Shown here: positions 1 through 64,000 of the stretch, piece after piece
Position numbering within the stretch: position 1 is the first letter of the stretch
Layout: each line of letters begins with the position of its first letter
Source: Escherichia phage vB_EcoM_KWBSE43-6
Sequence record: NC_048186.1
DNA length: 64,000 bases
Direction: 5' to 3' (one strand)
Notes under the pieces: model-generated
The model's database searches: none
What the model was told of the DNA's origin: nothing
Seen by the model: the letters and a program-made list of their open reading frames with translations, nothing else
Made by a program: the position numbers and the translations under genes

Positions 1-1083
1 CAGGATACGCTTGGCAACGCTCGTACCCGTGATGTCATGGCCGGACCAACGAACACGGTTATTGCTGATGTCAACCAGGCCTGTCGCAAATTTCTCAATC
101 GCTTCGCGCGGCTTCATCAACGTATACGCCAGTTTGATGTCACGAGATTTAATCGCTTCAACGATTCGGTCATACGACTGGTGGCTGGTCGTGATCGTTT
201 CCGGTTTGCCATCGATGACAATAACGACGCTCTCCGGCAGGATCATGATCTGATGTTCGTTCAGGAACACACTCAGCTCTTTATCGCCGAATTCAGCCTT
301 GGTCTGTTTGTCACCGATTTGCTGTGTTTCTTTCAATTTTACTTTGAAAGTCACGGATGACAGCGCCAGACGCAGGGTGCGACCGAGGATGCTGTCGTAA
401 TAACCAACCCGGCGGCGGGCGTCCATGGAGCCGCGCATCGGATACGTGTCTTCGTCAGGTAAAATAACCGTGATCTCGGAAGTCTCACCTTTGTGACCAT
501 CAACCAGAGCAGATGCCACTTCGGCCAGCGCAACGATTTTATCGCCGTCATTTTTAGAATTCAATTTGTCGGAAGACTCAGACGGTTTCAGCTGATCGCG
601 CGCGATCATAGCCGCTTTGATCCCAGCATAACTGCTGTCGTCCGTATAGCGCAAACACAGGAATTGGTTGTGGTTCTCCATGAACTTGCCGACATACCAC
701 TCTTCGTCGTCTTTTTCATATACAGCCACGCCGCCTTCCAGGACTTCGAATTCTTTCGTGGCGTCCGATTCTTTAATCGGTGAAATGACGGTGATGTTGT
801 TTGCTTGTTTGATGATACGGACCATCAGCGCACGGGCGATAGTTTTGGTGCTGACGCCATAAGCCGATGCCAGGTTGGTGTTGCTTTCCCCGGCGTGGCT
901 CTGAGACTGGATCAGTTCGATCTGTTCGGTTGTCAGCGATTTCAGAGAAGCCGGGTCAACCCCCAGCTCTTGGTCGGACACACGCTGTACCATTGAGCGA
1001 GGAACGCCCAATTCGTTAGCGATAGAATTCTGGCTTTTGCCATCCTTCAACATCCGTAAAATACTTTTTTCGGTAGCAGTCAT
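1..1083 (-). CDS. rIIB-like protein, partial (ORF continues beyond window start; not in ORF track because no in-window stop)
   Basis: Manual translation of reverse strand from ATG at 1083-1081 gives an uninterrupted ORF to position 1 (MTATEKSILRMLKDGKSQNSIANELGVPRSMVQRV...); two HTH-like segments; sits immediately downstream of rIIA as in T4 rIIA-rIIB. Confidence 0.55.
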   Translation of the reverse strand, partial: MTATEKSILRMLKDGKSQNSIANELGVPRSMVQRVSDQELGVDPASLKSLTTEQIELIQSQSHAGESNTNLASAYGVSTKTIARALMVRIIKQANNITVISPIKESDATKEFEVLEGGVAVYEKDDEEWYVGKFMENHNQFLCLRYTDDSSYAGIKAAMIARDQLKPSESSDKLNSKNDGDKIVALAEVASALVDGHKGETSEITVILPDEDTYPMRGSMDARRRVGYYDSILGRTLRLALSSVTFKVKLKETQQIGDKQTKAEFGDKELSVFLNEHQIMILPESVVIVIDGKPETITTSHQSYDRIVEAIKSRDIKLAYTLMKPREAIEKFATGLVDISNNRVRWSGHDITGTSVAKRIL

Positions 1084-1116
1084 CTTGTAGTTCCCACTTT
1101 GTGTTAGACGGGGCTA

Positions 1117-3873
1117 TTATGCCCCGAGAATACGTTTTGAAATAGCGGCGAAGAAACCCTCTTTGTCTTCTTCAATCGGGTTCTGAGCCACAGGCGTATA
1201 CGTCGCCATCAGATGTTTTAGCAAGTTATGGCAATCGACGCGATACCGGTTATATTTCTTTTGGGTCTGCGAAATAGAACGTGTCCAGCTGATTTCGCAA
1301 TAACCGTTGGTTTTCAGCAATTCATTGATGCTGGAAAACAATTGAATCATACGCGCCTGCCCATGGCGGTATTGGTCAAAGTTCTTTTTGATACTAACAT
1401 GGAAATTTAATTTTTCCATCGCCTCGTTAAGATCTTTGACGCCAGATAATCCTTTCTTGTTCTTACTGATTTCCTTCAGATAATCCCATTCAGTTTCCGG
1501 GATTAATTCAATATTATTCTTATCCAGCTGGGATATTCTATCCTTCAGATAAGCAAACTTTTCTGGGATACCTTCGTGAGATTTGGCCAGAAGTGACTCC
1601 GCATACGGGATACGGTTTATGATACAACGAGTTTGCTTTCTTAATGCTAACAGTTCCCGGGCATTCTTAGATTTGAAAGACGGCATATGGCGTTTCAATA
1701 ACATTTCAAATACCGCATCAATTGGCACGAACACTTCCGGGAACTTTTTCATCATCGGAACCGATTTACGGCGGGCAAGGATGACTTTCTTATGGAAGTT
1801 CATGAACCCAAATATGTTGTTCCCCTCATCGTCCATAGGAGTGTTGTGCATACATTCCAAAATGCTCCGGGCAACGTATTCATTAACACGTTTTCCACGA
1901 ATATCATGGATGCTGTTAGTTCCTGATATCTCAATATAAACAATTTGCTTACCAGAATCAATGATACTGGAGATATCTTCAGCAGATAATTCTTTATCCT
2001 TATAGAAACTGAAACGGAACCCTTCGTATGCAAACATCCCTGGATCTTTTTCGACCGGGGGCTTCACATACTGCATATCATGCATGAAGTAAACTTCACT
2101 TGGCACGAGGATTTCCGAAATAACTTCGTAAAACTTATCGGCAAATACCAAATGGTCAATAGTTGTCTCTTGTTTACCAACCCAAGATTCAAAATAGGAT
2201 TGAAGCTCTTCGTGATTCTTGTATGCGCCTTTATGGTTTTGCAATAAATTGCGATTGGTCAGCAAAGAATCATTGGGCTTAACAACGATAACAACATCAT
2301 GATTATTTCGCGCCGTCCTGATTTTCAGATTACGGGCGCGGCTGGAGTTATCGATAATAATAGCAACAGATTTTTTCTCACCAACCCAACCATAAACGTC
2401 ATTCAGCATGAGTGAATCCTTGGTTTCCCAATACCCGGCATCCCAATATATTTCAAGGTAATAAGGATTCCCGGCAGTACGGAATGGAGCGTCAACATCG
2501 ATGTTACGTTCTATATCAGGGGTGCCGTTGTAAACATATTTCCCTTTGTAGAAGCGGGTATCAGCCGGGAAGTCCCGCTCCATCATTTTGCGGAAACCGC
2601 TACCGAACATGTTGGTGAATTCGTCTTTCTTCATATACAACGCCAGCGGGCCTTTGCTGGACGCCAGGTTGAGTTCGGAAATCTTTTCCTGCATAATTTT
2701 ATTCGCCACTTTCTTGAACTGGCGATTCAGGGTTTCGCGAGTGTACTCATCGTAAGACAAGTCTTCACGAGATGGTGGGACATTAAGCTCACCGAGTTCA
2801 AAGAAGGTATAGGATGTCGGGAACTTTTCCAGAATAGAAGAAACGTCTTGTTCCAGTTGTTCCAGATCAATAGGGTATGACACCCCGCCCATGACCGCAT
2901 AGTGGGTATTCCCCGTCCCCTTCGGCTGGATATAGGTATTCCCCACCCGGTTGTTAAAACTGATGTCTTCCCAATCGAAGTTGTATGAGTGATTCGTGAC
3001 TTTCGGGCGCTCGTTGGGCTTCATAACTTTACCAAGACGGATCAGCTCTTCTTCAAACGCACGGAAACGACTGTTCTTGACCGGGACTTTCACAGACAAA
3101 CCATTCCATTCATCTGTGTCTTCCGGCGCAGGTTCGCGGGTTTCTACGTTTTTTGTCACCAGGTCAACGGTCGGGATACGGTTCCCGTTCAGATACATCA
3201 GGAAGCGATAGATCTTCCCTTCATAGCGGGATTCAACAGTGAATGAATCCGACACAGAGAAAGGTGATTTGGAACCCAGACCGAACGCGCCGATCTGGCC
3301 ATCATCGTCTTCTTTGGTACTGTTGAACAAAGTGGTATAAAGCCCAGGGGAACGGATGATTTCGCCATCTTGGGTTTTAAAGACCAATTGTCCACCATAA
3401 TACGAAGAGAAATCGGGCACACCCAGGACTTCAGAACCTTCTGGGATTTCGTCTTCTTTGACGACCATGTTGCCCGCCAGAAGCACTTCATCTTCACGGG
3501 CCAAAATAGGTTCACCCATGATCTGTTCCAGCGAAAGGCCGATACCCCAGTCTTTGATTTCCAGCCATGGCTCGTAATCGTCCGGGAGATGGACTTCTAC
3601 GGGAATGTTAGAAGGAGCCAGATACTTACTGTACAGTTGGGGCATCGGGGACAGAGAGGCGTAATGAGACGGCATCCAGCGCTGTAAACGGTTACGCATG
3701 TTGTGAGCGTCAATCGCATTACAAACGGTCTCACGAAGCGCCGCCGCTTCTTTATAACGATAAAGGCTGGAGAACAACGTTTCAAATAACTTATCGGTCA
3801 TTTTGACGTTGAACACATTACCAGATATAGATGATGAAGAGCGGACGAAGTGCTCTGACTTGCGCATTTTCAT
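1117..3873 (-). CDS. rIIA: rIIA-like protein (GHKL/HATPase-like N-terminal region)
   Basis: 918-aa ORF; motifs LRETVCNAIDAH and GAFGLGSKSPF match the conserved T4 rIIA ATPase-like motifs as recalled; start ATG at 3873 with weak SD. Confidence 0.75.
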   Translation of the reverse strand: MKMRKSEHFVRSSSSISGNVFNVKMTDKLFETLFSSLYRYKEAAALRETVCNAIDAHNMRNRLQRWMPSHYASLSPMPQLYSKYLAPSNIPVEVHLPDDYEPWLEIKDWGIGLSLEQIMGEPILAREDEVLLAGNMVVKEDEIPEGSEVLGVPDFSSYYGGQLVFKTQDGEIIRSPGLYTTLFNSTKEDDDGQIGAFGLGSKSPFSVSDSFTVESRYEGKIYRFLMYLNGNRIPTVDLVTKNVETREPAPEDTDEWNGLSVKVPVKNSRFRAFEEELIRLGKVMKPNERPKVTNHSYNFDWEDISFNNRVGNTYIQPKGTGNTHYAVMGGVSYPIDLEQLEQDVSSILEKFPTSYTFFELGELNVPPSREDLSYDEYTRETLNRQFKKVANKIMQEKISELNLASSKGPLALYMKKDEFTNMFGSGFRKMMERDFPADTRFYKGKYVYNGTPDIERNIDVDAPFRTAGNPYYLEIYWDAGYWETKDSLMLNDVYGWVGEKKSVAIIIDNSSRARNLKIRTARNNHDVVIVVKPNDSLLTNRNLLQNHKGAYKNHEELQSYFESWVGKQETTIDHLVFADKFYEVISEILVPSEVYFMHDMQYVKPPVEKDPGMFAYEGFRFSFYKDKELSAEDISSIIDSGKQIVYIEISGTNSIHDIRGKRVNEYVARSILECMHNTPMDDEGNNIFGFMNFHKKVILARRKSVPMMKKFPEVFVPIDAVFEMLLKRHMPSFKSKNARELLALRKQTRCIINRIPYAESLLAKSHEGIPEKFAYLKDRISQLDKNNIELIPETEWDYLKEISKNKKGLSGVKDLNEAMEKLNFHVSIKKNFDQYRHGQARMIQLFSSINELLKTNGYCEISWTRSISQTQKKYNRYRVDCHNLLKHLMATYTPVAQNPIEEDKEGFFAAISKRILGA

Positions 3874-3940
3874 AACGAAGAAGTCCTATCAGTTTCAAAG
3901 GGATTACACAGAGGTATGATACGTGAAGGTCGTTCAATTG

Positions 3941-3963
3941 AAAAAGCCCCTGAGAAGGGGCTT
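3941..3963 (-). terminator. rho-independent terminator-like hairpin
   Basis: GC stem (agcccct/aggggct) followed by T-run on the minus strand. Confidence 0.5.
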
Positions 3964-3972
3964 TAGTTCATA

Positions 3973-4314
3973 TTATCCAATGAGTGATGCTCGGAAGTCA
4001 AAGGTCGGGCGCGTCGCCCCCGGTTCCAGCACTTCTTCCAGATAACCGACATATTGTTTGACAACTACAGTCGGCTCGGCACGATTGGGCTTGGTTGCAC
4101 TCAGATCCAGAAGGCTGGAAGCCACCTGCTCTACAACAGTGCGCTTGATCTCAAAATGGTAGCGGCTCCCGAAGGCGGCGATCTTGACTTCATTAATTTT
4201 GAAGTCAGACAATTCACTGCTGTTCAACGTACCGATATTCAATTGTGAGCGCAGATGCTCAACAATGTTAGAATAAATGTACTGCGGTGTGATCAGCTGT
4301 TCAATAGAACTCAT
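3973..4314 (-). CDS. hypothetical protein
   Basis: 113-aa ORF, normal composition, in co-oriented early gene array. Confidence 0.5.
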   Translation of the reverse strand: MSSIEQLITPQYIYSNIVEHLRSQLNIGTLNSSELSDFKINEVKIAAFGSRYHFEIKRTVVEQVASSLLDLSATKPNRAEPTVVVKQYVGYLEEVLEPGATRPTFDFRASLIG

Positions 4315-4488
4315 AATATATCCTCTAAATTTCGGGTTCAGGTTTACTTAATCGAGCGAGTTCGGCTCGAAGATACAGAATTTCGTCGGCCATCTGTTTC
4401 CCTTCACCAAACATGACATGACACTTTACCTTCCTCGGCTCCCCTTCAGATATTTCGAGGAGCCGTTCTTCTGTTAAGGTGTCATCAC

Positions 4489-4707
4489 TCATTTACTCTT
4501 CCTTTTGTTCTTTCCATGCGTTTTGGCTTTCTTCGGTCGTTTCACCGATGGTCGACCATGGCCCGGCGTTCCCGGCCCTGAATTGTTGGAATACCAAATA
4601 TCATCACCGCGATGACGTGATTCCTGATAACTACGCGCCAATGCTTGTTCTGCACTGATAACAGCACCAGCCATAGCAATGGCAACTAATGCCTTTTTGG
4701 AATTCAT
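4489..4707 (-). CDS. small protein with N-terminal hydrophobic/signal-like segment and basic C-terminus
   Basis: 72-aa ORF MNSKKALVAIAMAGAVISA...; stop overlaps next gene start. Confidence 0.45.
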   Translation of the reverse strand: MNSKKALVAIAMAGAVISAEQALARSYQESRHRGDDIWYSNNSGPGTPGHGRPSVKRPKKAKTHGKNKRKSK

Positions 4708-5147
4708 TATAATTCTCCTTTGGCGGCATAGGACAACGCCTTGGCGATCATCACAGCCAACTGCATAGAACCATAGTCAAAATCACGTTCCACTAATGCT
4801 CTGATTTCATCACGAGATTGGACTTCTGGACAATTTTTGCTCTGTCGGCGTTCTTCCTGATCGATTAGATCGCGCAGCATCAGACCAGTAAAAGAATATT
4901 CGTCAAAGTTTTCCAGATACTTCTGGATGTTAGAAGCGACGGGAGTTGGTTTCTGTGCTTCTGGTTCTTTCAGCGCCGCCACGATAGCATCAATATCCCA
5001 CAAAGGATTCAACATCAACAATAGGTTGACAGTCTTTCCTGACTCCGAAGTCGGATTCTTTCCCAGTACATTGTACAGGGTCTTCAAGGTTTTGTCAAAT
5101 GTGAGAACCACTTGTGTAAGTTCTTCATAAGTTGGTTTGGTAGGCAT
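4707..5147 (-). CDS. hypothetical protein
   Basis: 146-aa ORF, start/stop coupled with neighbours. Confidence 0.55.
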   Translation of the reverse strand: MPTKPTYEELTQVVLTFDKTLKTLYNVLGKNPTSESGKTVNLLLMLNPLWDIDAIVAALKEPEAQKPTPVASNIQKYLENFDEYSFTGLMLRDLIDQEERRQSKNCPEVQSRDEIRALVERDFDYGSMQLAVMIAKALSYAAKGEL

Positions 5148-5536
5148 TAGCGTTTGCTCCGGCGTTTGTTATTCATTTTAGTAGCCTGGCGTTTGTGGGA
5201 AGCGGTTCCACAAAGACGAGGCGGCTTTTGGTAACGAGCATCTTTCATCATCTGACGCTCGTCTCGGGATGTTTCAATAAAATCATTGTCATCTAATTTG
5301 CGCCTTGACTTCAGGCTGTTGATAAGCTGCTTCACATCAAATTCAGAACAGATTTCATCCAGAATCACGATGCGCTTGTCGTTCTCTTCAAGACGTGCCA
5401 GTTCACGAGCTGACATATGATCTTCGATCGAAATCTGCTTTATTTCCCATTCCGGATGAAGATCTTGTAATGCGGCCTTCATGATAATACTGTGGTGACC
5501 GCCCCCGATGATCACGATCTTTTTGGGTTCTGACAT
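5147..5536 (-). CDS. hypothetical protein
   Basis: 129-aa ORF. Confidence 0.5.
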   Translation of the reverse strand: MSEPKKIVIIGGGHHSIIMKAALQDLHPEWEIKQISIEDHMSARELARLEENDKRIVILDEICSEFDVKQLINSLKSRRKLDDNDFIETSRDERQMMKDARYQKPPRLCGTASHKRQATKMNNKRRSKR

Positions 5537-5601
5537 GATGTTGCTCCAAAGAAAAGGGATAGAGCAATAATACCCTATCCCTGTTTATTGAAGAATTAAG
5601 T

Positions 5602-6021
5602 CTATTCAGCTTGCGTGTAGTTCAAATCGCCGCGCAGATCCTGAATAGGCTGGCCGCCAACTGCCATGATATAGATGGTGTTGATAGTTTCGAACCACGT
5701 CAGTTCGTTAACGTCTTTGGTGTACGGCGTCACTGGAATAGAAGTTTTGACTTCGTTCGTTTCAGTCAGCGGGTGTGCTTCAACCAGAGTAAGGATAGCG
5801 CAGCGCCCAGACGGATGGATAATACCTTCTTTAAACAACACGATCTTTTTGCGAGGATAGGATGCTTCCCCCAGGCATACGGCAAGATGGTGGATCATTT
5901 CTGGCCGGGTTAATAGAGTATCATTCCTGATGATACCTTGTTTAACAGCTGAGATAACGATCTCGTCCAGAATCGCCTGTTGTTGGTGAAGACTCATAGA
6001 TTCGGTAAGTTTTACGCCCAT
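5602..6021 (-). CDS. hypothetical protein
   Basis: ORF track 5602..6090; likely true start MGVKLTESM at 6021 with AAGGG SD upstream, avoiding overlap with upstream gene. Confidence 0.5.
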   Translation of the reverse strand: MGVKLTESMSLHQQQAILDEIVISAVKQGIIRNDTLLTRPEMIHHLAVCLGEASYPRKKIVLFKEGIIHPSGRCAILTLVEAHPLTETNEVKTSIPVTPYTKDVNELTWFETINTIYIMAVGGQPIQDLRGDLNYTQAE

Positions 6022-6025
6022 GATA

Positions 6026-6589
6026 TTACCCTTTGAAGTTAATCGGAGCCTGAACACCAGATTCAAAAGCTGCCTGGGTATGGCTATCACTTACAACCTG
6101 GCAGGTCTTTTCCAGATCCAGACGCGGGAAACCAAACATTCCAGCCACGATGTTGCCCGGGAACTGCTGGAGCCGGGTCTCGTACAACTGGCACGCATCG
6201 AGTTTTTTGGTCTGGCTGATACGGAATTCATCACGGCCCGCGCTGATTACGATCTGGATTTCTTTATACAGAGATGAATCGAACTGAATGTTCTGTTCCT
6301 GGATCCATTGCATCACCGCTTTGGAACCGTCGGCGCCATAGCGGCCTTCAAATGTTCCCTTGATGACTTCCTTCAACCCGTTCTTGTACATGTCCGGGAT
6401 TTGCGCCGTGTCCTGCACTTTCATAGTATAAGAACTCAGATAGTTCTCCGAGTCCTTGTTGAACTTCTTAACATTGTTCTCCAGCTTGTTAAAACCGTTG
6501 AACGTGCTGATAAGAAACCCGGCGATGATTGCGATCAAACCAACGGTAGCACCGACGACGATAAGAGAAGAACTGATACTTTTTGACAT
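6026..6589 (-). CDS. membrane-anchored protein (single N-terminal TM helix)
   Basis: 187-aa ORF with hydrophobic N-terminus SSLIVVGATVGLIAIIAGFLI. Confidence 0.55.
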   Translation of the reverse strand: MSKSISSSLIVVGATVGLIAIIAGFLISTFNGFNKLENNVKKFNKDSENYLSSYTMKVQDTAQIPDMYKNGLKEVIKGTFEGRYGADGSKAVMQWIQEQNIQFDSSLYKEIQIVISAGRDEFRISQTKKLDACQLYETRLQQFPGNIVAGMFGFPRLDLEKTCQVVSDSHTQAAFESGVQAPINFKG

Positions 6590-6605
6590 TTGTGTAGCCT
6601 CTTGT

Positions 6606-7697
6606 TTAGAATGGGAAACGACGATTTAGACTAAAATTATATGGCCCAGCGCCAAGATAGAATAATACACCGAACGGCACACAACCGAGTAAAGACACGA
6701 TCAGGGCTTCCCAGGTCTTCAACTCACGCCATTTCAGATAATCCATCTCCTTCATAGACACCCGGTTGTAGCCCTTGCTGATATTGGTAGCGACTTCTTG
6801 GAAGACTGCTATTCCCATGGGCTGTCCAGTAAGGGATAATCCATTGCGGGAATGCAACTCCATGTTGTTCATGCCATCTGCAAAAGATGTGCTCTTGCCC
6901 CAATTTATCTTCATATCCTTGGTGATATCGGTAACTACGATGACGTCATTCTTCTTGCCGCCCGCCCATGCATACACCAGCCCCTGGAAATATTCAATCG
7001 GCTGGCCTGAAGTTATCACCCAAACGATGTTCACCTGGCGCTCGGCACCCAGAGTTTTCAGAACGCCGTTCAAATAATCATTCCAGTAACCGACAGGAAG
7101 ATTCAAACCAGACATGTTCAAAACCCGGTTGACACGATAGTAATCATAGACCTTTGGGTACGCCGGAATATAATCTTTGAACTTCTCGGCAAACTGTTCA
7201 TCCGAACGGGAGAATAATGAATCCCTGTTTCCAAGAACGTAGTTCTGATACGGATGATCTTGTGCAGCTGGCTCCCCGATCTTCACCTGTGCCCAGCGCG
7301 GCGGCTGGCGCAAACCTTGTCGGTCTATACGCTTAATGGTCAGATCACCGACGGTCGTGTGAACATCCCAGTCAACGTCATAATCATGCTCGTCACAATA
7401 GATCGGGACACAGGACTGGTTGCCTTTACTATCCGTTGAACATGTCTGGCCGCATTGATACTGGTGCTCACACGAGACCTTTTCCCGAGTCTTGCCAGTC
7501 ACATAACCATTAAGGATTTCCACGTCAGCGGCACTCCCCAAGGAGAATGCTGCGTATGCACCCGCTTGTATCAGGCAAGACAAACCAACCCCGATAAGGG
7601 TCGTATAGACCGTCTCCTTAACGTTGTGGTCGGCCTGGTGTCTGACTATGAACGCAACCGCCATTGCCAACGGCAGGATGAAAAAGAGATAGATCAT
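6606..7697 (-). CDS. membrane protein with N- and C-terminal TM segments and Cys-rich central region
   Basis: 363-aa ORF; ATG at 7697 confirmed; hydrophobic ends. Confidence 0.55.
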   Translation of the reverse strand: MIYLFFILPLAMAVAFIVRHQADHNVKETVYTTLIGVGLSCLIQAGAYAAFSLGSAADVEILNGYVTGKTREKVSCEHQYQCGQTCSTDSKGNQSCVPIYCDEHDYDVDWDVHTTVGDLTIKRIDRQGLRQPPRWAQVKIGEPAAQDHPYQNYVLGNRDSLFSRSDEQFAEKFKDYIPAYPKVYDYYRVNRVLNMSGLNLPVGYWNDYLNGVLKTLGAERQVNIVWVITSGQPIEYFQGLVYAWAGGKKNDVIVVTDITKDMKINWGKSTSFADGMNNMELHSRNGLSLTGQPMGIAVFQEVATNISKGYNRVSMKEMDYLKWRELKTWEALIVSLLGCVPFGVLFYLGAGPYNFSLNRRFPF

Positions 7698-8083
7698 AAT
7701 ACACCATCCACGAGTTGGGCTTTCGTCATACCCAACAGTTGTTCTTTGTGTTTTTCATCCGCGCCGTTGGCAACCAAGAGCGCCCAACGTTCTTCATGGT
7801 ACTTCGGGTCCATGGCTTCATCAAACGATAGGTGATGGCGAAACATGATTGAGGCCACAGAATGAAGATTGTGCGCGGTTGCTCTTTGCAAAGTCCGAGT
7901 TGCTGTGATATGCTGTTTTTGATACTCAACGCCCATAAGACGCAATTCACGAATAATACGAATTGGTGACAAATCACCTTTCTCGTAAAGTTCTTTGATA
8001 CGCGATTTCTTAGGGTGTAATTGGCCGTCTGTTTCTTTCATGAACAAATCGTACAAATATTCGACATATTCTGTGTGAGTCAT
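7694..8083 (-). CDS. hypothetical protein
   Basis: 129-aa ORF overlapping next start by 4 nt. Confidence 0.5.
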   Translation of the reverse strand: MTHTEYVEYLYDLFMKETDGQLHPKKSRIKELYEKGDLSPIRIIRELRLMGVEYQKQHITATRTLQRATAHNLHSVASIMFRHHLSFDEAMDPKYHEERWALLVANGADEKHKEQLLGMTKAQLVDGVL

Positions 8084-8163
8084 AATTTTGATCCTTAGCG
8101 ATAAAAAGGGAACGAGCCAAATATAAGCCCATTCCCTTTATTGAAGAAATTGGTATTGCTCAG

Positions 8164-9381
8164 TTATTTCTTCATCAATGACATCAGATTAACACTCTTC
8201 CCAACAGGGGCGGTCTCCTGTTTGCGTTCAATACGCTCTTCAAGTTCCCAACGTGTTCCCTTCTGTAGATGCCAGATATGTAGGGGAACGCCCGTCTCAA
8301 AGAACACAGGCATCTTCCACTTCTGGACGCCTGGGACGTGCCCTGCGGGAGCCTTCTCACATAACAGGGTATCTGGTAGCCAAAGTGAACGCGCCTCCCA
8401 GAGTGCCGCGCAGGAGTACTCCGGCCAAATGCGTTCCATGTAGTCGATTTCGTCCCAGGTACGCTCCGCATCCCACCCGATATAACGAGTGTTCTTCAGA
8501 CGGAAGAATTTCTTCAACCAACACGCGCCAGAGGTCTCAAAGTTCAGACGGTTGATGAACGTCAGGTGACCGAATTCTTCAACGCATTCATGGAATGCCT
8601 TTTCCAAATCGGCTTCCAGGATGTCACACTCTTCATCGGTGATAGGACAGCCGTCGATCTTTTTCTTCCCGTGTTTGGTCACCCAATCATCACGGTTAGA
8701 AAGGAACGCCGCGCCGTTGCGGTTCGATTCGCTACCTTCACGGTCACGCAGCATGAAGCCAGGGACATCGATTTCCCACATGTTACCGAACACCATGTTC
8801 AGGGCTTCCAGGAAGTTCCAGGCGCTCAGACGGCCGAAGTATTTCCAGGACATTGCCGTGTCCCACAACTCAGTAAACTGGTCTTCTTTCATGGTGCATT
8901 CCAGCATCCAACGAAAAGAATCCATCTGAGTTTTACCGCCCAGCCAATCCACATAGGACTGAACACATGGGATCATCTTGGACTTGCGGTAGCGGCAATC
9001 AGTATCGAAGCGCATGCGTTCAAAGTTCAGATTATACCAGTCCGAGAAGCGCTGCATTTCTTCTTTGGTCTGCGGAGGAACCGGGAACTCAGAGTAGATT
9101 GTCCACGGGCCGATCGCATTATAGCAGCAACCCCAAAGAAACGCCATCCAGATCTTGCGCTCGATCTTTTCCAGATTGGTGAGGCCTTCTGTGACTTCAA
9201 TAGCATAATCCATCAGACGCATCTGCTGGTTGTGCTCTTCAGTATAGGACAGCGCTTCTACCCACGCCTTGAGCAGATACATCCGGTTCTCAGGCTTGCG
9301 GTAGTCAACCTTCAGATCAATCGGGTACTTCCATTGCTCAGGGGCTTTATACCCCTGCGGCATTTTAGATAAATGTGCCAT
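8164..9381 (-). CDS. hypothetical enzyme; candidate DNA base-modification transferase (aGPT-pyrophosphorylase-like placement)
   Basis: 405-aa ORF, ATG at 9381 with AAGGA SD; adjacent to P-loop kinase gene; functional call is by context only. Confidence 0.35.
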   Translation of the reverse strand: MAHLSKMPQGYKAPEQWKYPIDLKVDYRKPENRMYLLKAWVEALSYTEEHNQQMRLMDYAIEVTEGLTNLEKIERKIWMAFLWGCCYNAIGPWTIYSEFPVPPQTKEEMQRFSDWYNLNFERMRFDTDCRYRKSKMIPCVQSYVDWLGGKTQMDSFRWMLECTMKEDQFTELWDTAMSWKYFGRLSAWNFLEALNMVFGNMWEIDVPGFMLRDREGSESNRNGAAFLSNRDDWVTKHGKKKIDGCPITDEECDILEADLEKAFHECVEEFGHLTFINRLNFETSGACWLKKFFRLKNTRYIGWDAERTWDEIDYMERIWPEYSCAALWEARSLWLPDTLLCEKAPAGHVPGVQKWKMPVFFETGVPLHIWHLQKGTRWELEERIERKQETAPVGKSVNLMSLMKK

Positions 9382-9384
9382 ACA

Positions 9385-9765
9385 TTAATCCTTTTCGCCG
9401 ACGGAACTTGAAAGTTCTTCATCTCCAGGATGAGGCTGAACTGGCTCCAGTTGCACTTGATCTGCGGTGACCGGGCCGAATGCAGAGTTCCAGATATCGA
9501 CAAAGCGTTTGTCAGAAGTAACAACCCACATACGCTTGGCTTTATTGGAACGGTCAGCAATGAACGCCTGGGCATTGGCGTTAGTACGGACGAGACCGAC
9601 TTGGCGCCACTGACCAAAATCTTTAGACGCCGGGTTAGTGTTCAGCTGAAACTGTGGGATAACCCGGTTGTCTTCCGGATAATAACGGACAGCATTGATC
9701 ATCTTGGCATCGCCCTTATAATCAATAGCGATAGCCACGGCATCGCGGGGAATCAAAATTTTCAT
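9385..9765 (-). CDS. hypothetical protein
   Basis: 126-aa ORF. Confidence 0.5.
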   Translation of the reverse strand: MKILIPRDAVAIAIDYKGDAKMINAVRYYPEDNRVIPQFQLNTNPASKDFGQWRQVGLVRTNANAQAFIADRSNKAKRMWVVTSDKRFVDIWNSAFGPVTADQVQLEPVQPHPGDEELSSSVGEKD

Positions 9766-9766
9766 C

Positions 9767-9970
9767 TCATTTCCTTAAAAATAATTTATAGACAACAGGT
9801 ATCAAGAACGATAAGAAGCCGAACCAGTAAACCACATTCATGGTTTTCTTTTCTGCTTCTGATAGATCAATGAAACCATAATGATATACTATCATGGTTA
9901 ATAATGAGGCTAAACAAGTGATCGCCCCGACCAATAAAATTGCATCCAACCACTTGTTGTTCATCTTCAT
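9767..9970 (-). CDS. small membrane protein (two predicted TM helices)
   Basis: 67-aa ORF, hydrophobic segments. Confidence 0.5.
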   Translation of the reverse strand: MKMNNKWLDAILLVGAITCLASLLTMIVYHYGFIDLSEAEKKTMNVVYWFGFLSFLIPVVYKLFLRK

Positions 9971-10851
9971 TTCCTCAACATCATAGCCAGCACGTTAGAA
10001 CTTTTGGACAGCTGTTTCTTTTCATCAGCAGTCTTCTTGACAGTCGGGCGGCGGGTAGCCTTTTCCGGTACGCGATGCGCCAGCGGGTCTGAACCACCAA
10101 CTTCGCGTGTCATTGGATGGTCTTCGCAATACTTATAGAATTCTTTGAAGACGAACCCAGCGTCACGGACTTCATTGATGATCATGTGATGAATGGCATT
10201 GCCAATGACCCACAGCGGTGCGTCGAATGGCAATTGGGCAACTTCGCTGCCAACGCCGTTCTTTTTGTAGAGGACGTCCTGACCGCTGTATGAATCTACA
10301 ACGACATCCCAGCCCGCCGCCGCCATTTCAGATTTAGACTTTTCAAATTCTTTCTGATAAGACTCATTCCGAGTCCAGCCCGAATCCCCGGCTTCTTTAC
10401 CAGAACGCCCACGGATACGAGCATCATACTGATAACGATCCGGATACGTGAAGTACAACAGCGCCAGTTGCTCAATAGGATAATTGGCAAACAGCCATTC
10501 TGGACGCCATTTATCAGACAGCATCAACGGTTCACCCTCACAGACGAGCGTATATCCCGCGCTGAGATGTTCTTTGACCAGTTCGCGGGCGATATCACCA
10601 GAACCTGTCGCGGCATGGATAGCGTCCATCGAGGTCCACGAGGCAAGACCGGATTTGTTTGACGCAGTATACTGGCCGACAAACATTAATTTCAGTTCAT
10701 CAAAGGCCAGGCCAAACAGGCGCGTTTTATCGCCGATGGTATAAGTGACCTCGCGCGGCTCGAGGCGAGTACGCAGCCATTCTATGAACTGTACCACACG
10801 AGTGCCCTTGCCCGTGCCGCTTGTGCCTTTGATTACAATCAGTTTTGACAT
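9967..10851 (-). CDS. P-loop kinase; candidate 5-hydroxymethyluracil DNA kinase
   Basis: 294-aa ORF; Walker A GTSGTGKGT near N-terminus; ATG at 10851 confirmed. Confidence 0.55.
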   Translation of the reverse strand: MSKLIVIKGTSGTGKGTRVVQFIEWLRTRLEPREVTYTIGDKTRLFGLAFDELKLMFVGQYTASNKSGLASWTSMDAIHAATGSGDIARELVKEHLSAGYTLVCEGEPLMLSDKWRPEWLFANYPIEQLALLYFTYPDRYQYDARIRGRSGKEAGDSGWTRNESYQKEFEKSKSEMAAAGWDVVVDSYSGQDVLYKKNGVGSEVAQLPFDAPLWVIGNAIHHMIINEVRDAGFVFKEFYKYCEDHPMTREVGGSDPLAHRVPEKATRRPTVKKTADEKKQLSKSSNVLAMMLRK

Positions 10852-11222
10852 TAGTTGTCATCCTCAATACGCCATGATACACCGCCAAGCCAAGGCGACC
10901 AGAATACAGCGACCTTCTGGCGACCATATTCTTCGAATTTCACTTTATAACGGTCATCGAAGTCATAGAAAATTTCATCTTCTTCAGAACGTAATAAAGA
11001 ATCTACTGCTAATGAATGAAATTTCTGAGCTGCTCCAACGGGAGTAGGAGTTTCCATCCCCCTGATATAATTGTTTACAGCCGAAACGATCGGATGTACG
11101 ATGCTTTTCGCGGAAACTACAGGCTGAGTTGTAACTTTCAATTCGTTAGACACTTCAGACTCCTTGACGGACAAATTGGTAATGTGCAACCAGGCGGTCA
11201 ACGACTTCTGTAAAATTTTCAC
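10851..11222 (-). CDS. hypothetical protein (start uncertain)
   Basis: 123-aa ORF overlapping upstream gene by about 68 nt. Confidence 0.4.
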   Translation of the reverse strand: MKILQKSLTAWLHITNLSVKESEVSNELKVTTQPVVSAKSIVHPIVSAVNNYIRGMETPTPVGAAQKFHSLAVDSLLRSEEDEIFYDFDDRYKVKFEEYGRQKVAVFWSPWLGGVSWRIEDDN

Positions 11223-11946
11223 GCAGATAGTCGAAGTGGTTGCGGCCTTCTACTGGTTTAACATATATCATATTTTCTGAATCCGAAAGATCCAGTTTTT
11301 CATAATTCCCCTGAGGAACGAAGATGCTGAAAACATTGTTCCAGATGCACGGGTCGACATATTTCGGATTGTCGTCAATCAAAACATCGCCAGCAACCAT
11401 GTGCTTTTCATCCGTGCTGATGAAGCCATTGAAGATGTTCGGGAACTTGCCATACACGAACTGACGTTTGCTGCGTTCGTGCTCGGGTTCACATTTGGTG
11501 ACAGCAACAAATTCCACCATTTCAAACTTCATGAGCAGCGCATCATGCAAGTTGTTCAAGAACTCTACCGCACCGGGCAACGGCTGCATACGGGAGTACA
11601 GATCAGGTTGGCGCCAAAAGTCCATCGGGTCGCGTCCGTTTGACATATAATGGGTCTTACCGCCGATACTGACATATGAATGTGACCATGCCGGATGAGC
11701 ACGTTCACGCATCAGGATTGCCAAATCACCCGCATGGTTCATATAACATTGCTTGGTGATCGGCTGGAATTTAGCAGGGCCAACAATCCCGTCCGGGAGA
11801 CTTGCTTGGGCTTCCAGGTTTCCGTCATTAAACCATTTGACCCAAGGCGATAGACTATCGACGATTGTCAGATCAACGTCCACCAAAACCCGGTACAGGC
11901 CTCCGACCTTTGAGTTCATATCGTATAGGCAAGTCAGGTTGTTCAT
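11155..11946 (-). CDS. HAD-superfamily hydrolase-like protein (possible nucleotidase/phosphatase)
   Basis: 263-aa ORF; DxDxT-type motif VDVDLTIVD near N-terminus. Confidence 0.5.
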   Translation of the reverse strand: MNNLTCLYDMNSKVGGLYRVLVDVDLTIVDSLSPWVKWFNDGNLEAQASLPDGIVGPAKFQPITKQCYMNHAGDLAILMRERAHPAWSHSYVSIGGKTHYMSNGRDPMDFWRQPDLYSRMQPLPGAVEFLNNLHDALLMKFEMVEFVAVTKCEPEHERSKRQFVYGKFPNIFNGFISTDEKHMVAGDVLIDDNPKYVDPCIWNNVFSIFVPQGNYEKLDLSDSENMIYVKPVEGRNHFDYLRENFTEVVDRLVAHYQFVRQGV

Positions 11947-12302
11947 TTATCTTCCTCCACTTTATCATATCCTGTCGCTTTACAACCATCAGCCTGGCAG
12001 TCGCCATACAGGACAACCATGGAGTCTTTTACGAAAGTAGAACAATGATACAGCTCCGTCGTTGGATCGCTGTCATCGTAATTGCAAACGGTCTGGATCG
12101 GGCCGGGAGTAGTACCCTGGAGGGCGGCATGTGCTTTAACCATGTCATCCATTTTGGTCTGAGCCTGGTCTTGGGTGAAGTCCGGCCCGCTGAGATCTGG
12201 TGTGTCCAAGAGAGCAGAGCAAGCAGACAGAGACACTGACAGAGTGAACGCCAGCATGATTTTGTAGAACAGAACGGTTTTATTGAGTTTCATCTTAATC
12301 AC
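11943..12302 (-). CDS. putative lipoprotein
   Basis: 119-aa ORF; signal peptide followed by lipobox-like LSAC. Confidence 0.55.
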   Translation of the reverse strand: MIKMKLNKTVLFYKIMLAFTLSVSLSACSALLDTPDLSGPDFTQDQAQTKMDDMVKAHAALQGTTPGPIQTVCNYDDSDPTTELYHCSTFVKDSMVVLYGDCQADGCKATGYDKVEEDK

Positions 12303-12359
12303 CTATTTTTGTCAAAGGGAAACAACAAGGGGAATTATATCCCCCTGTCGGTTATTGAA

Positions 12360-12647
12360 TTAGTGAGAAGCCAAAGAATTATTGTGGTCTACCATAAATT
12401 GGTAGTTGCCACCGAATTTTTTGACCGCATCAATCTCGTGTTGTCCCCATTGATATTGGTAACGCTGGAACAATTCTCCTGGCACAACTTCAATCTCAAA
12501 CTCAAAGAAGCAGTCTTGGCAGAGAACTTTCCCTTCTTCAGTGAAAGATTTTGCTATCAAAAGCGTCACGTCCGGGCCGGGTCTTCCAAATATATACAAA
12601 TATGGATTCCCCAAAACCACTTCATTACCACGTTGATCAACAATCAT
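12360..12647 (-). CDS. hypothetical protein
   Basis: 95-aa ORF directly downstream of DNA polymerase. Confidence 0.45.
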   Translation of the reverse strand: MIVDQRGNEVVLGNPYLYIFGRPGPDVTLLIAKSFTEEGKVLCQDCFFEFEIEVVPGELFQRYQYQWGQHEIDAVKKFGGNYQFMVDHNNSLASH

Positions 12648-12650
12648 TTT

Positions 12651-15647
12651 CTACCCCTTTTTACCCATCATCGCTAATAAATTGACCCGACGTTTGTGAG
12701 ACCAGCCAACGACCGTCAGTATAGACTGGATCGGTTCGATGAATGACTTCTCAAATGCCGTGTTGTAATCCACCCATTTCGCCATATCCAATTCTTCGGG
12801 GAAGAACTCTGGATAGGCGAAATAGTTCTGACCGAATGGATTACCAGCTTTCAGCAGAACAATGTTGACTTTATCGCCAGATTCTATTAACGGTAAATCG
12901 AGTTCTTCATGTTTCTCCACCAGGCGATTGTAGCCGACGCATGCCTTTGCAGCAAAGTGCGCCCCAGAGATAAAGGATCCGTCAGGAGCCACGCACTTCT
13001 CAATATCAGAGACACCTGATGCCTTCGCAATATCATCGACGCTCAGTTTCATGTACTCATCTTTATACGTCTTGATGAGGTCTTGGACTTCGCTTTCCGT
13101 GCCTAAAAGAATGCGCTCATAGCACTTGATGAGACGTTCACGACACCATTCTGGCGTTGTTGATTTACGCGCCTCAAGACCTTTGAATTTGATCTTCGGC
13201 TTCTCATATTTGATGCCTTCACTGTCATAGACAGCCATGCAATACATCTTCTTGGCACGCCATACTGCAGCAGACGCAATGACTTCACGCTCCCAAACCA
13301 TGCGCTGTTCGTAGCCATTCATCGTATTGCAGAGCATCTGCGCCCATTCATTGGTCTTGGGCTGGTAATTCTCCTTGATCCATTGGTCGATATTATCAAC
13401 GAGTTTGTGGTGATCAGTTTCTCCTTCCCACAATTTCTTGACCAGGCGCTCGATACAGATATAGTTCGAGTCCGTGTCCCCCGCGATAACATAATCCAGG
13501 CCGCTGGTCCCGCACAATCCGTTAAGATAATCGTCAGTGTAACGTTTGTTCCACTTATTGATCAACTGCCCTGAAGTTGTAATCGCTTCCGCAATGTTGA
13601 GGTTAAAGTATTCTTTAAACCAGACGTTAGAGATTGCACCATAACCTGCGTTCATCAAGATCTTCAGACCTTGCTGTAACGTGTCTTGGGCAACGCCAAG
13701 GTCTTCCCATTTGTGCATCACTTCGGACAGGTGATCAAGGTCGATGTTTTTGTGCTCTTCATACCAGTCTTGGTCAAAGTAGCGGGATTTCATCGCGGAT
13801 TCAAGGTGGAAGTCACCCTTAGACATTTCCTTACACCAGCCCGCCCATTGCTCATACTTCAGACCCTTGGCCTTCTCACCTTTACGGTCAGCGTAAATGC
13901 CGCGCATGATCTCAGAGAGGAAGGACATTTTCTCATTACTGAAGAATTGAACGTTTGGTGTAAACGACACGTTGTAACGCACGAGGGTTTCAAACCGGAA
14001 TTCACCCAGGGCAACCAGTTCATCTACAACCTGTAGGCGTTCATCAATCGCGCGGAGCAGTTTGTCATGAAGATTCTTCATATGGCGACGTTTATGCATC
14101 GGCGTCGTCATATCATTCATCTTGACAGCAAGCTCTTCACACATGGCTTCAATGATTTCACGACGGGTGTGTTTATCACCGATAATCGTTTCAGGCCCGA
14201 GGTTGTACTGCTGAATGATGTGTGGGTACAGGGAGTTCAAGTCCTCTGAGAAGACCCAATAATAGATCCCTGGCGCCACTTCCATGACATATGCGCCTTC
14301 AAAGTTTGTCGGCCCATCATAGACGCGCTGGACTTTGGGAACAATCCCCTTTTCGTACAGCTTGTAATAACACATGGCCAACCATGGCGCTACCGTGCCC
14401 AAACCGTCTTCAAAGTTAGATTTGGTGCGATACGCCAGGACAAACATCAGCTGAATGAGACGCAGTTTTTGTTCCAGACGCCAGACGAGTTTGACGTCCT
14501 TAATACCATACCGGGTGTGCTTACAATAATCGTTGAAATACAGATCAAACAGTGATTTGCTCTCACTGTAATCCATCTTCTTCTCACCGAGTTCGCAATA
14601 TGCAATCCAGTCCAAAGAATATCTTTCACGTGTGGTGTACGTGTGCTTCTTATAGACCTGCAGGTAATCCAACATAGGACAACCAACGAACTGATAAGTC
14701 GTGATGTCACCTTTCTTATCCCGGATGATGCGCTTTTTTATCTTACCCCAAGGACTCAGGCGATTAGTGTCGGCTTCACCCAATACTTGCATACAGCGTT
14801 CTACCAGATACGGGCTATCGAATTGCTCAATGTTCCAGCCTGTCCAACCGTCAAAGGCCCGCGCTTCCCAGTAATCAACAAATGACCGCAGCAGATCTTG
14901 TTCGGTGGTGAACTCTTGATATTCTACTTCCAGACCACCGATCTCTTCATCATTTGGGTCATATTTGAACTTATGGCGATCCTTAGAACACGGCATCCCC
15001 CAGACCATATATTTGTTATTGGTCAGATCCTGGAGCTGAATGAGCGTAATCGGGAATGCCGCATTCATGTTCTGGGTGATCTTACCATTTGCGTCAATAA
15101 TGGGGAACTGGTCGGTCACGTTGTTGGAGATAAAGGAGCCGGGGAAATGCTCGCGGACGAACGCATGGTTGGCCAAGATACGTTTATGGAACTGACGGAC
15201 GCGCGCCGCGCTCCCTTTGAACGTCTGTAGTTCTATCGTCGGGTGCGGGAATGGACCTTTAGTCATCTGCCCATCGACCCATCCTGCAGAGAACACTTCG
15301 ATATCAAGATTGGCGATATGAATGTTGTTGTAATCTGGCTGAATCGTACCGGGGAAACTGTGGGCGATGAATTGGTAGGCATAGTCAGTCTGACCGTATA
15401 TCGCCGCGCCTTCTACATCCTTGTATTCCTCCATATAGTTGTCGGCGTCACGCATAGACGCAAACTTTTTAGAAATCAGAGGTTCGTTCAACAGGCCGAC
15501 TTTTTCAACATTAGAATAATCAGCCGTGGGTAAATACAGAGTGGGTTCGAATTTCTTTTTGAGCATGCGACGGTTGCCCATGTCATCTGCAATTCGAACT
15601 AACAGGTCGTTGCCTTGCCGGGCGACGTTAGTATAGAAAACAGTCAT
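12651..15647 (-). CDS. DNA polymerase, family B (T4 gp43-like)
   Basis: N-terminus MTVFYTNVARQGNDLLVRIADD aligns with T4 gp43 as recalled; motifs DIEV (exo), DLNSLYPHI, KILMNAGYG, YVIAGDTDS; true start ATG at 15647 with GGAGA SD (ORF track extends to 15830). Confidence 0.9.
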   Translation of the reverse strand: MTVFYTNVARQGNDLLVRIADDMGNRRMLKKKFEPTLYLPTADYSNVEKVGLLNEPLISKKFASMRDADNYMEEYKDVEGAAIYGQTDYAYQFIAHSFPGTIQPDYNNIHIANLDIEVFSAGWVDGQMTKGPFPHPTIELQTFKGSAARVRQFHKRILANHAFVREHFPGSFISNNVTDQFPIIDANGKITQNMNAAFPITLIQLQDLTNNKYMVWGMPCSKDRHKFKYDPNDEEIGGLEVEYQEFTTEQDLLRSFVDYWEARAFDGWTGWNIEQFDSPYLVERCMQVLGEADTNRLSPWGKIKKRIIRDKKGDITTYQFVGCPMLDYLQVYKKHTYTTRERYSLDWIAYCELGEKKMDYSESKSLFDLYFNDYCKHTRYGIKDVKLVWRLEQKLRLIQLMFVLAYRTKSNFEDGLGTVAPWLAMCYYKLYEKGIVPKVQRVYDGPTNFEGAYVMEVAPGIYYWVFSEDLNSLYPHIIQQYNLGPETIIGDKHTRREIIEAMCEELAVKMNDMTTPMHKRRHMKNLHDKLLRAIDERLQVVDELVALGEFRFETLVRYNVSFTPNVQFFSNEKMSFLSEIMRGIYADRKGEKAKGLKYEQWAGWCKEMSKGDFHLESAMKSRYFDQDWYEEHKNIDLDHLSEVMHKWEDLGVAQDTLQQGLKILMNAGYGAISNVWFKEYFNLNIAEAITTSGQLINKWNKRYTDDYLNGLCGTSGLDYVIAGDTDSNYICIERLVKKLWEGETDHHKLVDNIDQWIKENYQPKTNEWAQMLCNTMNGYEQRMVWEREVIASAAVWRAKKMYCMAVYDSEGIKYEKPKIKFKGLEARKSTTPEWCRERLIKCYERILLGTESEVQDLIKTYKDEYMKLSVDDIAKASGVSDIEKCVAPDGSFISGAHFAAKACVGYNRLVEKHEELDLPLIESGDKVNIVLLKAGNPFGQNYFAYPEFFPEELDMAKWVDYNTAFEKSFIEPIQSILTVVGWSHKRRVNLLAMMGKKG

Positions 15648-15725
15648 TGTATTCTCCAGGTTATCCGTGCCGTTAGCACGTTCCCATAATTTAGCCGAGG
15701 AGGGTTCATTGACCAAGGAGTTTAT

Positions 15726-16298
15726 ATGGCAATCCCCTTGGTAAGCATGATTCCTGGCGCTTTGAAACAGCTCTGGAATCTGGGAACTGATTTGATTCAA
15801 TATAAGCGGGAAATTGTAAGCGCCAAGCACGATGTCAAGTTAGAAGCGATCAAATCGTCTTCCGACTGGGAACTATCTAAGATCACAGAAGTTGGTGGTT
15901 CTTGGAAAGATGAATTCTGGACTATCGTTCTTGCTATCCCCGCGATCCTCGTTATGTTAGCTCCAGTTGTGGAACTGCTTTTGTTCCCCGGTGAATATCA
16001 TAAAGGGGATTTCATCAAAGCAGTAGTCGGTGGCATGCAAGCCCTGGATACCGCGCCTGATTGGTATACTGCTTCATTATTGACAGCAATTAGTGCATCA
16101 TTCGGTATCAAAGGCTACAACCACTTTAAAAGCAACAGCCGCAAGGCGCAAGCTGTCGATGCCCTTAAACAATTCGGCGTCAAAGTGGTTAGCAAAGATC
16201 CCACTGTTGTTACTCAGTCGGGTTCTCCCGATCTTGAGTCTGCTCCCCCAGCTGGGTCTACTGCGACCTCTGGTGCGTGGCCTGATCTGAAGAAATAA
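15726..16298 (+). CDS. membrane protein, hypothetical
   Basis: 190-aa ORF with central TM segment; divergent from polymerase gene. Confidence 0.5.
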   Translation: MAIPLVSMIPGALKQLWNLGTDLIQYKREIVSAKHDVKLEAIKSSSDWELSKITEVGGSWKDEFWTIVLAIPAILVMLAPVVELLLFPGEYHKGDFIKAVVGGMQALDTAPDWYTASLLTAISASFGIKGYNHFKSNSRKAQAVDALKQFGVKVVSKDPTVVTQSGSPDLESAPPAGSTATSGAWPDLKK

Positions 16299-16305
16299 GG
16301 TTCAA

Positions 16306-16329
16306 GGGGCTTCGGCCCCTTTCTTTTGG
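16306..16329 (+). terminator. rho-independent terminator
   Basis: aaggggcttcggcccctt followed by tcttttg. Confidence 0.6.
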
Positions 16330-16338
16330 TGTTAAGGA

Positions 16339-16551
16339 ATGGATGTGGTAAACAAGAGATTGCTCGTCACCCAGGGCGGGGCGACGATAGTAAGAGGCCG
16401 GATTTATGAACAAACTAAACTCGGCTCACACAAAACTAGACTGAAAGTGAAAGCGCCAGATGGTGGTTGGCCCACAAATGTCATTGTTCCCGATGGTCTC
16501 TTAGAACGAGGGTTCGCGACATATCGAGGGGCAGAGTTCAAAATTTATTAA
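16339..16551 (+). CDS. hypothetical small protein
   Basis: 70-aa ORF. Confidence 0.4.
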   Translation: MDVVNKRLLVTQGGATIVRGRIYEQTKLGSHKTRLKVKAPDGGWPTNVIVPDGLLERGFATYRGAEFKIY

Positions 16552-16645
16552 AATATTTATTGAAAAACTTTACTTCTTCAATAACTGACGTATACTTCAA
16601 ATTGTAGTACGAACAAACAACAAATTGAAGAGAAGGAAATACATC

Positions 16646-17173
16646 ATGAAAATTTTAGCAGAAACCGCAAACAAAAACACAGTTTTGTCTGATGCAGGTG
16701 AAGGCCACGTTTTCGGTAACTTCTTCGGTGCTGTGGAAGGCGACAAAATTTCTGCTGGGCGTTACATGGTCGTATATCATCCTATCATGAAAGGCGTTCG
16801 CCAAGAGATGAAACAAAAATTTGACTCCTACGTTGACGCCATGCAGTTCTTCCTGTTCCAGAAGCGCCATGAGCGTTTTGTAGAAGCCAAAGACGCCGGG
16901 CTGGACGATGCAACTGCCGAACTGATTGCCGAAGGAAAAATGACTCTTGAAGCCGCTCTGGGCGATATGGATATGGACGCCGAAGCACATTGGATTGAAT
17001 ATTCCGCATATCAGAACGAATGCGAAGATGATCCGGAAGATGACGGGTTTGATCCAGATCTCCACGGCGGCGAAGACGACAATACCCCTCCTCTGGAAAT
17101 TCTGATGGCAGGTGGTCAGGCCGCTTGGGAATGGCAGAACGAGAAAAATGCCTGGCTGGATAGCCGCCTCTAA
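16646..17173 (+). CDS. hypothetical acidic protein
   Basis: ORF track 16625..17173; ATG at 16646 preceded by GAAGGAAA SD. Confidence 0.55.
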   Translation: MKILAETANKNTVLSDAGEGHVFGNFFGAVEGDKISAGRYMVVYHPIMKGVRQEMKQKFDSYVDAMQFFLFQKRHERFVEAKDAGLDDATAELIAEGKMTLEAALGDMDMDAEAHWIEYSAYQNECEDDPEDDGFDPDLHGGEDDNTPPLEILMAGGQAAWEWQNEKNAWLDSRL

Positions 17174-17231
17174 TATCAGGTAAAGCCCCTCCGGGGGCTT
17201 CTTCCCCAAATTTGAAATGTAGGACTATATC

Positions 17232-17774
17232 ATGACAATACCTAAAACTGCTGTGCGCCTTGCAGTCGAGCCTCTCTTATCACAGGCTGAAGACGCCGCT
17301 GTCATCTCGGCGAACAATATTATTGCCAAAGTGATGACGGATCTTGAATCCCATGGGTGGGACATTAACAAAGCTGCTCCCTGGCCGTCGTCTGTTGGGA
17401 TTCGTTTAGGGCATCCCGATTATAATAAGATGAAGTCAAAGCACACTCTGTATCACTCCCTGGTGAAAATCGTGTCTTCAACATATCAACCGGGACAACC
17501 TGAGATTGTCAAGGCGGATGAAGACCGCCAAAAACGTTTCATTGAAGAAGCCCGCCGGAATGCGGCGTTGCAATATGAGTCGTTCATCTGCAAACTGGAA
17601 GACAAAATCGGAGGGCACAGCGCTGCTACCCTAGAAGGTTCTCATGTCTGGGGATATTCAATCCTGACAGTGACAACCCCAGAGGGAATTCAGCGCTGGA
17701 AGACACAGACGATTGTTAACGTCTCTGTCCTGGGCAAAATCTTCAACCAATATCCTACTCGTCGGGTGAAATAA
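17232..17774 (+). CDS. hypothetical protein
   Basis: 180-aa ORF. Confidence 0.55.
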   Translation: MTIPKTAVRLAVEPLLSQAEDAAVISANNIIAKVMTDLESHGWDINKAAPWPSSVGIRLGHPDYNKMKSKHTLYHSLVKIVSSTYQPGQPEIVKADEDRQKRFIEEARRNAALQYESFICKLEDKIGGHSAATLEGSHVWGYSILTVTTPEGIQRWKTQTIVNVSVLGKIFNQYPTRRVK

Positions 17775-18145
17775 TGAAAAATTTTGCAGAAGAACTTCAA
17801 GACCATATCGATAAGGCGAAGTCTTGGAATGCCATGGGTAACGTAGAAAAGGCTGTTGACATCTTCGTGAAGGCGTTAAAGAAAGATCTGATAACACAAG
17901 CCAAACATGGAGTTGAAATTGATGACATGGGTTATGTTGTCGGTAGTCAATCATTCGACAACATCTATGCGGCATTTCACCAAGCATATAAATCCCCTCA
18001 TTACCCGACCGATTTTCAAGTCAAGAAGTTCAAGAATCTGTTGAGAGCCAGGTTGTTAGACGAAGGACTGAAGTTTGAATTAAGGAAGGATGAACGCACG
18101 GATATTATTACCATGAAATTCACTGTCCACTCTGACAGCATCTAA
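17774..18145 (+). CDS. hypothetical protein
   Basis: 123-aa ORF, start overlaps previous stop. Confidence 0.55.
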   Translation: MKNFAEELQDHIDKAKSWNAMGNVEKAVDIFVKALKKDLITQAKHGVEIDDMGYVVGSQSFDNIYAAFHQAYKSPHYPTDFQVKKFKNLLRARLLDEGLKFELRKDERTDIITMKFTVHSDSI

Positions 18146-18146
18146 A

Positions 18147-18172
18147 AGAAGGGGCTTTCGCCCCTTTTCTTA
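18147..18172. terminator. bidirectional terminator hairpin between convergent genes
   Basis: aaggggctttcgcccctt with T-runs on both strands. Confidence 0.6.
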
Positions 18173-18622
18173 TTCCCAGAAATCATCGTCATCATCGACT
18201 TCCGCCAATTCAGTATCCAGATCTTCATCCGAATACTCCGGCAATTTACCATTCTGTTGCAGGTAAGCGATCTCATCATCTTCCAGCTGCAGGTCGGTGG
18301 CGATAAAAAGTGCATCGCTTTCTTCGTCATGCTCAATGCTGTACGACGTATATTCCATGCCCTGAACGGTAATGATGATGCTGGTCGGATCATCGGGGTC
18401 GACGTGTGCCTCGAAAGGAACTCCATCAATCGGAGCGTCTTCCAGGAAAGTTGCCAGGGCGATAGCAGCACGAACAACGTCGGTGCCTTCTACGGACGCA
18501 TAGATCTCTTCAGCGCCAGTTTCCCCGCGCTCAAAAAACTCTATGGTTGTGCCGTCTTGAACGCCAGTCCATATTGGAGCGTCCAGTATTGATTCAGATT
18601 CGAATAAAGTGGAGATTGCCAT
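18170..18622 (-). CDS. hypothetical acidic protein
   Basis: 150-aa ORF, poly-Asp C-terminus. Confidence 0.5.
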   Translation of the reverse strand: MAISTLFESESILDAPIWTGVQDGTTIEFFERGETGAEEIYASVEGTDVVRAAIALATFLEDAPIDGVPFEAHVDPDDPTSIIITVQGMEYTSYSIEHDEESDALFIATDLQLEDDEIAYLQQNGKLPEYSDEDLDTELAEVDDDDDFWE

Positions 18623-18654
18623 GTCAGTGATCCTCAGTGTGGATTATGGGGTAT

Positions 18655-19122
18655 TTAGGCTTCCCCCGTCCGCACCGCGATACCAGATTTGTATAACACC
18701 ATCTCAACAATCATCGTATCGTCTAGAGAAACAACAGAGTCATAACCCATATCCATCAAAGCACGAGCATTTTCATGAACAGTACCCGGAGGAATATCCA
18801 ATTCCCTCATCTTGTCTTCCCAAACGGATACATTATTGGAATGTAGGACCAGAGTTCTCCGAGGATTCACCCTAAAGACAAGAACATGTGGTTCACCAAA
18901 CTGGCGATAACGAGTAGCATTTTCCGCATACTGAAGAGCGACTTCTGGTTTTCCTGACAGATAGAACCCCGGCCCCATTGTCCCGGCGTCAGTCTGTCCA
19001 AACTTCTTAAAGTCGAATTCATCAAAAACAACATTGGATCCATGATACAACTCCAAATTTGTCATATCTGGGACGGCATCATGATAAAAGAATTCCAAAA
19101 AGGTTTTCATAAAATACCCCAT
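18655..19122 (-). CDS. hypothetical protein; possible ADP-ribosyltransferase-like fold
   Basis: 155-aa ORF; N-terminal YHGS motif followed by GPGFYLS; weak motif-level resemblance only. Confidence 0.4.
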   Translation of the reverse strand: MGYFMKTFLEFFYHDAVPDMTNLELYHGSNVVFDEFDFKKFGQTDAGTMGPGFYLSGKPEVALQYAENATRYRQFGEPHVLVFRVNPRRTLVLHSNNVSVWEDKMRELDIPPGTVHENARALMDMGYDSVVSLDDTMIVEMVLYKSGIAVRTGEA

Positions 19123-19150
19123 ACGGATTGTATGGGGTATTTAGGAGGGA

Positions 19151-19303
19151 TCAGTTACCACCAGGACAGAACACGTTCCCGCAGAGAGGACCGCCATCAT
19201 TATCTCTGCGACCACAAGTGCTACAGAAACCACCATAATTCGGCTTCTGCTTGAGTGGAGAAACGGTTTTCTGTTGTTGAGGGACGACTTTCTTTATTTT
19301 CAT
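19151..19303 (-). CDS. small Cys-rich (zinc-ribbon-like) protein, 50 aa, not in ORF track
   Basis: Manual translation MKIKKVVPQQQKTVSPLKQKPNYGGFCSTCGRRDNDGGPLCGNVFCPGGN; ATG overlaps stop of upstream PLP-enzyme gene (ATGA coupling). Confidence 0.45.
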   Translation of the reverse strand: MKIKKVVPQQQKTVSPLKQKPNYGGFCSTCGRRDNDGGPLCGNVFCPGGN

Positions 19304-20670
19304 TCAGGTTTAAACTCATTCACAGGAACATTTTCAGGGATAACCAACTCAGGACATGCTGCCTTCATCGGTTCTACATACGGCTTACTACCAACGATCC
19401 AGAACAGAGAGTTCTCGTTCAACAACTCTGGTTTGTGTTCCTGGATCCACGTCATTACCTTGCCTTCATAGCGAGGATGAAGTTCAATGTCACCCCATTG
19501 GTATTCCATCAGATCGTTGTAACGAACCCAATTGGTGGTGTGCAAATCCCAGTGATGAACATTAAAGCGCGGAGAACCATCCGCTCTCTCCAGTTCTTTC
19601 GGGTCGTAACGACCTAACAGGCCAAGCAGTGAAACGCTCTTAGGGGACTGCGGAGCGTCCTTCTTACCATACAGATAATCCGGGTTGTCATGATAATGGC
19701 GAGTGAAGTCCACAATGTGCGGTAAATTGGCATATTCACCAATAATGCGCAGACGACTTTCAATGAAGTCAAGGCGATTAGGACCGATGCCGATCAGGTA
19801 CACATTTTTCAGATTCGGTTTCGGGTGCATTGCCAGGCCCGTCAGGATACTGGTGCAAGAGTTGCATGAACCCGCCGGGATGATCAGATCAGTAATATGA
19901 TCCGGAATGTTGGCGACCTGTTCACCACCCAGCATATGGAATCCAGCGATGCGCTCCGGGGAATGCAATTTATGGTCCAGAGTGATCCCATACTCCAGAT
20001 AATACGCCTTTGGATTCTGTTGTTCAATCAGCTTCTTACAGCGAGGCTGAATGGTGCTGTTATAACCAGAACCGACGAAATTGAAGACGCTACCGAACCA
20101 TGCCGACATTGCTACCATGTCATGGTTCATGCAAGTGGTTGGCTTGGTTGCACCCAAGACTGTAGTCGTATGCCCGCCGAAGTGCCGAGAGACTGCCGTC
20201 GCCATAGGGGACTGCGGACTACCAACGACAGTACCATGGATGATATCGGGGGAGCCTCCGGCTTTCAGATGCTCAACCATGAGCCAGATAGCCTGACGGA
20301 GTTTGCTGCCGTTGATACCCTGTTGCCCGTTTGCATAGTTGGACAGCGGCGCGAAGTAATCTTCACGTTTGAACCAAACCTGTTGGTTGGTTACGGGGTT
20401 TGCAACGAGTTCACACGGGGTGTGTTTGTAGAGATAATCTTCCCAGTGAACCAGGTTGCGGTCTAGAGAAAGAGTTTTGAAGATAGTTTTGTTGTGATGT
20501 TGAGAGATAATACCCCCCATCGACGATTCTTCCTTTAACGCATCGCTGACAAATTCTTCAAGGATATCTTGGTTGATACTACTTTCACAGCTTTGGACTG
20601 TAAATGGAGTTGTATTTGTTTCAACAACAGTTTTGATGTCATTTAAAAGTTTCTGGGTTTTATCGTTCAT
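19300..20670 (-). CDS. PLP-dependent enzyme-like protein; candidate DNA hypermodification enzyme
   Basis: 456-aa ORF; ATG at 20670 with GGAGA SD; Gly-rich segments and Lys-containing motif GINGSKLRQ suggest a fold-type II PLP enzyme, motif-level only. Confidence 0.45.
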   Translation of the reverse strand: MNDKTQKLLNDIKTVVETNTTPFTVQSCESSINQDILEEFVSDALKEESSMGGIISQHHNKTIFKTLSLDRNLVHWEDYLYKHTPCELVANPVTNQQVWFKREDYFAPLSNYANGQQGINGSKLRQAIWLMVEHLKAGGSPDIIHGTVVGSPQSPMATAVSRHFGGHTTTVLGATKPTTCMNHDMVAMSAWFGSVFNFVGSGYNSTIQPRCKKLIEQQNPKAYYLEYGITLDHKLHSPERIAGFHMLGGEQVANIPDHITDLIIPAGSCNSCTSILTGLAMHPKPNLKNVYLIGIGPNRLDFIESRLRIIGEYANLPHIVDFTRHYHDNPDYLYGKKDAPQSPKSVSLLGLLGRYDPKELERADGSPRFNVHHWDLHTTNWVRYNDLMEYQWGDIELHPRYEGKVMTWIQEHKPELLNENSLFWIVGSKPYVEPMKAACPELVIPENVPVNEFKPE

Positions 20671-20739
20671 TCTATTTCTCCTGTAGACATTGGCATATCA
20701 TAGCGTATCTACAGGAGTATAGAAAAGGAGAATCTCGAT

Positions 20740-21348
20740 CTACTTCTTCAGAAAAGAAAGTAGACGACGGAAGAATGACTGTTTAGGATTCGATACCGGA
20801 TCTTTTCCAACTACGGAGTCAGTGCTTTTTACGGCACACTTTATCTCTAAAATTGTTTTATTCAAATCAGAGCTATCAACAACAGTCGGTTTCACCGGGA
20901 CTTCACGACTACGAACCATGGTTTCATAGTCGCGGGCGATCTCAATGTATTTCCGGCGCTCAGTGAAGAAATCAACTGCTTTCACTTTCCGGCGGCGGGC
21001 ATGAGAACTCTCTTCACCATAGTAGTCGTAATTGTTACGAACCATCCAGTTTACCGCTTGTTCAAACGTGTTGAACACCAGCATGGGAATACCGTCGCCT
21101 TTCTCAATACAATCCAGTGAAGAGTACCCGACGATGACGGTCATACCTTTCTGGAACAACTTACAGGGGATGGCGTTACCGGGAGTGTTGCGGTCGCGCG
21201 GGACGATATGATCTTCACGGTGAACAAAGTTCGGATACAAGAACTCATTGAGAGTTCCTTTGTAGCCCTTATATGTGTACATACGGACGAATGGAGGAAC
21301 GTCAACTACCACTTCGTTCAGTTCCCAGATAGTAACATTGCGCATCAA
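20740..21348 (-). CDS. hypothetical protein
   Basis: 202-aa ORF. Confidence 0.5.
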   Translation of the reverse strand: MMRNVTIWELNEVVVDVPPFVRMYTYKGYKGTLNEFLYPNFVHREDHIVPRDRNTPGNAIPCKLFQKGMTVIVGYSSLDCIEKGDGIPMLVFNTFEQAVNWMVRNNYDYYGEESSHARRRKVKAVDFFTERRKYIEIARDYETMVRSREVPVKPTVVDSSDLNKTILEIKCAVKSTDSVVGKDPVSNPKQSFFRRLLSFLKK

Positions 21349-21415
21349 TATTTCCTCAAATCAATGTTAGGGGTTTAACGGTTAAATTTTAAACCCCTTT
21401 GTTTGATTGAACAAA

Positions 21416-21934
21416 TTAGATGGTGTTCATATACAATGGTACTACTTGCTCAGCGATGAGAACGATCTCATTAATAGTAAAATCACCACCATAAGAATAC
21501 AACTTCATCTGCGCCCCGTTGGTTGCGAGGTTCCCTGCTTTGTCTACACTGAAAAATGTAATAAAGGAAAGTGTATCCGGTGGGGGTACGCTAGAATCAC
21601 GGCTTTTAGATAACTGGTTACCAGTAGAACCGACAAAATCCAATAGCATTGTCCTGTTGGCAGTAGAACCTGACCATGATCCGATTATATTCACTTTAAC
21701 AGGTAATATAGAGTCTACAGGAAATGCATGGAATTTATGATCAGAAAGTTTGAAGAAAGGAGATAAACCAGTTACAGATGCAGGATGGGGAGTTTTACCA
21801 TCCAATAAAGTCAACAAATCTACTCCGGTACTCCCGGCAGGTAAAGATGCAGTAAGCCCAGAAAATCTTACTTCTACTTTTATACGATGTGTCTGCAGCA
21901 TATTTCCCAAATATGGAGAAATTAAAATAGCCAT
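21416..21934 (-). CDS. hypothetical protein
   Basis: 172-aa ORF. Confidence 0.5.
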   Translation of the reverse strand: MAILISPYLGNMLQTHRIKVEVRFSGLTASLPAGSTGVDLLTLLDGKTPHPASVTGLSPFFKLSDHKFHAFPVDSILPVKVNIIGSWSGSTANRTMLLDFVGSTGNQLSKSRDSSVPPPDTLSFITFFSVDKAGNLATNGAQMKLYSYGGDFTINEIVLIAEQVVPLYMNTI

Positions 21935-21942
21935 AATTCCTC

Positions 21943-22179
21943 CTACGAAACTATTATAACAGAGTTAGCAGACGTTCCTTTAACCCAGCCAATGGTTGGT
22001 GGGGTAAGGACGATGATATTACCCTGATAAATGATATGAGATGCCGCCCCGGAAACGGGCGTCGTGGGGTTGTCGCACAAATACACGGAACCTTGAGTCA
22101 CTTGTAGTGTTTTCAAAGATGTGCCGTCAGAGACTTGAGTCCATGTACTCGCATCTAGAACTATTTTGGCAGTAGCCAT
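21943..22179 (-). CDS. hypothetical small protein
   Basis: ORF track 21943..22356 overlaps a tRNA; true start MATAKIV at 22179 with GGAGG SD. Confidence 0.5.
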   Translation of the reverse strand: MATAKIVLDASTWTQVSDGTSLKTLQVTQGSVYLCDNPTTPVSGAASHIIYQGNIIVLTPPTIGWVKGTSANSVIIVS

Positions 22180-22230
22180 AATACCCTCCAAATACAAGAC
22201 AATGGTATTGTTATTTATACCAACAAAAAA

Positions 22231-22256
22231 GAAGCCCGGTATCCTTACCGGGCTTT
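22231..22256 (-). terminator. rho-independent terminator downstream of tRNA cluster
   Basis: agcccgg...ccgggct stem followed by T-run on minus strand. Confidence 0.55.
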
Positions 22257-22307
22257 GATAAAGACCAAAATCACATGGCCTATTCGCAGTTATGCTACAC
22301 AGATTAT

Positions 22308-22381
22308 TGGAAGGAGCACCAGGATTCGAACCTGAGATCATGGGATCAAAGCCCATTGCCTTACCGCTTGGCTATGCTCCT
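22308..22381 (-). tRNA. tRNA-Gln (anticodon UUG), CCA encoded
   Basis: Manual cloverleaf: acceptor AGGAGCA/TGCTCCT, D-loop GCCAAGCGGTAAGGC, anticodon loop CUUUGAU, T-loop TTCGAAT. Confidence 0.8.
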
Positions 22382-22541
22382 AAAATTGGGAGAGGTACGC
22401 CAGAGTCGAACTGGAAACAGTATTTGACTGGATTATTTGCATTTAGGCCAGTCATCCCCTGTCTTTTGATCTCCACCCCATCTGCGGCCTGGTGCCGGAT
22501 GCACCCAACATTCAGGTTGCGGGAGAACATACCCCTTAATT

Positions 22542-22625
22542 TGGTGAGGGAGGATGGATTCGAACCACCGAAGCCGAAACACCTGATTTACAGTCAGGCC
22601 CATTTGACCACTCTGGTACTCCCCC
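22542..22625 (-). tRNA. tRNA-Tyr (anticodon GUA), long variable arm, CCA encoded
   Basis: Manual fold: anticodon arm CCTGA-CUGUAAA-TCAGG, long variable arm, T-loop TTCGAAT. Confidence 0.75.
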
Positions 22626-23043
22626 GAATTTGGACGGGCTTCTCACCCGATTGTGCATTTGATCTGCCGTAGCCCAACTCCCCGCGTCGTAACGCCGATT
22701 GGTTAACTGGCACCAGTGCCTTCTGGTGTGATCCCTTGGAACTTTACAGGCTTCGCGCCAAACCATTTCTGGTAGTTGGGGCATCGTTTCCGATGTAGGG
22801 TTCCCCCATTTTAACACAGCTGGCTGCAACGCTTACTGTGTTTGTATCAGAGTGTCCGGTGTAGCATTCCGTGAGGTGCGCACTACTGTAGCCTCTACAC
22901 TCTGAATTTGTATGAAGTGGGAATCACTCTCCTGGGTGTCTGTATCCTGCGGCCTTACATTGGCAGCTATCGCGCGATTCGCACTTCCGAAGGCGCTTTG
23001 AGACACTCCACTTCAATTTGATGATGCCACACCACGTCTGGTT

Positions 23044-23114
23044 TGTTGAATCCAGGATTCGAACCTGGGATACCTGCCTTACAGGCGAGTCGCTTTGCCT
23101 CAGCGTTATTCAAC
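23044..23114 (-). tRNA. tRNA, identity uncertain (anticodon loop CUGUAAG, possibly GUA; one mismatch in anticodon stem)
   Basis: Acceptor GTTGAAT/ATTCAAC, T-arm CCAGG-TTCGAAT-CCTGG; anticodon stem imperfect, could be a pseudo-tRNA. Confidence 0.5.
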
Positions 23115-23239
23115 TGGCACCAATTTGGTGGGCGTTACTTTCGTCGGTTTCAGATTCCGTTCGGCTATTGGACGTTGTTCCAAAGAACTTGTCGGTCGCG
23201 TACTTCGTGCTTACTCGCTTTCGTTTCACACCCATTGTC

Positions 23240-23315
23240 TGGCGATGGTGGCAGGACTTGAACCTGCGACATATGGATTAACAGTCCACCGTTCTACCGA
23301 CTGAACTACACCATC
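23240..23315 (-). tRNA. tRNA-Asn (anticodon GUU), CCA encoded
   Basis: Acceptor GATGGTG/CACCATC, D-arm GTTCAGTCGGTAGAAC, anticodon loop CUGUUAA, T-loop TTCAAGT. Confidence 0.8.
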
Positions 23316-23322
23316 ATCAATT

Positions 23323-23409
23323 TGGCGGAAAGTCTGAGATTCGAACTCAGGGGGCATTACACCCGACGATTTTCAAGACCGTTGCCTTAAACCGCTCGGC
23401 CAACTTTCC
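23323..23409 (-). tRNA. tRNA-Ser (anticodon UGA), long variable arm, CCA encoded
   Basis: Acceptor GGAAAGT/ACTTTCC, D-loop GCCGAGCGGTTTAAGGC, anticodon loop CUUGAAA, variable arm CGGGTGTAATGCCCC. Confidence 0.8.
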
Positions 23410-23415
23410 TTTGTA

Positions 23416-23501
23416 TGGTGGAAGATACAGGATTCGAACCTGTGCAACCTTTCGGTTGTACACCTTAGCAGGGTGCTGCAATACCGCTCTGCCAATCTTC
23501 C
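23416..23501 (-). tRNA. tRNA-Ser (anticodon GCU), long variable arm, CCA encoded
   Basis: Acceptor GGAAGAT/ATCTTCC, anticodon loop CUGCUAA, long variable arm, T-loop TTCGAAT. Confidence 0.75.
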
Positions 23502-23692
23502 TATTTATTCGCTTCTATGGCTCGAAGTTGCTTCTCAGCGTCTTCTTTGGATTCATGTGTTCCCAAAACCTTTGTTTTGGTATGGTCCAACACAACCCAA
23601 TGATCACCACGCTTTTCAACAAACTCAACAATTTCTTTGTTGTCAGTCGCAAGACCATCCCATTCAGTTAAGAACTCACCGAACGTTTTCAT
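23501..23692 (-). CDS. small hypothetical protein embedded in tRNA cluster
   Basis: ORF track 23501..23719 (non-ATG start); likely start MMKTFGEF at 23692; protein-like composition. Confidence 0.5.
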   Translation of the reverse strand: MKTFGEFLTEWDGLATDNKEIVEFVEKRGDHWVVLDHTKTKVLGTHESKEDAEKQLRAIEANK

Positions 23693-23919
23693 CATACTCA
23701 CCAATCGTTTATTGAACAACTGGTTTATTTAGGTGCTCCCGAGGCGGTATTTTAATCCCGCGATCCCATCTCGCCTGCCGTAGACCAGAGCTTGTTGGCA
23801 GTCCAACAAATTTGGCGGGGTCTGAGGATTTTCACCTCACCTGCTGGATTGGCCTCCAGCCGTTCTCTCTGGGGACTCGCCGTCCGGACAGCTATCCCTT
23901 AAACTATCGCCCCTTAATA

Positions 23920-23995
23920 TGGTGATCCTGATTGGTTTTGAACCAATGACCAATCGATTATGAGTCGACTGCTCTAACCACTGAGCTACAGGACC
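23920..23995 (-). tRNA. tRNA-Met/Ile-type (anticodon CAU), CCA encoded
   Basis: Acceptor GGTCCTG/CAGGATC, D-arm GCTCAGTGGTTAGAGC, anticodon loop CUCAUAA, T-loop TTCAAAA. Confidence 0.75.
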
Positions 23996-24007
23996 AAAAT
24001 CTTTTAA

Positions 24008-24118
24008 TTCATATTGTCGTGGACAATACCAAGACAGAGGGTTGGAATCTCTTATCCTATAGCGACCCATAAACCGTTTGATCAGTCCGGCCTAAAGGAT
24101 TACCCACGACAATATGAA
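24008..24118 (-). ncRNA. structured element: 15-bp perfect inverted repeat enclosing about 80 nt
   Basis: ttcatattgtcgtgg (24008-24022) is the reverse complement of ccacgacaatatgaa (24104-24118); no ORF; shares 11-mer ATCTCTTATCC with the element at 25175-25295. Confidence 0.35.
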
Positions 24119-25174
24119 CTGTTTACTCTTTGGTCTGGGGGAGGATTTACCTCCCCCATTCCTCCCGGTTTGGGCAGCGATCTCTCACTCAACCAGGGCG
24201 CCGGCAAATTTTAGATCAATTCTACAGGTTTGTAACCGCGCTGTCGCCAAGTCATGTTGCTTCTCCTATCATTATTTGACCGCACATATGGCGGGCCGGG
24301 TTGTAATAGTTGAGTTGTGAACAACCAAGGGCTGCTAGACCTTTTATCCCGTTTGCGCATGATCAGTTCATGCGAGTCTTATCAAGCACCTTACGGCAAC
24401 TCTTCTGGATGTCATCGCCCTGCTGCCAGGCTCATCCCAGGAGTTTATTTTTCCAGGGCTTTCCACTTACAAGTCTTAACCAGACCGGGATACGGGCTTG
24501 TAAGATCGGGTTGGACACAACTTTGAGGACACTGACGACGTCTACTAGTCACCCATAACTGATATTCGGATGCCAGTATCCTCAAAGTTGCAACCAATGT
24601 CGCAACTCGCAGCTTCCATACAGAAGCAACTTGTCCTCTAACGCTCGGACCAAACGAGGCTGGCTGGTTGATTCAGAGCCGCTGGTTGCTCCAGCAAGCA
24701 TGGGTTGATAGCCCGGCAACATAGAATCACCCAAAGATGAAGAACACTCAGTGGTACAAGCCAGGGATACCAATTTCAGGTCCTTTGCGAGTTCTTTAAT
24801 GCTCTTCATTTTGTGAACTTGAGAATACTATACCTGTCTCGGGTTTCCCCTTAGTACGGTCACTCATTGTTCGTCACACCAGGGAGCTACCCTTGATGGC
24901 CCGCTTATTTTGAGTTGTTCCTGGTGCCCACCAGTGTCCGGAATGTATAGGCATCGCAGTCTACAAGGCACTGATCTTTTTCGCCCAGCGCTCTCTCAAG
25001 TTCACAAATCGAAGTGCCCTGACTCAACAGTTGTGGCCCAACATATTGTTATCGTCTACCGGGCTGGCCGTCCACTTTGTAGATCAACCTTTGGGTTTAA
25101 GATAAATTGTCAAGGCACTTCGATTTGGGTGCCCTTCACCTGCCAGGGATCAGGGCTGATGGCAAGACTTCGCT

Positions 25175-25295
25175 CACATCTGGGAGGTATCTCTTATCCG
25201 GATTCGAACCGGATTTATCCTGGCAGAGGAATCTAACCCCTTCACCTTGTCTTCACAAGGACGGTCAACAGACCTCAAGATACCTCCCAGATGTG
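25175..25295 (-). ncRNA. structured element: 18-bp perfect inverted repeat enclosing a T-arm-like hairpin (tRNA-like fragment)
   Basis: cacatctgggaggtatct (25175-25192) vs agatacctcccagatgtg (25278-25295); internal ATCCGG-TTCGAAT-CCGGAT on the minus strand; no canonical cloverleaf. Confidence 0.35.
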
Positions 25296-25299
25296 GAGC

Positions 25300-25390
25300 C
25301 GTTTTAGGGAGTCGAACCCAAATGCTCGGCCAGCGCTGACCTTACATCCCACCTGACTTAGGCAACCCACCTCTGCTTACTCAGGAGCTT
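25300..25390 (-). ncRNA. tRNA-like fragment or tRNA pseudogene (T-arm GGG-TTCGACT-CCC, 3-prime ...GGCTCCA)
   Basis: T-loop motif present but no matching 5-prime acceptor strand found by hand. Confidence 0.25.
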
Positions 25391-25419
25391 ATCCCCTTTA
25401 GACAGTCAGATATAACGGC

Positions 25420-25510
25420 TTTGGGATTGGAGGGAGGAATCGAACCTCCCAGGGTGCTCCCCAAATCAGGGGCTGGCTCACGCCTGAAACCTGTTTAAGC
25501 ACCTGCTCCG
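25420..25510 (-). ncRNA. tRNA-like fragment or tRNA pseudogene (T-arm GGAGG-TTCGATT-CCTCC followed by ...CCCA)
   Basis: T-arm plus CCA-like end, but acceptor and anticodon arms not canonical. Confidence 0.25.
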
Positions 25511-25829
25511 CTCATTGTCGGCGGGAGATTATTAATCACACCCTCCCGCCTATTTTAGTGCGCCGAATTTTGTTATGAGGAATCGGAAGACCTCACTGAC
25601 TTATAGGCTATTACGCCGCCATCAGAACTACATCATCGTTTGCATTTATCTTTGTGGTCAGTTTCTAAAAACCCGCAAAGTCGCGCACAACGAGAACGAA
25701 AACCTGTTTGAGCACAAGACGCCATGTCCTGGATCACATCGAAGTGTTTGTCTAATGCCCAAACAGCTTTTCGCTTCAGTGGGTTAACTATACTTTGTTA
25801 ACCCTTATTGACAAAACTTTAAATTATTT

Positions 25830-25925
25830 TGCGGTGGTCGGAATCGAACCGACAGCTGGTTGAGCGCAGAGTCTTAGGAGAAGGTGCTAACCCGACCATC
25901 ACCAGCAAGCGTCGCACGGGACGCC
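25830..25925 (-). ncRNA. tRNA-like fragment or tRNA pseudogene (T-arm GTCGG-TTCGATT-CCGAC)
   Basis: T-arm present; remainder does not fold into a cloverleaf by hand. Confidence 0.25.
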
Positions 25926-26431
25926 TATCCTCGTCTGCCTATGTTCGCACACCATTCCTGTGCGTTCACCGCAATCTAATTTACCGGAACTTACGCATCC
26001 AGCCTCGCCCTGTTGGCGCTCCTAGAATCCGGGAAGACAGTAGGAACAATTATGTTACCAACAGGAAACCTTTGTGTTGCCCTTTGACGCAACATTATGA
26101 ACCCTCTTTAGAAGACTCATAATGTTGTCGGTGTGATGAGGATTACCAGCCCTCGACCTTCCCATCGTGCGGTGTCGACTCGCCGCCGGGATGCTCTCGT
26201 TCCTCTCCTGTAGATCGATATCAGGCAACCAACAGTGGTAACTTTCTGAGCTAATCACACTTTCAACAGGGAGTTTCGTTCTCCGACGGTCAGTGCGTCC
26301 ACTAACACCAGCAGGGTTACTGCGCTGCCTCTATTCACACAAGCCCCTGAGACTAGGGATTAACTGGTTTCGGGTTCAAGCCTACTCCCACTGTGCTGTT
26401 TCCCTTGAAATTTTATGATACTGCAACACGG

Positions 26432-26605
26432 CTAATTTGAAAAGTCCTCTCCTCTTGAGCAACAGGACCTGAAATCCTGCGGCGAACCTCTGCTCAAAAC
26501 CCGGTGCGCTATCGAAGGCGCTTTGCCAGAGTAAACATCGGGTGTTCCTAGGAGAGTGAAGGCCATCCCGATGATGAGGATAAGGAGTAACGCTATGATT
26601 ATCAT
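26432..26605 (-). CDS. small hydrophobic membrane peptide, 57 aa, not in ORF track
   Basis: Manual translation MIIIALLLILIIGMAFTLLGTPDVYSGKAPS...; strong SD GGGAGGG 7 nt upstream of ATG. Confidence 0.45.
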   Translation of the reverse strand: MIIIALLLILIIGMAFTLLGTPDVYSGKAPSIAHRVLSRGSPQDFRSCCSRGEDFSN

Positions 26606-26662
26606 ACTGTTCCCTCCCTTCCATGCAACTTACTTTACTGTAATTCTGTATTGAATAAAGCG

Positions 26663-27232
26663 TTATTTTACCACAGAAAACTTCACAACCTTCTCTAGGA
26701 TAAACACATATTCCTGAGCAGCTGAATTCGACATATAATGCGTAGACGGAATAGAATGTGAATTCGTTGTTTCGCCCAGATTAACGCGGTCACACCAGCC
26801 ATTGATGGCATTACCGTAGAAGCCGATGATCGCAACGAAGTAGATGCGCTGGCTTTCTGGTTCCAGAACATAGTTGATCGTGAACGCAGTGTCCGTGCGG
26901 ACGGCTTCCAGTTTGATCCCAATACGACATTCCGGCATGTTGGGACGAACATATAAATGACGGAAGCGGTCGCGGCGGGCGGTGGAAGATTGTTCCAGTT
27001 CGTTGCGGAACTCACTCGTGACGTCGATGTTAAATGAAAAGGTGTTGTGTTTCATATCGGAACGAGCAAGGGAAACCGCATTGTCGATAACGCGACGGAA
27101 ATTTACCCCTTTATTTGTCAGGAGTTTAACTTCCTCAGCAATTGTCGTCAAAGAAATTTTGGTGGCTTGTTGTCCTTCATATTTTTCTAACAAAGGAATG
27201 ACGTGTTTCATAACTGCGGTGTTAATGTGCAT
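26663..27232 (-). CDS. hypothetical protein
   Basis: ORF track 26663..27271; likely start MHINTAV at 27232 with GAGGA SD. Confidence 0.55.
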   Translation of the reverse strand: MHINTAVMKHVIPLLEKYEGQQATKISLTTIAEEVKLLTNKGVNFRRVIDNAVSLARSDMKHNTFSFNIDVTSEFRNELEQSSTARRDRFRHLYVRPNMPECRIGIKLEAVRTDTAFTINYVLEPESQRIYFVAIIGFYGNAINGWCDRVNLGETTNSHSIPSTHYMSNSAAQEYVFILEKVVKFSVVK

Positions 27233-27539
27233 AATAAGATCCTCTTGTAGAATTGAAATAAACGCCATCATTATAATAGAACGATTGTTATTGAATATTG
27301 GTCTCTAAATTACAGGAGTGTTTTATTAATAGGCAGAAACTACTTTTCTAACACATCTCTAGACTGTATGCTAACGCTGTGCCCTTCGAGTTGTGAGTGT
27401 CAACGAACAACGAGAAGCAGCCTCCCTGGCTGTGGAAGGGTGCCAGCCCGCACAGGGCGGTCTTACGAGCGAAGCGAGTTGATTAATATATTTGATAATA
27501 ACGCGCGCGAGAGTAAATTCCTTTCTCTGTCTTCAACAG

Positions 27540-27546
27540 CTAAATA
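27540..27546 (+). promoter_or_regulatory. late-promoter-like motif CTAAATA
   Basis: Motif about 40 nt upstream of the baseplate wedge start; same heptamer recurs upstream of at least nine other plus-strand structural genes. Confidence 0.35.
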
Positions 27547-27586
27547 TCTCCAACACCATATTCAAACTTGTGTGACGGAGATCAAC

Positions 27587-29368
27587 ATGGCTACACAAAC
27601 AGTTCCTTCACTCGACGTCAGGGCTTTCGAATACATTATCAAGCAGCGTATGAAAGCTGATCCGACCTTCAAGGATTATGACTTTGAAGGATCTGGTCTC
27701 AGTGCTATCATCCGTCTGCTCGCCTCTGACGCGAATGCTATCGGCTTTATGCAAAACATGCTGAACGGAGAGAGTCACCTCCAATCAGCCCAACAACGTT
27801 CTAATGTTGGTTTGTCATCTGCATTCTTGTCGTACACTCCTGAGAACTATCAGGCGGCGTATATGTATGCAAATGTTAAAGTCACTCCATATGACGCGAC
27901 GACAGCGCCAAGCGAAATCATCATGGATCGCAAGGTTATGTTTGTTGGGGCCAAAGATGGGAAGTCTTACAACTTCACCGTTGAGAAGCCTGTGTCCACA
28001 ACCCTGCGACCAGAAGGATATTATCTTTTTGAGAATGTAAAACTCATTCAGGGTGATTGGCTTTACAAAACGTATGATGTTGAAGGTAGCGCGATCAGTA
28101 CATACAAGATCCCATCTACTAATGTAGATATCAACCATCTGGTTGTCAACGTGCAGGAATCTGAGACTTCTGATGTTTCTTACACATTTGATCGTTATAA
28201 CAGTCCGTTTGATCTGAATCAATACGCTCGTCTTTATTTCGTGGAATTGGGACTTGATGGCTTCTACACTTTTGAATTTGGGGATGGTTATATTTGCCGT
28301 CGTGTTGAAGACGGGAACGTCGTGTTCTTGCAGTATCTGGAGACTTCCGGCGCGGACGGCAACGATATCACTTCAGTTTCATCCGCGACTGCAATCGCTG
28401 GGAACAACCTGGTGGATATCGAACTCGTATCAGAAAGAAGTGCAGGCGGTACTGATCCAGAGTCCATAGAGGATACCAAGCGTCTTGCCCCTCTGAGCTA
28501 TCAGGCGGATGGTGCAGCGGTGGCCGAAACAGACTATGCCTACCTGACAGAGAAACTCTTCTCGAACGTTCTACGGGCTAAAGGCTATGGTGGAGATACG
28601 CTCAATCCACCGGACCCTGGTTATGTTTACATCGCGGTAATCCCAACAGTTGGTGAAACACTTTCCGATGCTGAGAAAGCCGATATCGTGTCTACCCTTG
28701 ACAAATACAATGTCGGTTCTATAACTCCGAAGGTTGTGGATGCTGAAGTCACATATATCCAGGTCAATACCACGATATTCTGGGATCCAACTGCTACAGC
28801 GTATGCTGAAGACGGTTTGAAAACTCTTGTCAAGAAAGGTGTAGTCACCTGGGGAACCAATAATCTTGACAATTTTGATGAGCTGTTTGACAAAGAAGTT
28901 TTGCAAAACGCCATAACAGATATGGAGCGTTCCATCGTTTCCAATATTACTTCTGTCGCATACAAGCGTCACTTCAAACCAGAATATGGTGTTCTTGACA
29001 GCTTCACGTTTGATTTCGGTCGTTCCATCAAATCTGGCTCGGTTGTTATCAACGGGTTCAAGCCGCTTCCAGCTGAAGTTGACTTCACTTATTACATCCG
29101 GGATGTAAATGGTGTTCTCAATATGTACAAGGTCAGCACTTCTGATACGACGAAGGAATATCTGGTGCAGGCTGTTGGTGTCGTTGATTATGCGAATGGC
29201 GTCGTTGAACTTCAGCAGATCACAGTGTCAAACTATGATGAAGGCGGCGCGGCGATTGTCGTGTCTCCGGAAGGATTAAACCAGAACATCCAGGTTACAT
29301 CCAATCAGGTTCTTCGTATTGGTGATGTGACCGTAGACGCGGAGGTCCGCTATGTCCAAAGATCTTAA
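27587..29368 (+). CDS. baseplate wedge protein (T4 gp6-like)
   Basis: Start MATQTVPSLDV with GGAG SD (ORF track start 27368 is an upstream extension); motif DYDFEGS matches the T4 gp6 N-terminal region as recalled. Confidence 0.7.
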   Translation: MATQTVPSLDVRAFEYIIKQRMKADPTFKDYDFEGSGLSAIIRLLASDANAIGFMQNMLNGESHLQSAQQRSNVGLSSAFLSYTPENYQAAYMYANVKVTPYDATTAPSEIIMDRKVMFVGAKDGKSYNFTVEKPVSTTLRPEGYYLFENVKLIQGDWLYKTYDVEGSAISTYKIPSTNVDINHLVVNVQESETSDVSYTFDRYNSPFDLNQYARLYFVELGLDGFYTFEFGDGYICRRVEDGNVVFLQYLETSGADGNDITSVSSATAIAGNNLVDIELVSERSAGGTDPESIEDTKRLAPLSYQADGAAVAETDYAYLTEKLFSNVLRAKGYGGDTLNPPDPGYVYIAVIPTVGETLSDAEKADIVSTLDKYNVGSITPKVVDAEVTYIQVNTTIFWDPTATAYAEDGLKTLVKKGVVTWGTNNLDNFDELFDKEVLQNAITDMERSIVSNITSVAYKRHFKPEYGVLDSFTFDFGRSIKSGSVVINGFKPLPAEVDFTYYIRDVNGVLNMYKVSTSDTTKEYLVQAVGVVDYANGVVELQQITVSNYDEGGAAIVVSPEGLNQNIQVTSNQVLRIGDVTVDAEVRYVQRS

Positions 29369-30203
29369 TAACGGACATCTGGGCGTCAAATATGAGACGC
29401 CGTTGTTCTACCAGAACGATTTCCCTCTGTTCATTGAGTTCATGGATACGTTCTTCAATTGGCTGTATCGCCAAAACGGTTTCACTGAAGAAGAAATCCT
29501 TGCTTACCTGGCGGACACCAGTTGGCTGAATCCGGCTAGTGACGCCAGCCCGCTGATGCAGCTGGTAGACCTGAAGATACAGAAGACGCCCGGTACTGCT
29601 GTGCGTGATATGCTCCTCGACAAATATCTGGTCAGGACATTTGAGCAAATGATGGCGCTTGATACTGAAGAATTGTTGGACTCTGATGGGCGTCCTCTAT
29701 TTTCACCTGAAGACAAGAATTCAAGTATTGATGCCTGGTATAAAGAATTCGGGTTTCAAAGAACGGTTGACAAATCTTTTCCTGAATTTGGGTTCTTTGT
29801 ACCAGAAGGATCTGATGGTCTTATTACAGCGGATGGCAACCAGTTCTCGGTTTATATCGAGGGAACGCGCCGCCGGACATTAGATCACACCCGCTGGCTG
29901 AAATTGTTGAAGCATATCTATAAAATACGGGGAACGCAGAAAGCAATAGAATTGTTCTTCTGGATTTATTTCGGTGTTCCAGTTACTGTATATTATCCGA
30001 AAGAAGATTTGGCTGGTTTGGATGCTAACTTTGATTGTGATGGTGAAGTTGGTCTTCGTGATGATTACTACTATGACGAATACACATATGTCATAAGAAT
30101 ACCTGGCGACGTCGCAGATTTCGAAGGTGTATTCGATCGCGTGTTCCGTCAACACTTCCATCCATCTGGTTTCAAAGTATTCCTCGAAAGCACTAGGAGT
30201 TAA
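29352..30203 (+). CDS. baseplate/tail structural protein, hypothetical
   Basis: 283-aa ORF overlapping the end of the gp6-like gene; placement in baseplate module. Confidence 0.5.
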   Translation: MSKDLNNGHLGVKYETPLFYQNDFPLFIEFMDTFFNWLYRQNGFTEEEILAYLADTSWLNPASDASPLMQLVDLKIQKTPGTAVRDMLLDKYLVRTFEQMMALDTEELLDSDGRPLFSPEDKNSSIDAWYKEFGFQRTVDKSFPEFGFFVPEGSDGLITADGNQFSVYIEGTRRRTLDHTRWLKLLKHIYKIRGTQKAIELFFWIYFGVPVTVYYPKEDLAGLDANFDCDGEVGLRDDYYYDEYTYVIRIPGDVADFEGVFDRVFRQHFHPSGFKVFLESTRS

Positions 30204-30207
30204 GAAA

Positions 30208-31461
30208 ATGGCTGATTATCTGAGCAAATATACAGGCCAGCAGATAGATAGTATTCTAGATGCGGTCGATGGAAAACTGAACAAAACTGATGTCGTGAAC
30301 GATATCACGGTAGATGACGACCTGTCCCCGGCGTCAGCACACCTTACGTTCGTCTTAAAATCTGCTATCGATACAATGAACGATGTTTTGACCAACAAAG
30401 TTGTTCGTACCGATGGGCAAGAACAAACGATAAACGGGAAAAAGACTTTTGCGTCTGTTCTGAATGCAAATGGTGGCATCGTAGTCCCGGCCCAACGCTC
30501 TATAACGATCACGGATGAACCTGCGGCCAACACGGATGCGGTGAACCTCAGCATGTTGAAAAAACATGGGCTGAGCACTGTGGATTCCGTTGGTTCTGGT
30601 TCTGGTCTGAAGATTTCGTTGCTTTCCAATGGTTACAACAAATTGGAAGTCGATCTCTCTAATCTTGTCGTGAGGACAGACACAGCGCTCCCTCAATCGC
30701 TGGCTGTGTATTCACCCACAGGTGGGTCACAAATATGGTCTATGACAAGCCTGTTCAACAGTTTTTTCGCTGACACTCGTTTCAACGACTACGTGAAGGT
30801 CGTGGAATATGATTCAGATATGCTGAACATTGAAACGCAATTCACTAGCGTCAACAACCGCATAAATCTGAAACTGGATACTGCGACATATACGACGAAA
30901 ATGACCAGTCTGGATTCTCAGATAGCGAATTTACAATCTGGGAAAGTGGATAATACGACGTATACGGCGAAAATGACAAGCCTTGACAGTCAAATCAGCG
31001 GCCTGTCTACGAATAAAGTTGACAAATCGACGTATGACACCAAAATGGCTAGTTTAGACGGTCAAATCAGTGATCTGACTACAAACAAAGTCGATGTGTC
31101 GACGTACACTACTGATATGAACGCCTTGAATTTGGCGCTGGCGGGTTCGGTGAAATTGGCTAAAACCAACACCACCAGTGTTTCTGTCCCGGCTTCTGGT
31201 AGTGCTGCGTTACCTGATTTCACTTTGGTGAATCTGTGTCAAATTTTGATTACAGCCAAATGGGGTACATTGGTTGATACGTTCTTGGTCACAATGACGT
31301 ATGACGGTACTCTTCAGGCAACGTCATTGACACAAAAAAGTACGGCGGGGACTTTGTCGTTCGCAGGTTCTGTTGTTTCAGGTAAACTACGCCTGACAAT
31401 GACCAATGCTAATACAACAACCGCAGCATCTGTCGATTATTCACTTCGTGCTTCTTTCTAA
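30208..31461 (+). CDS. tail fibre protein with tandem 24-aa repeats
   Basis: Start MADYLSKYTGQQ with AGGAG SD; three and a fraction tandem repeats YTxKMTSLDSQIxxLxxxKVDxxT. Confidence 0.65.
   Translation: MADYLSKYTGQQIDSILDAVDGKLNKTDVVNDITVDDDLSPASAHLTFVLKSAIDTMNDVLTNKVVRTDGQEQTINGKKTFASVLNANGGIVVPAQRSITITDEPAANTDAVNLSMLKKHGLSTVDSVGSGSGLKISLLSNGYNKLEVDLSNLVVRTDTALPQSLAVYSPTGGSQIWSMTSLFNSFFADTRFNDYVKVVEYDSDMLNIETQFTSVNNRINLKLDTATYTTKMTSLDSQIANLQSGKVDNTTYTAKMTSLDSQISGLSTNKVDKSTYDTKMASLDGQISDLTTNKVDVSTYTTDMNALNLALAGSVKLAKTNTTSVSVPASGSAALPDFTLVNLCQILITAKWGTLVDTFLVTMTYDGTLQATSLTQKSTAGTLSFAGSVVSGKLRLTMTNANTTTAASVDYSLRASF
30889..31140 (+). repeat. tandem in-frame 72-nt repeat (about 3.5 copies) inside tail fibre gene
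   Basis: Copies begin at 30889, 30961, 31033, each starting tatacg/tatgac...aaaatg. Confidence 0.7.
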
Positions 31462-31468
31462 ATCTTAA

Positions 31469-31509
31469 ACTAAATACCCCTAGACGATTACATGTGCTAG
31501 GGGTATTTT
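31469..31509 (+). promoter_or_regulatory. CTAAATA motif embedded in a 12-bp leader hairpin immediately upstream of tailspike start
   Basis: aaatacccctag...ctaggggtattt stem ending 4 nt before ATG 31513; no SD between hairpin and ATG. Confidence 0.4.
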
Positions 31510-31512
31510 CAA

Positions 31513-34500
31513 ATGGCTAATAAACCCACGAAACCAAATTTTCCGCTTGGGCTTGAATCACAAGATCAATCCGTATTTCAAGAAGGTATTCTGAATAATG
31601 GTGTTGTAGAACATGGCCCAGATGCGGTAATGACTGTGCCAGAAACTCCTGACGCATCTGGGGTTCCTTCTGCTGTCCGTTATAACGAAGATGACGACCA
31701 GTTTGAAGGCTATTACAACGAAGGCGGTTGGTTGCCGCTTGGGGGTGGTAACGGTGGGCGCTGGGAACTCCTTCCGCATGCCCCCTCTTCCTTGTTACAG
31801 CTCGGTCGTGCATATCTGGTGGATAACACTGACGGTGCCTCTACGGTGGTTTTCCCTCCCCCTAAACGGGTTGGTGATAGCATCACTGTGTGTGACCTTT
31901 TTGGTAAATTCTCAACTTATCCTCTGACTGTTGACGGTAACGGTAAATCGATCTATGGCTCTGCGGATAGCATGACGATTTCTACCGATAACGTCAGCGC
32001 GACGTTTACGTGGACTGGTGAATCCCGTGGCTGGGTTATTACATCAGGCGTCGGTCTGGGACAAGGCCGGGTTTATAGTCGCGAAATTTACAGCCAAATT
32101 CTGTCAGCGACAACACCATCTATTACCCTGAGCACTCAACCATCTATTGTAGATGTGTATGTTGACGGAAAACGTTTGAAAGAATCCCTGTATACTCTCG
32201 ACGGGTATGAAGTTAAATTCGATCCGGCGCTGGCCTCTGGTTCTGATGTGCAGATTATTCAGTACATCCCAATTCAGCTCGGCGCGGGCGGTGGGGGTTC
32301 TGGTGGAACTGTAATCACCTGGGAATACAACGGCGGCTCAGCTATCGGCGGAGAAACCCAAATCGTGTTGGATGTGGTCGTGGACTCAGTATCTGAGATC
32401 TACATCCGTGGTTCCCGTCAACAGATAGGGCGCGGGTTCACATTTGATCCTGCCACCAGTACGATTACCTTGGCGGATGAACTGGATGCCGGGGATGACG
32501 TTGTCGTCGTTATCAACGGTGACCCAACGGTCTACAACCAAATAGATCGCACTCCTTGGGAAGTTGCTCGGGCGTTTAACGTCTCAAATAACAGCGTCAT
32601 TATGAGCAATGACAGGAATACTACCCTTGACGGGAAAACGATAGTATACGATATTAACAGTCAAAACTCTTGGGAAATTCCTGCTGGTATTCCTGTTGGC
32701 GCTAAAATATCAAGTGTTTCTTCAGGGATTCTTGTGTACACCCCTGGTAACGTCAGTGTCACATTGACATTGTTGACGACGGGTACTACTGTTCTGAAAC
32801 GCCTCGCCAATAGCAATTCTGGTAACGGCGGTGATATGGTTCTTTACAAAGCATCTTCAAATGCTGTGGAAAGAGCTATTTCTATGGCGTTGAAAGATTT
32901 TGTAAACCTCCATGATTATTATCTGTCTTCTGATAACGGAGATTGGTATCCTGCATTTAACAGGGCTTTCCAAGATTCCCAAAATATTTTAGTTCCTTAT
33001 GGTTCTCATGTTGTCAAAACCACGGTTGTTCCACCATCCAATTCAAAAATAATTGGTCTTGGGGAAGCCAGTATCGTTAAATCACCAGATGCGATTGACG
33101 CCGCCGCCACAAACCTCGTTACCGTGTTTCGGGCTACTGGTTCAGATAATATATTGATTTCTGATATTACAATAGATGGTGGTGTTAACGAAGTCAACAC
33201 CGCCAAATCCTTTACACGAACTGTAAGGTTCATTAATTGTACCAACGTGTCGTTGCTGAGGGTTCGAGTATTAAACAACGCGGATTGGTCGACATCGTTC
33301 GAAGGCGGTCATGACTTTACGGTGAAGAATTATTACCAAAGATCGTATCGTTATCAGAACACTGCTATCAATTTGAATGGTGGACGTGATGGCCTACATT
33401 TCATGGATTGTTATAATGTGAATGCAGACGGCCTTGACATAGAATCTGGTGATGATTGCGTGGGTATCACCACTACTGGTACAGATCTTGAAAATATCAC
33501 GATTCGTAACCTGTGGGGTTCATCCAATATTGCTTCTCTCGTTATTTTTAACGAAGAAAAAGATTCTAACGATGTGTACTATTCAGCTAATGTCACTGGA
33601 TTGAATATTAGTGGTATCAGGATCAAGAAAGGCGGCAACGCTCGAAATATCGTCAGGGTTATAGGATACGGTGCCAACACCCAAATCAAAGATGTTTCAA
33701 TCTTGGATGTAAGGGGAAAAGCCTTTAACTCTTATGGTATTTGGGTGCAAGGTAGCGTTGACCATCCAGTAGACACAGTACACATAAGCAATTCAGACGT
33801 TGGTTCACAACAGGCCCACGGCGTTCTGTTGCAGAATATAAAACGTTTGTCCGGTAACGTCTATGGTTATTATGAGGGTGTGAATTCTTCCGCTTCATTT
33901 GTTGGTGTGAACATGGTTTCGATCACTGGTGCGATGTTCACTCCAGGTTCTAGAAGTTCTTACGGGTATGGTGTACAAGTTCTGACCAGTAAAGATATCG
34001 TGCTGACACCTGATATCGAAAGTTGCGGCGCTGGGTTGTTCAGCTCTGCTTCTGGGGGTAATTTACGAATAGTAAACTGTGATGGTGTAACCATACCTTA
34101 TGGCCGTGCCGTCGGGGACGTGGCTGTCAGCTATTGGGGTATCAACTTCGGTGGAAATACAAATTTAGACGTGGGTCTGGAATTCGTGTTTGGTGGGTTT
34201 ACCAACTCGTCTCTCCCGAACTCTTATTATTTAAAAGCCCCAGCAGTTGATATCAAATGGAAAGAAGCGTCTGACGGGACTGTGACTATGAGTATCGCTC
34301 GTGGCGCCAGTATAGTCAGAAACAGCCAAGGCAATTTTACAATAACGTTCAACAATGATATGCGCAGTACATTGTTTTCTTGGCAGGCGACCGCCTATCA
34401 CAATGGCGCGTTACGTTTAGTTCGTCTTGCTTCTGCTGTGGGGACTAAAACGATGACGATACAAGTAACGGATACGGCAAATGCCGCGACGTTCGCTGAT

Positions 34501-34542
34501 TTTATAGAATTGAAAGCGTTTAACACTGCTACAGGATCTTAA
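31513..34542 (+). CDS. tailspike / tail fibre protein with beta-helix (pectate-lyase-like) repeats
   Basis: 1009-aa ORF; Gly-rich linker GAGGGGSGG; repetitive NxSGIRI / DVSILDV beta-helix-like coils. Confidence 0.75.
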   Translation: MANKPTKPNFPLGLESQDQSVFQEGILNNGVVEHGPDAVMTVPETPDASGVPSAVRYNEDDDQFEGYYNEGGWLPLGGGNGGRWELLPHAPSSLLQLGRAYLVDNTDGASTVVFPPPKRVGDSITVCDLFGKFSTYPLTVDGNGKSIYGSADSMTISTDNVSATFTWTGESRGWVITSGVGLGQGRVYSREIYSQILSATTPSITLSTQPSIVDVYVDGKRLKESLYTLDGYEVKFDPALASGSDVQIIQYIPIQLGAGGGGSGGTVITWEYNGGSAIGGETQIVLDVVVDSVSEIYIRGSRQQIGRGFTFDPATSTITLADELDAGDDVVVVINGDPTVYNQIDRTPWEVARAFNVSNNSVIMSNDRNTTLDGKTIVYDINSQNSWEIPAGIPVGAKISSVSSGILVYTPGNVSVTLTLLTTGTTVLKRLANSNSGNGGDMVLYKASSNAVERAISMALKDFVNLHDYYLSSDNGDWYPAFNRAFQDSQNILVPYGSHVVKTTVVPPSNSKIIGLGEASIVKSPDAIDAAATNLVTVFRATGSDNILISDITIDGGVNEVNTAKSFTRTVRFINCTNVSLLRVRVLNNADWSTSFEGGHDFTVKNYYQRSYRYQNTAINLNGGRDGLHFMDCYNVNADGLDIESGDDCVGITTTGTDLENITIRNLWGSSNIASLVIFNEEKDSNDVYYSANVTGLNISGIRIKKGGNARNIVRVIGYGANTQIKDVSILDVRGKAFNSYGIWVQGSVDHPVDTVHISNSDVGSQQAHGVLLQNIKRLSGNVYGYYEGVNSSASFVGVNMVSITGAMFTPGSRSSYGYGVQVLTSKDIVLTPDIESCGAGLFSSASGGNLRIVNCDGVTIPYGRAVGDVAVSYWGINFGGNTNLDVGLEFVFGGFTNSSLPNSYYLKAPAVDIKWKEASDGTVTMSIARGASIVRNSQGNFTITFNNDMRSTLFSWQATAYHNGALRLVRLASAVGTKTMTIQVTDTANAATFADFIELKAFNTATGS

Positions 34543-34543
34543 C

Positions 34544-34780
34544 ATGAATATAAATTGTGTTTTTGTGAAAGACGAAATTCCCCTTGAGAAACAAGATGAC
34601 TTTTTGAAATTATTTTTGGAAAGAATATCATTGGAATTCTCTGATGTCGTGATAACGGCAGAATGGGGAGACGATGAAACTGCTGTCGTTTCAGAGGATT
34701 GTTCTGATTACGTCAAAGCAAATTATCAAAGATTTGTAGACGGTCTTAAACAAGACCTCATTATTTTCGATTATTTCTAA
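34544..34780 (+). CDS. small acidic hypothetical protein
   Basis: 78-aa ORF starting 2 nt after tailspike stop. Confidence 0.45.
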   Translation: MNINCVFVKDEIPLEKQDDFLKLFLERISLEFSDVVITAEWGDDETAVVSEDCSDYVKANYQRFVDGLKQDLIIFDYF

Positions 34781-34819
34781 ACTAAATACCCCATATTGGT
34801 AACGCCTTATGGGGTATTT
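34781..34819 (+). promoter_or_regulatory. CTAAATA motif embedded in an 11-bp leader hairpin immediately upstream of tailspike start
   Basis: aaataccccat...atggggtattt stem ending 4 nt before ATG 34823; no SD; near-identical architecture to 31469-31509. Confidence 0.4.
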
Positions 34820-34822
34820 CAA

Positions 34823-37402
34823 ATGGCCAGAAACATAGAAGAAATTTTCGGTGGGGTAGTCGTAGCACCACACCAGATCCCGTTCACGTACACTTCAACA
34901 AACGGTGGGGAAACTTTTATATCTCTGCCATTTTATCCCATCACCGGGTTCGTTACTATCAACGGTGGTGTACAGGTCCCTCTTGACAATTTCGAAATAG
35001 ACGGAAACACATTAAATCTTGGTCGAGAACTGGATCCAAGTGATGTTGTGTTCTGTTTGTTCGATAAAATCATGTCACCTCAAGATGCCAGTAACAACGC
35101 AGTTCGAGTTTATAAATTCATCTCTGTTGGAGGAGAAACGGAATTCACTCCAGATTTTACGGCGTATGGTGTCCAATCTCTTTATATCAATGGGAAATAC
35201 CAAATAGCTGGTGAGGATTACACATATTCTAAGACAGATGGGAAAGTTTCTTTTACTACCCCATTAGTTACTGGAGTATGGGTTGCAGCTGAGATGAACA
35301 TAAAGCAAAATATCCCCGCTTTAGCTGGCAATAATGGCGCATCACAAATCGGAACAGAATCAGGGCAAAATGTTCAATTAGAACTCGATTCATTCCGTAA
35401 TTTGTTCGGGGAATATGGGTTTAGCATGATAGGGCAAACCACATATCAAGGATTGAGGAATTATAACGGCAATTCCAATTATATGATGATATATGGTAGA
35501 TCCTATCTTCTAGATGGTGGTCATGGTATATTTGATTTAGTTCCTGGCGGTAATGCCATGACAACCCCTGACGATGATTGTGTGCATATTCGAGATACGT
35601 TGGGGCGGTTATGGCGTCGTAGATTTGAAGACAATGTCATAAGAATGAGCTGGGCGGGTGCTAAAAACCAATTAGAAACATCATCACCACAAGATGATGC
35701 TTTCAGGAACTGCCTGCTTGCGGCCAAATCGTTGTCTCCTACTGGTTATCCACAATCAATCATTAAAGGATTAGACCGTGGTGTAGTTTATCTTGCAGAG
35801 CGGCATTATATCCGTTGTGGTAATTTCCCTGAATATATGGCGTGGAAATTGCCACCTACTGGTGGTGGTGACCGTTTTGGGCTGGATCTGCTGTGTGCAT
35901 TGGGAGAAGGGGCGGGGTTCTTTATCGTCCAAGCTAATAACCCATTGTTGCGCGTCCGGGTAGACAACACTGGTATCCCATTCAATGTTTCGAATTATAC
36001 TGATGCCCAACTTGTGAGTATAGTTGAGAACAATTATATCTTACGTTTGGAATCAATGGTGAACGCTCCGGAATTCGACGTTCATCCAGGTAATTATCCC
36101 GGTACTGTTCTTTACAGCACGGGTAAAAAGGATTATTCTGCAGTAACTGCACAATGGCCTGATTTGGTCCAAGTCTTACCGTCTATACAGAACGTCGGTA
36201 ACGCGGTGTTTAACATAAAAAACTGTGGTCGAGATTTTATGTTAACCAATACTGGGGCTGGGTTGGGTCATTTTCATTCCGTTTGGTCACAAAATAACCG
36301 ACTCCCTGGTTATATATCGAACTGCTATGATTTAACGATGACATATGAAGATTATGTCCCACACAACGAAACATCTGGTGGATTGATATTTAGTGAATGT
36401 GGCACTCTTTCTTTAGAAAATATTTTGATTGGCGCAGGTGGGGTAGGACATTTGTGTATATGGGATTGCCGTAACGTCCATATGAACCGTCATATCTCTA
36501 TATGTGGTAATACCACTTGGGCTGCATCTAACCAAGTAGATGATCTTTATGCTTTAGAAATTTGTAACTCCGAAGTTCATATGAGCGGCGTGCATGCTCA
36601 AAACTCTGGTAAATTCGCACGTGTAGGATTCAATTCACAATTAACGGTTGATCACCTTACTGCATGGGATGTTTCAAAATTATTCTTGATGACGAATGAT
36701 TTGACTAAATTGAAATATCGTGGGCAGCGGCAGGCTGTTACAGGGGACCCGAGCCGGATTTATGTGACATCAGGATTCGCTCAAAACCTTAACGCATCTC
36801 AGTTCGGTTGGGCTTGTGCTCCTGTAATAGAAATCGACAGCACAGTTAACGGTGATTTCAAATTTTATTGGAATTGCTGGACCAATAACGTTCATGCAGG
36901 GTATGGATCTGAATCTGAAGCAAATCTTGCTATTATTAGCGTGGCTTCTACAAGTTCTACAGGATCTGTGTCATTCGGCGAAGACGCTAAATTGGAAGGT
37001 AATACGACGAACTACGTCCTTCGTCTTGCAAACAAAAACCAATTGGGGAAAGTGCGCACTCGTCAAACATCTTTCTGTCGTGTACGTTATACCAATGACA
37101 ACTCACAGTCATCTTTTGCAATGCGCGAAGCTGCTCATGACAATGGAACTACTGTGATCCCTATTGACGGAACAACATACAGCTATCCGTACCGCAGACC
37201 TGCTAAATATTTCGTATCTTTAAACGTCCCTGCTGGTGGTGGTTCATGCTCAGTGACATTAAACGGTATGACGATTTTCCAAACTACGGTAGTCGGGACA
37301 CATGGTATAGTTATTGAAATGAAATACCAAGAAACCGTCGTGTTTACGTCATCCAACGTTACTGTATCGAATGCGCAGTGGCGTTATATTTTGGAGGAAT
37401 AA
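34823..37402 (+). CDS. tailspike protein (beta-helix)
   Basis: Start MARNIEEIFGG (ORF track start 34796 is an upstream extension); large beta-rich repetitive protein in tailspike array. Confidence 0.7.
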   Translation: MARNIEEIFGGVVVAPHQIPFTYTSTNGGETFISLPFYPITGFVTINGGVQVPLDNFEIDGNTLNLGRELDPSDVVFCLFDKIMSPQDASNNAVRVYKFISVGGETEFTPDFTAYGVQSLYINGKYQIAGEDYTYSKTDGKVSFTTPLVTGVWVAAEMNIKQNIPALAGNNGASQIGTESGQNVQLELDSFRNLFGEYGFSMIGQTTYQGLRNYNGNSNYMMIYGRSYLLDGGHGIFDLVPGGNAMTTPDDDCVHIRDTLGRLWRRRFEDNVIRMSWAGAKNQLETSSPQDDAFRNCLLAAKSLSPTGYPQSIIKGLDRGVVYLAERHYIRCGNFPEYMAWKLPPTGGGDRFGLDLLCALGEGAGFFIVQANNPLLRVRVDNTGIPFNVSNYTDAQLVSIVENNYILRLESMVNAPEFDVHPGNYPGTVLYSTGKKDYSAVTAQWPDLVQVLPSIQNVGNAVFNIKNCGRDFMLTNTGAGLGHFHSVWSQNNRLPGYISNCYDLTMTYEDYVPHNETSGGLIFSECGTLSLENILIGAGGVGHLCIWDCRNVHMNRHISICGNTTWAASNQVDDLYALEICNSEVHMSGVHAQNSGKFARVGFNSQLTVDHLTAWDVSKLFLMTNDLTKLKYRGQRQAVTGDPSRIYVTSGFAQNLNASQFGWACAPVIEIDSTVNGDFKFYWNCWTNNVHAGYGSESEANLAIISVASTSSTGSVSFGEDAKLEGNTTNYVLRLANKNQLGKVRTRQTSFCRVRYTNDNSQSSFAMREAAHDNGTTVIPIDGTTYSYPYRRPAKYFVSLNVPAGGGSCSVTLNGMTIFQTTVVGTHGIVIEMKYQETVVFTSSNVTVSNAQWRYILEE

Positions 37403-37404
37403 TA

Positions 37405-37704
37405 ATGATTAAAGCAATCAAAGGGGATTTCACTGCTGTAACTTCAGTAGGAGAAATTTCATATCAATACGCTACTGTCCAGACTTTTCGGGGAGATGCA
37501 ACGAGCGTGACCGTAGATGTATTTCTTTCCGATCGCTGGATTATCCAACGGGACGGGATCAATGTGGTAGATGATACTGCGCCTGGATTTTTCAAATCTG
37601 TACAGTTTGCTCCTGATTGGCAGAGCAGTTTGAATATCATAGATCAGGCTTATGAATATTTGAAAAGTCTTCCAGAGTTTTCAAATTCTACTGATGTTGT
37701 ATAA
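37405..37704 (+). CDS. hypothetical small protein
   Basis: Start MIKAIKGDF with GGAGG SD. Confidence 0.5.
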   Translation: MIKAIKGDFTAVTSVGEISYQYATVQTFRGDATSVTVDVFLSDRWIIQRDGINVVDDTAPGFFKSVQFAPDWQSSLNIIDQAYEYLKSLPEFSNSTDVV

Positions 37705-37738
37705 AGTTAAGGGGGCTAGACCCCCTTAACTTATTTTT
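37705..37738. terminator. bidirectional terminator hairpin
   Basis: agttaagggggctagacccccttaact followed by tatttttc. Confidence 0.65.
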
Positions 37739-37976
37739 CTATTTGTACAACAATCCCGTTTTCTTTTAAAACAGCTTCCAATTGCTCAATATGTAGCCTT
37801 AAATTTGAGTAGACGGTCGCTGCGATCAAAATTTCTTCACTTAATTTAACAGGTGAGTGAAGTGCGTCTATGTTAAAATTTCCTCCTGACGCAATAACTT
37901 TTCCATCTTCGTTAAATGTGTAGATGCAAGGATCTGGTTTATTTTTCTTAATCTTTATCAGTATTTCTTGTTTCCC
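37731..37976 (-). CDS. small protein on opposite strand within tailspike cluster
   Basis: ORF track 37731..38096; likely start MGKQEILIK at 37976 with GGAGA SD; flanked by bidirectional terminator. Confidence 0.45.
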   Translation of the reverse strand, partial: GKQEILIKIKKNKPDPCIYTFNEDGKVIASGGNFNIDALHSPVKLSEEILIAATVYSNLRLHIEQLEAVLKENGIVVQIEK

Positions 37977-38049
37977 CATGATACATATCTCCAGCTGACT
38001 ATGATTTGTACAAACATTGTACCCGAAACCGTTCGTTTGGAATAATACA

Positions 38050-38056
38050 CTAAATA
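38050..38056 (+). promoter_or_regulatory. late-promoter-like motif CTAAATA
   Basis: Located 39 nt upstream of ATG 38095. Confidence 0.35.
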
Positions 38057-38094
38057 CAAGAATCAAGCCACAGAAAAACAACAGGAGATTCATC

Positions 38095-40098
38095 ATGAAT
38101 CCGCAATTTAGTCAGCCCGGTGGTTCCGTCTCTAAAGACGTGAACAAACAATCTATCGCACGTGTATTCTCTAAGAAAAAGAGTGATATATCATATTTGA
38201 AAGTTGGTTCTAGCGTTAATGGTTATGCTGTGCTATTCGAGCCGACAACCCAAACGTGTTGGTTTAGAGGGACTGCAACAGGTAATACAGTTTCTTGGAC
38301 TATCAACAATGATATCATGACTTTAGTGACTTCGGGTGGTTCCTTCACTCTGAACAAAGCCCAAGTTTGGGATTCTGTTACACTTTCCGGTGGAAATGCG
38401 ACGAGTTTGATCGGAACACCTTCTGGTGGAACGTTAGCTAATCTGTTATTACGGACTGTGTCTCCTGCTGAATTCGGATTAGAAAACGATCCAACAGGAG
38501 TCAAAGCAGATAAAAATACCATGGCTGTTCAAAAGGCTATTCGTTACCTGAATTCTTTGGGTGGTGGACGTCTCTTGTTCCCTACTGGGCAATACACATT
38601 TTGCTATGGAATTTGGTTGTTTGACAACATTCTGATCGATCTGAACGGTAGCATCTGTACTTTCAAAAACGCAACTTTTCCATTACGCAGTCGGGCATGT
38701 TTTGTTATGGGTTCTTCTTATGAAGTCAACCGTGACAAGGCTATGAGTTTTTATGATGACGGCACCTACATCAACAACCCAAACCCGACCAATACAGCAT
38801 ATGTGAATTTGCCGTTGGGAACGTTTTTGCGTGACAATGTCAATAAAGCGGAAATCAAAAACGCGCATATAATGAATGGGCATATCAAAGCCACGTTTGA
38901 TTCCCCTACTGCAAACGGTGCTTATGCAATAAATATGGCAAATGCGATGTATTGCACAGCACATGATTTATTCTTTACTGGATTCACAGAAGCCATAAAC
39001 ATGGGTTCGGATACTGGTTCTGAAACTCCGTCTTGCCATGGTTGTCTGGCTCATGATCTTTATATCGTTCAGCCTGACCAAAATAAAACTTATTATTCAA
39101 TTGGTTTTATTTCAAACTCCACCAACTGTTCCATTCAACGGGCGATACAATATCTGCCTTGCGCCGCCGGGACAGAGAACGGGTCGGGTGTGGCTACTAA
39201 CGTCGTTGAAGATTGTATTATAGAGGACATATTCATACCTTCTTTGGGTATTACGCAATCTTCTGAAGGGGTTCTTTTAAACAACGCAAAAGGATGTGTT
39301 GTGAGGAACATTTGTGTCCGAAACTGTAAAGTGGTGGTGGCTGTTTATTATGTCAGCACCAGCTATATCAGTGCTGACAAATGGAATCATATTTCTGGCA
39401 TAACTGGCCAAGGCACAGTTGCATTGATCGCAGTGCGCGGAAAATATACCACATTTACCGGATTCGCTGCGGATTCAACGACGCCGTATGAAATATATTT
39501 CGGGACTACAAACGGATCTAACAACCGTATTGAACAAGAACCGGCTAGTATGTATTTCACAGAGACATCAACGGTCAAACAATATTGGTATTGCAATAAC
39601 AACTACATCAAAGGATGGGTCGTCAAATATCTGTATTTGCGGCCAATGAATACACTGGTGAATGACAAATCTGTTGCATTCAACTGGAACATGAACAAAT
39701 CCGTGTCAGCCAACGATGACACCACGTTGTATTTCTTATGGGAAGTTCCTCCGTCCGTGAAGGCTATAAAGGCGGTCAAACTTTTCGCATATTACAATAC
39801 CAACGCAGTGGCTAAAGGAAGTAATATCAAAATAGAAGTTCGTAGGATGATAGCGTTTGATGGTAACGCTAACACGTTGCCGTACATAGAACCTGCCATT
39901 GGTGCAACTTCTACAGCAACGGTGGATCAACAGAATATAGCCATGAGCGCGGTTCATTCCGATACGGTTAGTCCCGGCATGGTAGTAACTGGCGATACTA
40001 CGAATGGCCTGTCGAATAGTGTTGACATTTTGGTTACGTTTGCCAACACGTCCAAAAACTCTTTAATGAAAGAAATGGAAATTACATACCTGGGGTGA
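38095..40098 (+). CDS. tailspike protein with conserved N-terminal module shared with 40429 gene
   Basis: Start MNPQFSQPGGS with AGGAG SD; N-terminal ~90 aa similar to the next tailspike (QTCWFRGTATG vs QTCWYRGTATG). Confidence 0.7.
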   Translation: MNPQFSQPGGSVSKDVNKQSIARVFSKKKSDISYLKVGSSVNGYAVLFEPTTQTCWFRGTATGNTVSWTINNDIMTLVTSGGSFTLNKAQVWDSVTLSGGNATSLIGTPSGGTLANLLLRTVSPAEFGLENDPTGVKADKNTMAVQKAIRYLNSLGGGRLLFPTGQYTFCYGIWLFDNILIDLNGSICTFKNATFPLRSRACFVMGSSYEVNRDKAMSFYDDGTYINNPNPTNTAYVNLPLGTFLRDNVNKAEIKNAHIMNGHIKATFDSPTANGAYAINMANAMYCTAHDLFFTGFTEAINMGSDTGSETPSCHGCLAHDLYIVQPDQNKTYYSIGFISNSTNCSIQRAIQYLPCAAGTENGSGVATNVVEDCIIEDIFIPSLGITQSSEGVLLNNAKGCVVRNICVRNCKVVVAVYYVSTSYISADKWNHISGITGQGTVALIAVRGKYTTFTGFAADSTTPYEIYFGTTNGSNNRIEQEPASMYFTETSTVKQYWYCNNNYIKGWVVKYLYLRPMNTLVNDKSVAFNWNMNKSVSANDDTTLYFLWEVPPSVKAIKAVKLFAYYNTNAVAKGSNIKIEVRRMIAFDGNANTLPYIEPAIGATSTATVDQQNIAMSAVHSDTVSPGMVVTGDTTNGLSNSVDILVTFANTSKNSLMKEMEITYLG

Positions 40099-40101
40099 TT
40101 T

Positions 40102-40347
40102 ATGCAAAATTCGGCTATGCGTGATGCGTTATCTCTATTTTATGCTTTATACGACTATTTGGTAAACAAAGTGGAATTGACAGAAACAGAAGAATCTGTC
40201 AAATCTAAAATAGAACAAGATATGGGGATACGTTGTGATGATTCATTGGATGAGCAAATCCTACAACTGCAATCAGAACTAAACCAAGCAGTTGAAGAGG
40301 GAGAACGTCACCAAATCTTAGATAATGTGGTTGAACTTTTGAAATAA
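40102..40347 (+). CDS. small helical hypothetical protein
   Basis: 81-aa ORF followed by terminator. Confidence 0.45.
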   Translation: MQNSAMRDALSLFYALYDYLVNKVELTETEESVKSKIEQDMGIRCDDSLDEQILQLQSELNQAVEEGERHQILDNVVELLK

Positions 40348-40349
40348 CA

Positions 40350-40375
40350 AAGCCCCTTCGGGGGCTTTTCTTTTG
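40350..40375 (+). terminator. rho-independent terminator
   Basis: agccccttcgggggct followed by tttcttttg. Confidence 0.65.
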
Positions 40376-40381
40376 AACAAA

Positions 40382-40388
40382 CTAAATA
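40382..40388 (+). promoter_or_regulatory. late-promoter-like motif CTAAATA
   Basis: Located about 40 nt upstream of ATG 40429. Confidence 0.35.
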
Positions 40389-40428
40389 CAAGGAGACATT
40401 GTTAGAAAAACAACATGAGGAACCACCC

Positions 40429-42705
40429 ATGAAAACGCAATTTAACCAATCACAAGGCTCAACTTCACGTGAGACGAATAAAGAAGCGATTGCTCGCATC
40501 TTTGGTCTCAAGAAGTCTCAAGTCGGATATCTGTCAACAACCACTCCAATTGATTCGTATGTCATATTGTTTGACAAAGAAACTCAGACGTGTTGGTATC
40601 GAGGTACAGCAACAGGTACTCCAATTTCTTGGAATGTCAATGGTGAATCATTATCTTTGACAACTAATTCTGGAACTTCTATATTAACTAAATCTAAACC
40701 ATGGGATGAATTGAATCAAAAACTATCATCACCACAAGGATTTGGTGCGATAGGCAAATTTTCTTCTTTGATTAATTTAAGAAATCATGAACCCACATAC
40801 CCTGGCGAATCTGTGATTTTAGAAAGAATAGCGTCTGGGAAACCGACAGTTAACGTAGTGCTAAGGCATGATCCTACTGATACCACGTCTGTGGATGACG
40901 ACATAAGCATATTTGTTACACCTGGTGGTGCTCGTTGGAAATTGGATATTAGTGATGGTTATGATATGAGACTGGCAGGGGTTAATGTTGATGGTACAAA
41001 CTTTTCCTCTGCTTTAAATAAAATAGTCAGTGTCATTATTTCAAAAATAGTAGCTAATGGGCGGGTAAATAATGTTGCTCGTCGCATAAAAGTTGTCCCG
41101 ACAAATTTTTTATGTCAATTCTTTTTAACTGATCCTGTTGATTTACCATCAATCGTGTCATGTTCTTTTTATGGGTCACCATTCATAGAATCACAAAACA
41201 TGACGGGACTCTATTCTTTCAGAATAGCCAACCAACCGTTCAGCACGTTGACCAAGGCTATGATGCAAGCAGAAACTTCGTGGCCTAATGGCCCGTTAAA
41301 CCAAGTTATCGGGAATAAAGTTATAAATTCAGGGGATGGCGGGAGAATAACTTTAAGGGGACCCGGATTTTCAGATGGTGTCCCAAGGATAGGTGTTATA
41401 TTAGGTAATGATGTGACCACAGATAAAGACGTGAGGGATTGTAGCGTAGAAGATATGAATATCTTCGGCTTCGACGCTTCTCATACGTTGGGTGGCTATT
41501 TTACCTTTATGGCAGGCTTCCGGAATTGTAACTTCTCGCGTTGTAATGTTGGTATGCGATTACCAAATATCACTGGAAACGCTGGGGAAAGAATGTGGTA
41601 TGATTCTTGCACTTTTGGTAACATGACAAGCCATGCATTACACGTATTTGGGGCTGGTACGTATAGCTTGGTCAACACTTCCATAGACTTCATAGGCGGG
41701 GATATGTTCCATTATGGATCTGATTCTTCTGTGTCTATAGAATTTATTTCAGGCCATATAGAAGGTATACAAGGGTATGATGCCGCGAAAGATACTCCGA
41801 CGAACTATTCTCAGGCCAGGGTTCATATCCATTCTGCCGTTCTGAGAGATCCGAGACAAGGAAGCGGCCAATACAGGGGTATAAGGCAACGTTGGTCTTG
41901 CCCTTCTTCTTCATTTGGGCAAGGACTTTCCGTAATAGACGAATCTATTTCCCCCGGAATGGAGAATACAAAACCGAACACTGCATATCCGTGCTTTATG
42001 GGTAGTCCAAGTAATACTGGTGTTTACATAGAAACCCCGCGAACTGCTAACCGGGGAACGCCGTGGTTGAACAGCTATAGTGATTCTTGTTCCAAGAGAA
42101 TAAATCCGACATATTTCTTTATAACTTCGGCGGGTACTGGGGAGTTAGGTCAGAGTCAATTAGTGTTGGATTATAACTTTTCATACACCAAAACTGGGGA
42201 TGGAATAGTAGAATATGGTGTAGTCGGTGACGCGGATGCAGATGGATTTATACCGTTCAAGATTACTTGTAATGATGTCAATACAGTCATTAATTTGTTC
42301 TGTAATAACCGATCTAAAGCCACCAACGGAAACAAGCCTTTATGGGGAGCTTGCTCAGTTAAATTGGCGAATTCCGTGGGTGATGTCATGATCGCTCCAC
42401 TTAGGGCAACATATTTAGGTTCTACTATCACGTCGATATATAATGACACCACGAAGACGGTAACAAGTACGTTAAATCCTGTTCTTCGTTCAACAAACGT
42501 GGGAGTTGCTCTTAACCTTAGAGATCTGTTGAACGGAAGCGGACTAACAACTAATGACTATCAGGCGACTTATCCTCGATATGTTACTGGTTACTACCAG
42601 GGCAATGATTTCTTTGTCCCCGGTTTCCGCCTTTGGAATTTCACAGGAACCATATATTTGAAATTGCCTATTTGGTGGTTCGAAGGTGATAACTTTGGAG
42701 CATAA
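40429..42705 (+). CDS. tailspike protein with conserved N-terminal module
   Basis: Start MKTQFNQSQG with GAGGAA SD; shares N-terminal module with 38095 gene; Gly/Ser/Asn-rich beta-helix-like body. Confidence 0.7.
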   Translation: MKTQFNQSQGSTSRETNKEAIARIFGLKKSQVGYLSTTTPIDSYVILFDKETQTCWYRGTATGTPISWNVNGESLSLTTNSGTSILTKSKPWDELNQKLSSPQGFGAIGKFSSLINLRNHEPTYPGESVILERIASGKPTVNVVLRHDPTDTTSVDDDISIFVTPGGARWKLDISDGYDMRLAGVNVDGTNFSSALNKIVSVIISKIVANGRVNNVARRIKVVPTNFLCQFFLTDPVDLPSIVSCSFYGSPFIESQNMTGLYSFRIANQPFSTLTKAMMQAETSWPNGPLNQVIGNKVINSGDGGRITLRGPGFSDGVPRIGVILGNDVTTDKDVRDCSVEDMNIFGFDASHTLGGYFTFMAGFRNCNFSRCNVGMRLPNITGNAGERMWYDSCTFGNMTSHALHVFGAGTYSLVNTSIDFIGGDMFHYGSDSSVSIEFISGHIEGIQGYDAAKDTPTNYSQARVHIHSAVLRDPRQGSGQYRGIRQRWSCPSSSFGQGLSVIDESISPGMENTKPNTAYPCFMGSPSNTGVYIETPRTANRGTPWLNSYSDSCSKRINPTYFFITSAGTGELGQSQLVLDYNFSYTKTGDGIVEYGVVGDADADGFIPFKITCNDVNTVINLFCNNRSKATNGNKPLWGACSVKLANSVGDVMIAPLRATYLGSTITSIYNDTTKTVTSTLNPVLRSTNVGVALNLRDLLNGSGLTTNDYQATYPRYVTGYYQGNDFFVPGFRLWNFTGTIYLKLPIWWFEGDNFGA

Positions 42706-42706
42706 T

Positions 42707-42961
42707 ATGTATACCATACATAAAATTCCTTGTGACATAGTCTACAATTCTTTGTTAGAGCATCATAAGTTTTTCATATCTTTAAAGAAAGATTTGGCAA
42801 AGCGTATTAAGAATTCTACGTCAGGATTCAAATATGAAAATTTCAAATTTTGTTATGACAAAGATGATGTAAATCAATATTATCTAAAATTAGATTCAAA
42901 ATGTCGTGACTTTGAAACCCAATTAAACGAAATTTGGTTTCATTCAGTACACCAACAATGA
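42707..42961 (+). CDS. hypothetical small protein
   Basis: ORF track 42686..42961; ATG 42707 has GGAG SD. Confidence 0.4.
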   Translation: MYTIHKIPCDIVYNSLLEHHKFFISLKKDLAKRIKNSTSGFKYENFKFCYDKDDVNQYYLKLDSKCRDFETQLNEIWFHSVHQQ

Positions 42962-42971
42962 GGATTATGGT

Positions 42972-43232
42972 ATGAAATTTAGTATAATTGAAACAGAAGT
43001 TAACCCAGGTTCTGAACTAAGGAATTTCTTAGTCGTTCCTGCAGGAAGTGAAAAAGAAACCGAAGACAATTGGATTCTTTCTTTCAAACATGATTCTGTC
43101 GATACTTTGCAAGAAACCGCTTCTCGTTATCTCATCGCATTCGGTGTCTTGTCCTCGTTGTCACTCAGTTTAGACAACACTGCTATTGTTGAATTGGTGA
43201 AAACTTTAGATAACACTTCAGTTTCAAGTTGA
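42972..43232 (+). CDS. hypothetical small protein
   Basis: 86-aa ORF followed by terminator. Confidence 0.45.
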   Translation: MKFSIIETEVNPGSELRNFLVVPAGSEKETEDNWILSFKHDSVDTLQETASRYLIAFGVLSSLSLSLDNTAIVELVKTLDNTSVSS

Positions 43233-43238
43233 TGCAAT

Positions 43239-43265
43239 TAGCCCCCTCGGGGGCTTTATTCTTCA
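43239..43265 (+). terminator. rho-independent terminator
   Basis: agccccctcgggggct followed by ttattcttc. Confidence 0.6.
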
Positions 43266-43286
43266 TACGATGGGTTGTGTGGTATA

Positions 43287-43293
43287 CTAAATA
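43287..43293 (+). promoter_or_regulatory. late-promoter-like motif CTAAATA
   Basis: Located 35 nt upstream of ATG 43328. Confidence 0.35.
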
Positions 43294-43327
43294 ATTCCAA
43301 GACAAAACTCTATAGATGGAGTACAAA

Positions 43328-46300
43328 ATGCAACAATTGAATCTTAACCGCCGCCCTTATTGGGACGACTGGAATCCAGAGAAGCGTTTCAGCCGCATCC
43401 TGTTCCGCCCAAATCCAATCAAAGTACAGACTCGTGAGCTGAACCAGCTGCAGACTATCCTACAGGATCAAATTGAGAAGATCGGTAATCATCTTTTCAA
43501 AGACGGTTCCATGGTAATCCCAGGCGGTTTGACTATTACCAATTCGGCTGTATCCATGAAGTTCCAGCTGGCGGGTGGGAGCGAATTCACCGACCTGGAA
43601 GGCATTCAAGAACTGTACGTGATTGGCAAAGACAACAACGCCAAGGCCCGTGTATTGTCTCTGGAACGCTACACCAGCGAACCGGATATGATGTTCTGTA
43701 TCCTGGAAATGACCGAGTCCGGCACTGCCGATGGATTCAGCCCGAACGATAATCTATACTTCAACACTTATGATGTGAATGATAACTTCATCCGTATCGG
43801 TTATGGTGTTGCACAGACTGTCGGTGGCTCTATTGTTGCTCGGATGACCAAAGGCGTCTATTTCGTTCGTGGGTTCTTCCTCGACGTTGACGATGATATG
43901 TTGGTTGTCAACAAATATGCAAATAACACCAGCCATCGCGTCGGGTTCAAAGTTACTGAAGAAATCGTGACTGAAGAGCAAGATAGTAGTCTGTTCTCCA
44001 ATGCCCAGGGTACACCGAACACCAAAGCGCCGGGCGCTCATCGCCTTCGTTTGGATCTGAGTCTTCAGGCGTTTGATTATGACGCAGAAGTCGAAGATTT
44101 CGTTGAGCTGGCGAAGATCAAAGACGGTAAAATCCAGTCTATGGTCACCCAATCGACGTACAATATCCTCGAAGACACTATGGCCCAGCGCACCTATGAG
44201 CAAGCTGGTGACTACAACGTGTCTACTCACCAGATCGACCTTCGCGAACACCTGAAAGAAAACAACAATGGTGGGGTATATACTCCGGCCGAAGGTGGCG
44301 ATGAAAGCAAACTGGTTGCGGTAATGAAGCCGGGCATTTCTTATGTCCGTGGTCGTCGTATTGAGAACGTCGGGGAAGAACTCGTCGTCATTGATAAGGC
44401 GCGTGATACAGACCTCCTGAACAACACGCCAGTTGCTGTAGCGACAGGTAATTTCCTGACGACCAAGAACTCTAAAGGTGTTCCTGTTATCAGCCGTAGT
44501 ATTCGCTACAAATTGCTGAATGCTTCTGGTGTTACCCAAGCGACTGCCCTGTGTATCTCCGCCGACCGTACCGGGACGGAATTCCGTCTGTATATGCGTG
44601 ACCTGGTCGTCACTGGTGATATGAGCACGGTCACCAAAGTCGCTTACGAAGAAAGCGGGACCACGATGTTCTCGGCAGCGTTGGAAACTAATCAGTTCTC
44701 ACAAAGTTCATCTATGGATCTCATATTTGAACTGCCTGTCTTTGGCGTGAAAACTTTGGCTCCGACCGGAACGATTGATATCAACTACACCGTCTTGCGT
44801 TCTTACAAAATTACGCTGGATGCGTCAGGTAACGGTTCTATATCTGCACCGCTGGGATACAGTTTTTCTCCGGAATTCTCACTCTACTCCGGAGCGAAAT
44901 CTGACGGAACCGCCGCCCAGATCGATATCTCCAGCAGCCTGTCTCTGACCGGGACACCAGTTGGGTCGGCTCTGCAGATTTCCCTCGGTTCCGGTAATGC
45001 TCTGCAATCTATCAACCTGTTGGCGCTGATGGTACGCACCACTGCTATCATCAAAACCAAAACTGTTACGACTGCTACTGAGACTGTGATCTTCACCAAC
45101 CAGGCCAGCATCCAGCTTGCGAACCATGACGGCTACAAATTGACTTCCGTCAAAAATGCCAATGGTGCTGACGTGACCTCTAACTTCACTCTGGATGGCG
45201 GGCAGCGTGATGCGGCGTACTACAAGTCCAGTCTGATATCGGCCACTGGAGCCATTTCAGGCGCGTATACCGTGGAATACACGTATTTCGCTCACAGTAC
45301 TGGTGACTTCTTTACCGCTGATTCGTATACTTCTATTGATTACAAATCAATCCCGAATTATACGTCGAGCACGTCGGGTACAGTGTATGGTCTGGCCGAC
45401 AGTATAGACTTCCGCCCTAAAATCACCAATGGTGCGTCTGATACTGATATGGTGCGGCCTAACACGGCGATCATCATGGACGTTGAATATTATCTGCCTC
45501 GCATTGATGCTGTGTACCTGGCAGACAACGGCGTTTTCAACGTTGCTCGTGGTATCAGTTCGAACAACCTGGCGGCTCCGGCTATTCCAGCAAACGCCAT
45601 GCGTTTGTACGAACTGTTGATTCCCCCATATACTCCGGATATTGACGATATTCAGATCCGTACTATCGACAACCGCCGCTACACAATGCGGGATATCGGT
45701 AAGCTGGACACCCGTATATCGAACGTCGAGTATTACACAACACTGTCTCAGCTGGAATCTTCGGCTATGACTCAGCAAGTATTCGACCCGGTAACAGGCA
45801 ACCCACGTTACAAAAATGGTATCGCTGCTGATCCGTTCAAAGACTTTCGTCTGATTGATGATCTGTCTTCCGACTGGATGGGTTCCGTAGACACCGACAA
45901 TGGTCGCCTGCGTCCGTTTGTACAACAAAACGCGATTGACCTGGTTCCGGATGGGTGGGACAAGGTTATGGACGGTATGGTCGTGTGCAAATACACACCG
46001 GAAATTTCTGTTAATCAGGAATATGCGACGACGACGATCAACGTCAACCCATATGCTGTGTTTAACTGGACGGGGTTCCTCAAACTCAATCCGACAACAG
46101 ATTACTGGTTTGAAAACTACTACGTTGCCCCTCGTGTTATCAACGAGACGATCAATACCCGTGGTGCTGTCCAAGAAGGTACGGTTTATGGTACATGGCG
46201 GACTGTGTCTGTATCTGAGCGGGTATGGGAACCGCACGGCGCGGGCGGCGTATGGTGGGGATATCGTTATAGAACCACTGTGTCTACACGTGATGTTTCG

Positions 46301-48166
46301 ACTTACACGTACACGGATACAACCACCACTTCACTTTCTGGCGAACAGATTGTTGAAACTCAGGTTATTCCGTACATGCGTTCAATCGAAATCAACTTTG
46401 ACGCCAGCGGCCTGCGCCCGTTCACCAGAATGTATGCATTCTTCTCTGGTCGGGATGTGAATCTGTACTGCAAACCGAACGGCGGGGCATATGGTGCACC
46501 GTTGACGACGGACGCCAACGGTAATCTGAAAGGTGTATTCAAAGTTCCGCAGAATAACACCATTAAATTCAATACTGGTGACAACGTCTTCCGGTTAACT
46601 GACAGCCCGACTGATAGCAAGTCTGCTGATGATACTCTGACGAATGCCGAGATTGTTCATAAGTCCTTTGGTAAGAAACAAGGTATCCAGAAGACCTATG
46701 TTAACACACGTGTCCTGGGTTATACTGTATCGACTAAATCTGAAACAACTTCGTCTGAAGCCGTTGTTGGTCAGTGGCGTGATCCTATCGCACAATCTTT
46801 CATGGTGGCGACCAGCATCGGTGGTGAATACATTGAAGGTGTGGAAGTGTTCTTCTCAAGCAAATCACGTGATGTTCCAGTAACTCTGGAAATCCGTGAG
46901 ATGAGCAATGGCCTTCCGGCAAGTACTGTTATCACCCGGAAAACTTTGAACCCGTCTGACGTCAAAGTATCGAATGACTCTTCCCTCGGGACGAAATTCA
47001 CTTTCGATTATCCAGTATATCTGCAGGCTGGCACAGAGTTTGCTATCGTTCTTCTGGCTAACACCCAGGATTACAATGCTTACATTGCAGAAATGGGTAA
47101 AAAGAATTTGCTGTCGAACGAATATATCGCCAAACAACCGTATACTGGCGTGTTCTTCACCTCGTCAAACGGTTCAACCTGGTCTCCAAACCAAATGGCG
47201 GATATGAAATTCCGTGTGTATCGCTGTAATTTTGCTGCTGCCGACAACGTGGTGACATTTACTCCGAACGCCGGGCCTAAAATCCGTCCTCTTGGTCTGA
47301 ACGTGTTGAACTGCGTCAACGGTTCTACTGTGGTCACAGTTTACGCACCGGGCCATGGTCTTGTTGCGGGCAACTCTGTGACGTTGTCAGAACTGACGGG
47401 CGGCTGCGGCTTTACCGCAGAGCAACTGAATAAAGTTCACACTGTCACGGATGCGAGCTATACTTCATTCAAGATTGATGTTGGCGCAGCTGCGGACAGC
47501 GATGGACAGATTGGTGGTGAAGACGGTTCTTTCTTGGGCAATTACCTGGTAGATATGTTCTATGCCAGCGTGACCAATTCAGCCCTGGAAGGTTCTATAT
47601 TGAAACTGGAATACCGTTATCGTGATTCTACTTCCAATTCTATGTCTGATTGGGCTGAGTTTGAATCTGATACTGATGTTCCTTTGCCAACAGAAGGTAT
47701 TTATCGTCAGGCTGGGGATTTCCAGGTAAGAGCCACCATGACTCGCAGCGCGAGCAATGCGTACACGGCACCAATGATTGATGGTGATGACTTAACCGTG
47801 GTTCTCAACTCGCATGGCGTAGATCCTTTCGAGGACGTTTTCCGCTATGTGACCAAGGACGTAAGTTTTGACAACCCGTGTACAACTTTGAAAATGTACT
47901 TCGGCGCGATGTTGCCTTCTCAGTCCACCATGACTGTACAGGTCAAACTTCTGCGCCCAGGGCAAGAAATGGATTCGATCGAATGGGAAACGGTTACGCC
48001 GAATTCTCCTCTGGTCAACGATGGTTCCGCATTCTTTGAATATGAATACGATAAGACCGTCGACAGCAGCAGTCCATTTTCAGCCCTGAAAGTCAGAGCA
48101 TTAATTCGCGGAAGCCGGATAGCCCCACCTTCCTGCAAAGATTTCCGCTTGATTGCTCTGGCATAA
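43328..48166 (+). CDS. very large virion structural protein (about 1612 aa), baseplate or fibre component
   Basis: Uninterrupted ORF; start MQQLNLNRRPYWDDWN with GGAG SD; Thr/Ser/Gly-rich beta-type composition; position between tailspikes and neck genes. Confidence 0.65.
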   Translation: MQQLNLNRRPYWDDWNPEKRFSRILFRPNPIKVQTRELNQLQTILQDQIEKIGNHLFKDGSMVIPGGLTITNSAVSMKFQLAGGSEFTDLEGIQELYVIGKDNNAKARVLSLERYTSEPDMMFCILEMTESGTADGFSPNDNLYFNTYDVNDNFIRIGYGVAQTVGGSIVARMTKGVYFVRGFFLDVDDDMLVVNKYANNTSHRVGFKVTEEIVTEEQDSSLFSNAQGTPNTKAPGAHRLRLDLSLQAFDYDAEVEDFVELAKIKDGKIQSMVTQSTYNILEDTMAQRTYEQAGDYNVSTHQIDLREHLKENNNGGVYTPAEGGDESKLVAVMKPGISYVRGRRIENVGEELVVIDKARDTDLLNNTPVAVATGNFLTTKNSKGVPVISRSIRYKLLNASGVTQATALCISADRTGTEFRLYMRDLVVTGDMSTVTKVAYEESGTTMFSAALETNQFSQSSSMDLIFELPVFGVKTLAPTGTIDINYTVLRSYKITLDASGNGSISAPLGYSFSPEFSLYSGAKSDGTAAQIDISSSLSLTGTPVGSALQISLGSGNALQSINLLALMVRTTAIIKTKTVTTATETVIFTNQASIQLANHDGYKLTSVKNANGADVTSNFTLDGGQRDAAYYKSSLISATGAISGAYTVEYTYFAHSTGDFFTADSYTSIDYKSIPNYTSSTSGTVYGLADSIDFRPKITNGASDTDMVRPNTAIIMDVEYYLPRIDAVYLADNGVFNVARGISSNNLAAPAIPANAMRLYELLIPPYTPDIDDIQIRTIDNRRYTMRDIGKLDTRISNVEYYTTLSQLESSAMTQQVFDPVTGNPRYKNGIAADPFKDFRLIDDLSSDWMGSVDTDNGRLRPFVQQNAIDLVPDGWDKVMDGMVVCKYTPEISVNQEYATTTINVNPYAVFNWTGFLKLNPTTDYWFENYYVAPRVINETINTRGAVQEGTVYGTWRTVSVSERVWEPHGAGGVWWGYRYRTTVSTRDVSTYTYTDTTTTSLSGEQIVETQVIPYMRSIEINFDASGLRPFTRMYAFFSGRDVNLYCKPNGGAYGAPLTTDANGNLKGVFKVPQNNTIKFNTGDNVFRLTDSPTDSKSADDTLTNAEIVHKSFGKKQGIQKTYVNTRVLGYTVSTKSETTSSEAVVGQWRDPIAQSFMVATSIGGEYIEGVEVFFSSKSRDVPVTLEIREMSNGLPASTVITRKTLNPSDVKVSNDSSLGTKFTFDYPVYLQAGTEFAIVLLANTQDYNAYIAEMGKKNLLSNEYIAKQPYTGVFFTSSNGSTWSPNQMADMKFRVYRCNFAAADNVVTFTPNAGPKIRPLGLNVLNCVNGSTVVTVYAPGHGLVAGNSVTLSELTGGCGFTAEQLNKVHTVTDASYTSFKIDVGAAADSDGQIGGEDGSFLGNYLVDMFYASVTNSALEGSILKLEYRYRDSTSNSMSDWAEFESDTDVPLPTEGIYRQAGDFQVRATMTRSASNAYTAPMIDGDDLTVVLNSHGVDPFEDVFRYVTKDVSFDNPCTTLKMYFGAMLPSQSTMTVQVKLLRPGQEMDSIEWETVTPNSPLVNDGSAFFEYEYDKTVDSSSPFSALKVRALIRGSRIAPPSCKDFRLIALA

Positions 48167-48449
48167 ATAAAATTGAAATGGCGGGGGATTCCCCCGCCCT
48201 CTTGAGAGGATATGTGTATGCGTGGAATGAAAGTACAGGGGCACGCATCAATGGTACGCAGTAGCTCTTGCCCCGGAGCAATCATCTGCACTGACCATGT
48301 TGCTGGAATGGCGGCGCTTCGGTCTCGCCAAGATACTGAACAAAGAGAGGCTAAGATTGCTGCGCAATCGGCCCAAATTGATCAGCTTGAAGCAACCGTT
48401 AAAATGTTGGCAGAAAAACTCGGGATTACAATCCCGGACGGGGGCGAAA

Positions 48450-48788
48450 ATGACAACGCAGAATAACAGCTTGTTTAATGTTAAGGAAATCTTGACTGCT
48501 GCCGTTGCATCTCTATTGGTCTCTTCTGCGACATTCGTATGGTTTATGGGTGGATTAGAAAACCGTGTGAATGTTCTGGAAAAAGACTCTGGGAAAGTTG
48601 ACCAGATTTTGATAAAGGTTAATGATCTCAGCGAAAGAATGGCTGTCATGAACAACGATATATCCTACGTTAAACAAAACATGACTGAATTGAAATTAAA
48701 CAGCAGCAGCCTTTCTGACGACGTTAGAACATTGCGCCTGACTGTTTCAGATCTACAGCGCAAGGAGGGTGATAATGGCCGTCAATAA
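48450..48788 (+). CDS. hypothetical protein with TM segment and coiled-coil
   Basis: ORF track 48297..48788; likely start MTTQNNSLFNV; hydrophobic LTAAVASLLVSSATFVWFMGG. Confidence 0.4.
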   Translation: MTTQNNSLFNVKEILTAAVASLLVSSATFVWFMGGLENRVNVLEKDSGKVDQILIKVNDLSERMAVMNNDISYVKQNMTELKLNSSSLSDDVRTLRLTVSDLQRKEGDNGRQ

Positions 48789-49527
48789 GATTCGGGACAA
48801 AGATTCATTTATGAATTATGTCCTTCGTAAATTGGGTGCGCCTGTCATCCAAATCAACCTCGACAAAACACAAGTTGAAGACGCGGTTGATGATGCTTTA
48901 CAGAAGTTTTGGGAGTACCATCGCGACGGTAGCCAAGATGCATTCTTCCTTTACCAGGTGAAGCAGGAAGACATCGATAAAGGATATATCACCTTTCCAG
49001 AAGATATCGATGACGTTGTCGAAGTTATCCAAGGGCCACCAATTGAATCTATCGGTAACTGGGCAACCCCCCAGTGGCAGATGGCTCAGGCGATGTTAGT
49101 GCCCAAAGCTGCTTTGGTATCTATCCGTCTTATCGATTATGTCTCTATGCAGCAGCGCCTTTCCGATATCACCAGCGTCCTCAATGTCCGCAGGGCATTC
49201 GTCTACAAGAAATTCCAGCGCCGTCTGTACCCTCAATTCTCAGCTGTTATCGACGAAGTCCTGGCGTTCAAGTGCTACCAGAACATCGACCCCACAGCGG
49301 AAGAGAACACAGAAGCATGGAATGACATGTGGCTGAAGGCTTATGCGACCGCATTGGTAAAACGCCGCTGGGCGGAAGTGCTCAAAAAGGCCCGAGGCAT
49401 CCGTCTCCCTGGCGGGATAGAACTGGATGGCGATAGTATGTTCAGCGAGGCCGAGGCCGAGATCGAGCGCCTGGAAGAAGAACTGCGTACTGGTCAGCAG
49501 TATCCCATCGACTTCTTTATGGGATAA
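48775..49527 (+). CDS. neck protein (T4 gp13-like by position)
   Basis: Start MAVNKIRDKD with GAGGG SD; synteny with gp13-gp14-gp15-gp16-gp17 order. Confidence 0.5.
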   Translation: MAVNKIRDKDSFMNYVLRKLGAPVIQINLDKTQVEDAVDDALQKFWEYHRDGSQDAFFLYQVKQEDIDKGYITFPEDIDDVVEVIQGPPIESIGNWATPQWQMAQAMLVPKAALVSIRLIDYVSMQQRLSDITSVLNVRRAFVYKKFQRRLYPQFSAVIDEVLAFKCYQNIDPTAEENTEAWNDMWLKAYATALVKRRWAEVLKKARGIRLPGGIELDGDSMFSEAEAEIERLEEELRTGQQYPIDFFMG

Positions 49528-49529
49528 CA

Positions 49530-49558
49530 AAAAGCCGGGGTTTCCCGGCTTTCTTTTA
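49530..49558. terminator. bidirectional terminator hairpin
   Basis: agccggggtttcccggct with T-runs on both strands. Confidence 0.6.
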
Positions 49559-49768
49559 GAGTTTGATATCCCGAGGGCCGGGTAGCGCAGTCGCCTGAAT
49601 ATACCCATCATGGACGTTATTACTGTCCCACCATTCAATGAAGTCATTCCCGTCAGATTGTTTTACCAAACCGACGATATCATAATCACCACCTGCAATT
49701 TTAGCATCCACACAGATGATTCTTACTCGACTTCCATCACGAGTTTCTTTGATATCTTCTACTTGCAT
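49556..49768 (-). CDS. small protein on opposite strand within neck module
   Basis: 70-aa ORF MQVEDIKETRDGSRVRIICVDAK... with protein-like composition, bracketed by terminator and late promoter motif. Confidence 0.4.
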   Translation of the reverse strand: MQVEDIKETRDGSRVRIICVDAKIAGGDYDIVGLVKQSDGNDFIEWWDSNNVHDGYIQATALPGPRDIKL

Positions 49769-49789
49769 TCATCAATTCCTCAATAGAAT

Positions 49790-49796
49790 TAAACAT
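49790..49796 (+). promoter_or_regulatory. late-promoter-like motif CTAAATA
   Basis: Located 32 nt upstream of ATG 49828. Confidence 0.35.
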
Positions 49797-49827
49797 CGAC
49801 TAAATACCTTCAAAATTGAGGGTATAG

Positions 49828-50471
49828 TCATGGCCACTTCAAAATATTTCAACTACACGAACCACCAAGGCACGCAGAAGTTAATTGATGACCTCGTGGT
49901 GGAGATGATACAATTACGTGGGATCGACGTCAAGTATATTCCACGCGCCATTTATGAAAAATACCCAATTTTAAACGAAGCCGAACATCGTTTCGACCAG
50001 GCGTTTGATATTGAGGTCTATATGCAGGATTATCAGGGCTTCAACACCCAAATGTGGGAGAAGTTCGGTGGTATCCAGCTACAAGATGAGGTGACATTTA
50101 CTATCGCCCGTCGCCGCTTTGCGGAAGTTATTGGTAACGGACCAGGACTGGATCAACAACCTCAGGAAGGGGATCTCATTTATCTTCCGATGGCGAATAA
50201 AATATTCAAGGTCAATAACCCGAATAATGACGAAGACTTCATGCAATTCGGTAAATGGTACACGTATTCATTACCATGTACCTTGTTCCAGTATGGCAAC
50301 GAAGACTTCGATACTGGTGTCCCTGAAATTGATGATATTGATAAACGTCTTCAAGATCTTGAAGGTGATGGGGTTTACCAGGATGCTACTCTCCAAACAG
50401 ACAACCAGTTTGCTGATGAGATCGAAGAAGATCTGGCCCCCAATAATGTCAAAATAGATTTTGGAGAATAA
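49828..50471 (+). CDS. neck protein (T4 gp14-like by position)
   Basis: Start MATSKYFNYT with GAGGG SD (ORF track start 49716 is an upstream extension). Confidence 0.5.
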
Positions 50472-50473
50472 CC

Positions 50474-51172
50474 ATGAGACCTTTTCAGAATTATTTTTAC
50501 CATGGTTCACTCCTGAAATATATCCATGTGTTCAACGCTATTATGTCTGACGTTCAGGTGAAAACTGAGCGCGGTCTTATGAAAGTCCCGTTACACATGG
50601 CTATTGGTCGTCGTAATGACCTGAACCGAAATGTCCCAGCGAATGCATTACCATTTGCGACGATGTCTTTCGGTCAATTTGAAATCAATAAACAGGTAAC
50701 GAATTCGTATCACAACAAATTGGCGACTAATACTGCGACGTCTAAGCAACGAATTCCAATCATCATCGACTTTGAATACAATGTGCGTACAAAGAAGATG
50801 AATGAAATGCTTCAGATCCTCGAACAGATTTATTCTGTTTACACTCCTTCAATAGATTGCCAGATAAAGGACAACGAAACGCTCAAGCAGGATCAGGTTG
50901 TGAAGATCCAATTGATGAGCCATACGATGTCAGATAACTGGGAAGGGGATGCTGCTGAATCTCCTCATGTCGATTGTAATTTCATGTTTCAGCTTCATGG
51001 TGCTATCTATGGCTGGGATTATTGGGTTGATGACGGTTCCGGTACTGGTGATCCAAACGTTATCAAGGAAATAATTATCGAAATGTCTACTGATTTGAAT
51101 ACACCGTGGACGGAATTGCCTCTTTGGTTTACTGTTGACAAAGACGGCGTCCACCATCCAGAGGATGATTGA
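50474..51172 (+). CDS. tail completion / sheath stabiliser protein (T4 gp15-like by position)
   Basis: 232-aa ORF between neck genes and terminase. Confidence 0.5.
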   Translation: MRPFQNYFYHGSLLKYIHVFNAIMSDVQVKTERGLMKVPLHMAIGRRNDLNRNVPANALPFATMSFGQFEINKQVTNSYHNKLATNTATSKQRIPIIIDFEYNVRTKKMNEMLQILEQIYSVYTPSIDCQIKDNETLKQDQVVKIQLMSHTMSDNWEGDAAESPHVDCNFMFQLHGAIYGWDYWVDDGSGTGDPNVIKEIIIEMSTDLNTPWTELPLWFTVDKDGVHHPEDD

Positions 51173-51174
51173 TT

Positions 51175-51861
51175 ATGTCTAATATGTCGGAACGTTTGTT
51201 ACAGACCTTAGATGCTGTCTCAGCACGAGATGAGGTTGCTCAAGATGCGATGAAGAAAACCGCATTGAAGCCCGGTGTTGATTATGATGAAGAAACGGGG
51301 GAGTGGTTAGGTGATCCCCCGGAAGGGTATCAAGGATTCGAGATGCCACCATCATTGTCTGAAGTCGCATCAAAAGAATCAAAAGTTCCTGAATACGAGG
51401 ACACTGACGCCACGACTGACTACAAACGTATTCGTGACACCACATATGCTATGCAAGAAGCCACGATGTTCATGATGGGCAAGGCCGCTGAACTCGCCGC
51501 TTCTACAGAGGCTCCTCGTGCATTCAGCGTCTTCCGCGAGCTGGGTGAACTCATGCGTGGTCTCAATAAAGACTTGATGGAAAACCAGAAAACCATCAAG
51601 GATGTTACTCGCGACAAAGAACCGCCGGGACAGACCACCGTTGAGGTTTCTGAAGATGAAAATGGAACGACTACAGTCAAAGTCGGTAAGACTGCTCGTT
51701 CGTCCAGAGATCTTCTCCAGATGATTGAGAAAGTTCGACGTGATGCCGAAGCCAATCGAAATTCTCGCGTCAACCCCGATGAAGAAGTAATTGACGTCGC
51801 GGAAGAACCAAAACAGGAAGATAAGTCAGAGGGCGAGGACAATGGCGTATCCGAAGCGTGA
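51175..51861 (+). CDS. terminase small subunit (T4 gp16-like by position)
   Basis: ORF track start 51169 is a TTG codon; ATG at 51175 with GAGGA SD; acidic C-terminus; immediately upstream of and overlapping the large terminase. Confidence 0.55.
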   Translation: MSNMSERLLQTLDAVSARDEVAQDAMKKTALKPGVDYDEETGEWLGDPPEGYQGFEMPPSLSEVASKESKVPEYEDTDATTDYKRIRDTTYAMQEATMFMMGKAAELAASTEAPRAFSVFRELGELMRGLNKDLMENQKTIKDVTRDKEPPGQTTVEVSEDENGTTTVKVGKTARSSRDLLQMIEKVRRDAEANRNSRVNPDEEVIDVAEEPKQEDKSEGEDNGVSEA

Positions 51862-54052
51862 AGTCGAATATGCCCCGGTCAAGACGGGGTTTAAAATTGA
51901 AGACGTCAAATTGCGTATGGACCAAACGTTCATGCGCAAGCCGACTGTGCGTGCTCCTCGTGTTGAATTAGTCCTTACTGATGAGCAAGAAGATGAATAT
52001 GTCAAGTGTGCCATGGACGCACACTATTTCGCTGCGAACTATTACAAGATCACCACTATCGACCACGGCTTCATCTTGTTCGATATGCATGATTATCAGA
52101 AGCAATTGTTCCATGATTTCCAGGATCATCGATTCAATGCTGTCGTACAGGCTCGTCAGTCTGGTAAATGTGTTCGGGGCGACTCTGAAGTTTATGTTTA
52201 CGATACTCTCAGCCAGGAAGAGTTCTCTATCACCATAGAGGAGCTTCACAGCCGCTTCGAGGACGTTAACCATGCAGAGCCGTTGAATACCATTGGCAAA
52301 CACAATAAGTTCGTAGATAGCCGCTTCGGCAAACGATACTTTGTGAAGTCTGATAGTGGTTGGGTTCCTGTAATAGCAGCACACAAGACAAAAGAATATG
52401 CAGAATATGTGGTAAAAACTGAAAGTGGTCGGACGATTCATGTCGCGGACGAACATCTATTCTTTAATGAATATAATAGTGAGGTTTTCGCCAAAGATCT
52501 GGAAGCCGGGGATGCCATCATGACGCAAGATGGCCTTGAATGTATTTCTGAAATTTGGGAAACCGGCGAATCTCACCACATGTTTGACCTCCAGGTGAAA
52601 TCATCTGAGCAGCGTTATTACACCAATGGGTTCCTGAGCCATAATACGACAGTGGTGGCGGCATTTCTCCTCTGGTACGCGATGTTCAACTCTGACAAAG
52701 AGATCGCGGTTCTTGCGAACAAAGAGAAACAGGCTATTGAAATCCTGGATCGTATTCGTAAAGCATATCAGGACATGCCATTCTTCGTCCAGCAAGGTTG
52801 TGAGAAATTTGGTTCAACCCTGATTGAATTCGAGAACGGTTCGAAGATCTTTGCATACGCGACTTCCTCGGACTCCATCCGTGGTCGTTCTGTATCTCTC
52901 CTGTATGTGGACGAAGTCGCATTCATCGAAAACGACTTTGAATTCTGGGAATCAACTTTCCCGGCGATCGCCCAGGCAGAGACTTCGAAGTGTATCCTCA
53001 CCAGTACACCAAAAGGTCAGCGCGGGCTGTTTTACGACATCGTCACGAAGGCGAACCCAGAACATCCTCAATACAACGACTTCAATCTTACGGAAGTTCC
53101 TTGGTACAGGGTTCCGGCGTACACCAAAGACCCGAATTGGGAATCCAAACAACGTGCCAAACTTGGCGACGCTCGTTTCGATCAGGAATTCGGTATCAAG
53201 TTCCGTGGTTCTGTCGGTTCATTAATACCGTCGAAATGTCTGGACAAGATGACATCCAAGTTGTATCAGGAGCCGAATGAGTTCACCAAAATCTACAAAC
53301 CCTTTGACAAAACCAGAACATATTTTGGTATTGCGGATACAGGCAAAGGGGTTGAGGGGGACTACTCTGTGCTGACCATATTGGACATCACGGAATATCC
53401 TCATACGATTGCAGCCAAATACCGGAACAACACGATACCGCCGATGATGTATGCATACACGATTGCCGATATGTGTACTCAATACGGTGAATGCCCTGTG
53501 CTTGTAGAGACCAACAATGATGTTGGTGGCCAGGTGATCACAATCCTGTATCAAGAAATTGAATATCCGGAAATCGTGTTTACATCAACGGACAATAAGG
53601 GTACTGGTAAGAAGATCGGCGGTCGTCGTCCTGAACCAGGGATCAACACCAACAAGAAAGTTCGCTCTATCGGTTGTGCTAACCTGAAAGCACTTATCGA
53701 AAGAGAGATGTTGGTAATCGAAGACCAGGATACGATTGATGAACTGAGTACGTTCGTGTTTACTGGGACCCGCTATGAGGCCGATCAGGGTTGTCATGAC
53801 GACTGCGTTATGCCACTTGTTTTATATTCATGGGCTGTAAAACAGGAATGGTTCAGTGATTTAACTGATACCAGCATTTCTCGAGATATGCGCGGTCGTA
53901 TGAATGCGATGGAGCAACACCAAGTCCTCCCGTTTGGGGGCAAATTTACTGGTGATACCCCTCATGAAGTACAGCATATGCCGGGCTTTGGGGGTGTGAA
54001 TGTATTTGATGAACGTTCTGGGATGTCAATGGAAGAGTGGTTCAAGAACTGA
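51842..54052 (+). CDS. terminase large subunit (T4 gp17-like) interrupted by a mini-intein
   Basis: Start MAYPKREVEY; Walker A reads RQSGK|C...HN|TTVVAAF, rejoining to RQSGKTTVVA like T4 QLGKTTVVA as recalled; downstream LLYVDEVAFI resembles T4 MIYIEDCAFI. Confidence 0.9.
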   Translation: MAYPKREVEYAPVKTGFKIEDVKLRMDQTFMRKPTVRAPRVELVLTDEQEDEYVKCAMDAHYFAANYYKITTIDHGFILFDMHDYQKQLFHDFQDHRFNAVVQARQSGKCVRGDSEVYVYDTLSQEEFSITIEELHSRFEDVNHAEPLNTIGKHNKFVDSRFGKRYFVKSDSGWVPVIAAHKTKEYAEYVVKTESGRTIHVADEHLFFNEYNSEVFAKDLEAGDAIMTQDGLECISEIWETGESHHMFDLQVKSSEQRYYTNGFLSHNTTVVAAFLLWYAMFNSDKEIAVLANKEKQAIEILDRIRKAYQDMPFFVQQGCEKFGSTLIEFENGSKIFAYATSSDSIRGRSVSLLYVDEVAFIENDFEFWESTFPAIAQAETSKCILTSTPKGQRGLFYDIVTKANPEHPQYNDFNLTEVPWYRVPAYTKDPNWESKQRAKLGDARFDQEFGIKFRGSVGSLIPSKCLDKMTSKLYQEPNEFTKIYKPFDKTRTYFGIADTGKGVEGDYSVLTILDITEYPHTIAAKYRNNTIPPMMYAYTIADMCTQYGECPVLVETNNDVGGQVITILYQEIEYPEIVFTSTDNKGTGKKIGGRRPEPGINTNKKVRSIGCANLKALIEREMLVIEDQDTIDELSTFVFTGTRYEADQGCHDDCVMPLVLYSWAVKQEWFSDLTDTSISRDMRGRMNAMEQHQVLPFGGKFTGDTPHEVQHMPGFGGVNVFDERSGMSMEEWFKN
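52169..52645 (+). mobile_element. mini-intein (159 aa, Hint domain, no endonuclease domain evident) in terminase P-loop
   Basis: Begins with Cys (CVRGDSEV), ends with HN followed by Thr +1 residue; block F-like MFDLQV...YYTNGFLSHN; removal restores the Walker A motif. Confidence 0.8.
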
Positions 54053-54055
54053 TCA

Positions 54056-54062
54056 CTAAATA
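54056..54062 (+). promoter_or_regulatory. late-promoter-like motif CTAAATA
   Basis: Located 43 nt upstream of sheath ATG 54105. Confidence 0.35.
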
Positions 54063-54104
54063 TCTTTCAAATTGAGCGAAACTCTACCGAGAAGGAATAA
54101 TATT

Positions 54105-56000
54105 ATGGCAACTACAAGCTTCAGCGTTGCGCCGTCTGTACAGTGGACCGAGCGCGATGCCACGCTTCAGACATCTCCGTCCGTTGTTGTTCAGGGCGCG
54201 TCTGCTGGTAAATTCCAATGGGGTGAAGTAGAATTGCCCGTGTTGGTTACTAGCGGTGAGACTGGTCTGGTGAAGAAATTCTTCAAACCGAATGATGATA
54301 CTGCAATCGACTTTCTGGTCATCGCTGACTTTTTGTCGTACAGTTCTGCTGCATGGGTGACCCGTATCGTCGGCCCTACTGCCAAGAACGCCGTGACTAA
54401 AGGTCAGAGCGCTATCCTCATCAAAAACAAACTGGACTTTGAGACCGCAAGTCCTTCGGCTTCTATCACGTGGACTGGTCGTTATCCCGGTTCCCTGGGC
54501 AACGATATTGCCGTTAACATCTGTGATGCAGCGTCATTCCCAACCTGGGAATTCCGTAACAACTTCGCCTATGCTCCTCAGGCTGGTGAATTCCACGTTG
54601 TTGTTGTGGATAAAGTTGGCCGTATCACCGATTCTTCCGGCGCTGTCGGTCAGGTTGATCGTATTTCTATTTCTGGTACTGCTACCGCCGCTGGCGCCAT
54701 CACAGTAGCAGGTGAATCTGTTGCGTACCTGCAGACGGATACCCCAGCAACTCTGGCGGCTAAAATCGGCCTGGAGATGGAAGCACTGACTGATGTTTAT
54801 TCGAGCGTTGTTGTGAAATCGAATACCGTCATTCTGACCCACAAAGCTATCGGCCCGCAGCCTGTTACCACCGTGGTTCCTGATGCCAATGGTCTGACTG
54901 GGACTGCGATCATCACCACTGTTGGCGCATCCGGTACGATCATTGAGAAATATGAACTGATGCAGAATACCCAGGGTTCTAAAAAATCCGACGGCGCGAA
55001 CGCATATTTCAAAGATGTTATCAACAATACTTCGAATTGGGTTTACACCTTCACTAATGCCCTGGCGGCAGGTGTAGTTGAACTCGAAGGTGGTGTTGAT
55101 GATTACGACGTCAACCGTGTCGCTGCTATCGAAGCCCTGAACAACGCCGAAGCATACGATGCCAAACCTGTGTTTGCATACTGCGAAGAGCTGATTGAAC
55201 AGCAGGCGATCATCGATCTGTCGACTAACCGTAAAGACACAGTGTCCTTCGTGTCGCCGCTGCGTGATGTTGTAGTCGGCAACCGTGGTCGTGAAATGGA
55301 TGATGTTGTGGCTTGGCGTGAAAGCCTGGTGCGCGATTCTTCCTATTTCTTTATGGATGACAACTGGGCATACGTTTACGACAAGTACAACGACAAAATG
55401 CGCTGGATCCCGGCGTGTGGTGGTACTGCAGGTCTGTGGGCGCGTACTATTGAGATTGCTGGTATCTATAAGTCCCCGGCGTTCCATAACCGTGGCAAAT
55501 ACAACAACTACAATCGTATGGCATGGTCCGCGTCTTCTGATGAACGTGCTGTGCTGTATCGCAACCAGATCAACAGCATCGTCACCTTCTCCACAGAAGG
55601 CATCGTGCTGTACGGTGATAAGACTGGCCTGACCCGCCCGTCAGCGTTCGATCGCATTAACGTGCGCGGCCTGTTCATCATGGCTGAACAAAACATCGCT
55701 GCCATCGCCAAATACTATCTTGGTGAAAACAACGATGCGTTCACTCGCAGCCTGTTTAGCAACGCCGTTCGTCCTTATATTCGCCAGCTGGCCAACATGG
55801 GCGCGATTTATGACGGTAAAGTGAAGTGCGACGAAGACAATAACCCGGCTGAAGTTATTGCTGCCAACCAGATGGTTGCTGGTATCTGGCTGAAACCAGA
55901 ATACAGCATTAACTGGATTTATTTGGATTTTGCTGCCGTTCGTCCGGACATGGAATTCTCGGAAATCGAATCCGGCGGCGGTATTGTCGCAGCGTCATAA
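54105..56000 (+). CDS. tail sheath protein (T4 gp18-like)
   Basis: Start MATTSFSVAP with GAAGGAA SD; about 631 aa; conserved position upstream of tail tube. Confidence 0.8.
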   Translation: MATTSFSVAPSVQWTERDATLQTSPSVVVQGASAGKFQWGEVELPVLVTSGETGLVKKFFKPNDDTAIDFLVIADFLSYSSAAWVTRIVGPTAKNAVTKGQSAILIKNKLDFETASPSASITWTGRYPGSLGNDIAVNICDAASFPTWEFRNNFAYAPQAGEFHVVVVDKVGRITDSSGAVGQVDRISISGTATAAGAITVAGESVAYLQTDTPATLAAKIGLEMEALTDVYSSVVVKSNTVILTHKAIGPQPVTTVVPDANGLTGTAIITTVGASGTIIEKYELMQNTQGSKKSDGANAYFKDVINNTSNWVYTFTNALAAGVVELEGGVDDYDVNRVAAIEALNNAEAYDAKPVFAYCEELIEQQAIIDLSTNRKDTVSFVSPLRDVVVGNRGREMDDVVAWRESLVRDSSYFFMDDNWAYVYDKYNDKMRWIPACGGTAGLWARTIEIAGIYKSPAFHNRGKYNNYNRMAWSASSDERAVLYRNQINSIVTFSTEGIVLYGDKTGLTRPSAFDRINVRGLFIMAEQNIAAIAKYYLGENNDAFTRSLFSNAVRPYIRQLANMGAIYDGKVKCDEDNNPAEVIAANQMVAGIWLKPEYSINWIYLDFAAVRPDMEFSEIESGGGIVAAS

Positions 56001-56005
56001 GACAC

Positions 56006-56033
56006 CAAACCCCGCTTCGGCGGGGTTTTACTT
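56006..56033 (+). terminator. rho-independent terminator
   Basis: aaaccccgcttcggcggggttt followed by tacttcgg. Confidence 0.55.
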
Positions 56034-56068
56034 CGGGGTAAATAATATCGGCAACCCGGAGATTTGAA

Positions 56069-56524
56069 ATGATATTTGCATACAAAATTGAAATGATATC
56101 TAACAACAAGGTCTACATCGGTGTGACCAATGATCCGCAAAGGCGATATGAGCAACATTTGGCCAATGCATTTCAATATAATGTTGAAAGTGAATTGTAT
56201 GATGCCATGCGCAAATATGGGGCTTCCGCTTTTACTTTCGTGATTATTGCTCAAACCGATGAAGTCCACAAATGGGAATTGGAAAAGCAATTAATTGCTC
56301 AATACGATTCTTATGAATTGGGCTACAACATGAATAAAGGCGGTAACGATGGAAGTCATCTGGTTGGTAAAGCTGCTGCTAAATTGACCTCCACTGGAGA
56401 ACATATTGGTATGGTCTCATTAATTGATCCACGTTGGGATCTCTGTGAGATTGAACCAGTACGGAACAATGTTGATCATGGCTTTGATCTCAGTAAATTG
56501 ACGATCAAAAGATTAACAGACTAA
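56069..56524 (+). CDS. GIY-YIG family endonuclease (Seg-like free-standing homing endonuclease candidate)
   Basis: N-terminal YKIEMISNNKVYIGVTNDPQRRYEQH and downstream YNMNKGG match GIY-YIG motifs; inserted between sheath and tube genes. Confidence 0.7.
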   Translation: MIFAYKIEMISNNKVYIGVTNDPQRRYEQHLANAFQYNVESELYDAMRKYGASAFTFVIIAQTDEVHKWELEKQLIAQYDSYELGYNMNKGGNDGSHLVGKAAAKLTSTGEHIGMVSLIDPRWDLCEIEPVRNNVDHGFDLSKLTIKRLTD

Positions 56525-56558
56525 TTAGAATTGTGTAACTCTTTTTGGAGAATGTATA

Positions 56559-57092
56559 ATGGCTACAGTAAATGAATTTCGCGCGGCCATGTCACGTGGG
56601 GGCGGCGTTCAACGTCAGCACCGCTGGCGTGTGACTGTAAACTTCCCGGCATTCGTAGCGGGTTCTGACACCATTCGTGACGTATCTCTGTTGGCTGTAA
56701 CAACCAACACCCCGACAGGCCAGCTGGGTGAGATTCTCGTTCCGTGGGGTGGCCGTGAACTGCCGTTCCCTGGCGACCGTCGTTTTGAGGCTCTGCCTGT
56801 AACGTTTATCAACGTTGTGGACAACGCCCCGTACAACGCATTTGAAATCTGGCAGCAGTATATCAACGGCAGCAACAACAACCGTGCGTCTGCTAACGCA
56901 GATGATTATTTCCGTGACATCATCATGGAACTGCTGGATGCTAACGACAACGTCACCAAGACCTGGACGCTGCAGGGCGGCTGGCCTCAGAACCTCGGTC
57001 AGCTGGAACTGGATATGTCTGCTATGGACTCCTATACTCAGTTCACTGTTGACCTGCGTTACTTCCAGGCCATTTCGGACAAGTCTCTCTAA
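56559..57092 (+). CDS. tail tube protein (T4 gp19-like)
   Basis: 177 aa; C-terminal GWPQNLGQLELD resembles T4 gp19 LWPTNVGELQLD as recalled. Confidence 0.8.
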   Translation: MATVNEFRAAMSRGGGVQRQHRWRVTVNFPAFVAGSDTIRDVSLLAVTTNTPTGQLGEILVPWGGRELPFPGDRRFEALPVTFINVVDNAPYNAFEIWQQYINGSNNNRASANADDYFRDIIMELLDANDNVTKTWTLQGGWPQNLGQLELDMSAMDSYTQFTVDLRYFQAISDKSL

Positions 57093-57160
57093 CGTTACAC
57101 GTGGTGGGGGAATTTATTTCCCCCTCACTAATTACAAGAAAACGTTGAGGACATATAATC

Positions 57161-58843
57161 ATGGCATACGGCAAAGGTTTCTTTGGTCTGTTCAGCGGCG
57201 GCGGTTTAGTTGACGCCAAAGTTGACACGGACAAATATGTCCAGAGTCAAGAAGAGAAGCTGCTTTCAAAAGCGACTGTTGTAGCTCTGGACGACGCTCA
57301 GGATGGTTCAGTCATCCTCCAGGGCGGGGCCAACACTTACAATTATGTTGGTGTTGAGAGCGAGCTGCTTAATGTCAAACAGCTTGTTGAAGAATATCAG
57401 TCCATGGCTCAGCAGCCTGAAATCCGCAAAGCGGTGGACATCATTATTAACGACGTTGTCACCTGCGAAGAAGATGAAACGCCGGTTACTATCAATCTCG
57501 ATAAAGTTGAAGGCATCAGTGAAGATTTGAAAGAACAAATCACAGAATGCTTCAAAGAGATTATGAATTTGCTGGACTTTGACGACACTGCGTATCAGAA
57601 GATGCGTAAATGGTATGTTGAAGGCCGTCAGGCATATCATGTTGTAACTGACCCGACCAAGCCAGGTAACGGCATTCAGAAGCTGGTCATGCTTGATTCT
57701 CGTTGCATCCGTCCAGTATACGTCGTTGAGAAAACGATGCGAGAAGGCGGCATCGAGGCAATCGAAAAGGTCACTCTCAAGTATTACTACAATCCGAACT
57801 ACAACCGCAACCAATTCACTGGTCAATCTGGGACATCTCAGAACTTCCAGCCGTCTCAACAGGAACTGGTATTTGACGAAGAAAGTATCGTCTATGTTGA
57901 TAGCGGTGAAGATCCTTTGGCAAATGGTGTTGTTCCCGGTCTGCTGAACCCTGCTATCCGCCCGCTCAACAACCTGGTTACGGTTGAGGATGCGACGGTA
58001 ATTTACGCCATCACCCGTGCTCCAGAAAAACGTGCATTCTATCTGGACGTCGGTACTCTCGGTAAGAAATCTGCCGAAGAATACATGACTATGATGATGG
58101 GTAAATTCAAAAACCGTCTGGCGTTTGACCGCAGTACTGGTAAGATTACGGGCAACAGCCATCTGATGGGGATAGCTGAGGACTATTGGTTGCCTCGTCG
58201 TGAAGGTCAGAACGCCACTGAGATTTCAACAGTCGGTGGTGGCGACCAATTAGGACAGATGGACCACGTCAATTACTTCCTTGAAAAACTGTATAGCTCT
58301 CTGTTTATTCCAAAGAGTCGTATCCAGGAAGAAGGGAGCATCAATATTGGCGGTTCTAATTTGGCTGAGATCACCCAGGAAGAACTGCGGTTCAACAAAT
58401 TCTGCGCAGGTTTGCGCCGTCGTTATTCTAAATTCTTCTCTGAATTTTTACGTCGTCAGTTAATTTTGAAAAAGATTACTGACGAACAAGATTGGGTTGA
58501 AAAAATTCAACCGTTCGTTACGTTTGAATTCACCTCAGACAGTTTTATCCGTGAACAGCAAGAAAATGAAATGCTTGCTGGTCGTCTGAGCGCCCTGACC
58601 GGGATTGAGCCTTATATCGGAACATTCTTCTCAATTGATTACGCGATGCGGAACATTATGCGTATGTCTGATGAAGAAATTAAGGCCCAGCAAGAGAAGA
58701 TCAAAGAAGAAAAAGATAAAGGAATGTATCCGAAGGTTCAGGCTGATGAGAGTGGTGGATTTAGTGGACAAGATGTTAGCCCGCTGAAATGGCGACCTGA
58801 AGTTATCCCTTTCCAGGGTACACCCGGCGGAGTAGAAGAGTAA
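57161..58843 (+). CDS. portal vertex protein (T4 gp20-like)
   Basis: 560 aa; segments RKWYVEGRQAYHVV and AITRAPEKRAFYLDVGTL...EDYWLPRREGQ resemble T4 gp20 as recalled. Confidence 0.85.
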   Translation: MAYGKGFFGLFSGGGLVDAKVDTDKYVQSQEEKLLSKATVVALDDAQDGSVILQGGANTYNYVGVESELLNVKQLVEEYQSMAQQPEIRKAVDIIINDVVTCEEDETPVTINLDKVEGISEDLKEQITECFKEIMNLLDFDDTAYQKMRKWYVEGRQAYHVVTDPTKPGNGIQKLVMLDSRCIRPVYVVEKTMREGGIEAIEKVTLKYYYNPNYNRNQFTGQSGTSQNFQPSQQELVFDEESIVYVDSGEDPLANGVVPGLLNPAIRPLNNLVTVEDATVIYAITRAPEKRAFYLDVGTLGKKSAEEYMTMMMGKFKNRLAFDRSTGKITGNSHLMGIAEDYWLPRREGQNATEISTVGGGDQLGQMDHVNYFLEKLYSSLFIPKSRIQEEGSINIGGSNLAEITQEELRFNKFCAGLRRRYSKFFSEFLRRQLILKKITDEQDWVEKIQPFVTFEFTSDSFIREQQENEMLAGRLSALTGIEPYIGTFFSIDYAMRNIMRMSDEEIKAQQEKIKEEKDKGMYPKVQADESGGFSGQDVSPLKWRPEVIPFQGTPGGVEE

Positions 58844-58855
58844 AAATTTTATCAA

Positions 58856-58862
58856 CTAAATA
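58856..58862 (+). promoter_or_regulatory. late-promoter-like motif CTAAATA
   Basis: Located 28 nt upstream of ATG 58890. Confidence 0.35.
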
Positions 58863-58889
58863 TAGAAAATTAACTTCGGAGATACAATC

Positions 58890-59054
58890 ATGAGCGCGAT
58901 CGATATTGTTCGAGCCGTACTGGATGGTGACATCGAAAATGCCACGGCAGAATGTGGTATGGAACTTGATGCCCGCCGTGAAGAACTGATTGCTCAGGGT
59001 ACAGAATACGTTCTGAATTCCCTGGGTGACGATCTCAGCACTGGCGCGGAATAG
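58890..59054 (+). CDS. small acidic protein, 54 aa (prohead core protein candidate), not in ORF track
   Basis: Manual translation MSAIDIVRAVLDGDIENATAECGMELDARREELIAQGTEYVLNSLGDDLSTGAE; GGAG SD; position matches T4 gp67/gp68 slot. Confidence 0.45.
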   Translation: MSAIDIVRAVLDGDIENATAECGMELDARREELIAQGTEYVLNSLGDDLSTGAE

Positions 59055-59063
59055 GTGATTAAT

Positions 59064-59372
59064 ATGGAAATCAAAGAAATTGCCACGTTCGCTGATTTCC
59101 TGGCTTCCCGCATGGACGAACAGAAAGTCATCGATAAAGTGAACGCAAAAGGTAAACGCCGTCGTCGTTTAAAATGCGCTCCTGGATTCAAACTTTCCGC
59201 TGATGGTTCTCGTTGTGAAGTCATGAACGCCAGCGAGCGTCGTACCCGTAAACTGGGCAACCGGAAAGCCATACGCGCTAAAAAACGTATGGGCCTGGGG
59301 TATGAACGCAAAGTGGAGCGGCGTAAAAAGAAAGCCATGAAGTTCCGTAAAATGATGGGACTGAGCAAGTAA
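59064..59372 (+). CDS. basic prohead core protein candidate (gp68-like by position)
   Basis: Start MEIKEIATF; highly basic C-terminal half. Confidence 0.45.
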   Translation: MEIKEIATFADFLASRMDEQKVIDKVNAKGKRRRRLKCAPGFKLSADGSRCEVMNASERRTRKLGNRKAIRAKKRMGLGYERKVERRKKKAMKFRKMMGLSK

Positions 59373-59379
59373 GGAGCAA

Positions 59380-60048
59380 ATGATGAAACTGTTGCGTGAG
59401 ATCACGGCGATAGGAAAGGAACTTCAGATCGGGGAAGCGCAAACTTCCACTGGTGGGAAGGCCATGTTCATCGAAGGTCCGTTTGTGATGTGTAACCAGG
59501 TTAACCGCAACGGGCGCAACTACGACCTTGAAAAAGTCGGTCGCCCTGCTGTGGAAGCATATGACCGGGAATACATTCAAGATCGTCGCGCAATCGGTGA
59601 ACTCAAGCATCCTGACTATCCATTTCCTGATATCGAACATGCCGCCCTCAAAACCGAGTCACTCGTGTGGCAAGGCAACAATGCAATCGGGCGGGCGCGT
59701 ATTTTAAACACCCCCAAAGGTCAGATCATCCGTGCTCTGGCTGATGCGGACTTCAACCTGGCTGTCTCTACACGTGGCCTGGGTGAGACAGTAGAAGTTA
59801 ACGGCTATGATGACGTCAAGCCGGGCTTCATGCTTACCGCTGTTGATGCTGTCGACCGTCCTTCTGGACAAGTTTGTTATGTAAAAGCGGTTCACGAATC
59901 TGTAGACTGGCAACTTGATGAATCCTCTGGTATCTGGATGCCTCGGGACATCAAAGGTCAGGTTGTAGACAATCTGGTTAAACACAATAGCCAGCTTGAA
60001 GACGACTTCCTGCGCCGTCTTGATTTAGCTCTTAAAAAATTGGGTTGA
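59380..60048 (+). CDS. prohead core protease (T4 gp21-like)
   Basis: 222 aa; QVNRNGRNY and GELKHPDYP...GRARIL...STRGLG resemble T4 gp21 as recalled. Confidence 0.85.
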   Translation: MMKLLREITAIGKELQIGEAQTSTGGKAMFIEGPFVMCNQVNRNGRNYDLEKVGRPAVEAYDREYIQDRRAIGELKHPDYPFPDIEHAALKTESLVWQGNNAIGRARILNTPKGQIIRALADADFNLAVSTRGLGETVEVNGYDDVKPGFMLTAVDAVDRPSGQVCYVKAVHESVDWQLDESSGIWMPRDIKGQVVDNLVKHNSQLEDDFLRRLDLALKKLG

Positions 60049-60058
60049 TTTCAGCTCA

Positions 60059-60065
60059 CTAAATA
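60059..60065 (+). promoter_or_regulatory. late-promoter-like motif CTAAATA
   Basis: Located 29 nt upstream of scaffold ATG 60094. Confidence 0.35.
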
Positions 60066-60093
60066 CTGAAAAATCGTTCAGAAGGAAATTATC

Positions 60094-60954
60094 ATGAAAC
60101 CTGAATTACAAAAACTGTTTGAGGGCGTTAATGGCCTCAGCACCGAGTTCCTGGACAAAGTGAGCGGTCTGATGGAGGCTAAAGTCGGCGAAGCCCGTCT
60201 TCAGGCTATCCAAGAGACTGAACATGTTGCCCACCAGGAACGTCTGAAACTGGTGGAAGCGCATCAGCAAGAAATCGCTAACCTGAAAGAAACTCATATT
60301 CAGGAAGTGGCGACCAAAGTTGATGCATTCCTGAATGCCGTGGTTGAAGAATGGGCGAACAAAAATGCTCCGGCTATTGACGCTACCATCAAAACCGAAG
60401 CGGCTGAAAAATTCCTGTCTGGTATGGTCAACGTGCTGAAAGAAGCCAACGTTGAATTTACTGTAGACACCGACGGCCAGATCGCGGCCCTGACTCATCG
60501 TCTGGCGGAAGCAGAAAAACGTGCAAACGTTTCTGAATCCGAGCTGAAACAGATCCGTGAACAAGAAAGTGTCCGCCAGCGCAATAACGTCATTGACGAA
60601 ATTTGCGAAGGCATGGTCAGTACCAAAAAAGAAGTCGTTGTTGGCCTTCTGGAAGGTATTCAATTTTCTGACGCCTCTTCCTTCGGCGCTCGCGTTCGCA
60701 CCTTCCGCAACCTGGTAGAAGGTAACAAAGACGACTTTACTGACAAAGTCGGTAAAGACAACGAAGGCGGTAAATCTTCTGATGATCAGGAAAAAGACAT
60801 CAAAGAAGGCAAAAAACAGAAAAAAGAAGGCGACGATGACGATGATGACGACAACGACAACGACGATGACCCTGATGAAACCGACAAAGAACTGAAAGAG
60901 TCGGTCAGCCGTCAGCTGGAAGAATACCGTCGTATGCGTGGTCTGAAAGGCTAA
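60094..60954 (+). CDS. prohead scaffolding core protein (T4 gp22-like)
   Basis: 286 aa, coiled-coil, highly acidic poly-Asp C-terminal stretch; between protease and major capsid genes. Confidence 0.75.
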   Translation: MKPELQKLFEGVNGLSTEFLDKVSGLMEAKVGEARLQAIQETEHVAHQERLKLVEAHQQEIANLKETHIQEVATKVDAFLNAVVEEWANKNAPAIDATIKTEAAEKFLSGMVNVLKEANVEFTVDTDGQIAALTHRLAEAEKRANVSESELKQIREQESVRQRNNVIDEICEGMVSTKKEVVVGLLEGIQFSDASSFGARVRTFRNLVEGNKDDFTDKVGKDNEGGKSSDDQEKDIKEGKKQKKEGDDDDDDDNDNDDDPDETDKELKESVSRQLEEYRRMRGLKG

Positions 60955-61048
60955 ATTTTGCAGCCACAGCCCTCTATAAAAGGGGGCTTGATTTTGAACG
61001 ACTAAGTAATTTCAACTTAACTGAATATCAATGTAAGGAATGAGCATC

Positions 61049-62371
61049 ATGGCTAAGAAACTTGTTACTGAACAAATGCGCGAAACGTGGCTGCCGGTTC
61101 TGAATGAAGAATCCAAATCTATTCAGCCGCTGTCTGCCGAAAACGTCGCGGTTCGCCTGCTGCAGAACCAGGCCGAATGGAACGCCAAAAACCTGGGCGA
61201 ATCCGAAGCGCCGGGTTCTCTGAACACCACTGTCGGTAAATGGCAACCGGTTCTGATCGATATGGCAAAACGTCTGGCGCCGATCAACATCGCGATGGAC
61301 TTCTTCGGCGTTCAGCCGCTGTCTGGTCCGGACGGTCAGATCTTCGCACTGCGTGCTCGCCAGGGCGTTGCTGACGGTTCTAACACCCAGCAGTCCCGTA
61401 AAGAACTGTTCATGCAGGAAGCCGATTCCGGTTATTCTGGTGACGGTACTGTACAGGCTGGCGACCCGTCTGGCTTCACCCAGGCTGAGATCGAAGGTTC
61501 CGGCGCTGGCACCACCACCATCGGTAAAGGTATGCCGTCGACCGACGCTGAACTGCTGGGCTCTCCGTCCAATCCGTGGGCGCGTGTTGGTATCACCGTT
61601 CAAAAAGCGACCGTTACTGCGAAATCTCGCGGCCTGTACGCTGATTACAGCCACGAACTGCGCCAGGATATGATGGCGATCCACGGCGAAGACGTGGACA
61701 ACATTCTGTCCGACGTGATGGTAACTGAAATTCAGGCGGAAATGAACCGCGAATTCATCCGCACCATGAACTTCAGCGCAGTGCGTTTCAAAAAATTCGG
61801 CACCAACGGTATCGTAGACATCGCTCAAGACATCTCCGGTCGTTGGGCGCTGGAAAAATGGAAATTCCTGACCTTCATCCTGGAAGTTGAAGCGAACGGT
61901 ATCGGCGTCGACACCCGTCGTGGTAAAGGCAACCGTGTTCTGTGTTCCCCGAACGTAGCGTCCGCGCTGGCAATGTCCGGCATGCTGGATTACGCTCCAG
62001 TTCTGCAGGAAAACACCAAGCTGGCGGTTGACCCGACTGGTCAGACCTTTGCGGGCGTTCTGTCCAACGGTATGCGCGTCTATATCGACCCGTATGCAGT
62101 AGCAGAATATATCACCCTGGCGTACAAAGGCGCAACTGCGCTGGATGCTGGTATCTTCTTCGCACCTTACGTGCCGCTGGAAATGTACCGTACCCAGGGT
62201 GAAAGCACCTTCGCACCGCGTATGGCGTTCAAAACCCGTTACGGTATCTGCGCGAACCCGTTCGTACAGATCCCGGCGAACCAAGACCCGCAGGTATACG
62301 TTACTGCCGATGGCATCGCCCAAGACAGCAACCCGTACTTCCGTAAAGGTCTCATCAAATCTCTGTTCTAA
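61049..62371 (+). CDS. major capsid protein (T4 gp23-like)
   Basis: ATG 61049 with AAGGAA SD (track start 61040); AMDFFGVQPLSGPDGQIFALRA, TAKSRGLYADYSHELRQD and FKTRYGICANPF resemble T4 gp23 as recalled. Confidence 0.9.
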   Translation: MAKKLVTEQMRETWLPVLNEESKSIQPLSAENVAVRLLQNQAEWNAKNLGESEAPGSLNTTVGKWQPVLIDMAKRLAPINIAMDFFGVQPLSGPDGQIFALRARQGVADGSNTQQSRKELFMQEADSGYSGDGTVQAGDPSGFTQAEIEGSGAGTTTIGKGMPSTDAELLGSPSNPWARVGITVQKATVTAKSRGLYADYSHELRQDMMAIHGEDVDNILSDVMVTEIQAEMNREFIRTMNFSAVRFKKFGTNGIVDIAQDISGRWALEKWKFLTFILEVEANGIGVDTRRGKGNRVLCSPNVASALAMSGMLDYAPVLQENTKLAVDPTGQTFAGVLSNGMRVYIDPYAVAEYITLAYKGATALDAGIFFAPYVPLEMYRTQGESTFAPRMAFKTRYGICANPFVQIPANQDPQVYVTADGIAQDSNPYFRKGLIKSLF

Positions 62372-62389
62372 TCGGACAGCTGATCTGAA

Positions 62390-62420
62390 TCAAACCCCGC
62401 CATGTGCGGGGTTTTTCTTT
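62390..62420 (+). terminator. strong rho-independent terminator after major capsid gene
   Basis: aaaccccgccatgtgcggggttt followed by ttcttt. Confidence 0.75.
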
Positions 62421-62470
62421 ATACACCCTCAGTGTTATTATATTATGGTCTATCACTGAGGAAACAAAAC

Positions 62471-62716
62471 ATGAATCTGTCAGGAGCAGCAATTGATGTT
62501 CTATACCAACTTTTCTGGTTTGGGCCAAGAGAAGCTGGTGAAATTCCGTCTAAATCTGGTGAGTTGGAATTGTTGTCTAAAGGGTTGTGCGAAAGATTAG
62601 ATCTGGTTTCTACACCCAAAGGCAAAGATACTCATCTCTGCGTTTTGACTCCAAATGGTTACATCCAATCCCGCGCTCTTTTCTTCCATTCCAACAAACA
62701 GGAAATCAAATCATGA
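62471..62716 (+). CDS. hypothetical small protein
   Basis: ORF track 62402..62716; ATG 62471 with GAGGAA SD. Confidence 0.5.
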   Translation: MNLSGAAIDVLYQLFWFGPREAGEIPSKSGELELLSKGLCERLDLVSTPKGKDTHLCVLTPNGYIQSRALFFHSNKQEIKS

Positions 62717-63033
62717 GTATTCAATTAACCATTTCTTCCCTGATCCCAGCGTTCGGCAGCAATCTGGAACAAATCACTTACATCCGTAATCGGCTGGAAG
62801 ATGTGGCGTTCCAATTGGGGTATGTGGAACCTCCTCGGGAAGTAAAAGAAGCGGAGGATGCTGCGGCACCTTCCAACCTCATCGATGCGTATGATGAAAT
62901 CGGGCGTAAAACGAACGTTGTCATACAGCAAATTTTTGAATATATCGGGTTTATAGAAAACGCGCTGGGGAATTCTTACCACCCCCAGTCTGATTCGGTT
63001 AAGGAAATTGTTCCAACATCTAATGGTATTTAA
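62713..63033 (+). CDS. hypothetical protein
   Basis: ORF track 62587..63033; ATG 62713 overlaps previous stop (ATGA). Confidence 0.5.
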   Translation: MSIQLTISSLIPAFGSNLEQITYIRNRLEDVAFQLGYVEPPREVKEAEDAAAPSNLIDAYDEIGRKTNVVIQQIFEYIGFIENALGNSYHPQSDSVKEIVPTSNGI

Positions 63034-63035
63034 AG

Positions 63036-63062
63036 AGAGGGCGCAGTCGCGCCCTTTTATTT
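63036..63062 (+). terminator. rho-independent terminator
   Basis: agggcgcagtcgcgccct followed by tttatttg. Confidence 0.6.
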
Positions 63063-63071
63063 GGGGGTTTT

Positions 63072-63320
63072 ATGTACTCAAATATTTCAAACTCTGAAGC
63101 CCTGTCTTTGGCTAAACGATACCATTGCTTCAAGTCCCGCGCCGGGCATTCCTGGGATAAAAAGGCGTGGATCAAGCAATTACAGATACAAATAGAGATA
63201 ATGGAATCTCTATCCACTCAGTGCGGAAATAACCCATTCGCTGCCCGTTGTCTTGAACAAGAGTATGCAACTCTTAAAATGCAACTGAACACTGCGATGT
63301 CACACGTTTTGCACTCTTAA
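63072..63320 (+). CDS. hypothetical small protein
   Basis: 82-aa ORF. Confidence 0.45.
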   Translation: MYSNISNSEALSLAKRYHCFKSRAGHSWDKKAWIKQLQIQIEIMESLSTQCGNNPFAARCLEQEYATLKMQLNTAMSHVLHS

Positions 63321-63378
63321 CTTTTCAATAAACAGATTTCAATTATTATTCACCCACAATCTAAACGAGGAACAACTG

Positions 63379-63585
63379 ATGGCCCGCGAAGACAATTCAC
63401 AGATTTCTACCAACGCCAACTCAACCTTCAATGAGTGGCACAACACCCTTGAGCGCGTAGCACGTTCTCAAGGTGGTTCAGCTGCTGACGCCGATGCCTG
63501 GCGTGAAGATTATGACAATGGCAAGACTCCGCGCCAGGCATGGGAAGACGAATGGGGATGGGAAGATGCAGACACTAATTCGTAA
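63379..63585 (+). CDS. hypothetical small acidic protein
   Basis: 68-aa ORF. Confidence 0.45.
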   Translation: MAREDNSQISTNANSTFNEWHNTLERVARSQGGSAADADAWREDYDNGKTPRQAWEDEWGWEDADTNS

Positions 63586-63796
63586 AATCTTTCTGGATAA
63601 AAAGGGGATGGAATCAAAGGTCGAAATCATCACGACTCAAAAATTGTTTGAGAAAGGTGAAACTCGATACTATCTTAATGTGTTCCTTTACCTTCCAGAA
63701 TGCAGCCTGAACCGCGATATTACCCAACCGGATGGAACTGTGGTCCGTTGGGAAATAGCCAAACAGGAAGATGTTGAAAAAGACATATCACTTTGA
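63566..63796 (+). CDS. hypothetical small protein
   Basis: ORF track 63473..63796; likely start MQTLIRKIF overlapping previous gene end. Confidence 0.45.
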   Translation: MQTLIRKIFLDKKGMESKVEIITTQKLFEKGETRYYLNVFLYLPECSLNRDITQPDGTVVRWEIAKQEDVEKDISL

Positions 63797-63810
63797 AGCG
63801 AGATCTATAT

Positions 63811-64000
63811 CATGACAAATAAATTCATTTTTCTGGACGTTCGCGGTAAACGATTCTTCAAAACCGATCTGGACGAAAAGACAGAAGGGTTCCAGGGGCG
63901 ATTATCATATTTGTTGCCGACAGGCGATATCGACACCCAAAGATATGTGGCGGATGTACGGGATCTCCTGGATTGTGGTTGGGTTGAAATTCCTAACCCC
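63811..64000 (+). CDS. hypothetical protein, partial (continues beyond window end; not in ORF track)
   Basis: ATG at 63811, open to the window edge (MTNKFIFLDVRGKRFFKTDLDEK...). Confidence 0.4.

Follow-up and report, generated by a model that had tools for sequence, protein, structure and literature searches.

The window, a stretch of 64,000 nt, carries on its minus strand four open reading frames that the first-pass annotation had grouped as a candidate thymidine-hypermodification gene set. All four were recovered with exactly the boundaries proposed: an amino-acid:DNA transferase (ADDT, also termed aGPT-Pplase clade 2; 405 aa, 8164–9381), a clade 2 5-hydroxymethyl-dU DNA kinase (294 aa, 9967–10851), a HAD-superfamily 5′(3′)-deoxyribonucleotidase of the NT5C type (263 aa, 11155–11946) and a PLP-dependent decarboxylase of fold-type II (456 aa, 19300–20670). 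They do flank the gene of a family-B DNA polymerase, and judged by their strong profile matches and their conservation in hundreds of phage genomes they are not chance ORFs. At the DNA level the window is 94–97% identical to the Klebsiella phages cp21, P01, KZag1, Menlow and XDRKpn-1 (~97% for the last), and no exact match was present among the records searched. Menlow is classified in the Ackermannviridae, genus Taipeivirus. Going by these identities, the phage is a ViI-like member of the Ackermannviridae, of the genus Taipeivirus or near it, whose kin are mostly Klebsiella phages.

Around the polymerase, the genes follow the same order as in Salmonella phage ViI, and this extends to the HAD gene and to the small reading frames orf237, orf240, orf244 and orf245. 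The features given with coordinates here lie on the minus strand. The polymerase (12651–15647) was recognized by the Pfam families DNA_pol_B_exo1 and DNA_pol_B. Its longest ORF spans 12651–15830, and translation most likely begins with the ATG at 15647; the resulting protein of 998 aa has the length seen in Menlow and ViI. Unlike ViI, the window has an orphan ORF of 95 aa inserted behind the polymerase gene. The orthologue of orf237 is a DUF7292 protein of 116 aa (11943–12293; Pfam PF23964, 5e-52), which has the lipobox LSAC and is, as in the annotation of relatives, a putative lipoprotein; its tblastn match to orf237 begins at 12293. The orthologue of orf240 is a DUF7254 protein of about 100 aa (10851–11153; Pfam PF23912, 5.7e-49). 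Its start is uncertain, the best candidate being a GTG at 11153 with AAGGAG ahead of it, and the Menlow homologue is annotated with 102 aa. In the position of orf244 we found a 67-aa hydrophobic protein (9767–9970; phrog_4514, 7e-32), which probably has two transmembrane segments and whose counterparts in relatives are labelled membrane protein. A conserved 126-aa protein (9385–9765; phrog_4163, 2.6e-68), orthologous to orf245 (62% identity by tblastn) and returning no match in a Pfam search, lies between the genes for the kinase and ADDT. The stop codon of ADDT is followed directly by an intrinsic-terminator-like hairpin with a 14-bp stem and then a U-run (8105–8139). Its RNA fold was calculated at -21.8 kcal/mol (z = -3.1; none of 200 shuffles folded equally well), the Menlow annotation has a terminator at the equivalent position, and the gene string probably ends at this hairpin.

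The 405-aa enzyme, which had been counted as a pathway member although its family was not recognized, resolves to ADDT. It matches Pfam PF18724 with an E-value of 1.8e-58 (198 bits vs a cut-off of 26.2) and is 85% identical along its entire length to the serine:DNA transferase of ViI (gp247), with no indels in the catalytic domain. The counterpart in Klebsiella phage Trex_ER12 is 99.8% identical, and pairwise BLASTP detected no similarity to the counterparts of Pseudomonas M6 and PaMx11 and of Delftia PhiW-14. Two residues, E282 and C287, are invariant even in a mycobacteriophage homologue at 26% identity, and they share Pfam profile positions with E243 and C247 of PaMx11 gp46. The same pairing was made by hhalign in a statistically weak match (probability 7%). 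C247 has been described as the nucleophile of gp46 in a crystal-structure paper (PMC11472151), and E282 and C287 are candidate catalytic residues of the window enzyme. The enzyme is predicted to form O-serinyl-thymidine by exchanging the phosphate of 5-PmdU in DNA for the side-chain oxygen of serine.

The kinase carries the motif GTSGTGKGT, reported for it earlier, at residues 9–17, an adenylate-kinase-type P-loop of the form GxxGxGKGT (Walker A). Its proposed role as the hypermodification kinase is borne out by Pfam PF18747 (HMUD2), which covers residues 1–294 of 294 (3.9e-138, 460 bits), and by its orthology to ViI gp243, to which it is 71% identical. On 5-hmdU DNA in vitro, gp243 yielded a phosphorylated nucleotide of 418 u, the same as the product of M6 gp54 (PMC8989533). 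For the product of 9967–10851 we likewise predict that it phosphorylates 5-hmdU in DNA at the hydroxymethyl group, with 5-PmdU as the result. In public records the gene bears the label 'guanylate kinase'.

The PLP protein is 88% identical to the ViI decarboxylase gp226 across 396 aa, with K92 of ViI aligned to K123, and this Schiff-base lysine is invariant in an alignment of 34 sequences. A phmmer search found no solved structure matching ADDT, the kinase or the PLP protein. An AlphaFold model of the PLP protein (pLDDT 89.8) was matched by Foldseek to D-cysteine desulfhydrase and ACC deaminase with probability 1.0 and E = 2e-10, which upholds its earlier description as a PLP enzyme and is in line with 1j0a, the Phyre2 match published for gp226 (PMC8989533). 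The Pfam PALP match stayed below the gathering threshold (24.4 bits vs 35). The long ORF start at 20670 is supported by an AGGAG Shine-Dalgarno sequence and by a start-codon context (20656–20745) whose conservation extends to ViI, Menlow and XDRKpn-1. The first 60 or so residues form a variable N-terminal extension, and the in-frame segment of ~160 nt encoding part of it (20494–20655) had no match in the same three phages. In unrelated metagenomic phage contigs, two distant PLP homologues were located within 10 kb of an ADDT or HMUDK_hel gene. We predict that the product of 19300–20670 decarboxylates O-serinyl-thymidine in DNA to 5-NeOmdU.

Should these proteins be ordinary metabolic enzymes of dNMP salvage and amino-acid catabolism, inactive on DNA, the public labels of close relatives (guanylate kinase, threonine dehydratase or ammonia-lyase, 'DNA repair protein') would be taken at face value. 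The P-loop of the kinase is indeed of the NMP-kinase type, and the PLP fold is shared with threonine/serine dehydratases and cysteine synthases. We nevertheless consider such a role exceedingly improbable. The families recovered were HMUD2 and ADDT, with very strong scores, while Pfam gave no guanylate-kinase family and the NCBIfam models of metabolic enzymes gave no match. The PLP protein is only 12–16% identical to true dehydratases and desulfhydrases, and the ViI proteins, at 71–88% identity, act on DNA substrates in vitro. A PLP enzyme of the cysteine synthase type, which the first-pass annotation had taken as a sign against the pathway, does not serve as one, since the genuine decarboxylase gp226 is itself of fold-type II and tryptophan-synthase-beta/cysteine-synthase-like.

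The product of 11155–11946 is a HAD hydrolase, as had been claimed from its DxDxT motif, and orthologous to ViI orf239 (70% identity). Motif I is D23-x-D25-x-T27 (DVDLT, residues 23–27), motif II T150, motif III K160 and motif IV D191-D192. The protein matched Pfam PF06941 (NT5C) with 8.7e-9 (35.9 bits vs a cut-off of 24.8), so that the ADDT, HMUD2 and NT5C assignments are all above the curated Pfam cut-offs. Among solved structures it comes closest to the mitochondrial and cytosolic 5′(3′)-deoxyribonucleotidases, mdN and cdN, with motifs I and IV aligned. The likeness to this family, which concerns the HAD protein alone, extends to HAD motifs I–IV and to an alignable cap and core region, whereas the overall similarity is low (E about 2e-3) and the phage protein has an insertion of ~70 residues after motif I. 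mdN and cdN prefer dUMP and dTMP. The phage enzyme probably dephosphorylates pyrimidine dNMPs (dTMP and/or dUMP) as well, and would thereby shape the nucleotide pool and not act on DNA. A literature search found no experiment establishing its role.

Its synteny with ViI is clear, its proposed membership in the pathway only putative. One could picture the hydrolase as an integral component at the DNA level that, for example, resets or limits modification by removing the phosphate from 5-PmdU in DNA: the gene lies in a translationally coupled string between the polymerase and kinase genes, its position is kept from Klebsiella phages to ViI and to Dickeya and Erwinia phages, and the partial modification of relatives (16–40%) makes some limiting activity conceivable. 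We regard this as very unlikely, as the closest characterised relatives mdN and cdN act on free dNMPs, and 5-NeOmdU was reconstituted with five genes that do not include the HAD enzyme. Homologues also occur in phage groups where the ADDT query had no match (rV5-like Escherichia/Cronobacter, Campylobacter and Aeromonas phages; 545 homologue records matched by the HAD query vs 377 by the ADDT query), and no NT5C gene was seen beside the sampled distant PLP/ADDT clusters. In the context of hypermodification the HAD protein is at most an accessory nucleotide-pool enzyme.

Taken together, we conclude with high confidence that the region 8164–20670 holds the post-replicative half of a ViI-type thymidine hypermodification pathway ending in 5-NeOmdU. 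The order suggested by the first-pass annotation (kinase, amino-acid transfer, then PLP decarboxylation of 5-hmdU) is corroborated by three syntenic orthologues of gp243, gp247 and gp226. Our analysis establishes the identity, family, catalytic residues and synteny of these three genes, and from them we infer that the DNA of this phage carries the modification. Genes for a dUMP hydroxymethylase, kinase 1 and aGPT-Pplase1 were absent from the 64-kb window. XDRKpn-1 has HMUDK_HMUD1, a thymidylate-synthase-like gene, HMUDK_hel (aGPT-Pplase1) and a dUTPase, and by analogy with this close relative the present genome would be expected to encode the complete pathway.

The modification would begin outside the window, where a thymidylate-synthase-like dUMP hydroxymethylase, a dNMP kinase and a dUTPase would supply 5-hmdUTP, which the phage family-B polymerase would place opposite A. 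In duplex DNA, the ATP-dependent kinase would then convert the hydroxymethyl group of 5-hmdU to 5-PmdU. ADDT would flip the base out, and the thiolate of Cys287 would attack C6. Departure of the phosphate would leave an exocyclic methylene, to which the side-chain hydroxyl of free L-serine would add, giving 5-O-serinyl-thymidine. Finally, the PLP enzyme (Lys123) would engage the free alpha-amine of the attached serine in a Schiff base, and removal of CO2 would yield 5-(2-aminoethoxy)methyl-dU (5-NeOmdU). If this is true, the three-step conversion ending in 5-NeOmdU would therefore give a fraction of the virion thymidines a positively charged side chain, and many restriction endonucleases would be blocked. 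Among the Type II enzymes tested, ViI DNA was resistant to 71% (PMC6449724).

The ADDT family is known to vary in its nucleophile, with glycine used in M6 and PaMx11, serine in ViI and putrescine in PhiW-14 (PMC8989533). The window enzyme differs from gp247 at 15% of its residues, which leaves room for a transferase that takes a different amino acid or nucleophile, so that the virion DNA would carry a base other than 5-NeOmdU. This is highly improbable in view of the conservation of its catalytic domain relative to gp247 and of its partner, a decarboxylase that is 88% identical to gp226 and requires a free alpha-amine, which O-linked serine offers. Moreover, Trex_ER12, with its nearly identical ADDT, is named among the closest relatives of phiHS2 (bioRxiv 10.64898/2026.05.19.726188), whose DNA contains 5-NeOmdU according to LC-MS/MS. 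Serine transfer and 5-NeOmdU remain the preferred reading.

The hypermodification system itself is already known, its chemistry having been established in ViI in 2018 and 2021. The 5-NeOmdU of ViI was reconstituted from five genes (Lee et al., 2018; PMC5889632), and the activities of purified gp243, gp247 and gp226 were reconstituted on DNA (Lee et al., 2021; PMC8989533). ViI and the window share these three enzymes, with the same Cys/Glu pair, P-loop and PLP lysine. The two differ in host, Salmonella for ViI vs Klebsiella for the near relatives of the window, and in the PLP enzyme, which has 424 aa in ViI vs 456 aa in the window, where the non-homologous N-terminal extension is longer. The differences from ViI give no hint of another chemistry.

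The base is present in ViI, CBA120 and Taipeivirus phiHS2, and the level of modification varies among relatives, being about 40% in ViI vs about 16% in phiHS2. In the latter, 5-NeOmdU was measured by LC-MS as about 16% of dT and the DNA resists restriction (bioRxiv 10.64898/2026.05.19.726188, a 2026 preprint). Klebsiella phage 0507-KN2-1 appears among the 5-HMUDK-encoding ViI-like phages in the 2018 list (PMC5889632). The Taipeivirus phages (Klebsiella Menlow, 0507-KN2-1, Trex_ER12 and XDRKpn-1; Escherichia phiHS2) are 93–97% identical to the window in DNA and differ from it by small indels, namely the PLP N-terminal segment, the presence of an ART-like gene and the 95-aa insert. [quoted passage not shown] In contrast to the window, their nucleophile is the alpha-amine of glycine or putrescine, and they have extra enzymes for which the window offers no counterpart, either a radical-SAM isomerase or an FAD oxidoreductase together with an acetyltransferase.

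The four ORFs that the first-pass annotation had proposed as a thymidine-hypermodification gene set are all found on the minus strand, and their coordinates were exact: a 405-aa protein (8164-9381), a P-loop kinase (9967-10851, 294 aa), a HAD-like protein (11155-11946, 263 aa) and a PLP-enzyme-like protein (19300-20670, 456 aa). The motifs it had named are in place as well: kinase residues 9-17 read GTSGTGKGT, and in the HAD protein residues 23-27 read DVDLT. The DNA polymerase that it had put between these genes belongs to family B, as judged by the Pfam profiles DNA_pol_B_exo1 and DNA_pol_B. Its longest ORF spans 12651-15830 (minus strand), and an ATG at 15647 gives a product of 998 aa, as annotated in the phages Menlow and ViI.

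A megablast search with positions 8000-21000 against a phage collection matched 282 records. The best matches, at 93-97% identity, were the Klebsiella phages cp21, phi1_175010, P01, KZag1, Menlow and XDRKpn-1, followed at 80-90% by ViI-like phages of Salmonella, Escherichia, Dickeya and Serratia. Menlow is classified in Ackermannviridae, Taipeivirus. Based on these relatives and this classification, the window is part of the genome of a lytic ViI-like Klebsiella phage.

The gene order is shared with Salmonella phage ViI, in which the pathway to 5-(2-aminoethoxy)methyl-dU (5-NeOmdU) is known: gp226 ... pol, orf237, orf239 (HAD), orf240, gp243, orf244, orf245, gp247. The claim of a ViI-like hypermodification gene content was borne out, as the kinase, the 405-aa protein and the PLP protein are syntenic orthologues of gp243 (71% identity), gp247 (85% over the full length, with a gap-free catalytic domain) and gp226 (88% over 396 residues). 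All three genes lie within 12.5 kb of one genome. From the post-polymerase gene to the 405-aa gene the ORFs are tightly packed, with start and stop codons overlapping or abutting at 11946/11943, 11155/11153, 10851/10851, 9970/9967, 9767/9765 and 9385/9381, and this string of genes is apparently translationally coupled. It is closed by a strong terminator hairpin at 8105-8139. A sigma-70 scan yielded 32 sites where 22 ± 5 are expected by chance, which was too uninformative for placing promoters.

The P-loop protein falls in the 5-hmdU DNA kinase family, as had been supposed. It matches Pfam PF18747 HMUD2 (“5-hmdU DNA kinase 2”) end to end (residues 1-294 of 294, profile positions 1-297 of 298) with 460.1 bits and an E-value of 3.9e-138, the cut-off being 25 bits. 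The Walker A sequence of ViI gp243 is identical to that of the kinase. ATP-dependent phosphorylation of 5-hmdU within DNA has been demonstrated for gp243 (PMC8989533), and from orthology and synteny we infer that the window kinase likewise phosphorylates 5-hmdU in DNA with ATP.

The 405-aa protein, previously regarded as a pathway enzyme of unknown family, is assigned to the amino-acid:DNA transferases by Pfam PF18724 ADDT (198.4 bits, E = 1.8e-58, cut-off 26.2; residues 49-292, profile positions 2-228 of 232). Residues E282 and C287 within the motif ETSGAC are invariant among the ViI, Pseudomonas, Vibrio and mycobacteriophage homologues, the most distant of these being a mycobacteriophage protein with 26% identity. 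For PaMx11 gp46, C247 was proposed as the nucleophile on the basis of a crystal structure (PMC11472151). No ADDT match was found in the PDB by phmmer, even at E <= 10, and BLASTP gave no significant alignment to the solved PaMx11 gp46. Since the latter is too distant for pairwise methods, the catalytic cysteine and glutamate were placed by motif, invariance and shared Pfam positions: E282/C287 and E243/C247 of PaMx11 gp46 occupy the same part of the profile, at about position 223, and hhalign also aligns them, weakly (probability 7%). ViI gp247 has been demonstrated to transfer L-serine via its side-chain oxygen to phosphorylated 5-hmdU (5-PmdU) in DNA (PMC8989533), and by orthology the ADDT protein is predicted to do the same.

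For the PLP protein, the match to Pfam PALP (PF00291) is below the gathering threshold (24.4 vs 35 bits, E = 2.2e-5), and the fold was therefore examined directly using a structure model. Precomputed PF00291 matches are present in many of its orthologues in the protein database. The AlphaFold2 model, built with 34 homologues, has a pLDDT of 89.8 and a pTM of 0.89. Foldseek matched it with probability 1.0 to fold-type II enzymes, including D-cysteine desulfhydrase (E = 2.4e-10), ACC deaminase (including 1j0a), serine/threonine dehydratases and tryptophan synthase beta. The model thus predicts a fold-type II, tryptophan-synthase-beta-like fold, which is in accordance with the fold type that the ViI authors reported for gp226 (PMC8989533). 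They proposed K92 of gp226 as the lysine of the internal aldimine (PMC8989533). This Schiff-base lysine aligns with K123 (GINGSKLRQ; K73 in shorter-construct numbering), which is invariant in the 34 homologues, down to 42% identity. The suggested likeness to PLP enzymes is thereby confirmed by fold and lysine, with the Pfam match staying sub-threshold. A phmmer search of the PDB returned no match for either the kinase or the PLP protein. ViI gp226 has been demonstrated to decarboxylate O-serinyl-thymidine in DNA (PMC8989533), and by orthology this would also be the activity of the PLP protein.

The N-terminus of the PLP protein is hypervariable. Positions 20494-20655 (codons ~6-59, ~160 nt) are unmatched in Menlow, XDRKpn-1 and ViI, so that the protein differs in length, from 401 aa in XDRKpn-1 and 424 aa in ViI to 456 aa in the window; other homologues reach 529 aa. 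We considered a shorter start, the ATG at 20520; it would give 406 aa, close to the 401 aa annotated for XDRKpn-1. It was rejected because ViI, Menlow and XDRKpn-1 all preserve the start codon at 20670 together with the sequence around and upstream of it (20656-20745), and because the in-frame variable segment accounts for the difference in length. The Menlow annotation splits the gene into two CDS of 411 and 50 aa, pointing to a frameshift or a sequencing error in that genome.

Using tblastn, no match was found in the 64-kb window for ViI gp67 (kinase 1), the thyA-like dUMP hydroxymethylase, gp160 (aGPT-Pplase1), the dNMP kinase or the dUTPase. This fits the positions of these five upstream genes elsewhere in the ViI genome, and the window thus represents the post-replicative part of the pathway only. 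All five were found in XDRKpn-1, whose identity to the window over the searched region is about 97%. Their products share 62-86% identity with their ViI counterparts, the thymidylate-synthase-like dUMP hydroxymethylase being 86% identical to ViI orf66, and include members of the Pfam families HMUDK_HMUD1, Thymidylat_synt, HMUDK_hel and dUTPase_2. By analogy with XDRKpn-1, the KWBSE43-6 genome probably encodes the complete pathway.

The chemistry of the ViI orthologues has been worked out (PMC5889632; PMC8989533), and by orthology the three window genes are expected to carry out the same steps. Replication would incorporate 5-hmdU, which the kinase would phosphorylate in DNA to give 5-PmdU. Acting as ViI gp247 does, the ADDT protein would then replace the phosphate by free L-serine through the side-chain oxygen, via a covalent Cys-C6 intermediate followed by an exocyclic methylene. 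The PLP protein, as gp226, would finally decarboxylate the appended serine to 5-NeOmdU. GenBank labels would instead make these proteins ordinary salvage or catabolic enzymes. Such a role is contradicted by the specific family matches to HMUD2 and ADDT, by the lack of any NCBIfam match for the four proteins and by the ViI biochemistry. A final base other than 5-NeOmdU is unlikely, given the levels of identity to the ViI enzymes and the chemistry of the Taipeivirus phiHS2. The DNA of phiHS2 is restriction-resistant, and HPLC-MS/MS detected 5-NeOmdU in it, amounting to about 16% of dT; Klebsiella phage Trex_ER12 is named among the closest relatives of phiHS2 (bioRxiv 10.64898/2026.05.19.726188). 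The ADDT proteins of Trex_ER12 and the window are 99.8% identical.

KWBSE43-6 DNA is therefore predicted to carry 5-NeOmdU on part of its thymidines and hence to resist many Type II restriction enzymes. ViI DNA was resistant to 71% of more than 200 such enzymes tested (PMC6449724). The modified base matters for cloning, mapping and nanopore base-calling. Members of this phage group are also therapeutic candidates against K. pneumoniae, and their evasion of host defences may be influenced by the modification.

The one weak part of the finding is the inclusion of the HAD gene in the set. Its family and motifs are real, as the first-pass annotation had it, but its place in the gene set is doubtful: the orthologous gene is outside the five-gene set used to reconstitute the ViI pathway (PMC5889632), and its distribution is wider than that of ADDT. 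The protein belongs to the NT5C family according to its match to Pfam PF06941 (35.9 bits, cut-off 24.8), which covers only residues 109-197. Among solved structures, its closest relatives are those of the mitochondrial and cytosolic 5'(3')-deoxyribonucleotidases, with which motif I (DVDLT) and motif IV (IDDNP, D191-D192) align; T150 and K160 align with mdN. ViI orf239 is 70% identical and occupies the same gene position. HAD homologues occur in 545 phage records as opposed to 377 for ADDT, including rV5-like Escherichia and Cronobacter phages and phages of Campylobacter and Aeromonas, all without an ADDT match. In a small sample of three metagenomic contig regions around distant PLP homologues, where ADDT or HMUDK_hel genes were present, no NT5C gene was seen, and no mention of a nucleotidase was found in the three pathway papers searched.

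The best reading is that the HAD protein is probably a dNMP phosphatase shaping the pyrimidine pool. Induction of a dTMP nucleotidase is known from older T-replacing Bacillus phages. That the HAD protein acts at the DNA level in hypermodification seems highly improbable. We also think it rather unlikely that the conserved string from the polymerase to ADDT holds unrecognised accessory parts of the pathway, namely the NT5C-like enzyme and four small ORFs. In that case the enzyme could act as a phosphatase selective for dTMP (or directed at 5-PmdU) that sets the starting fraction of 5-hmdU and hence the final modification of 16-40%, and the small conserved ORFs (DUF7292, DUF7254, a 67-aa membrane protein and a 126-aa protein) could also take part. 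If true, this could bear on the origin of unmodified T in such phages.

Several other features of the window were observed. Directly downstream of the PLP gene, 18655-19122 (minus strand, probable start ATG 19110) encodes a protein of ~151 aa that looks like a minimal H-Y-E-class ADP-ribosyltransferase. Its matches to Pfam ART-PolyVal (27.7 bits) and DUF3990 (27.1 bits) are sub-threshold, both families are found in all 18 of its 18 database homologues, and H27 (LYHGSN), Y54 (GPGFYLT) and E140 are invariant. The AlphaFold model (pLDDT 78) weakly matches the anti-CRISPR protein 6kyf (E = 5e-4), which we take to be the ADP-ribosyltransferase AcrIF11; lower matches are a cyanophage pre-ejectosome protein, PARP4/tankyrase and diphtheria toxin. 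Menlow and ViI also carry the gene; XDRKpn-1 lacks it. This putative ART-like protein could be an anti-defence or host-takeover enzyme.

Between the polymerase stop codon and a terminator-like hairpin at 12323-12350, which precedes the DUF7292 gene, lies an inserted 95-aa ORF (12360-12647, minus strand) that has a good Shine-Dalgarno sequence. The ~295-bp insert is missing from ViI, Menlow and XDRKpn-1, and within the phage collection only two records contain it, those of Klebsiella phages KP6 and phi1_175010 (about 91% identity). No family was found for the ORF in Pfam or PHROG, and we describe it as an orphan, moron-like gene. Seven tRNA genes lie at 22308-23995 (minus strand): Gln, Tyr, Tyr, Asn, Ser(TGA), Ser(GCT) and Met. 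Of the two tRNA-Tyr genes, the second (GTA, 23044-23114) is unusually short, with 71 nt vs 84 nt, scores 41.5 bits, below the other tRNAs, and is unannotated in XDRKpn-1; this copy may be atypical or have degenerated. The G+C content falls to 40-43% at ~34000-44000, compared with about 46-48% elsewhere. Synteny with XDRKpn-1 and ViI identifies this stretch as the tail-spike/depolymerase cassette, which lies between the genes for the baseplate wedge and vriC; this host-range region is known for exchange between phages.

In public records of relatives, the names given are “guanylate kinase” for kinase 2, “DNA repair protein” or “threonine dehydratase” for the PLP decarboxylase, and “terminase small subunit” for kinase 1 (Pfam HMUDK_HMUD1, 3.5e-105). 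This misannotation of pathway genes is systematic and was noted in XDRKpn-1 (entries L006, 20151-20813, and L001, 14317-15522) and in several GenBank records. Because most records mislabel the pathway genes or call them “hypothetical protein”, better annotation is a useful by-product, and the labels in this genome group could be put right.

Taken together, the sequence-only reading is a correct rediscovery of an already characterised system. 5-NeOmdU in virion DNA and restriction resistance have been demonstrated for ViI and CBA120 (PMC5889632; PMC6449724), and Klebsiella phage 0507-KN2-1 was listed in 2018 among the ViI-like phages encoding 5-HMUDK (PMC5889632). The presence of the genes in Klebsiella Taipeivirus phages is already published, and with respect to mechanism nothing is changed in existing knowledge of the ViI pathway.

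Follow-up and report, generated by a model that had tools for sequence, protein, structure and literature searches.

Com of phage Mu is a small Cys4 zinc-finger protein that activates translation of the DNA-modification gene mom, and it is the nearest precedent for the idea that a small cysteine-rich protein could be the partner of a DNA-modification enzyme. Two other small phage proteins, Ogr of P2 and Delta of P4, are late-gene activators of about 72 aa, with a zinc finger of the form Cys-x2-Cys-x22-Cys-x4-Cys. The modification enzyme of most relevance here is gp226 of Salmonella phage ViI, which acts in vitro as a PLP-dependent O-serinyl-thymidine (O-SerT) decarboxylase (PMC8989533). Lee et al. 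reported that gp226 purified to homogeneity decarboxylates O-serinyl-thymidine in DNA on its own, giving 5-NeOmdU (PMC8989533).

A gene for an enzyme of this type lies in the window, that is, the whole 64,000 nt stretch of DNA that was analyzed (sequence record NC_048186.1). The region described below shares 97% DNA identity with Klebsiella phages phi1_146021, Bullseye and Menlow, the last of which is classified in the genus Taipeivirus, family Ackermannviridae; judged by this similarity, the window is a Klebsiella Taipeivirus. It carries homologues of all three ViI thymidine-hypermodification proteins (gp243, gp247 and gp226):

8167-9381: homologue of the ViI serine:DNA transferase gp247 (85% identity)
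9970-10851: homologue of the ViI kinase gp243 (71% identity)
19300..20670, minus strand: gene for a ViI gp226-type PLP decarboxylase, 456 aa (gp226 homology; PALP; PHROG 3650)

The protein encoded by the last of these is 88% identical over 396 aa to ViI gp226 (YP_004327553; homology across 19303-20490) and gives a weak match to the Pfam PALP model (E 2e-5, below the curated cut-off). Homology begins at about residue 60, and the true start of the PLP gene may lie downstream of 20670.

A small gene overlapping the decarboxylase gene

Two further features are found at the end of the decarboxylase gene:

19151..19303, minus strand: small CDS of 50 codons plus TGA, translation MKIKKVVPQQQKTVSPLKQKPNYGGFCSTCGRRDNDGGPLCGNVFCPGGN
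19300..19303, minus strand: ATGA start/stop overlap with the upstream gene, a presumed termination-reinitiation site

The original prediction, made from the sequence alone and giving no strand, had proposed an ORF at 19151-19303 with a start codon overlapping the stop of the PLP gene. Such an ORF does exist, on the minus strand, with 50 aa and a stop codon. A direct read of the plus strand gives TCAT at 19300-19303, which is ATGA on the minus strand, and the ATG of the small ORF (19303-19301) shares bases with the TGA (19302-19300) of the 456-aa ORF, the two genes being physically coupled by the overlap. The default threshold for ORF listing in the present analysis was 60 aa or more, and a similar length cut-off would account for the absence of the small ORF from the earlier ORF track.

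The small ORF offers no possible Shine-Dalgarno sequence better than a weak GAG at -12, and a permissive consensus scan found no promoter-like site directly upstream. A frameshift fusion with the PLP enzyme was considered and is unlikely, there being a TGA in the small ORF's own frame immediately 5' of its ATG; a TTTAAAC sequence just 5' of the ORF was rejected as a slippery site, as its phase is wrong. Among homologues in other phages, Shine-Dalgarno sites are found about 7-8 nt before the ATG, namely GAGG in GAP32 and CBB, AAGAGGA in XF4 and AAGGA in contig L023, and Ci1 and other homologues likewise have their own site at about this distance. The homologues with an intergenic region on the 5' side are the ones with good Shine-Dalgarno sequences. 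Start/stop overlaps with unrelated neighbours are usual for homologues of the gene in other phages, and the ATGA overlap therefore reflects gene packing rather than a partnership between the two products.

Conservation and coding status

Short ORFs are abundant in the window (102 of at least 30 aa across 9 kb), so a 50-aa ORF is by itself not beyond chance expectation. This one is lifted above chance because it is conserved in unrelated phage groups and is under strong purifying selection. Over the last 24 codons of 12 homologues, pooled pS was 0.81 versus a pN of 0.14 (Nei-Gojobori), and a comparison of the window with the core of a 371-kb jumbo-phage contig (L021) gave 12 synonymous and 0 nonsynonymous differences. 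In this 24-codon core the synonymous sites are saturated and the peptide hardly changes. The ORF is a genuine phage gene under strong constraint, and its most conserved part is:

19154..19225, minus strand: conserved 24-codon core, C27-N50, with the stop codon directly after it

The core consensus is C-[SP]-x-C-G-R-x-D-[ND]-D-G-G-P-[LM]-C-x-x-x-F-C-P-G-G-N. Across 13 aligned sequences the invariant columns are C27, C30, R32, D36, G37, G38, P39, C41, F45, C46, G48, G49 and N50, bearing out the four-cysteine pattern (C27, C30, C41 and C46) that had been proposed from the window alone. The four cysteines and the C-terminal GGN are also kept in four further intact homologues (L019-L021 and L023), and a stop codon directly follows GGN in all intact homologues seen. 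The N-terminal part varies in sequence and in length, with tails of about 10 to about 30 residues. One metagenomic copy (P0012) has a truncated and altered C-terminus.

The gene is not new. Identical ORFs (100%) are present in Klebsiella phages cp21 and KP6F1, and the protein shares 98% identity with annotated hypothetical proteins of Menlow (CPT_Menlow_025/AUG87731.1) and phi1_146021 (XCO38811.1, CDS0191); a further annotated entry is GAP32_374A/YP_006987481.1. It is catalogued as PHROG 14303, a family without an assigned function, whose HMM it matches along the full length (E 1.9e-27, 96.5 bits, residues 1-50 versus profile positions 1-50 of 50). A literature search with the PHROG 14303 identifier and with a locus tag from a Yersinia jumbo phage returned nothing relevant.

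Predicted properties of the protein

The mini-protein has a mass of about 5 kDa. Residues 1-26 form a variable N-terminal tail rich in Lys, and the remainder is the invariant Cys4 module at the C-terminus. The spacing of the cysteines is CxxC-x10-Cx4C. The first knuckle (C-S-T-C-G-R) fits the CxxCG consensus, and the second pair, C41-x4-C46, is Cx4C in all homologues. Searches of Pfam at E values up to 10 gave no family for the window protein; the best match among members of the family was DUF3797 (17.6 bits versus a cut-off of 25.1), covering the first knuckle only. NCBIfam returned nothing at threshold, and a PDB sequence profile search gave no match better than E 0.08. The top matches in that search were the ribosomal proteins L34e and L32 (E 0.08 or worse, across the CxxCG knuckle only), which are at chance level. 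AlphaFold2 returned a mean pLDDT of 53.4 with the full-length alignment and 50.5 with the core alignment, and because both values are near 50 no fold is claimed.

A profile search of 1.8 billion representative proteins retrieved six small clusters, all of 34-52 aa, and found no fusions of the module to larger proteins. No signal peptide was detected. Taken with the four invariant cysteines, the classical first knuckle and the turns rich in Gly, Asn, Asp and Pro, this is most simply interpreted as a cytoplasmic Zn(Cys)4 mini-domain.

The insertion site and its flanking sequences

On the 3' side of the small ORF are the following features:

19134..19144, minus strand: CTAAATACCCC, a conserved Ackermannviridae regulatory motif, directly after the small ORF and ahead of the next gene
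19112..19142, minus strand: 13-bp hairpin between the small ORF and the next gene, ending 1 nt before the AUG at 19110
18655..19122, minus strand: downstream gene, Vi01_183 homologue (60% identity; ART-PolyVal E 5e-6, DUF3990 E 4e-6)

The surrounding block (tail needle knob, Vi01_181, PLP gene, Vi01_183, Vi01_184) is collinear between the window and ViI, CBA120 and Dickeya phage RC-2014. In these three phages the stop codon of the PLP gene is followed by TCC(C/A)TCCTAAATACCCC and then by the next gene, and alignment of the junctions reveals a single clean gap of 153 nt, an insertion or a deletion, flanked by TGA at either end. CTAAATACCCC marks the right-hand edge of the insertion; it aligns across ViI, CBA120, RC-2014 and May and occurs four times in the window, compared to 0.6 copies expected by chance. 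In an Ackermannviridae phage genome this sequence was reported as one of a pair of regulatory motifs (PMC7283392). Judging from these alignments, the small gene in Taipeivirus is a local 153-nt cassette insertion beside the PLP gene. Two ViI ORFs of similar size, Vi01_178 and Vi01_186c, were considered as possible counterparts and rejected, being unrelated hydrophobic peptides.

The hairpin has a folding energy of -19.2 kcal/mol (z -2.9), and CTAAATACCCC is embedded in it. It is annotated as a terminator in Menlow; a clean U-tract after it is absent, and our consensus terminator scan did not call it. Phages without the small ORF keep the hairpin, which therefore goes with the downstream gene and not with the small ORF. 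CBA120, ViI and RC-2014 also have this downstream gene while lacking the small ORF, and it is not of the small gene's family; its two matches to ADP-ribosyltransferase-like Pfam models both fall below their cut-offs.

Distribution and genomic contexts

Searches with tBLASTn retrieved 76 records at a permissive E value of 10, of which about 64 are credible homologues. Intact copies fall into four groups: Klebsiella phages (26 records, 94-100% identity), Dickeya Limestonevirus (19 records, 50%), jumbo phages (60-68%) of Cronobacter, Pectobacterium, Erwinia, Serratia and Yersinia, and the T4-like phage Ci1 of Citrobacter. The match in Vibrio phages is partial. The genomic contexts comprise Taipeivirus, Limestonevirus, Mimasvirus-like jumbo phages, Straboviridae (Ci1 and L010), a dCMP-deaminase/tRNA neighborhood (L011-13) and Vibrio phages. 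Metagenomic and IMG/VR searches contribute a few further contexts, the IMG/VR scan adding L021 and L023 only.

The core in Taipeivirus matches that of the jumbo-phage contig at 100% identity and that of Limestonevirus at only 75%, which points to separate acquisitions. The presence of the gene varies within one genus. In T4-like phages it sits within hyperplastic arrays of small genes, and in others next to homing-endonuclease and tRNA genes; it lies 52 nt after a tRNA-like gene in GAP32, 14 nt before a tRNA-Arg gene in L011, 1.4 kb from a tRNA-Met gene in Limestonevirus and 3 kb from a tRNA cluster in the window. The Limestonevirus homologue is placed after the homologue of Vi01_177 and before a tRNA gene. 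Comparison of the downstream neighbours found no conserved partner gene, these neighbours being mutually non-homologous.

Proposed role of the small protein

The explanation we consider probable is that the small ORF is an autonomous, horizontally mobile accessory gene for what is likely a zinc-binding Cys4 mini-protein serving as a host-takeover or counter-defence factor. An autonomous, host-directed effector is favored because the gene is distributed in the manner of a mobile accessory gene, and the host-directed role is suggested by analogy with other small accessory phage proteins and by the gene context. The functional unit would be the invariant 24-residue module CxxCGRxDNDGGPLCxxxFCPGGN at the free C-terminus. 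Its four cysteines most likely chelate one Zn2+, and the module would form a rigid knob held by the metal and by Gly/Asn/Asp/Pro turns, preceded by the variable, basic N-terminal tail.

The gene would have come as a precise 153-nt cassette placed between the PLP stop codon and the CTAAATACCCC motif of the next gene, a position that would therefore leave it without its own promoter and without a good ribosome-binding site. It is probably transcribed together with the decarboxylase gene and translated by ribosomes that would terminate at the UGA and resume at the AUG overlapping it. Its product would act by itself and not as a subunit of the decarboxylase, most likely by binding a conserved macromolecule of gammaproteobacterial hosts, and the gene would be a mobile accessory of the hyperplastic small-gene and tRNA regions of several phage families.

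A more specific proposal, unlikely as it stands, builds on the gene context and the conservation pattern and takes the Cys4/GGN module near tRNA genes to be a new class of phage mini-effector. It might dock onto the ribosome or tRNA, or its free C-terminal Gly-Gly-Asn might serve as a decoy for a host defence enzyme, candidates for the latter being an anticodon nuclease or an E1/ubiquitin-like conjugation system.

Also to be weighed is a role in translation or tRNA biology, in which a basic-tailed Cys4 protein would bind the ribosome or tRNA, imitating a zinc-type ribosomal protein or giving protection against anticodon nucleases. The combination of a Lys-rich tail with a Cys4 knuckle would suit such a role, as would the proximity of tRNA genes in independent lineages (GAP32, L011, Limestonevirus and the window) and the identity of the top PDB matches, L34e and L32, which are far from significant. 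Regions with tRNA genes are, however, general hotspots for accessory genes, and Ci1, L010, D69 and L023 have no tRNA gene within flanks of 2.5-6 kb on each side. The PDB matches are confined to the CxxCG knuckle at E 0.08 or worse, and hhalign gave a probability of 0.5% against bL36. We regard this role as quite unlikely.

Relationship to the PLP decarboxylase

The small protein had originally been proposed as a possible partner or regulatory subunit of the modification enzyme, and translational coupling could in that case fix the ratio of the two products. In this phage the ATGA overlap without a good Shine-Dalgarno sequence favors co-transcription and probably co-translation, and Taipeivirus relatives share the arrangement, including the more divergent May. 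Conservation of the ORF and its cysteine pattern, which had been put forward as a check, was indeed found across relatives; its adjacency to the PLP gene, on the other hand, is confined to Taipeivirus among the contexts compared.

The gene for the enzyme was found in 345 phage records, of which 160 are from Salmonella, 61 from Vibrio, 44 from Klebsiella, 27 from Escherichia, 19 from Dickeya and the rest from others, and the small ORF lies beside it in about 26, all from Klebsiella (26 of the 44 Klebsiella enzyme records). Among close relatives, the junction has no small ORF in ViI, CBA120 and RC-2014, and in the Taipeivirus phage Magnus the small ORF is missing together with the next gene. Absence from close relatives was the refuting outcome named with the original prediction, and on it the partner idea fails. 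In Limestonevirus the two genes are unlinked, about 3.8 kb apart with several genes and a tRNA gene between them.

Conversely, no PLP homologue was found within 3-6 kb of the small gene in GAP32-like jumbo phages, Ci1, L010, L011-L013, L021, L023 or Vibrio phage D69, a statement on absence that draws on these flanks and on organism counts. In those counts, ten genera make up 337 of the 345 PLP records, and the other eight records fall under five further names. Four of these names are already assigned, which leaves room for no more than one of Cronobacter, Pectobacterium and Citrobacter among the PLP matches.

A subunit should co-occur with and adjoin its enzyme across the phages that encode it, and this is not what was observed. 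Nor does the enzyme appear to need a partner, as purified ViI gp226 works alone (PMC8989533) and shares 88% identity with the enzyme of the window. Elsewhere, moreover, the small gene as a rule has start/stop overlaps with neighbours that are unrelated. The partner model is largely refuted by the distribution, and we consider it very unlikely that the mini-protein is a dedicated subunit of the PLP enzyme.

Other explanations

By analogy with Com, the small protein could be a zinc-finger RNA binder that opens the hairpin and thereby activates translation of the ADP-ribosyltransferase-like gene at 18655-19110. The small ORF is directly 5' of the hairpin, and this structure (13 bp, -19.2 kcal/mol) stops 1 nt short of the AUG and sequesters the sole G-rich stretch (GGGG) just 5' of it; Mu Com is itself a small Cys4 protein linked to a DNA-modification operon. 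Against this, ViI, CBA120 and RC-2014 have the same hairpin and downstream gene without the small ORF, homologues elsewhere precede unrelated genes that have no such hairpin, and no match to any Com-type family was found in Pfam at E values up to 10. The proposal is highly improbable.

There is similarly little chance that the C-terminal Gly-Gly-Asn is the substrate of, or a decoy for, an enzyme that recognizes C-termini, such as a protease or an E1-like adenylating enzyme (of the microcin C or ubiquitin-like conjugation type), or that the protein is a RiPP precursor. GGN followed by a stop is seen in all intact homologues despite tails of about 10 to about 30 residues, and the core is frozen to an unusual degree. 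A modifying enzyme is not consistently adjacent, however. A RiPP precursor would be expected to have a conserved modifying-enzyme neighbour and a variable core preceded by a conserved leader, whereas here the neighbours differ in each lineage, the tail is variable and the core fixed, and a signal peptide is absent.

Finally, the idea of a random reading frame within the 3' part of the PLP transcript, as the abundance of short ORFs (102 of at least 30 aa per 9 kb) and the absence of a strong Shine-Dalgarno site in the window might suggest, is refuted by the saturation of synonymous sites alongside a nearly fixed amino acid sequence, by conservation of the complete ORF in at least eight genomic contexts and by the good Shine-Dalgarno sites of other phages, which leaves this possibility negligible.

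Significance

With an autonomous, mobile accessory gene as the preferred reading, the result is mainly a correction: a real gene was probably hidden by a length cut-off, and it is not to be read as part of the thymidine-hypermodification machinery, the decarboxylase working alone. The 24-residue module is identical in amino acid sequence between Ackermannviridae and jumbo phages at saturated synonymous sites, a constraint that is unusually strong for a phage accessory gene. PHROG 14303 is a reasonable and cheap candidate for a functional screen of metal content, host interactors and counter-defence activity.

Comparison with known small cysteine-rich proteins

Classical zinc ribbons and knuckles (bL32/eL34, TFIIS-type) have two CPxCG-type knuckles, and the ribbon fold is a three-stranded beta-sheet with two hairpins and tetrahedral Cys4 geometry, against which AlphaFold2 models with pLDDT near 50 are too uncertain to be compared. 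The window protein resembles them in its small size, its CxxCG first knuckle and its four invariant cysteines within about 20 residues, and the description of the ORF product as zinc-ribbon-like is half borne out, by the classical first knuckle, CSTCG. It does not extend to the second pair, which is Cx4C and not a second CxxC knuckle, and the two pairs are separated by 10 residues; no Pfam zinc-ribbon model was matched at threshold, and no curated ribbon or finger model in Pfam or NCBIfam was above threshold.

The ribosomal protein bL36 (C-x2-C-x12-C-x4-H) is of similar size and has a comparable Cx2C...Cx4[C/H] pattern, and both proteins have basic N-termini (MKVR.. in bL36, MKIK.. in the window protein). 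This likeness was rejected: the hhalign comparison aligned five columns at the 0.5% probability given above, and bL36 was not found among the matches of the PDB profile search.

Ogr and Delta, too, are small proteins of phages and have a CxxC pair with a Cx4C pair after it. The window protein differs in having a spacer of 10 rather than 22 residues and a length of about 50 rather than about 72 aa; Pfam searches at E values up to 10 gave no match to the Ogr_Delta family, placing it outside that family, and the comparison provided no evidence supporting a role in transcription.

Mu Com and the window protein are both small Cys4 proteins whose genes overlap a DNA-modification gene. The com gene lies upstream of mom and its product acts on mom mRNA, whereas the small ORF of the window lies downstream of the modification gene. 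Unlike com, it is absent from most phages that carry the modification gene, and it has no detectable sequence similarity to Com. The closest described relatives are the members of PHROG 14303; membership provides a place in the catalogue and not a function, and within it the window protein is of the same family in every respect, with nothing that differs.

A hairpin ahead of the downstream gene

The gene downstream of the small ORF is preceded by a predicted hairpin with a 13-bp stem, and this structure contains one copy of the Ackermannviridae motif CTAAATACCCC:

19112-19142 (-), hairpin, 13-bp stem, -19.2 kcal/mol, z -2.9
19134-19144 (-), CTAAATACCCC, contained in the hairpin

The hairpin ends 1 nt ahead of the AUG of the downstream gene (19110), and the sole G-rich stretch shortly 5' of that AUG, a GGGG, is sequestered within it. 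The structure is kept in ViI, CBA120, RC-2014 and May, where a stem A-U pair is changed to G-U. The Menlow annotation marks it as a terminator, but the stem lacks a trailing U-tract. This hairpin may regulate how the downstream gene is translated. The motif occurs four times in the window, compared with 0.6 expected by chance, and the three further exact copies below each lie shortly 5' of a gene start, a pattern consistent with a promoter or regulatory motif that is specific to the phage:

18648-18658 (-), CTAAATACCCC, exact copy
31470-31480 (+), CTAAATACCCC, exact copy
34782-34792 (+), CTAAATACCCC, exact copy

The product of the downstream gene (18655-19122, -) gives sub-threshold, ADP-ribosyltransferase-like Pfam matches to ART-PolyVal and DUF3990, and in one record the gene is annotated as 'DarB-like antirestriction'. 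It is mosaic among near-identical phages, sharing about 99% identity with phi1_146021 but only about 61% with Menlow, while the genes that flank it are 97–98% identical in the same phages. Magnus lacks both this gene and the small ORF.

Genomic neighborhood of the small gene

In several independent lineages, phage tRNA genes adjoin or neighbor the gene for the 50-aa four-Cys protein, and the loci concerned are:

L011 (dCMP-deaminase/tRNA contig), 3953-4030
L012 (dCMP-deaminase/tRNA contig), 470-546
L005, 4574-4650
Window, 22308-23995 (-)

Just 14 nt separate the small gene from a tRNA-Arg gene in L011. In Cronobacter phage GAP32 (L003), the small-ORF homologue is preceded at a distance of 52 nt by a tRNA-like gene, and a hairpin with a U-tract comes after that gene. 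The 120-nt tRNA-like element (L003, 2829-2948) was called as a tRNA by Rfam (33.4 bits; gathering score, 29), was missed by ARAGORN and is unannotated in the record; it looks like a tRNA carrying an insertion of about 50 nt. No tRNA gene was found near the small gene in four other lineages (2.5–6 kb of flank on each side). The proximity could reflect insertion at a hotspot or a functional link.

In a metagenomic homologue of 44 aa (P0012), the N-terminal half and the first knuckle are normal, but the sequence departs after DNDGG (...GGKGSGGQWIKV) and the last two Cys are absent. This homologue appears to be a frameshifted, decaying copy, which is consistent with the small gene being dispensable.

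Start sites of neighboring genes

An HNH endonuclease gene interrupts the DNA polymerase gene of Dickeya phage RC-2014 (L009, 9339-12185); the polymerase gene of the window is a single unbroken ORF (12651-15830, -). Its listed GTG start (15830) overlaps a divergent ORF (15726-16298, +); the actual start probably lies further downstream, since the Menlow annotation is 999 aa. The PLP-enzyme start annotation also varies among Taipeiviruses, with a Menlow version of 411 aa. Residues specified by the first ~59 codons of this 456-aa ORF (20491-20670, -) are unmatched in ViI gp226 (424 aa) and CBA120 orf228 (397 aa). Translation may actually begin at an internal codon, or these residues may form an N-terminal extension that varies.

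Follow-up and report, generated by a model that had tools for sequence, protein, structure and literature searches.

The seven-tRNA array of a Taipeivirus phage lies in a conserved island of structured RNA genes that includes a tmRNA-like RNA

Introduction

What is an array of seven phage tRNA genes with long spacers part of, and do its spacers hold RNAs of their own? In the tRNA cluster of T4, two stable RNAs of unknown function, species 1 and 2 (RNA C and D), are found together with tRNAs on one processed transcript. A preliminary description of the DNA studied here, made from its letters alone, had suggested that the spacers of the array might likewise contain additional small RNAs. The window (the whole 64-kb stretch of DNA that was analysed) belongs to a Klebsiella phage in the genus Taipeivirus (family Ackermannviridae). 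We analysed the array, the region around it and the corresponding loci of related phages.

Results

Seven tRNA genes on the minus strand

In the window, ARAGORN called seven genes for tRNAs, every one of them on the minus strand, and left the span and the anticodons of the preliminary description unchanged. A gene was assigned to the tRNA family RF00005 by a model score above the Rfam gathering score of 29 bits together with an independent ARAGORN call, and all seven genes belong to the family, with scores from 41.5 to 76.4 bits. The array consists of tRNA-Gln(UUG) at positions 22308-22381 (63.6 bits), a class II tRNA-Tyr(GUA) with a long variable arm at 22542-22625 (58.4 bits), an atypical tRNA with anticodon GUA at 23044-23114 (41.5 bits, the lowest of the seven), tRNA-Asn(GUU) at 23240-23315 (76.4 bits), tRNA-Ser(UGA) at 23323-23409 (53.9 bits), tRNA-Ser(GCU) at 23416-23501 (60.6 bits) and a tRNA with anticodon CAU at 23920-23995 (70.9 bits). 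Most of the genes had been said to encode the 3' CCA, and reading of the sequence located it in six of the seven, the exception being the second GUA gene. Four spacers of 160, 418, 125 and 418 nt separate tRNA genes, and the last contains a small ORF. The protein gene that had been noticed inside the array was also recovered. It encodes 63-64 aa (23501-23695 or 23501-23692, minus strand), its stop codon abuts tRNA-Ser(GCU), it matches phrog_3684 (E 1.8e-24), and it is retained in relatives with 71-98% nucleotide identity (71-84% in other genera).

Two of the genes required a closer assignment. The CAU gene had been described as Met or Ile. Its best matches in E. coli are annotated as tRNA-Ile, with 84% identity over 76/76 nt, the K5lambda5 orthologue is annotated as tRNA-Ile as well, and the gene is closest to ileX-type genes, which places it with tRNA-Ile2 (lysidine type) rather than with tRNA-Met. 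Since E. coli tRNA-Ile(CAU) is its nearest counterpart, AUA is probably the codon that it reads, and not AUG. The GUA-like gene that had been called uncertain is a tRNA by the covariance model, and its tyrosine identity is doubtful. Anticodon GUA and A73 are present, and the cloverleaf folds with an MFE of -25.5 (z -2.8). Compared with a bacterial tRNA-Tyr (class II, intact anticodon stem, A73 and CCA), it lacks the long arm, having a variable loop of 5 nt, its anticodon stem contains a C-A mismatch that Infernal flagged as a non-canonical pair, and its 3' end reads ...AUUCAACA followed by AAC, with no CCA.

At the 46% GC of the phage, AUA makes up 16% of Ile codons, CAA 44% of Gln codons, and UCU plus UCA 50% of Ser codons. 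The tRNAs may supplement those of the host for codons that the phage uses heavily, for example AUA, CAA and UCN. Alternatively, the main reason for keeping the tRNAs, the atypical GUA tRNA included, could be that they replace, or serve as decoys for, host tRNAs cleaved by defence systems with anticodon nucleases. Known nucleases of this kind, among them colicin E5, cut Tyr and Asn tRNAs. Between close relatives the small set differs, with Trp, Arg, Ile and Asp genes swapped in and out, and two of the genes in the window have the anticodon GUA, one of them non-canonical. However, codon usage is compatible with supplementation and the two roles can coexist, and we consider it rather unlikely that nucleases are the main reason for retention. 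The tRNA array itself is ordinary for such a phage; it brings nothing new because the annotations of relatives already list these tRNAs.

The array is one end of an RNA island

Nearly devoid of ORFs and about 4.4 kb long, an island on the minus strand (22225-26662) contains the tRNA genes at its promoter-distal end. The island has the same position in every genus of Ackermannviridae, with a tail-needle gene group on one side and, on the other, a phrog_3788 gene that adjoins baseplate wedge gp6. At this position, relatives have 2.7-3.3 kb without annotation. Two ORFs of 75 and 80 aa within the island had no PHROG match and were rejected as genes; the 75-aa ORF is not kept across genera.

The island is bracketed by the best promoter-like site of the region and its only strong minus-strand terminator. 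The former, TTGTCA-16-TATAGT (25787-25814, minus strand), scores 10/12 and is located upstream of the tmRNA-like RNA described below. The latter is an intrinsic terminator (22225-22255, minus strand) with the stem AAGCCCGGTA/TACCGGGCTT and a T run; a terminator scan of 21900-27400 gave no other strong site on this strand, and the segment 22260-22141 had an MFE z-score of -7.0. Transcription would run leftwards from the promoter at 25814-25787, probably from others too, and end at the terminator at 22255-22232, and the transcript would be cut by host tRNA-processing enzymes into stable RNAs. The motif CCA-AAUU follows both tRNAs and non-tRNA units, and five of the 18 CCAAATT sites of the window are located within 22538-23815 on the minus strand. 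We infer the ends of all island RNAs from the sequence. For the locus as a whole, a seven-tRNA array within a conserved island of structured RNAs, one of them tmRNA-like, is very probably the best explanation.

Architecture of the tmRNA-like RNA

The core of the tmRNA-like RNA (25520-25703, minus strand) was recognised by sub-threshold matches to tmRNA models, covariation and tag analysis. It is situated about 1.5 kb upstream of the array, in the same island and beyond the segment that the preliminary description had covered. From 5' to 3' it comprises a domain that is antisense to host tmRNA in alignments (25656-25703), a linker in which U-5 and A-4 were read (25644-25655), a tag ORF of 10 codons, GCA...GCG UAA UAG, that was delimited by sequence comparison and would encode ANDDVVLMAA (25608-25643), a pseudoknot (25561-25595) and a hairpin with the loop GGUGUGAUUAAUAAU (25520-25550), the last two identified by covariation. 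In Ackermannviridae only, the transcript also has a 5' leader hairpin (25704-25767, minus strand; z -2.1), in which compensatory changes were seen (GGGCA/UGCUC versus GAGUCCU/AGGACUC). Predicted 5' ends of the RNA are 2-8 nt upstream of GUUUUCGU, on the basis of promoters in SUSP2 and Sa179lw and of tRNA 3' ends in L116 and L125, two members of a low-GC lineage.

The resume site reads AUAAAU directly followed by GCA AAC GAU.... The RNA thus has a tmRNA resume codon with U-5 and A-4 and a short tag ORF that ends in a hydrophobic/Ala-Ala degron and an in-frame stop. There are 23 distinct tag sequences, and each has exactly 10 codons and a stop; the tag of P1 reads ANDDLMMVAA. Third positions vary in all 10 codons, first and second positions in five of 10 each, and several tags occur as two to four synonymous versions. 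Judged by these comparisons, the tag reading frame is under coding selection.

As in tmRNA, a pseudoknot flanks the tag; it is a downstream pseudoknot of the H type with compensatory changes in both stems. The paired fraction was 87.6% for the pseudoknot and the hairpin, with double changes at 13 pairs, as against 68% for shuffles and 33-52% for slid controls. A putative small hairpin at the stop codons was only 65% paired. No upstream pseudoknot 1 was established in the RNA. Below threshold, Rfam tmRNA models consistently matched the window and six other phages with 22-31 bits (10-31 bits overall, against gathering scores of at least 47), and the best matches came from the permuted, alpha and beta models. 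No tRNA-like domain was found by eye, by ARAGORN or by the standard, permuted, alpha and beta tmRNA models; by comparison with RF00023 and RF04321, the gene lacks the acceptor stem with G3:U70, the T-arm and the 3' CCA that a tmRNA has in the same gene. Several pairings that were drawn by eye between the 5' end and hairpin-CACCA motifs on the 3' side differed from phage to phage and were dropped.

Distribution of the tmRNA-like RNA

Phage records with a homologue numbered 734 and included those of P1 and of Felix-O1-like, N4-like and lambdoid phages; in P1 the core is located between the dicF-like region and trnA. Of 5426 E. coli genomes, 656 had a homologue (about 12% of complete genomes). 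This range, from a model phage to bacterial genomes, makes the gene matter beyond Ackermannviridae. The records that were listed in detail have no RNA feature at the homologues, where they show either nothing or small hypothetical-protein CDSs. Neither the curated P1 record nor any other record examined annotates the gene, no Rfam family was found for it, and we found no description of it in the literature on phage tmRNA, its tags or Ackermannviridae tmRNA. A scan of IMG/VR with the hairpin-loop 14-mer returned mostly chance matches. The low-GC lineage (L063, L116, L125) is a distant N4-like phage. It gave no blastn matches beyond tRNAs, and no copy was seen in the Pasteurellaceae loci that were compared.

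Complementarity of the 5' domain to host tmRNA

E. coli ssrA was used as the antisense target, as a proxy for Klebsiella ssrA. The test was a blastn-like local-alignment score, a permissive Smith-Waterman scheme having a high null. The 5' domain scored 20-36 in antisense orientation (z 2.5-10), and for most of the 30 variants only 0-3 of 1000 shuffles reached the score; the variants are homologous, so these statistics are not independent tests. The site on ssrA was always nt 68-107, with exact runs of 8-11 nt (only 8 nt in the lineage of the window). In sense orientation the alignment scored only 12-20, which is the background level, and sense homology of the domain to the D-loop/P2a region of tmRNA was rejected. 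The RNA thus has the significant, site-specific and orientation-specific complementarity to host tmRNA of a trans-acting antisense RNA.

Block A of the 5' domain is UAGUUUUCGUC. The low-GC lineage carries UAUUGUUCGUC, an exact antisense (11/11) of the Pasteurellaceae-type tag codons GACGAACAAUA, and scores 33-35 on Pasteurellaceae-type ssrA, which may not be that of its host, versus 25 on the ssrA of E. coli. With enteric variants the preference is reversed. By RNAduplex and RNAcofold energies, several variants were not separable from shuffles, which reach -30 to -47 kcal/mol. Where the 5' domain complements the 3' strand of pseudoknot 1 in host tmRNA, shared ancestry of pseudoknot strands could account for the match. 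A possible, weakly supported intramolecular helix in the tmRNA-like RNA, CUUUG/CAAAG, would compete with docking, and a phage RNA/tmRNA heteroduplex of 25-40 bp might simply be cut by RNase III.

We propose tentatively, and with slightly less than even confidence, that host tmRNA is the docking site of the tmRNA-like RNA, whose tag would take the place of that of the host. Its 5' domain would base-pair with host tmRNA from about nt 68 or 80 to nt 107, a region that comprises U85/A86 of the linker, the resume codon at G90 and tag codons 1-6. The pairing would hide the tag template of the host and would place the resume codon of the phage at 14-16 nt from that end of the duplex which adjoins pseudoknot 1. 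In native tmRNA, pseudoknot 1 and G90 are 11 nt apart. On rescue by host tmRNA-SmpB, ribosomes would add a phage tag, for example ANDDVVLMAA or ANDNTFLAVA, instead of ANDENYALAA. That such tag-cassette RNAs of P1, Ackermannviridae, Felix-O1-like, N4-like and lambdoid phages, as a group, reprogram host trans-translation during infection by antisense docking, with their own resume codons where the native one would be, is a possibility to which we give nearly, and not quite, an even chance.

The complementarity to ssrA nt 68-107 would also be expected of an RNA that acts only as an antisense inhibitor or decoy, blocking the host tag template or triggering its cleavage while its own tag is never translated. 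Absence of a tRNA-like domain agrees with such a function, and the tRNA-domain-only phage tmRNA of DS6A was reported to inhibit host tmRNA (PMC11915505). However, the resume-site mimic would be superfluous in a pure inhibitor, which needs neither an exact 10-codon frame with the same stop position in 23 variants nor third-position variation and synonymous versions of its tag. Inhibition as the sole function is quite improbable in our estimate.

T-arm modules around the core

Several units with a T-arm are encoded on the minus strand close to the core. Directly after it, a module at 25422-25503 consists of a hairpin, a T-arm and UCCAAUC-CCA, and shows compensatory changes in the hairpin and the T-arm between Taipeivirus and Kuttervirus. 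T2 (25294-25420), identified by reading of the sequence, is a 127-nt tRNA-like unit with an AGCCGUU/AACGGCU closing stem, a T-arm and CCA, and is 95-99% identical in nine loci. T1 (25820-25983) has a 17-bp closing stem and, beside the 3' strand of this stem, a T-arm that was found by the tmRNA models. The own folds of T1 and T2 were not significant.

Many loci have T-arm modules at 135-235 nt on the downstream side of the resume codon, and the phage itself might therefore encode an acceptor partner. The tmRNA-like RNA would in that case be the coding piece of a phage two-piece tmRNA, and a neighbouring T-arm/CCA module, charged with alanine, would be the acceptor, with 25422-25503, T1 and T2 as candidates. 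In the window, T-arm modules are 146 nt upstream and 198 nt downstream, many relatives have similar distances, and the permuted-tmRNA model of Rfam picks up the upstream T-arm. Against this, a T-loop motif is missing from both the 700 nt upstream and the 900 nt downstream in 13 of 50 distinct loci, and elsewhere the distances are inconsistent. The downstream module at 25422-25503 is missing from four Ackermannviridae relatives (L017, L018, L019 and L035), inspection by eye revealed neither a partner strand for UCCAAUC nor a G3:U70 pair, and the minimal tmRNA-like unit, in L028, is only about 165 nt. We regard a phage two-piece tmRNA as very unlikely.

Structured elements between the core and the array

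Further structured elements are encoded on the minus strand upstream of the array. A long-stem element is located just upstream of the CAU tRNA (24008-24118; MFE -40.6, z -4.1), and further upstream are a hairpin with a stem of about 20 bp (24511-24597; z -7.3) and an element with a 19-bp closing stem and a three-way junction (25005-25127; z -7.1). T3 (25175-25295; MFE -60.9, z -7.4) is a tRNA mimic with a 19-bp closing stem and four hairpins, two of them T-arm-like. It has matches in seven phage records, and covariation of its stem was noticed by eye in EspM4VN.

RNAs in the spacers of the array

The suggestion that the long spacers hold extra small RNAs proved correct for spacers 3 and 4, each of which contains an RNA of about 100-110 nt on the minus strand. 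The spacer-3 RNA (23126-23233; 108 nt), recognised by conservation and its closing stem, has the form GGGUGU...(A/G)C(G/A)CCC-A-CCA and is rich in purines, several C-GAAA-G motifs among them. Its closing stem is retained, with changes on one side only. The spacer-4 RNA (23813-23913; 101 nt) has a three-armed, cloverleaf-like fold with a closing stem and a ...GCCA end, and its fold comprises 27 pairs, four of which show compensatory changes. In relatives it occupies tRNA-cassette positions with neighbours that vary.

Conservation was searched with blastn against 50,697 phage records. The spacer-3 RNA was full-length in 218 records and the spacer-4 RNA occurred in 185 at 87-100% identity, and in none was either annotated as an RNA. 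Almost all matches were in enterobacterial phages, which were Ackermannviridae wherever the taxonomy was examined. Across the genera of this family, the two RNAs are 81-100% identical, which exceeds the conservation of the adjacent protein gene. Spacer 2 contains a conserved hairpin (22848-22904, minus strand; z -2.1) with the closing stem CAGAGUGU/ACACUCUG. Over about 70 nt, the identity of this hairpin is 96-99% in loci of Agtrevirus, Kuttervirus and Limestonevirus, and 86% in an N4-like contig. Spacer 1 had no homologue among the loci of the relatives compared.

It is highly improbable that the spacers are mere processing spacers or decayed tRNA genes without RNA products of their own: spacer 1 and the sliding-window MFE z-scores over the island, unremarkable for most spacers and even for tRNAs, are compatible with this, as is the lack of any Rfam family besides tRNA at gathering score in the spacers, but the identity of the spacer-3 and spacer-4 RNAs across genera in 185-218 genomes, set against 71-84% for the adjacent protein gene in other genera, and the compensatory changes in the spacer-4 fold speak against it, and decayed tRNA genes were ruled out by the tRNA model, which had not even sub-threshold matches there.

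Discussion

Ackermannviridae are candidates for therapeutic use, and they carry several kb of conserved structured RNA genes that annotation pipelines skip or overwrite with spurious small ORFs. If the proposed docking and tag substitution do take place, they would be the first example in which a virus rewrites the output of bacterial ribosome rescue, by means of a surrogate template in trans, as opposed to encoding or inhibiting the rescue system. Experiments with P1 and E. coli K-12 could then address the choice of the resume codon by tmRNA, the SsrA degron during infection, and the diversion of tagged proteins from ClpXP.

With the T4 tRNA cluster, the island shares the interspersion of tRNA genes with small stable RNAs. 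The likeness is one of arrangement only; the spacer RNAs matched no T4-like record, in which species 1 and 2 would be found, by blastn against the 50,697 phage records, and the island is larger and includes a tmRNA-like gene. T3 resembles the YrlA Y-RNA-like tRNA mimics of Salmonella and mycobacteriophages in its long closing stem, its tRNA-like head of several hairpins and its T-loop-like loops. It differs from them in that the Rfam YrlA model (RF02553) had no match at E up to 10 in 23900-27400.

The closest comparison is with tmRNA. With the bacterial one-piece tmRNA (SsrA), the tmRNA-like RNA shares the resume context of U-5, A-4 and the codon GCA, a tag that begins with A-N-D and ends in a hydrophobic residue followed by A-A or in V-A, with 10 codons like the enterobacterial ANDENYALAA, and stop codons, at a putative small hairpin, with an H-type pseudoknot immediately after them. 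Unlike SsrA, it has no acceptor stem of its own, D-loop analogue, T-arm, CCA or pseudoknot 1, its core measures about 165-185 nt versus 363 nt, it is below the Rfam thresholds and is not called by ARAGORN, and it is complementary at its 5' end to the tmRNA of the host. In the two-piece tmRNAs of Alphaproteobacteria, Betaproteobacteria and cyanobacteria, the coding part is likewise a separate chain, joined to the tRNA-like part by base pairing. However, one gene yields both of these pieces and the coding piece supplies the 5' strand of the acceptor stem, whereas the partner proposed here is the complete tmRNA of the host, paired at its tag region. Mycobacteriophage DS6A encodes a CDS-less tmRNA in which the tRNA-like domain is kept and the tag is absent (PMC11915505). 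Both are partial tmRNAs encoded by a phage that act, or in our case would act, on host trans-translation, and the tmRNA-like RNA, which keeps the tag and is without the tRNA-like domain, is the mirror image of the tmRNA of DS6A.

tRNA array

ARAGORN called seven tRNAs across the 64-kb window; they all lie on the minus strand at 22308-23995 and have the anticodons given in the preliminary description. All seven exceeded the gathering score of the Rfam tRNA model, 29 bits (76.4, 70.9, 63.6, 60.6, 58.4, 53.9 and 41.5 bits). CCA could be read in six of the seven genes, as expected from the statement that most encode it; the short GUA tRNA at 23044-23114 lacks it. Previously listed as uncertain, this gene passes the Rfam model and folds into a cloverleaf, yet its variable loop has 5 nt, as against a long arm in bacterial tRNA-Tyr, and its anticodon stem has a mismatch. 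The CAU tRNA had been assigned to Met or Ile. Because it is 84% identical over its full length to E. coli genes annotated tRNA-Ile and is labelled tRNA-Ile in one relative, it is most likely, judged by its sequence, the AUA-reading tRNA-Ile2. The small protein gene reported inside the array was recovered as a match to phrog_3684.

With 95% identity to Klebsiella phages of the family Ackermannviridae, the window belongs with the genus Taipeivirus. Since these tRNAs are annotated in relatives, the array itself is already known. Trp, Arg, Ile and Asp tRNA genes are gained or lost among close relatives, and with this inconstant set the tRNA genes act like exchangeable cassettes. The phage has a GC content of 46%; it encodes 16% of Ile by AUA, 44% of Gln by CAA and 50% of Ser by UCU+UCA. 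Set against background host values, these figures fit the usual codon-supplementation reading. The array is ordinary; the interest lies in the island around it.

RNAs in the spacers

The suggestion that the spacers hold additional small RNAs was borne out in two of them. Spacer 3, between the second GUA and Asn genes, contains a 108-nt RNA (23126-23233, minus strand) that pairs as GGGUGU/(A/G)C(G/A)CCC in a closing stem, with A-CCA after it. This RNA occurs in 218 phage records at 81-100% identity, and changes in its closing stem are one-sided only. Spacer 4, between Ser(GCU) and CAU, contains a three-armed RNA of 101 nt (23813-23913, minus strand) that is closed by a stem and ends in GCCA; it is 87-100% conserved in 185 phage records and shows compensatory changes at four pairs. 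Both RNAs vary less between genera than the protein gene beside them. None of the matching records carries an RNA annotation for either, and in some records "hypothetical protein" CDSs overlie them. The spacer-4 RNA has differing neighbours in the manner of a tRNA cassette, and a true tRNA takes its place in one contig. The sequence CCAAATT follows two tRNAs and three non-tRNA units; a 1.3-kb stretch of the array strand holds 5 of its 18 sites in the window.

Spacer 2, between Tyr and the second GUA gene, holds a hairpin of 57-70 nt (22848-22904, minus strand) with 96-99% identity across Ackermannviridae genera. Its presence at 86% identity in an N4-like contig (locus L027) hints that RNA modules may be exchanged between unrelated phages. 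No homologue of spacer 1 (Gln-Tyr) was found in the compared loci. Decayed tRNA genes were rejected as an origin of the spacers because the tRNA model gave no sub-threshold matches there. The analogy drawn with the T4 tRNA region stands for the arrangement of tRNAs with further small RNAs, but not for sequence, as blastn of the spacer RNAs against 50,697 phage records matched no T4-like phage. The preliminary observation is confirmed and its interpretation supported.

The RNA island

Beyond the CAU tRNA, every relative examined has 2.7-3.3 kb without annotation before a protein gene follows. Within 22225-26662 of the window, the island, the small ORF inside the array is the only credible gene, and the 75-aa and 80-aa island ORFs had no PHROG match. 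The 80-aa ORF (26382-26624, minus strand) has a hydrophobic N-terminus; at the DNA level other genera conserve it at 72-76%, and it may be coding or RNA. In GenBank, several records of close relatives (phage blast matches H2, H3, H13, H18 and H21) place 9-14 "hypothetical protein" CDSs over the island, and one close relative's record labels an island CDS "RNA ligase"; these are probably over-calls on non-coding RNA.

Much of the island is bracketed by the best sigma-70-like site (TTGTCA-16-TATAGT, 25814-25787, minus strand) and the sole strong terminator of this strand (22255-22232, minus). The island repeatedly shows long stems and the T-arm motif GGTTCGAWTCC. Element T3 (25175-25295, minus; MFE -60.9, z -7.4 versus shuffles) has a 19-bp closing stem with four hairpins on top, two of them with T-loop-like heptaloops, and was carried by only 7 phage records. 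In this shape it resembles a Y-RNA-type tRNA mimic; Rfam YrlA did not match it. Long-stem elements at 25005-25127, 24511-24597 and 24008-24118 (all minus; z -7.1, -7.3 and -4.1 versus shuffles) could be RNAs in their own right or sites of RNase III processing. Together with the spacer RNAs, the long-stem and T-arm elements are undescribed members of a general class, phage stable RNAs. STnc100 (RF02076) reaches the gathering score (47 bits) in Klebsiella phage UPM 2146, with weaker matches in the same RNA islands of P1 and St11Ph5 (L002:5917-6130, minus; L004:2891-3011; L007:2696-2779); it was not found in the window.

A tmRNA-like RNA and its distribution

In a permissive Rfam scan, the permuted and alpha tmRNA models gave weak matches at 25559-25875 (25.5 bits; gathering score 47). 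The alignment shows AUAAAU|GCA AAC GAU GAU GUA GUU CUG AUG GCG GCG UAA UAG, which encodes a resume context and the tag ANDDVVLMAA, the enterobacterial counterpart being ANDENYALAA. The surrounding 481-nt region matched 734 phage records. It occurs in all Ackermannviridae genera, within the tRNA array of Felix-O1-like phages, and in N4-like Gamaleyavirus, siphophage Sa179lw, P1 and P7. The feature just before it in lambdoid contigs is presumably the lambda tR' late terminator. Of 5426 complete E. coli genomes, 656 carry it, for the most part on P1-like plasmids, and no RNA feature was annotated at the locus among the records listed. The P1 gene (NC_005856 68791-69348, L372) lies directly after the "dicF-like region" and its terminator and before trnA, and is unannotated in the curated record. 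It is located in the leader of the C1-controlled (C1-repressed) ban operon, and expression is therefore expected on induction.

HNH homing endonuclease genes are found in or beside the tmRNA-like gene and the tRNA array of several relatives, where they split the blast match (L008:6658-7128; H32, H40, H44 and H46 of the 481-nt-region search; L012, L013). At L028:3170-3390 only a core of ~165 nt is present, flanked by two terminator-like copies (CATAACTCGAG...CTCTATGGTATGTTTA), and these duplicated flanks suggest that the element was inserted as a unit. A direct repeat, GUGCU(C/U)AAACAGGUUU, occurs in the window at 25700-25715, just before the 5' motif, and at 25487-25502, in the hairpin of the T-arm module.

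Tag frame and structure

The loci together encode 23 distinct tags, each with 10 codons before the stop. All third positions of the frame vary, compared with half of the first and second positions; several tags exist in 2-4 synonymous versions, and Taipeivirus and Kuttervirus write ANDNTFLAVA with three synonymous differences. As far as sequence comparison can tell, this pattern is the signature of a translated frame. Two structures follow 3' of the stop, an H-type pseudoknot and a hairpin whose loop is GGUGUGAUUAAUAAU. Over 22 variants they are 87.6% paired, where shuffles reach 68% and slid controls 33-52%; double changes occur at 13 pairs. The 5' end, placed by own promoters (SUSP2, Sa179lw) and by upstream tRNA 3' ends (L116, L125), would lie 2-8 nt before the conserved GUUUUCGU.

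ARAGORN made no call on this RNA, and the Rfam tmRNA models scored 10-31 bits in seven phages. In 13 of 50 distinct loci no T-loop motif was found in the 700 nt upstream or the 900 nt downstream, and where such motifs exist their distances to the core vary. The hairpin and T-arm module after the core (25422-25503) is absent from four Ackermannviridae relatives. Since the tRNA-like domain, the defining feature of tmRNA, was not found, this RNA is not a tmRNA and is alike only to its mRNA-like half.

Complementarity to host tmRNA

E. coli ssrA nt 96-106 (GACGAAAACUA, tag codons 3-6) has its exact reverse complement in the conserved 5' motif UAGUUUUCGUC. The resume codon and the linker upstream of it also have complementary blocks (GCGAC, CUAUUUUU), and longer variants are also complementary to the last strand of pseudoknot 1. 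Antisense alignment of the 5' domain (25656-25703) with ssrA under blastn-like scoring gave scores of 20-36 and z of 2.5-10 for variants that are homologous, not independent. For most of 30 variants 0-3 of 1000 shuffles reached the observed score; the site was always nt 68-107, and the sense orientation scored only 12-20. The exact antisense run in the window's own variant is only 8 nt. Duplex and cofold energies were not discriminating as a docking test.

The low-GC lineage (L063, L116 and L125, distant N4-like; tag ANDDSFEVARLAA) carries UAUUGUUCGUC, which over 11 nt is exactly antisense to GACGAACAAUA, the stretch of tag codons in ssrA of the Pasteurellaceae type (ANDEQYALAA; codons confirmed in 56 genomes). 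It scored 33-35 on this ssrA versus 25 on that of E. coli, and enteric variants showed the opposite preference. A blastn search with this lineage matched nothing beyond tRNAs, and the compared Pasteurellaceae loci contained no copy. In short variants, 14-16 nt separate the duplex end facing pseudoknot 1 from the phage resume codon beyond it; in native tmRNA, G90 is 11 nt from pseudoknot 1. The phage RNA retains U-5 and A-4.

On the basis of this complementarity and the spacing of the resume codon, we propose that the phage RNA docks on host tmRNA, where it would mask the host template and offer its own (retagging). It is possible that the RNA acts as an inhibitor only, or that it has a phage-encoded acceptor as partner. 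To docking followed by retagging we assign a little less than an even chance.

Comparison with known systems

The tmRNA-like RNA is in no Rfam family, and the literature searched contained no description of it and no mention of its tags. The tmRNA of phage DS6A is tag-less (PMC11915505) and forms its mirror image. The closest known counterpart is the coding piece of two-piece tmRNA; the proposed arrangement would be similar, but with the coding piece supplied by a virus.
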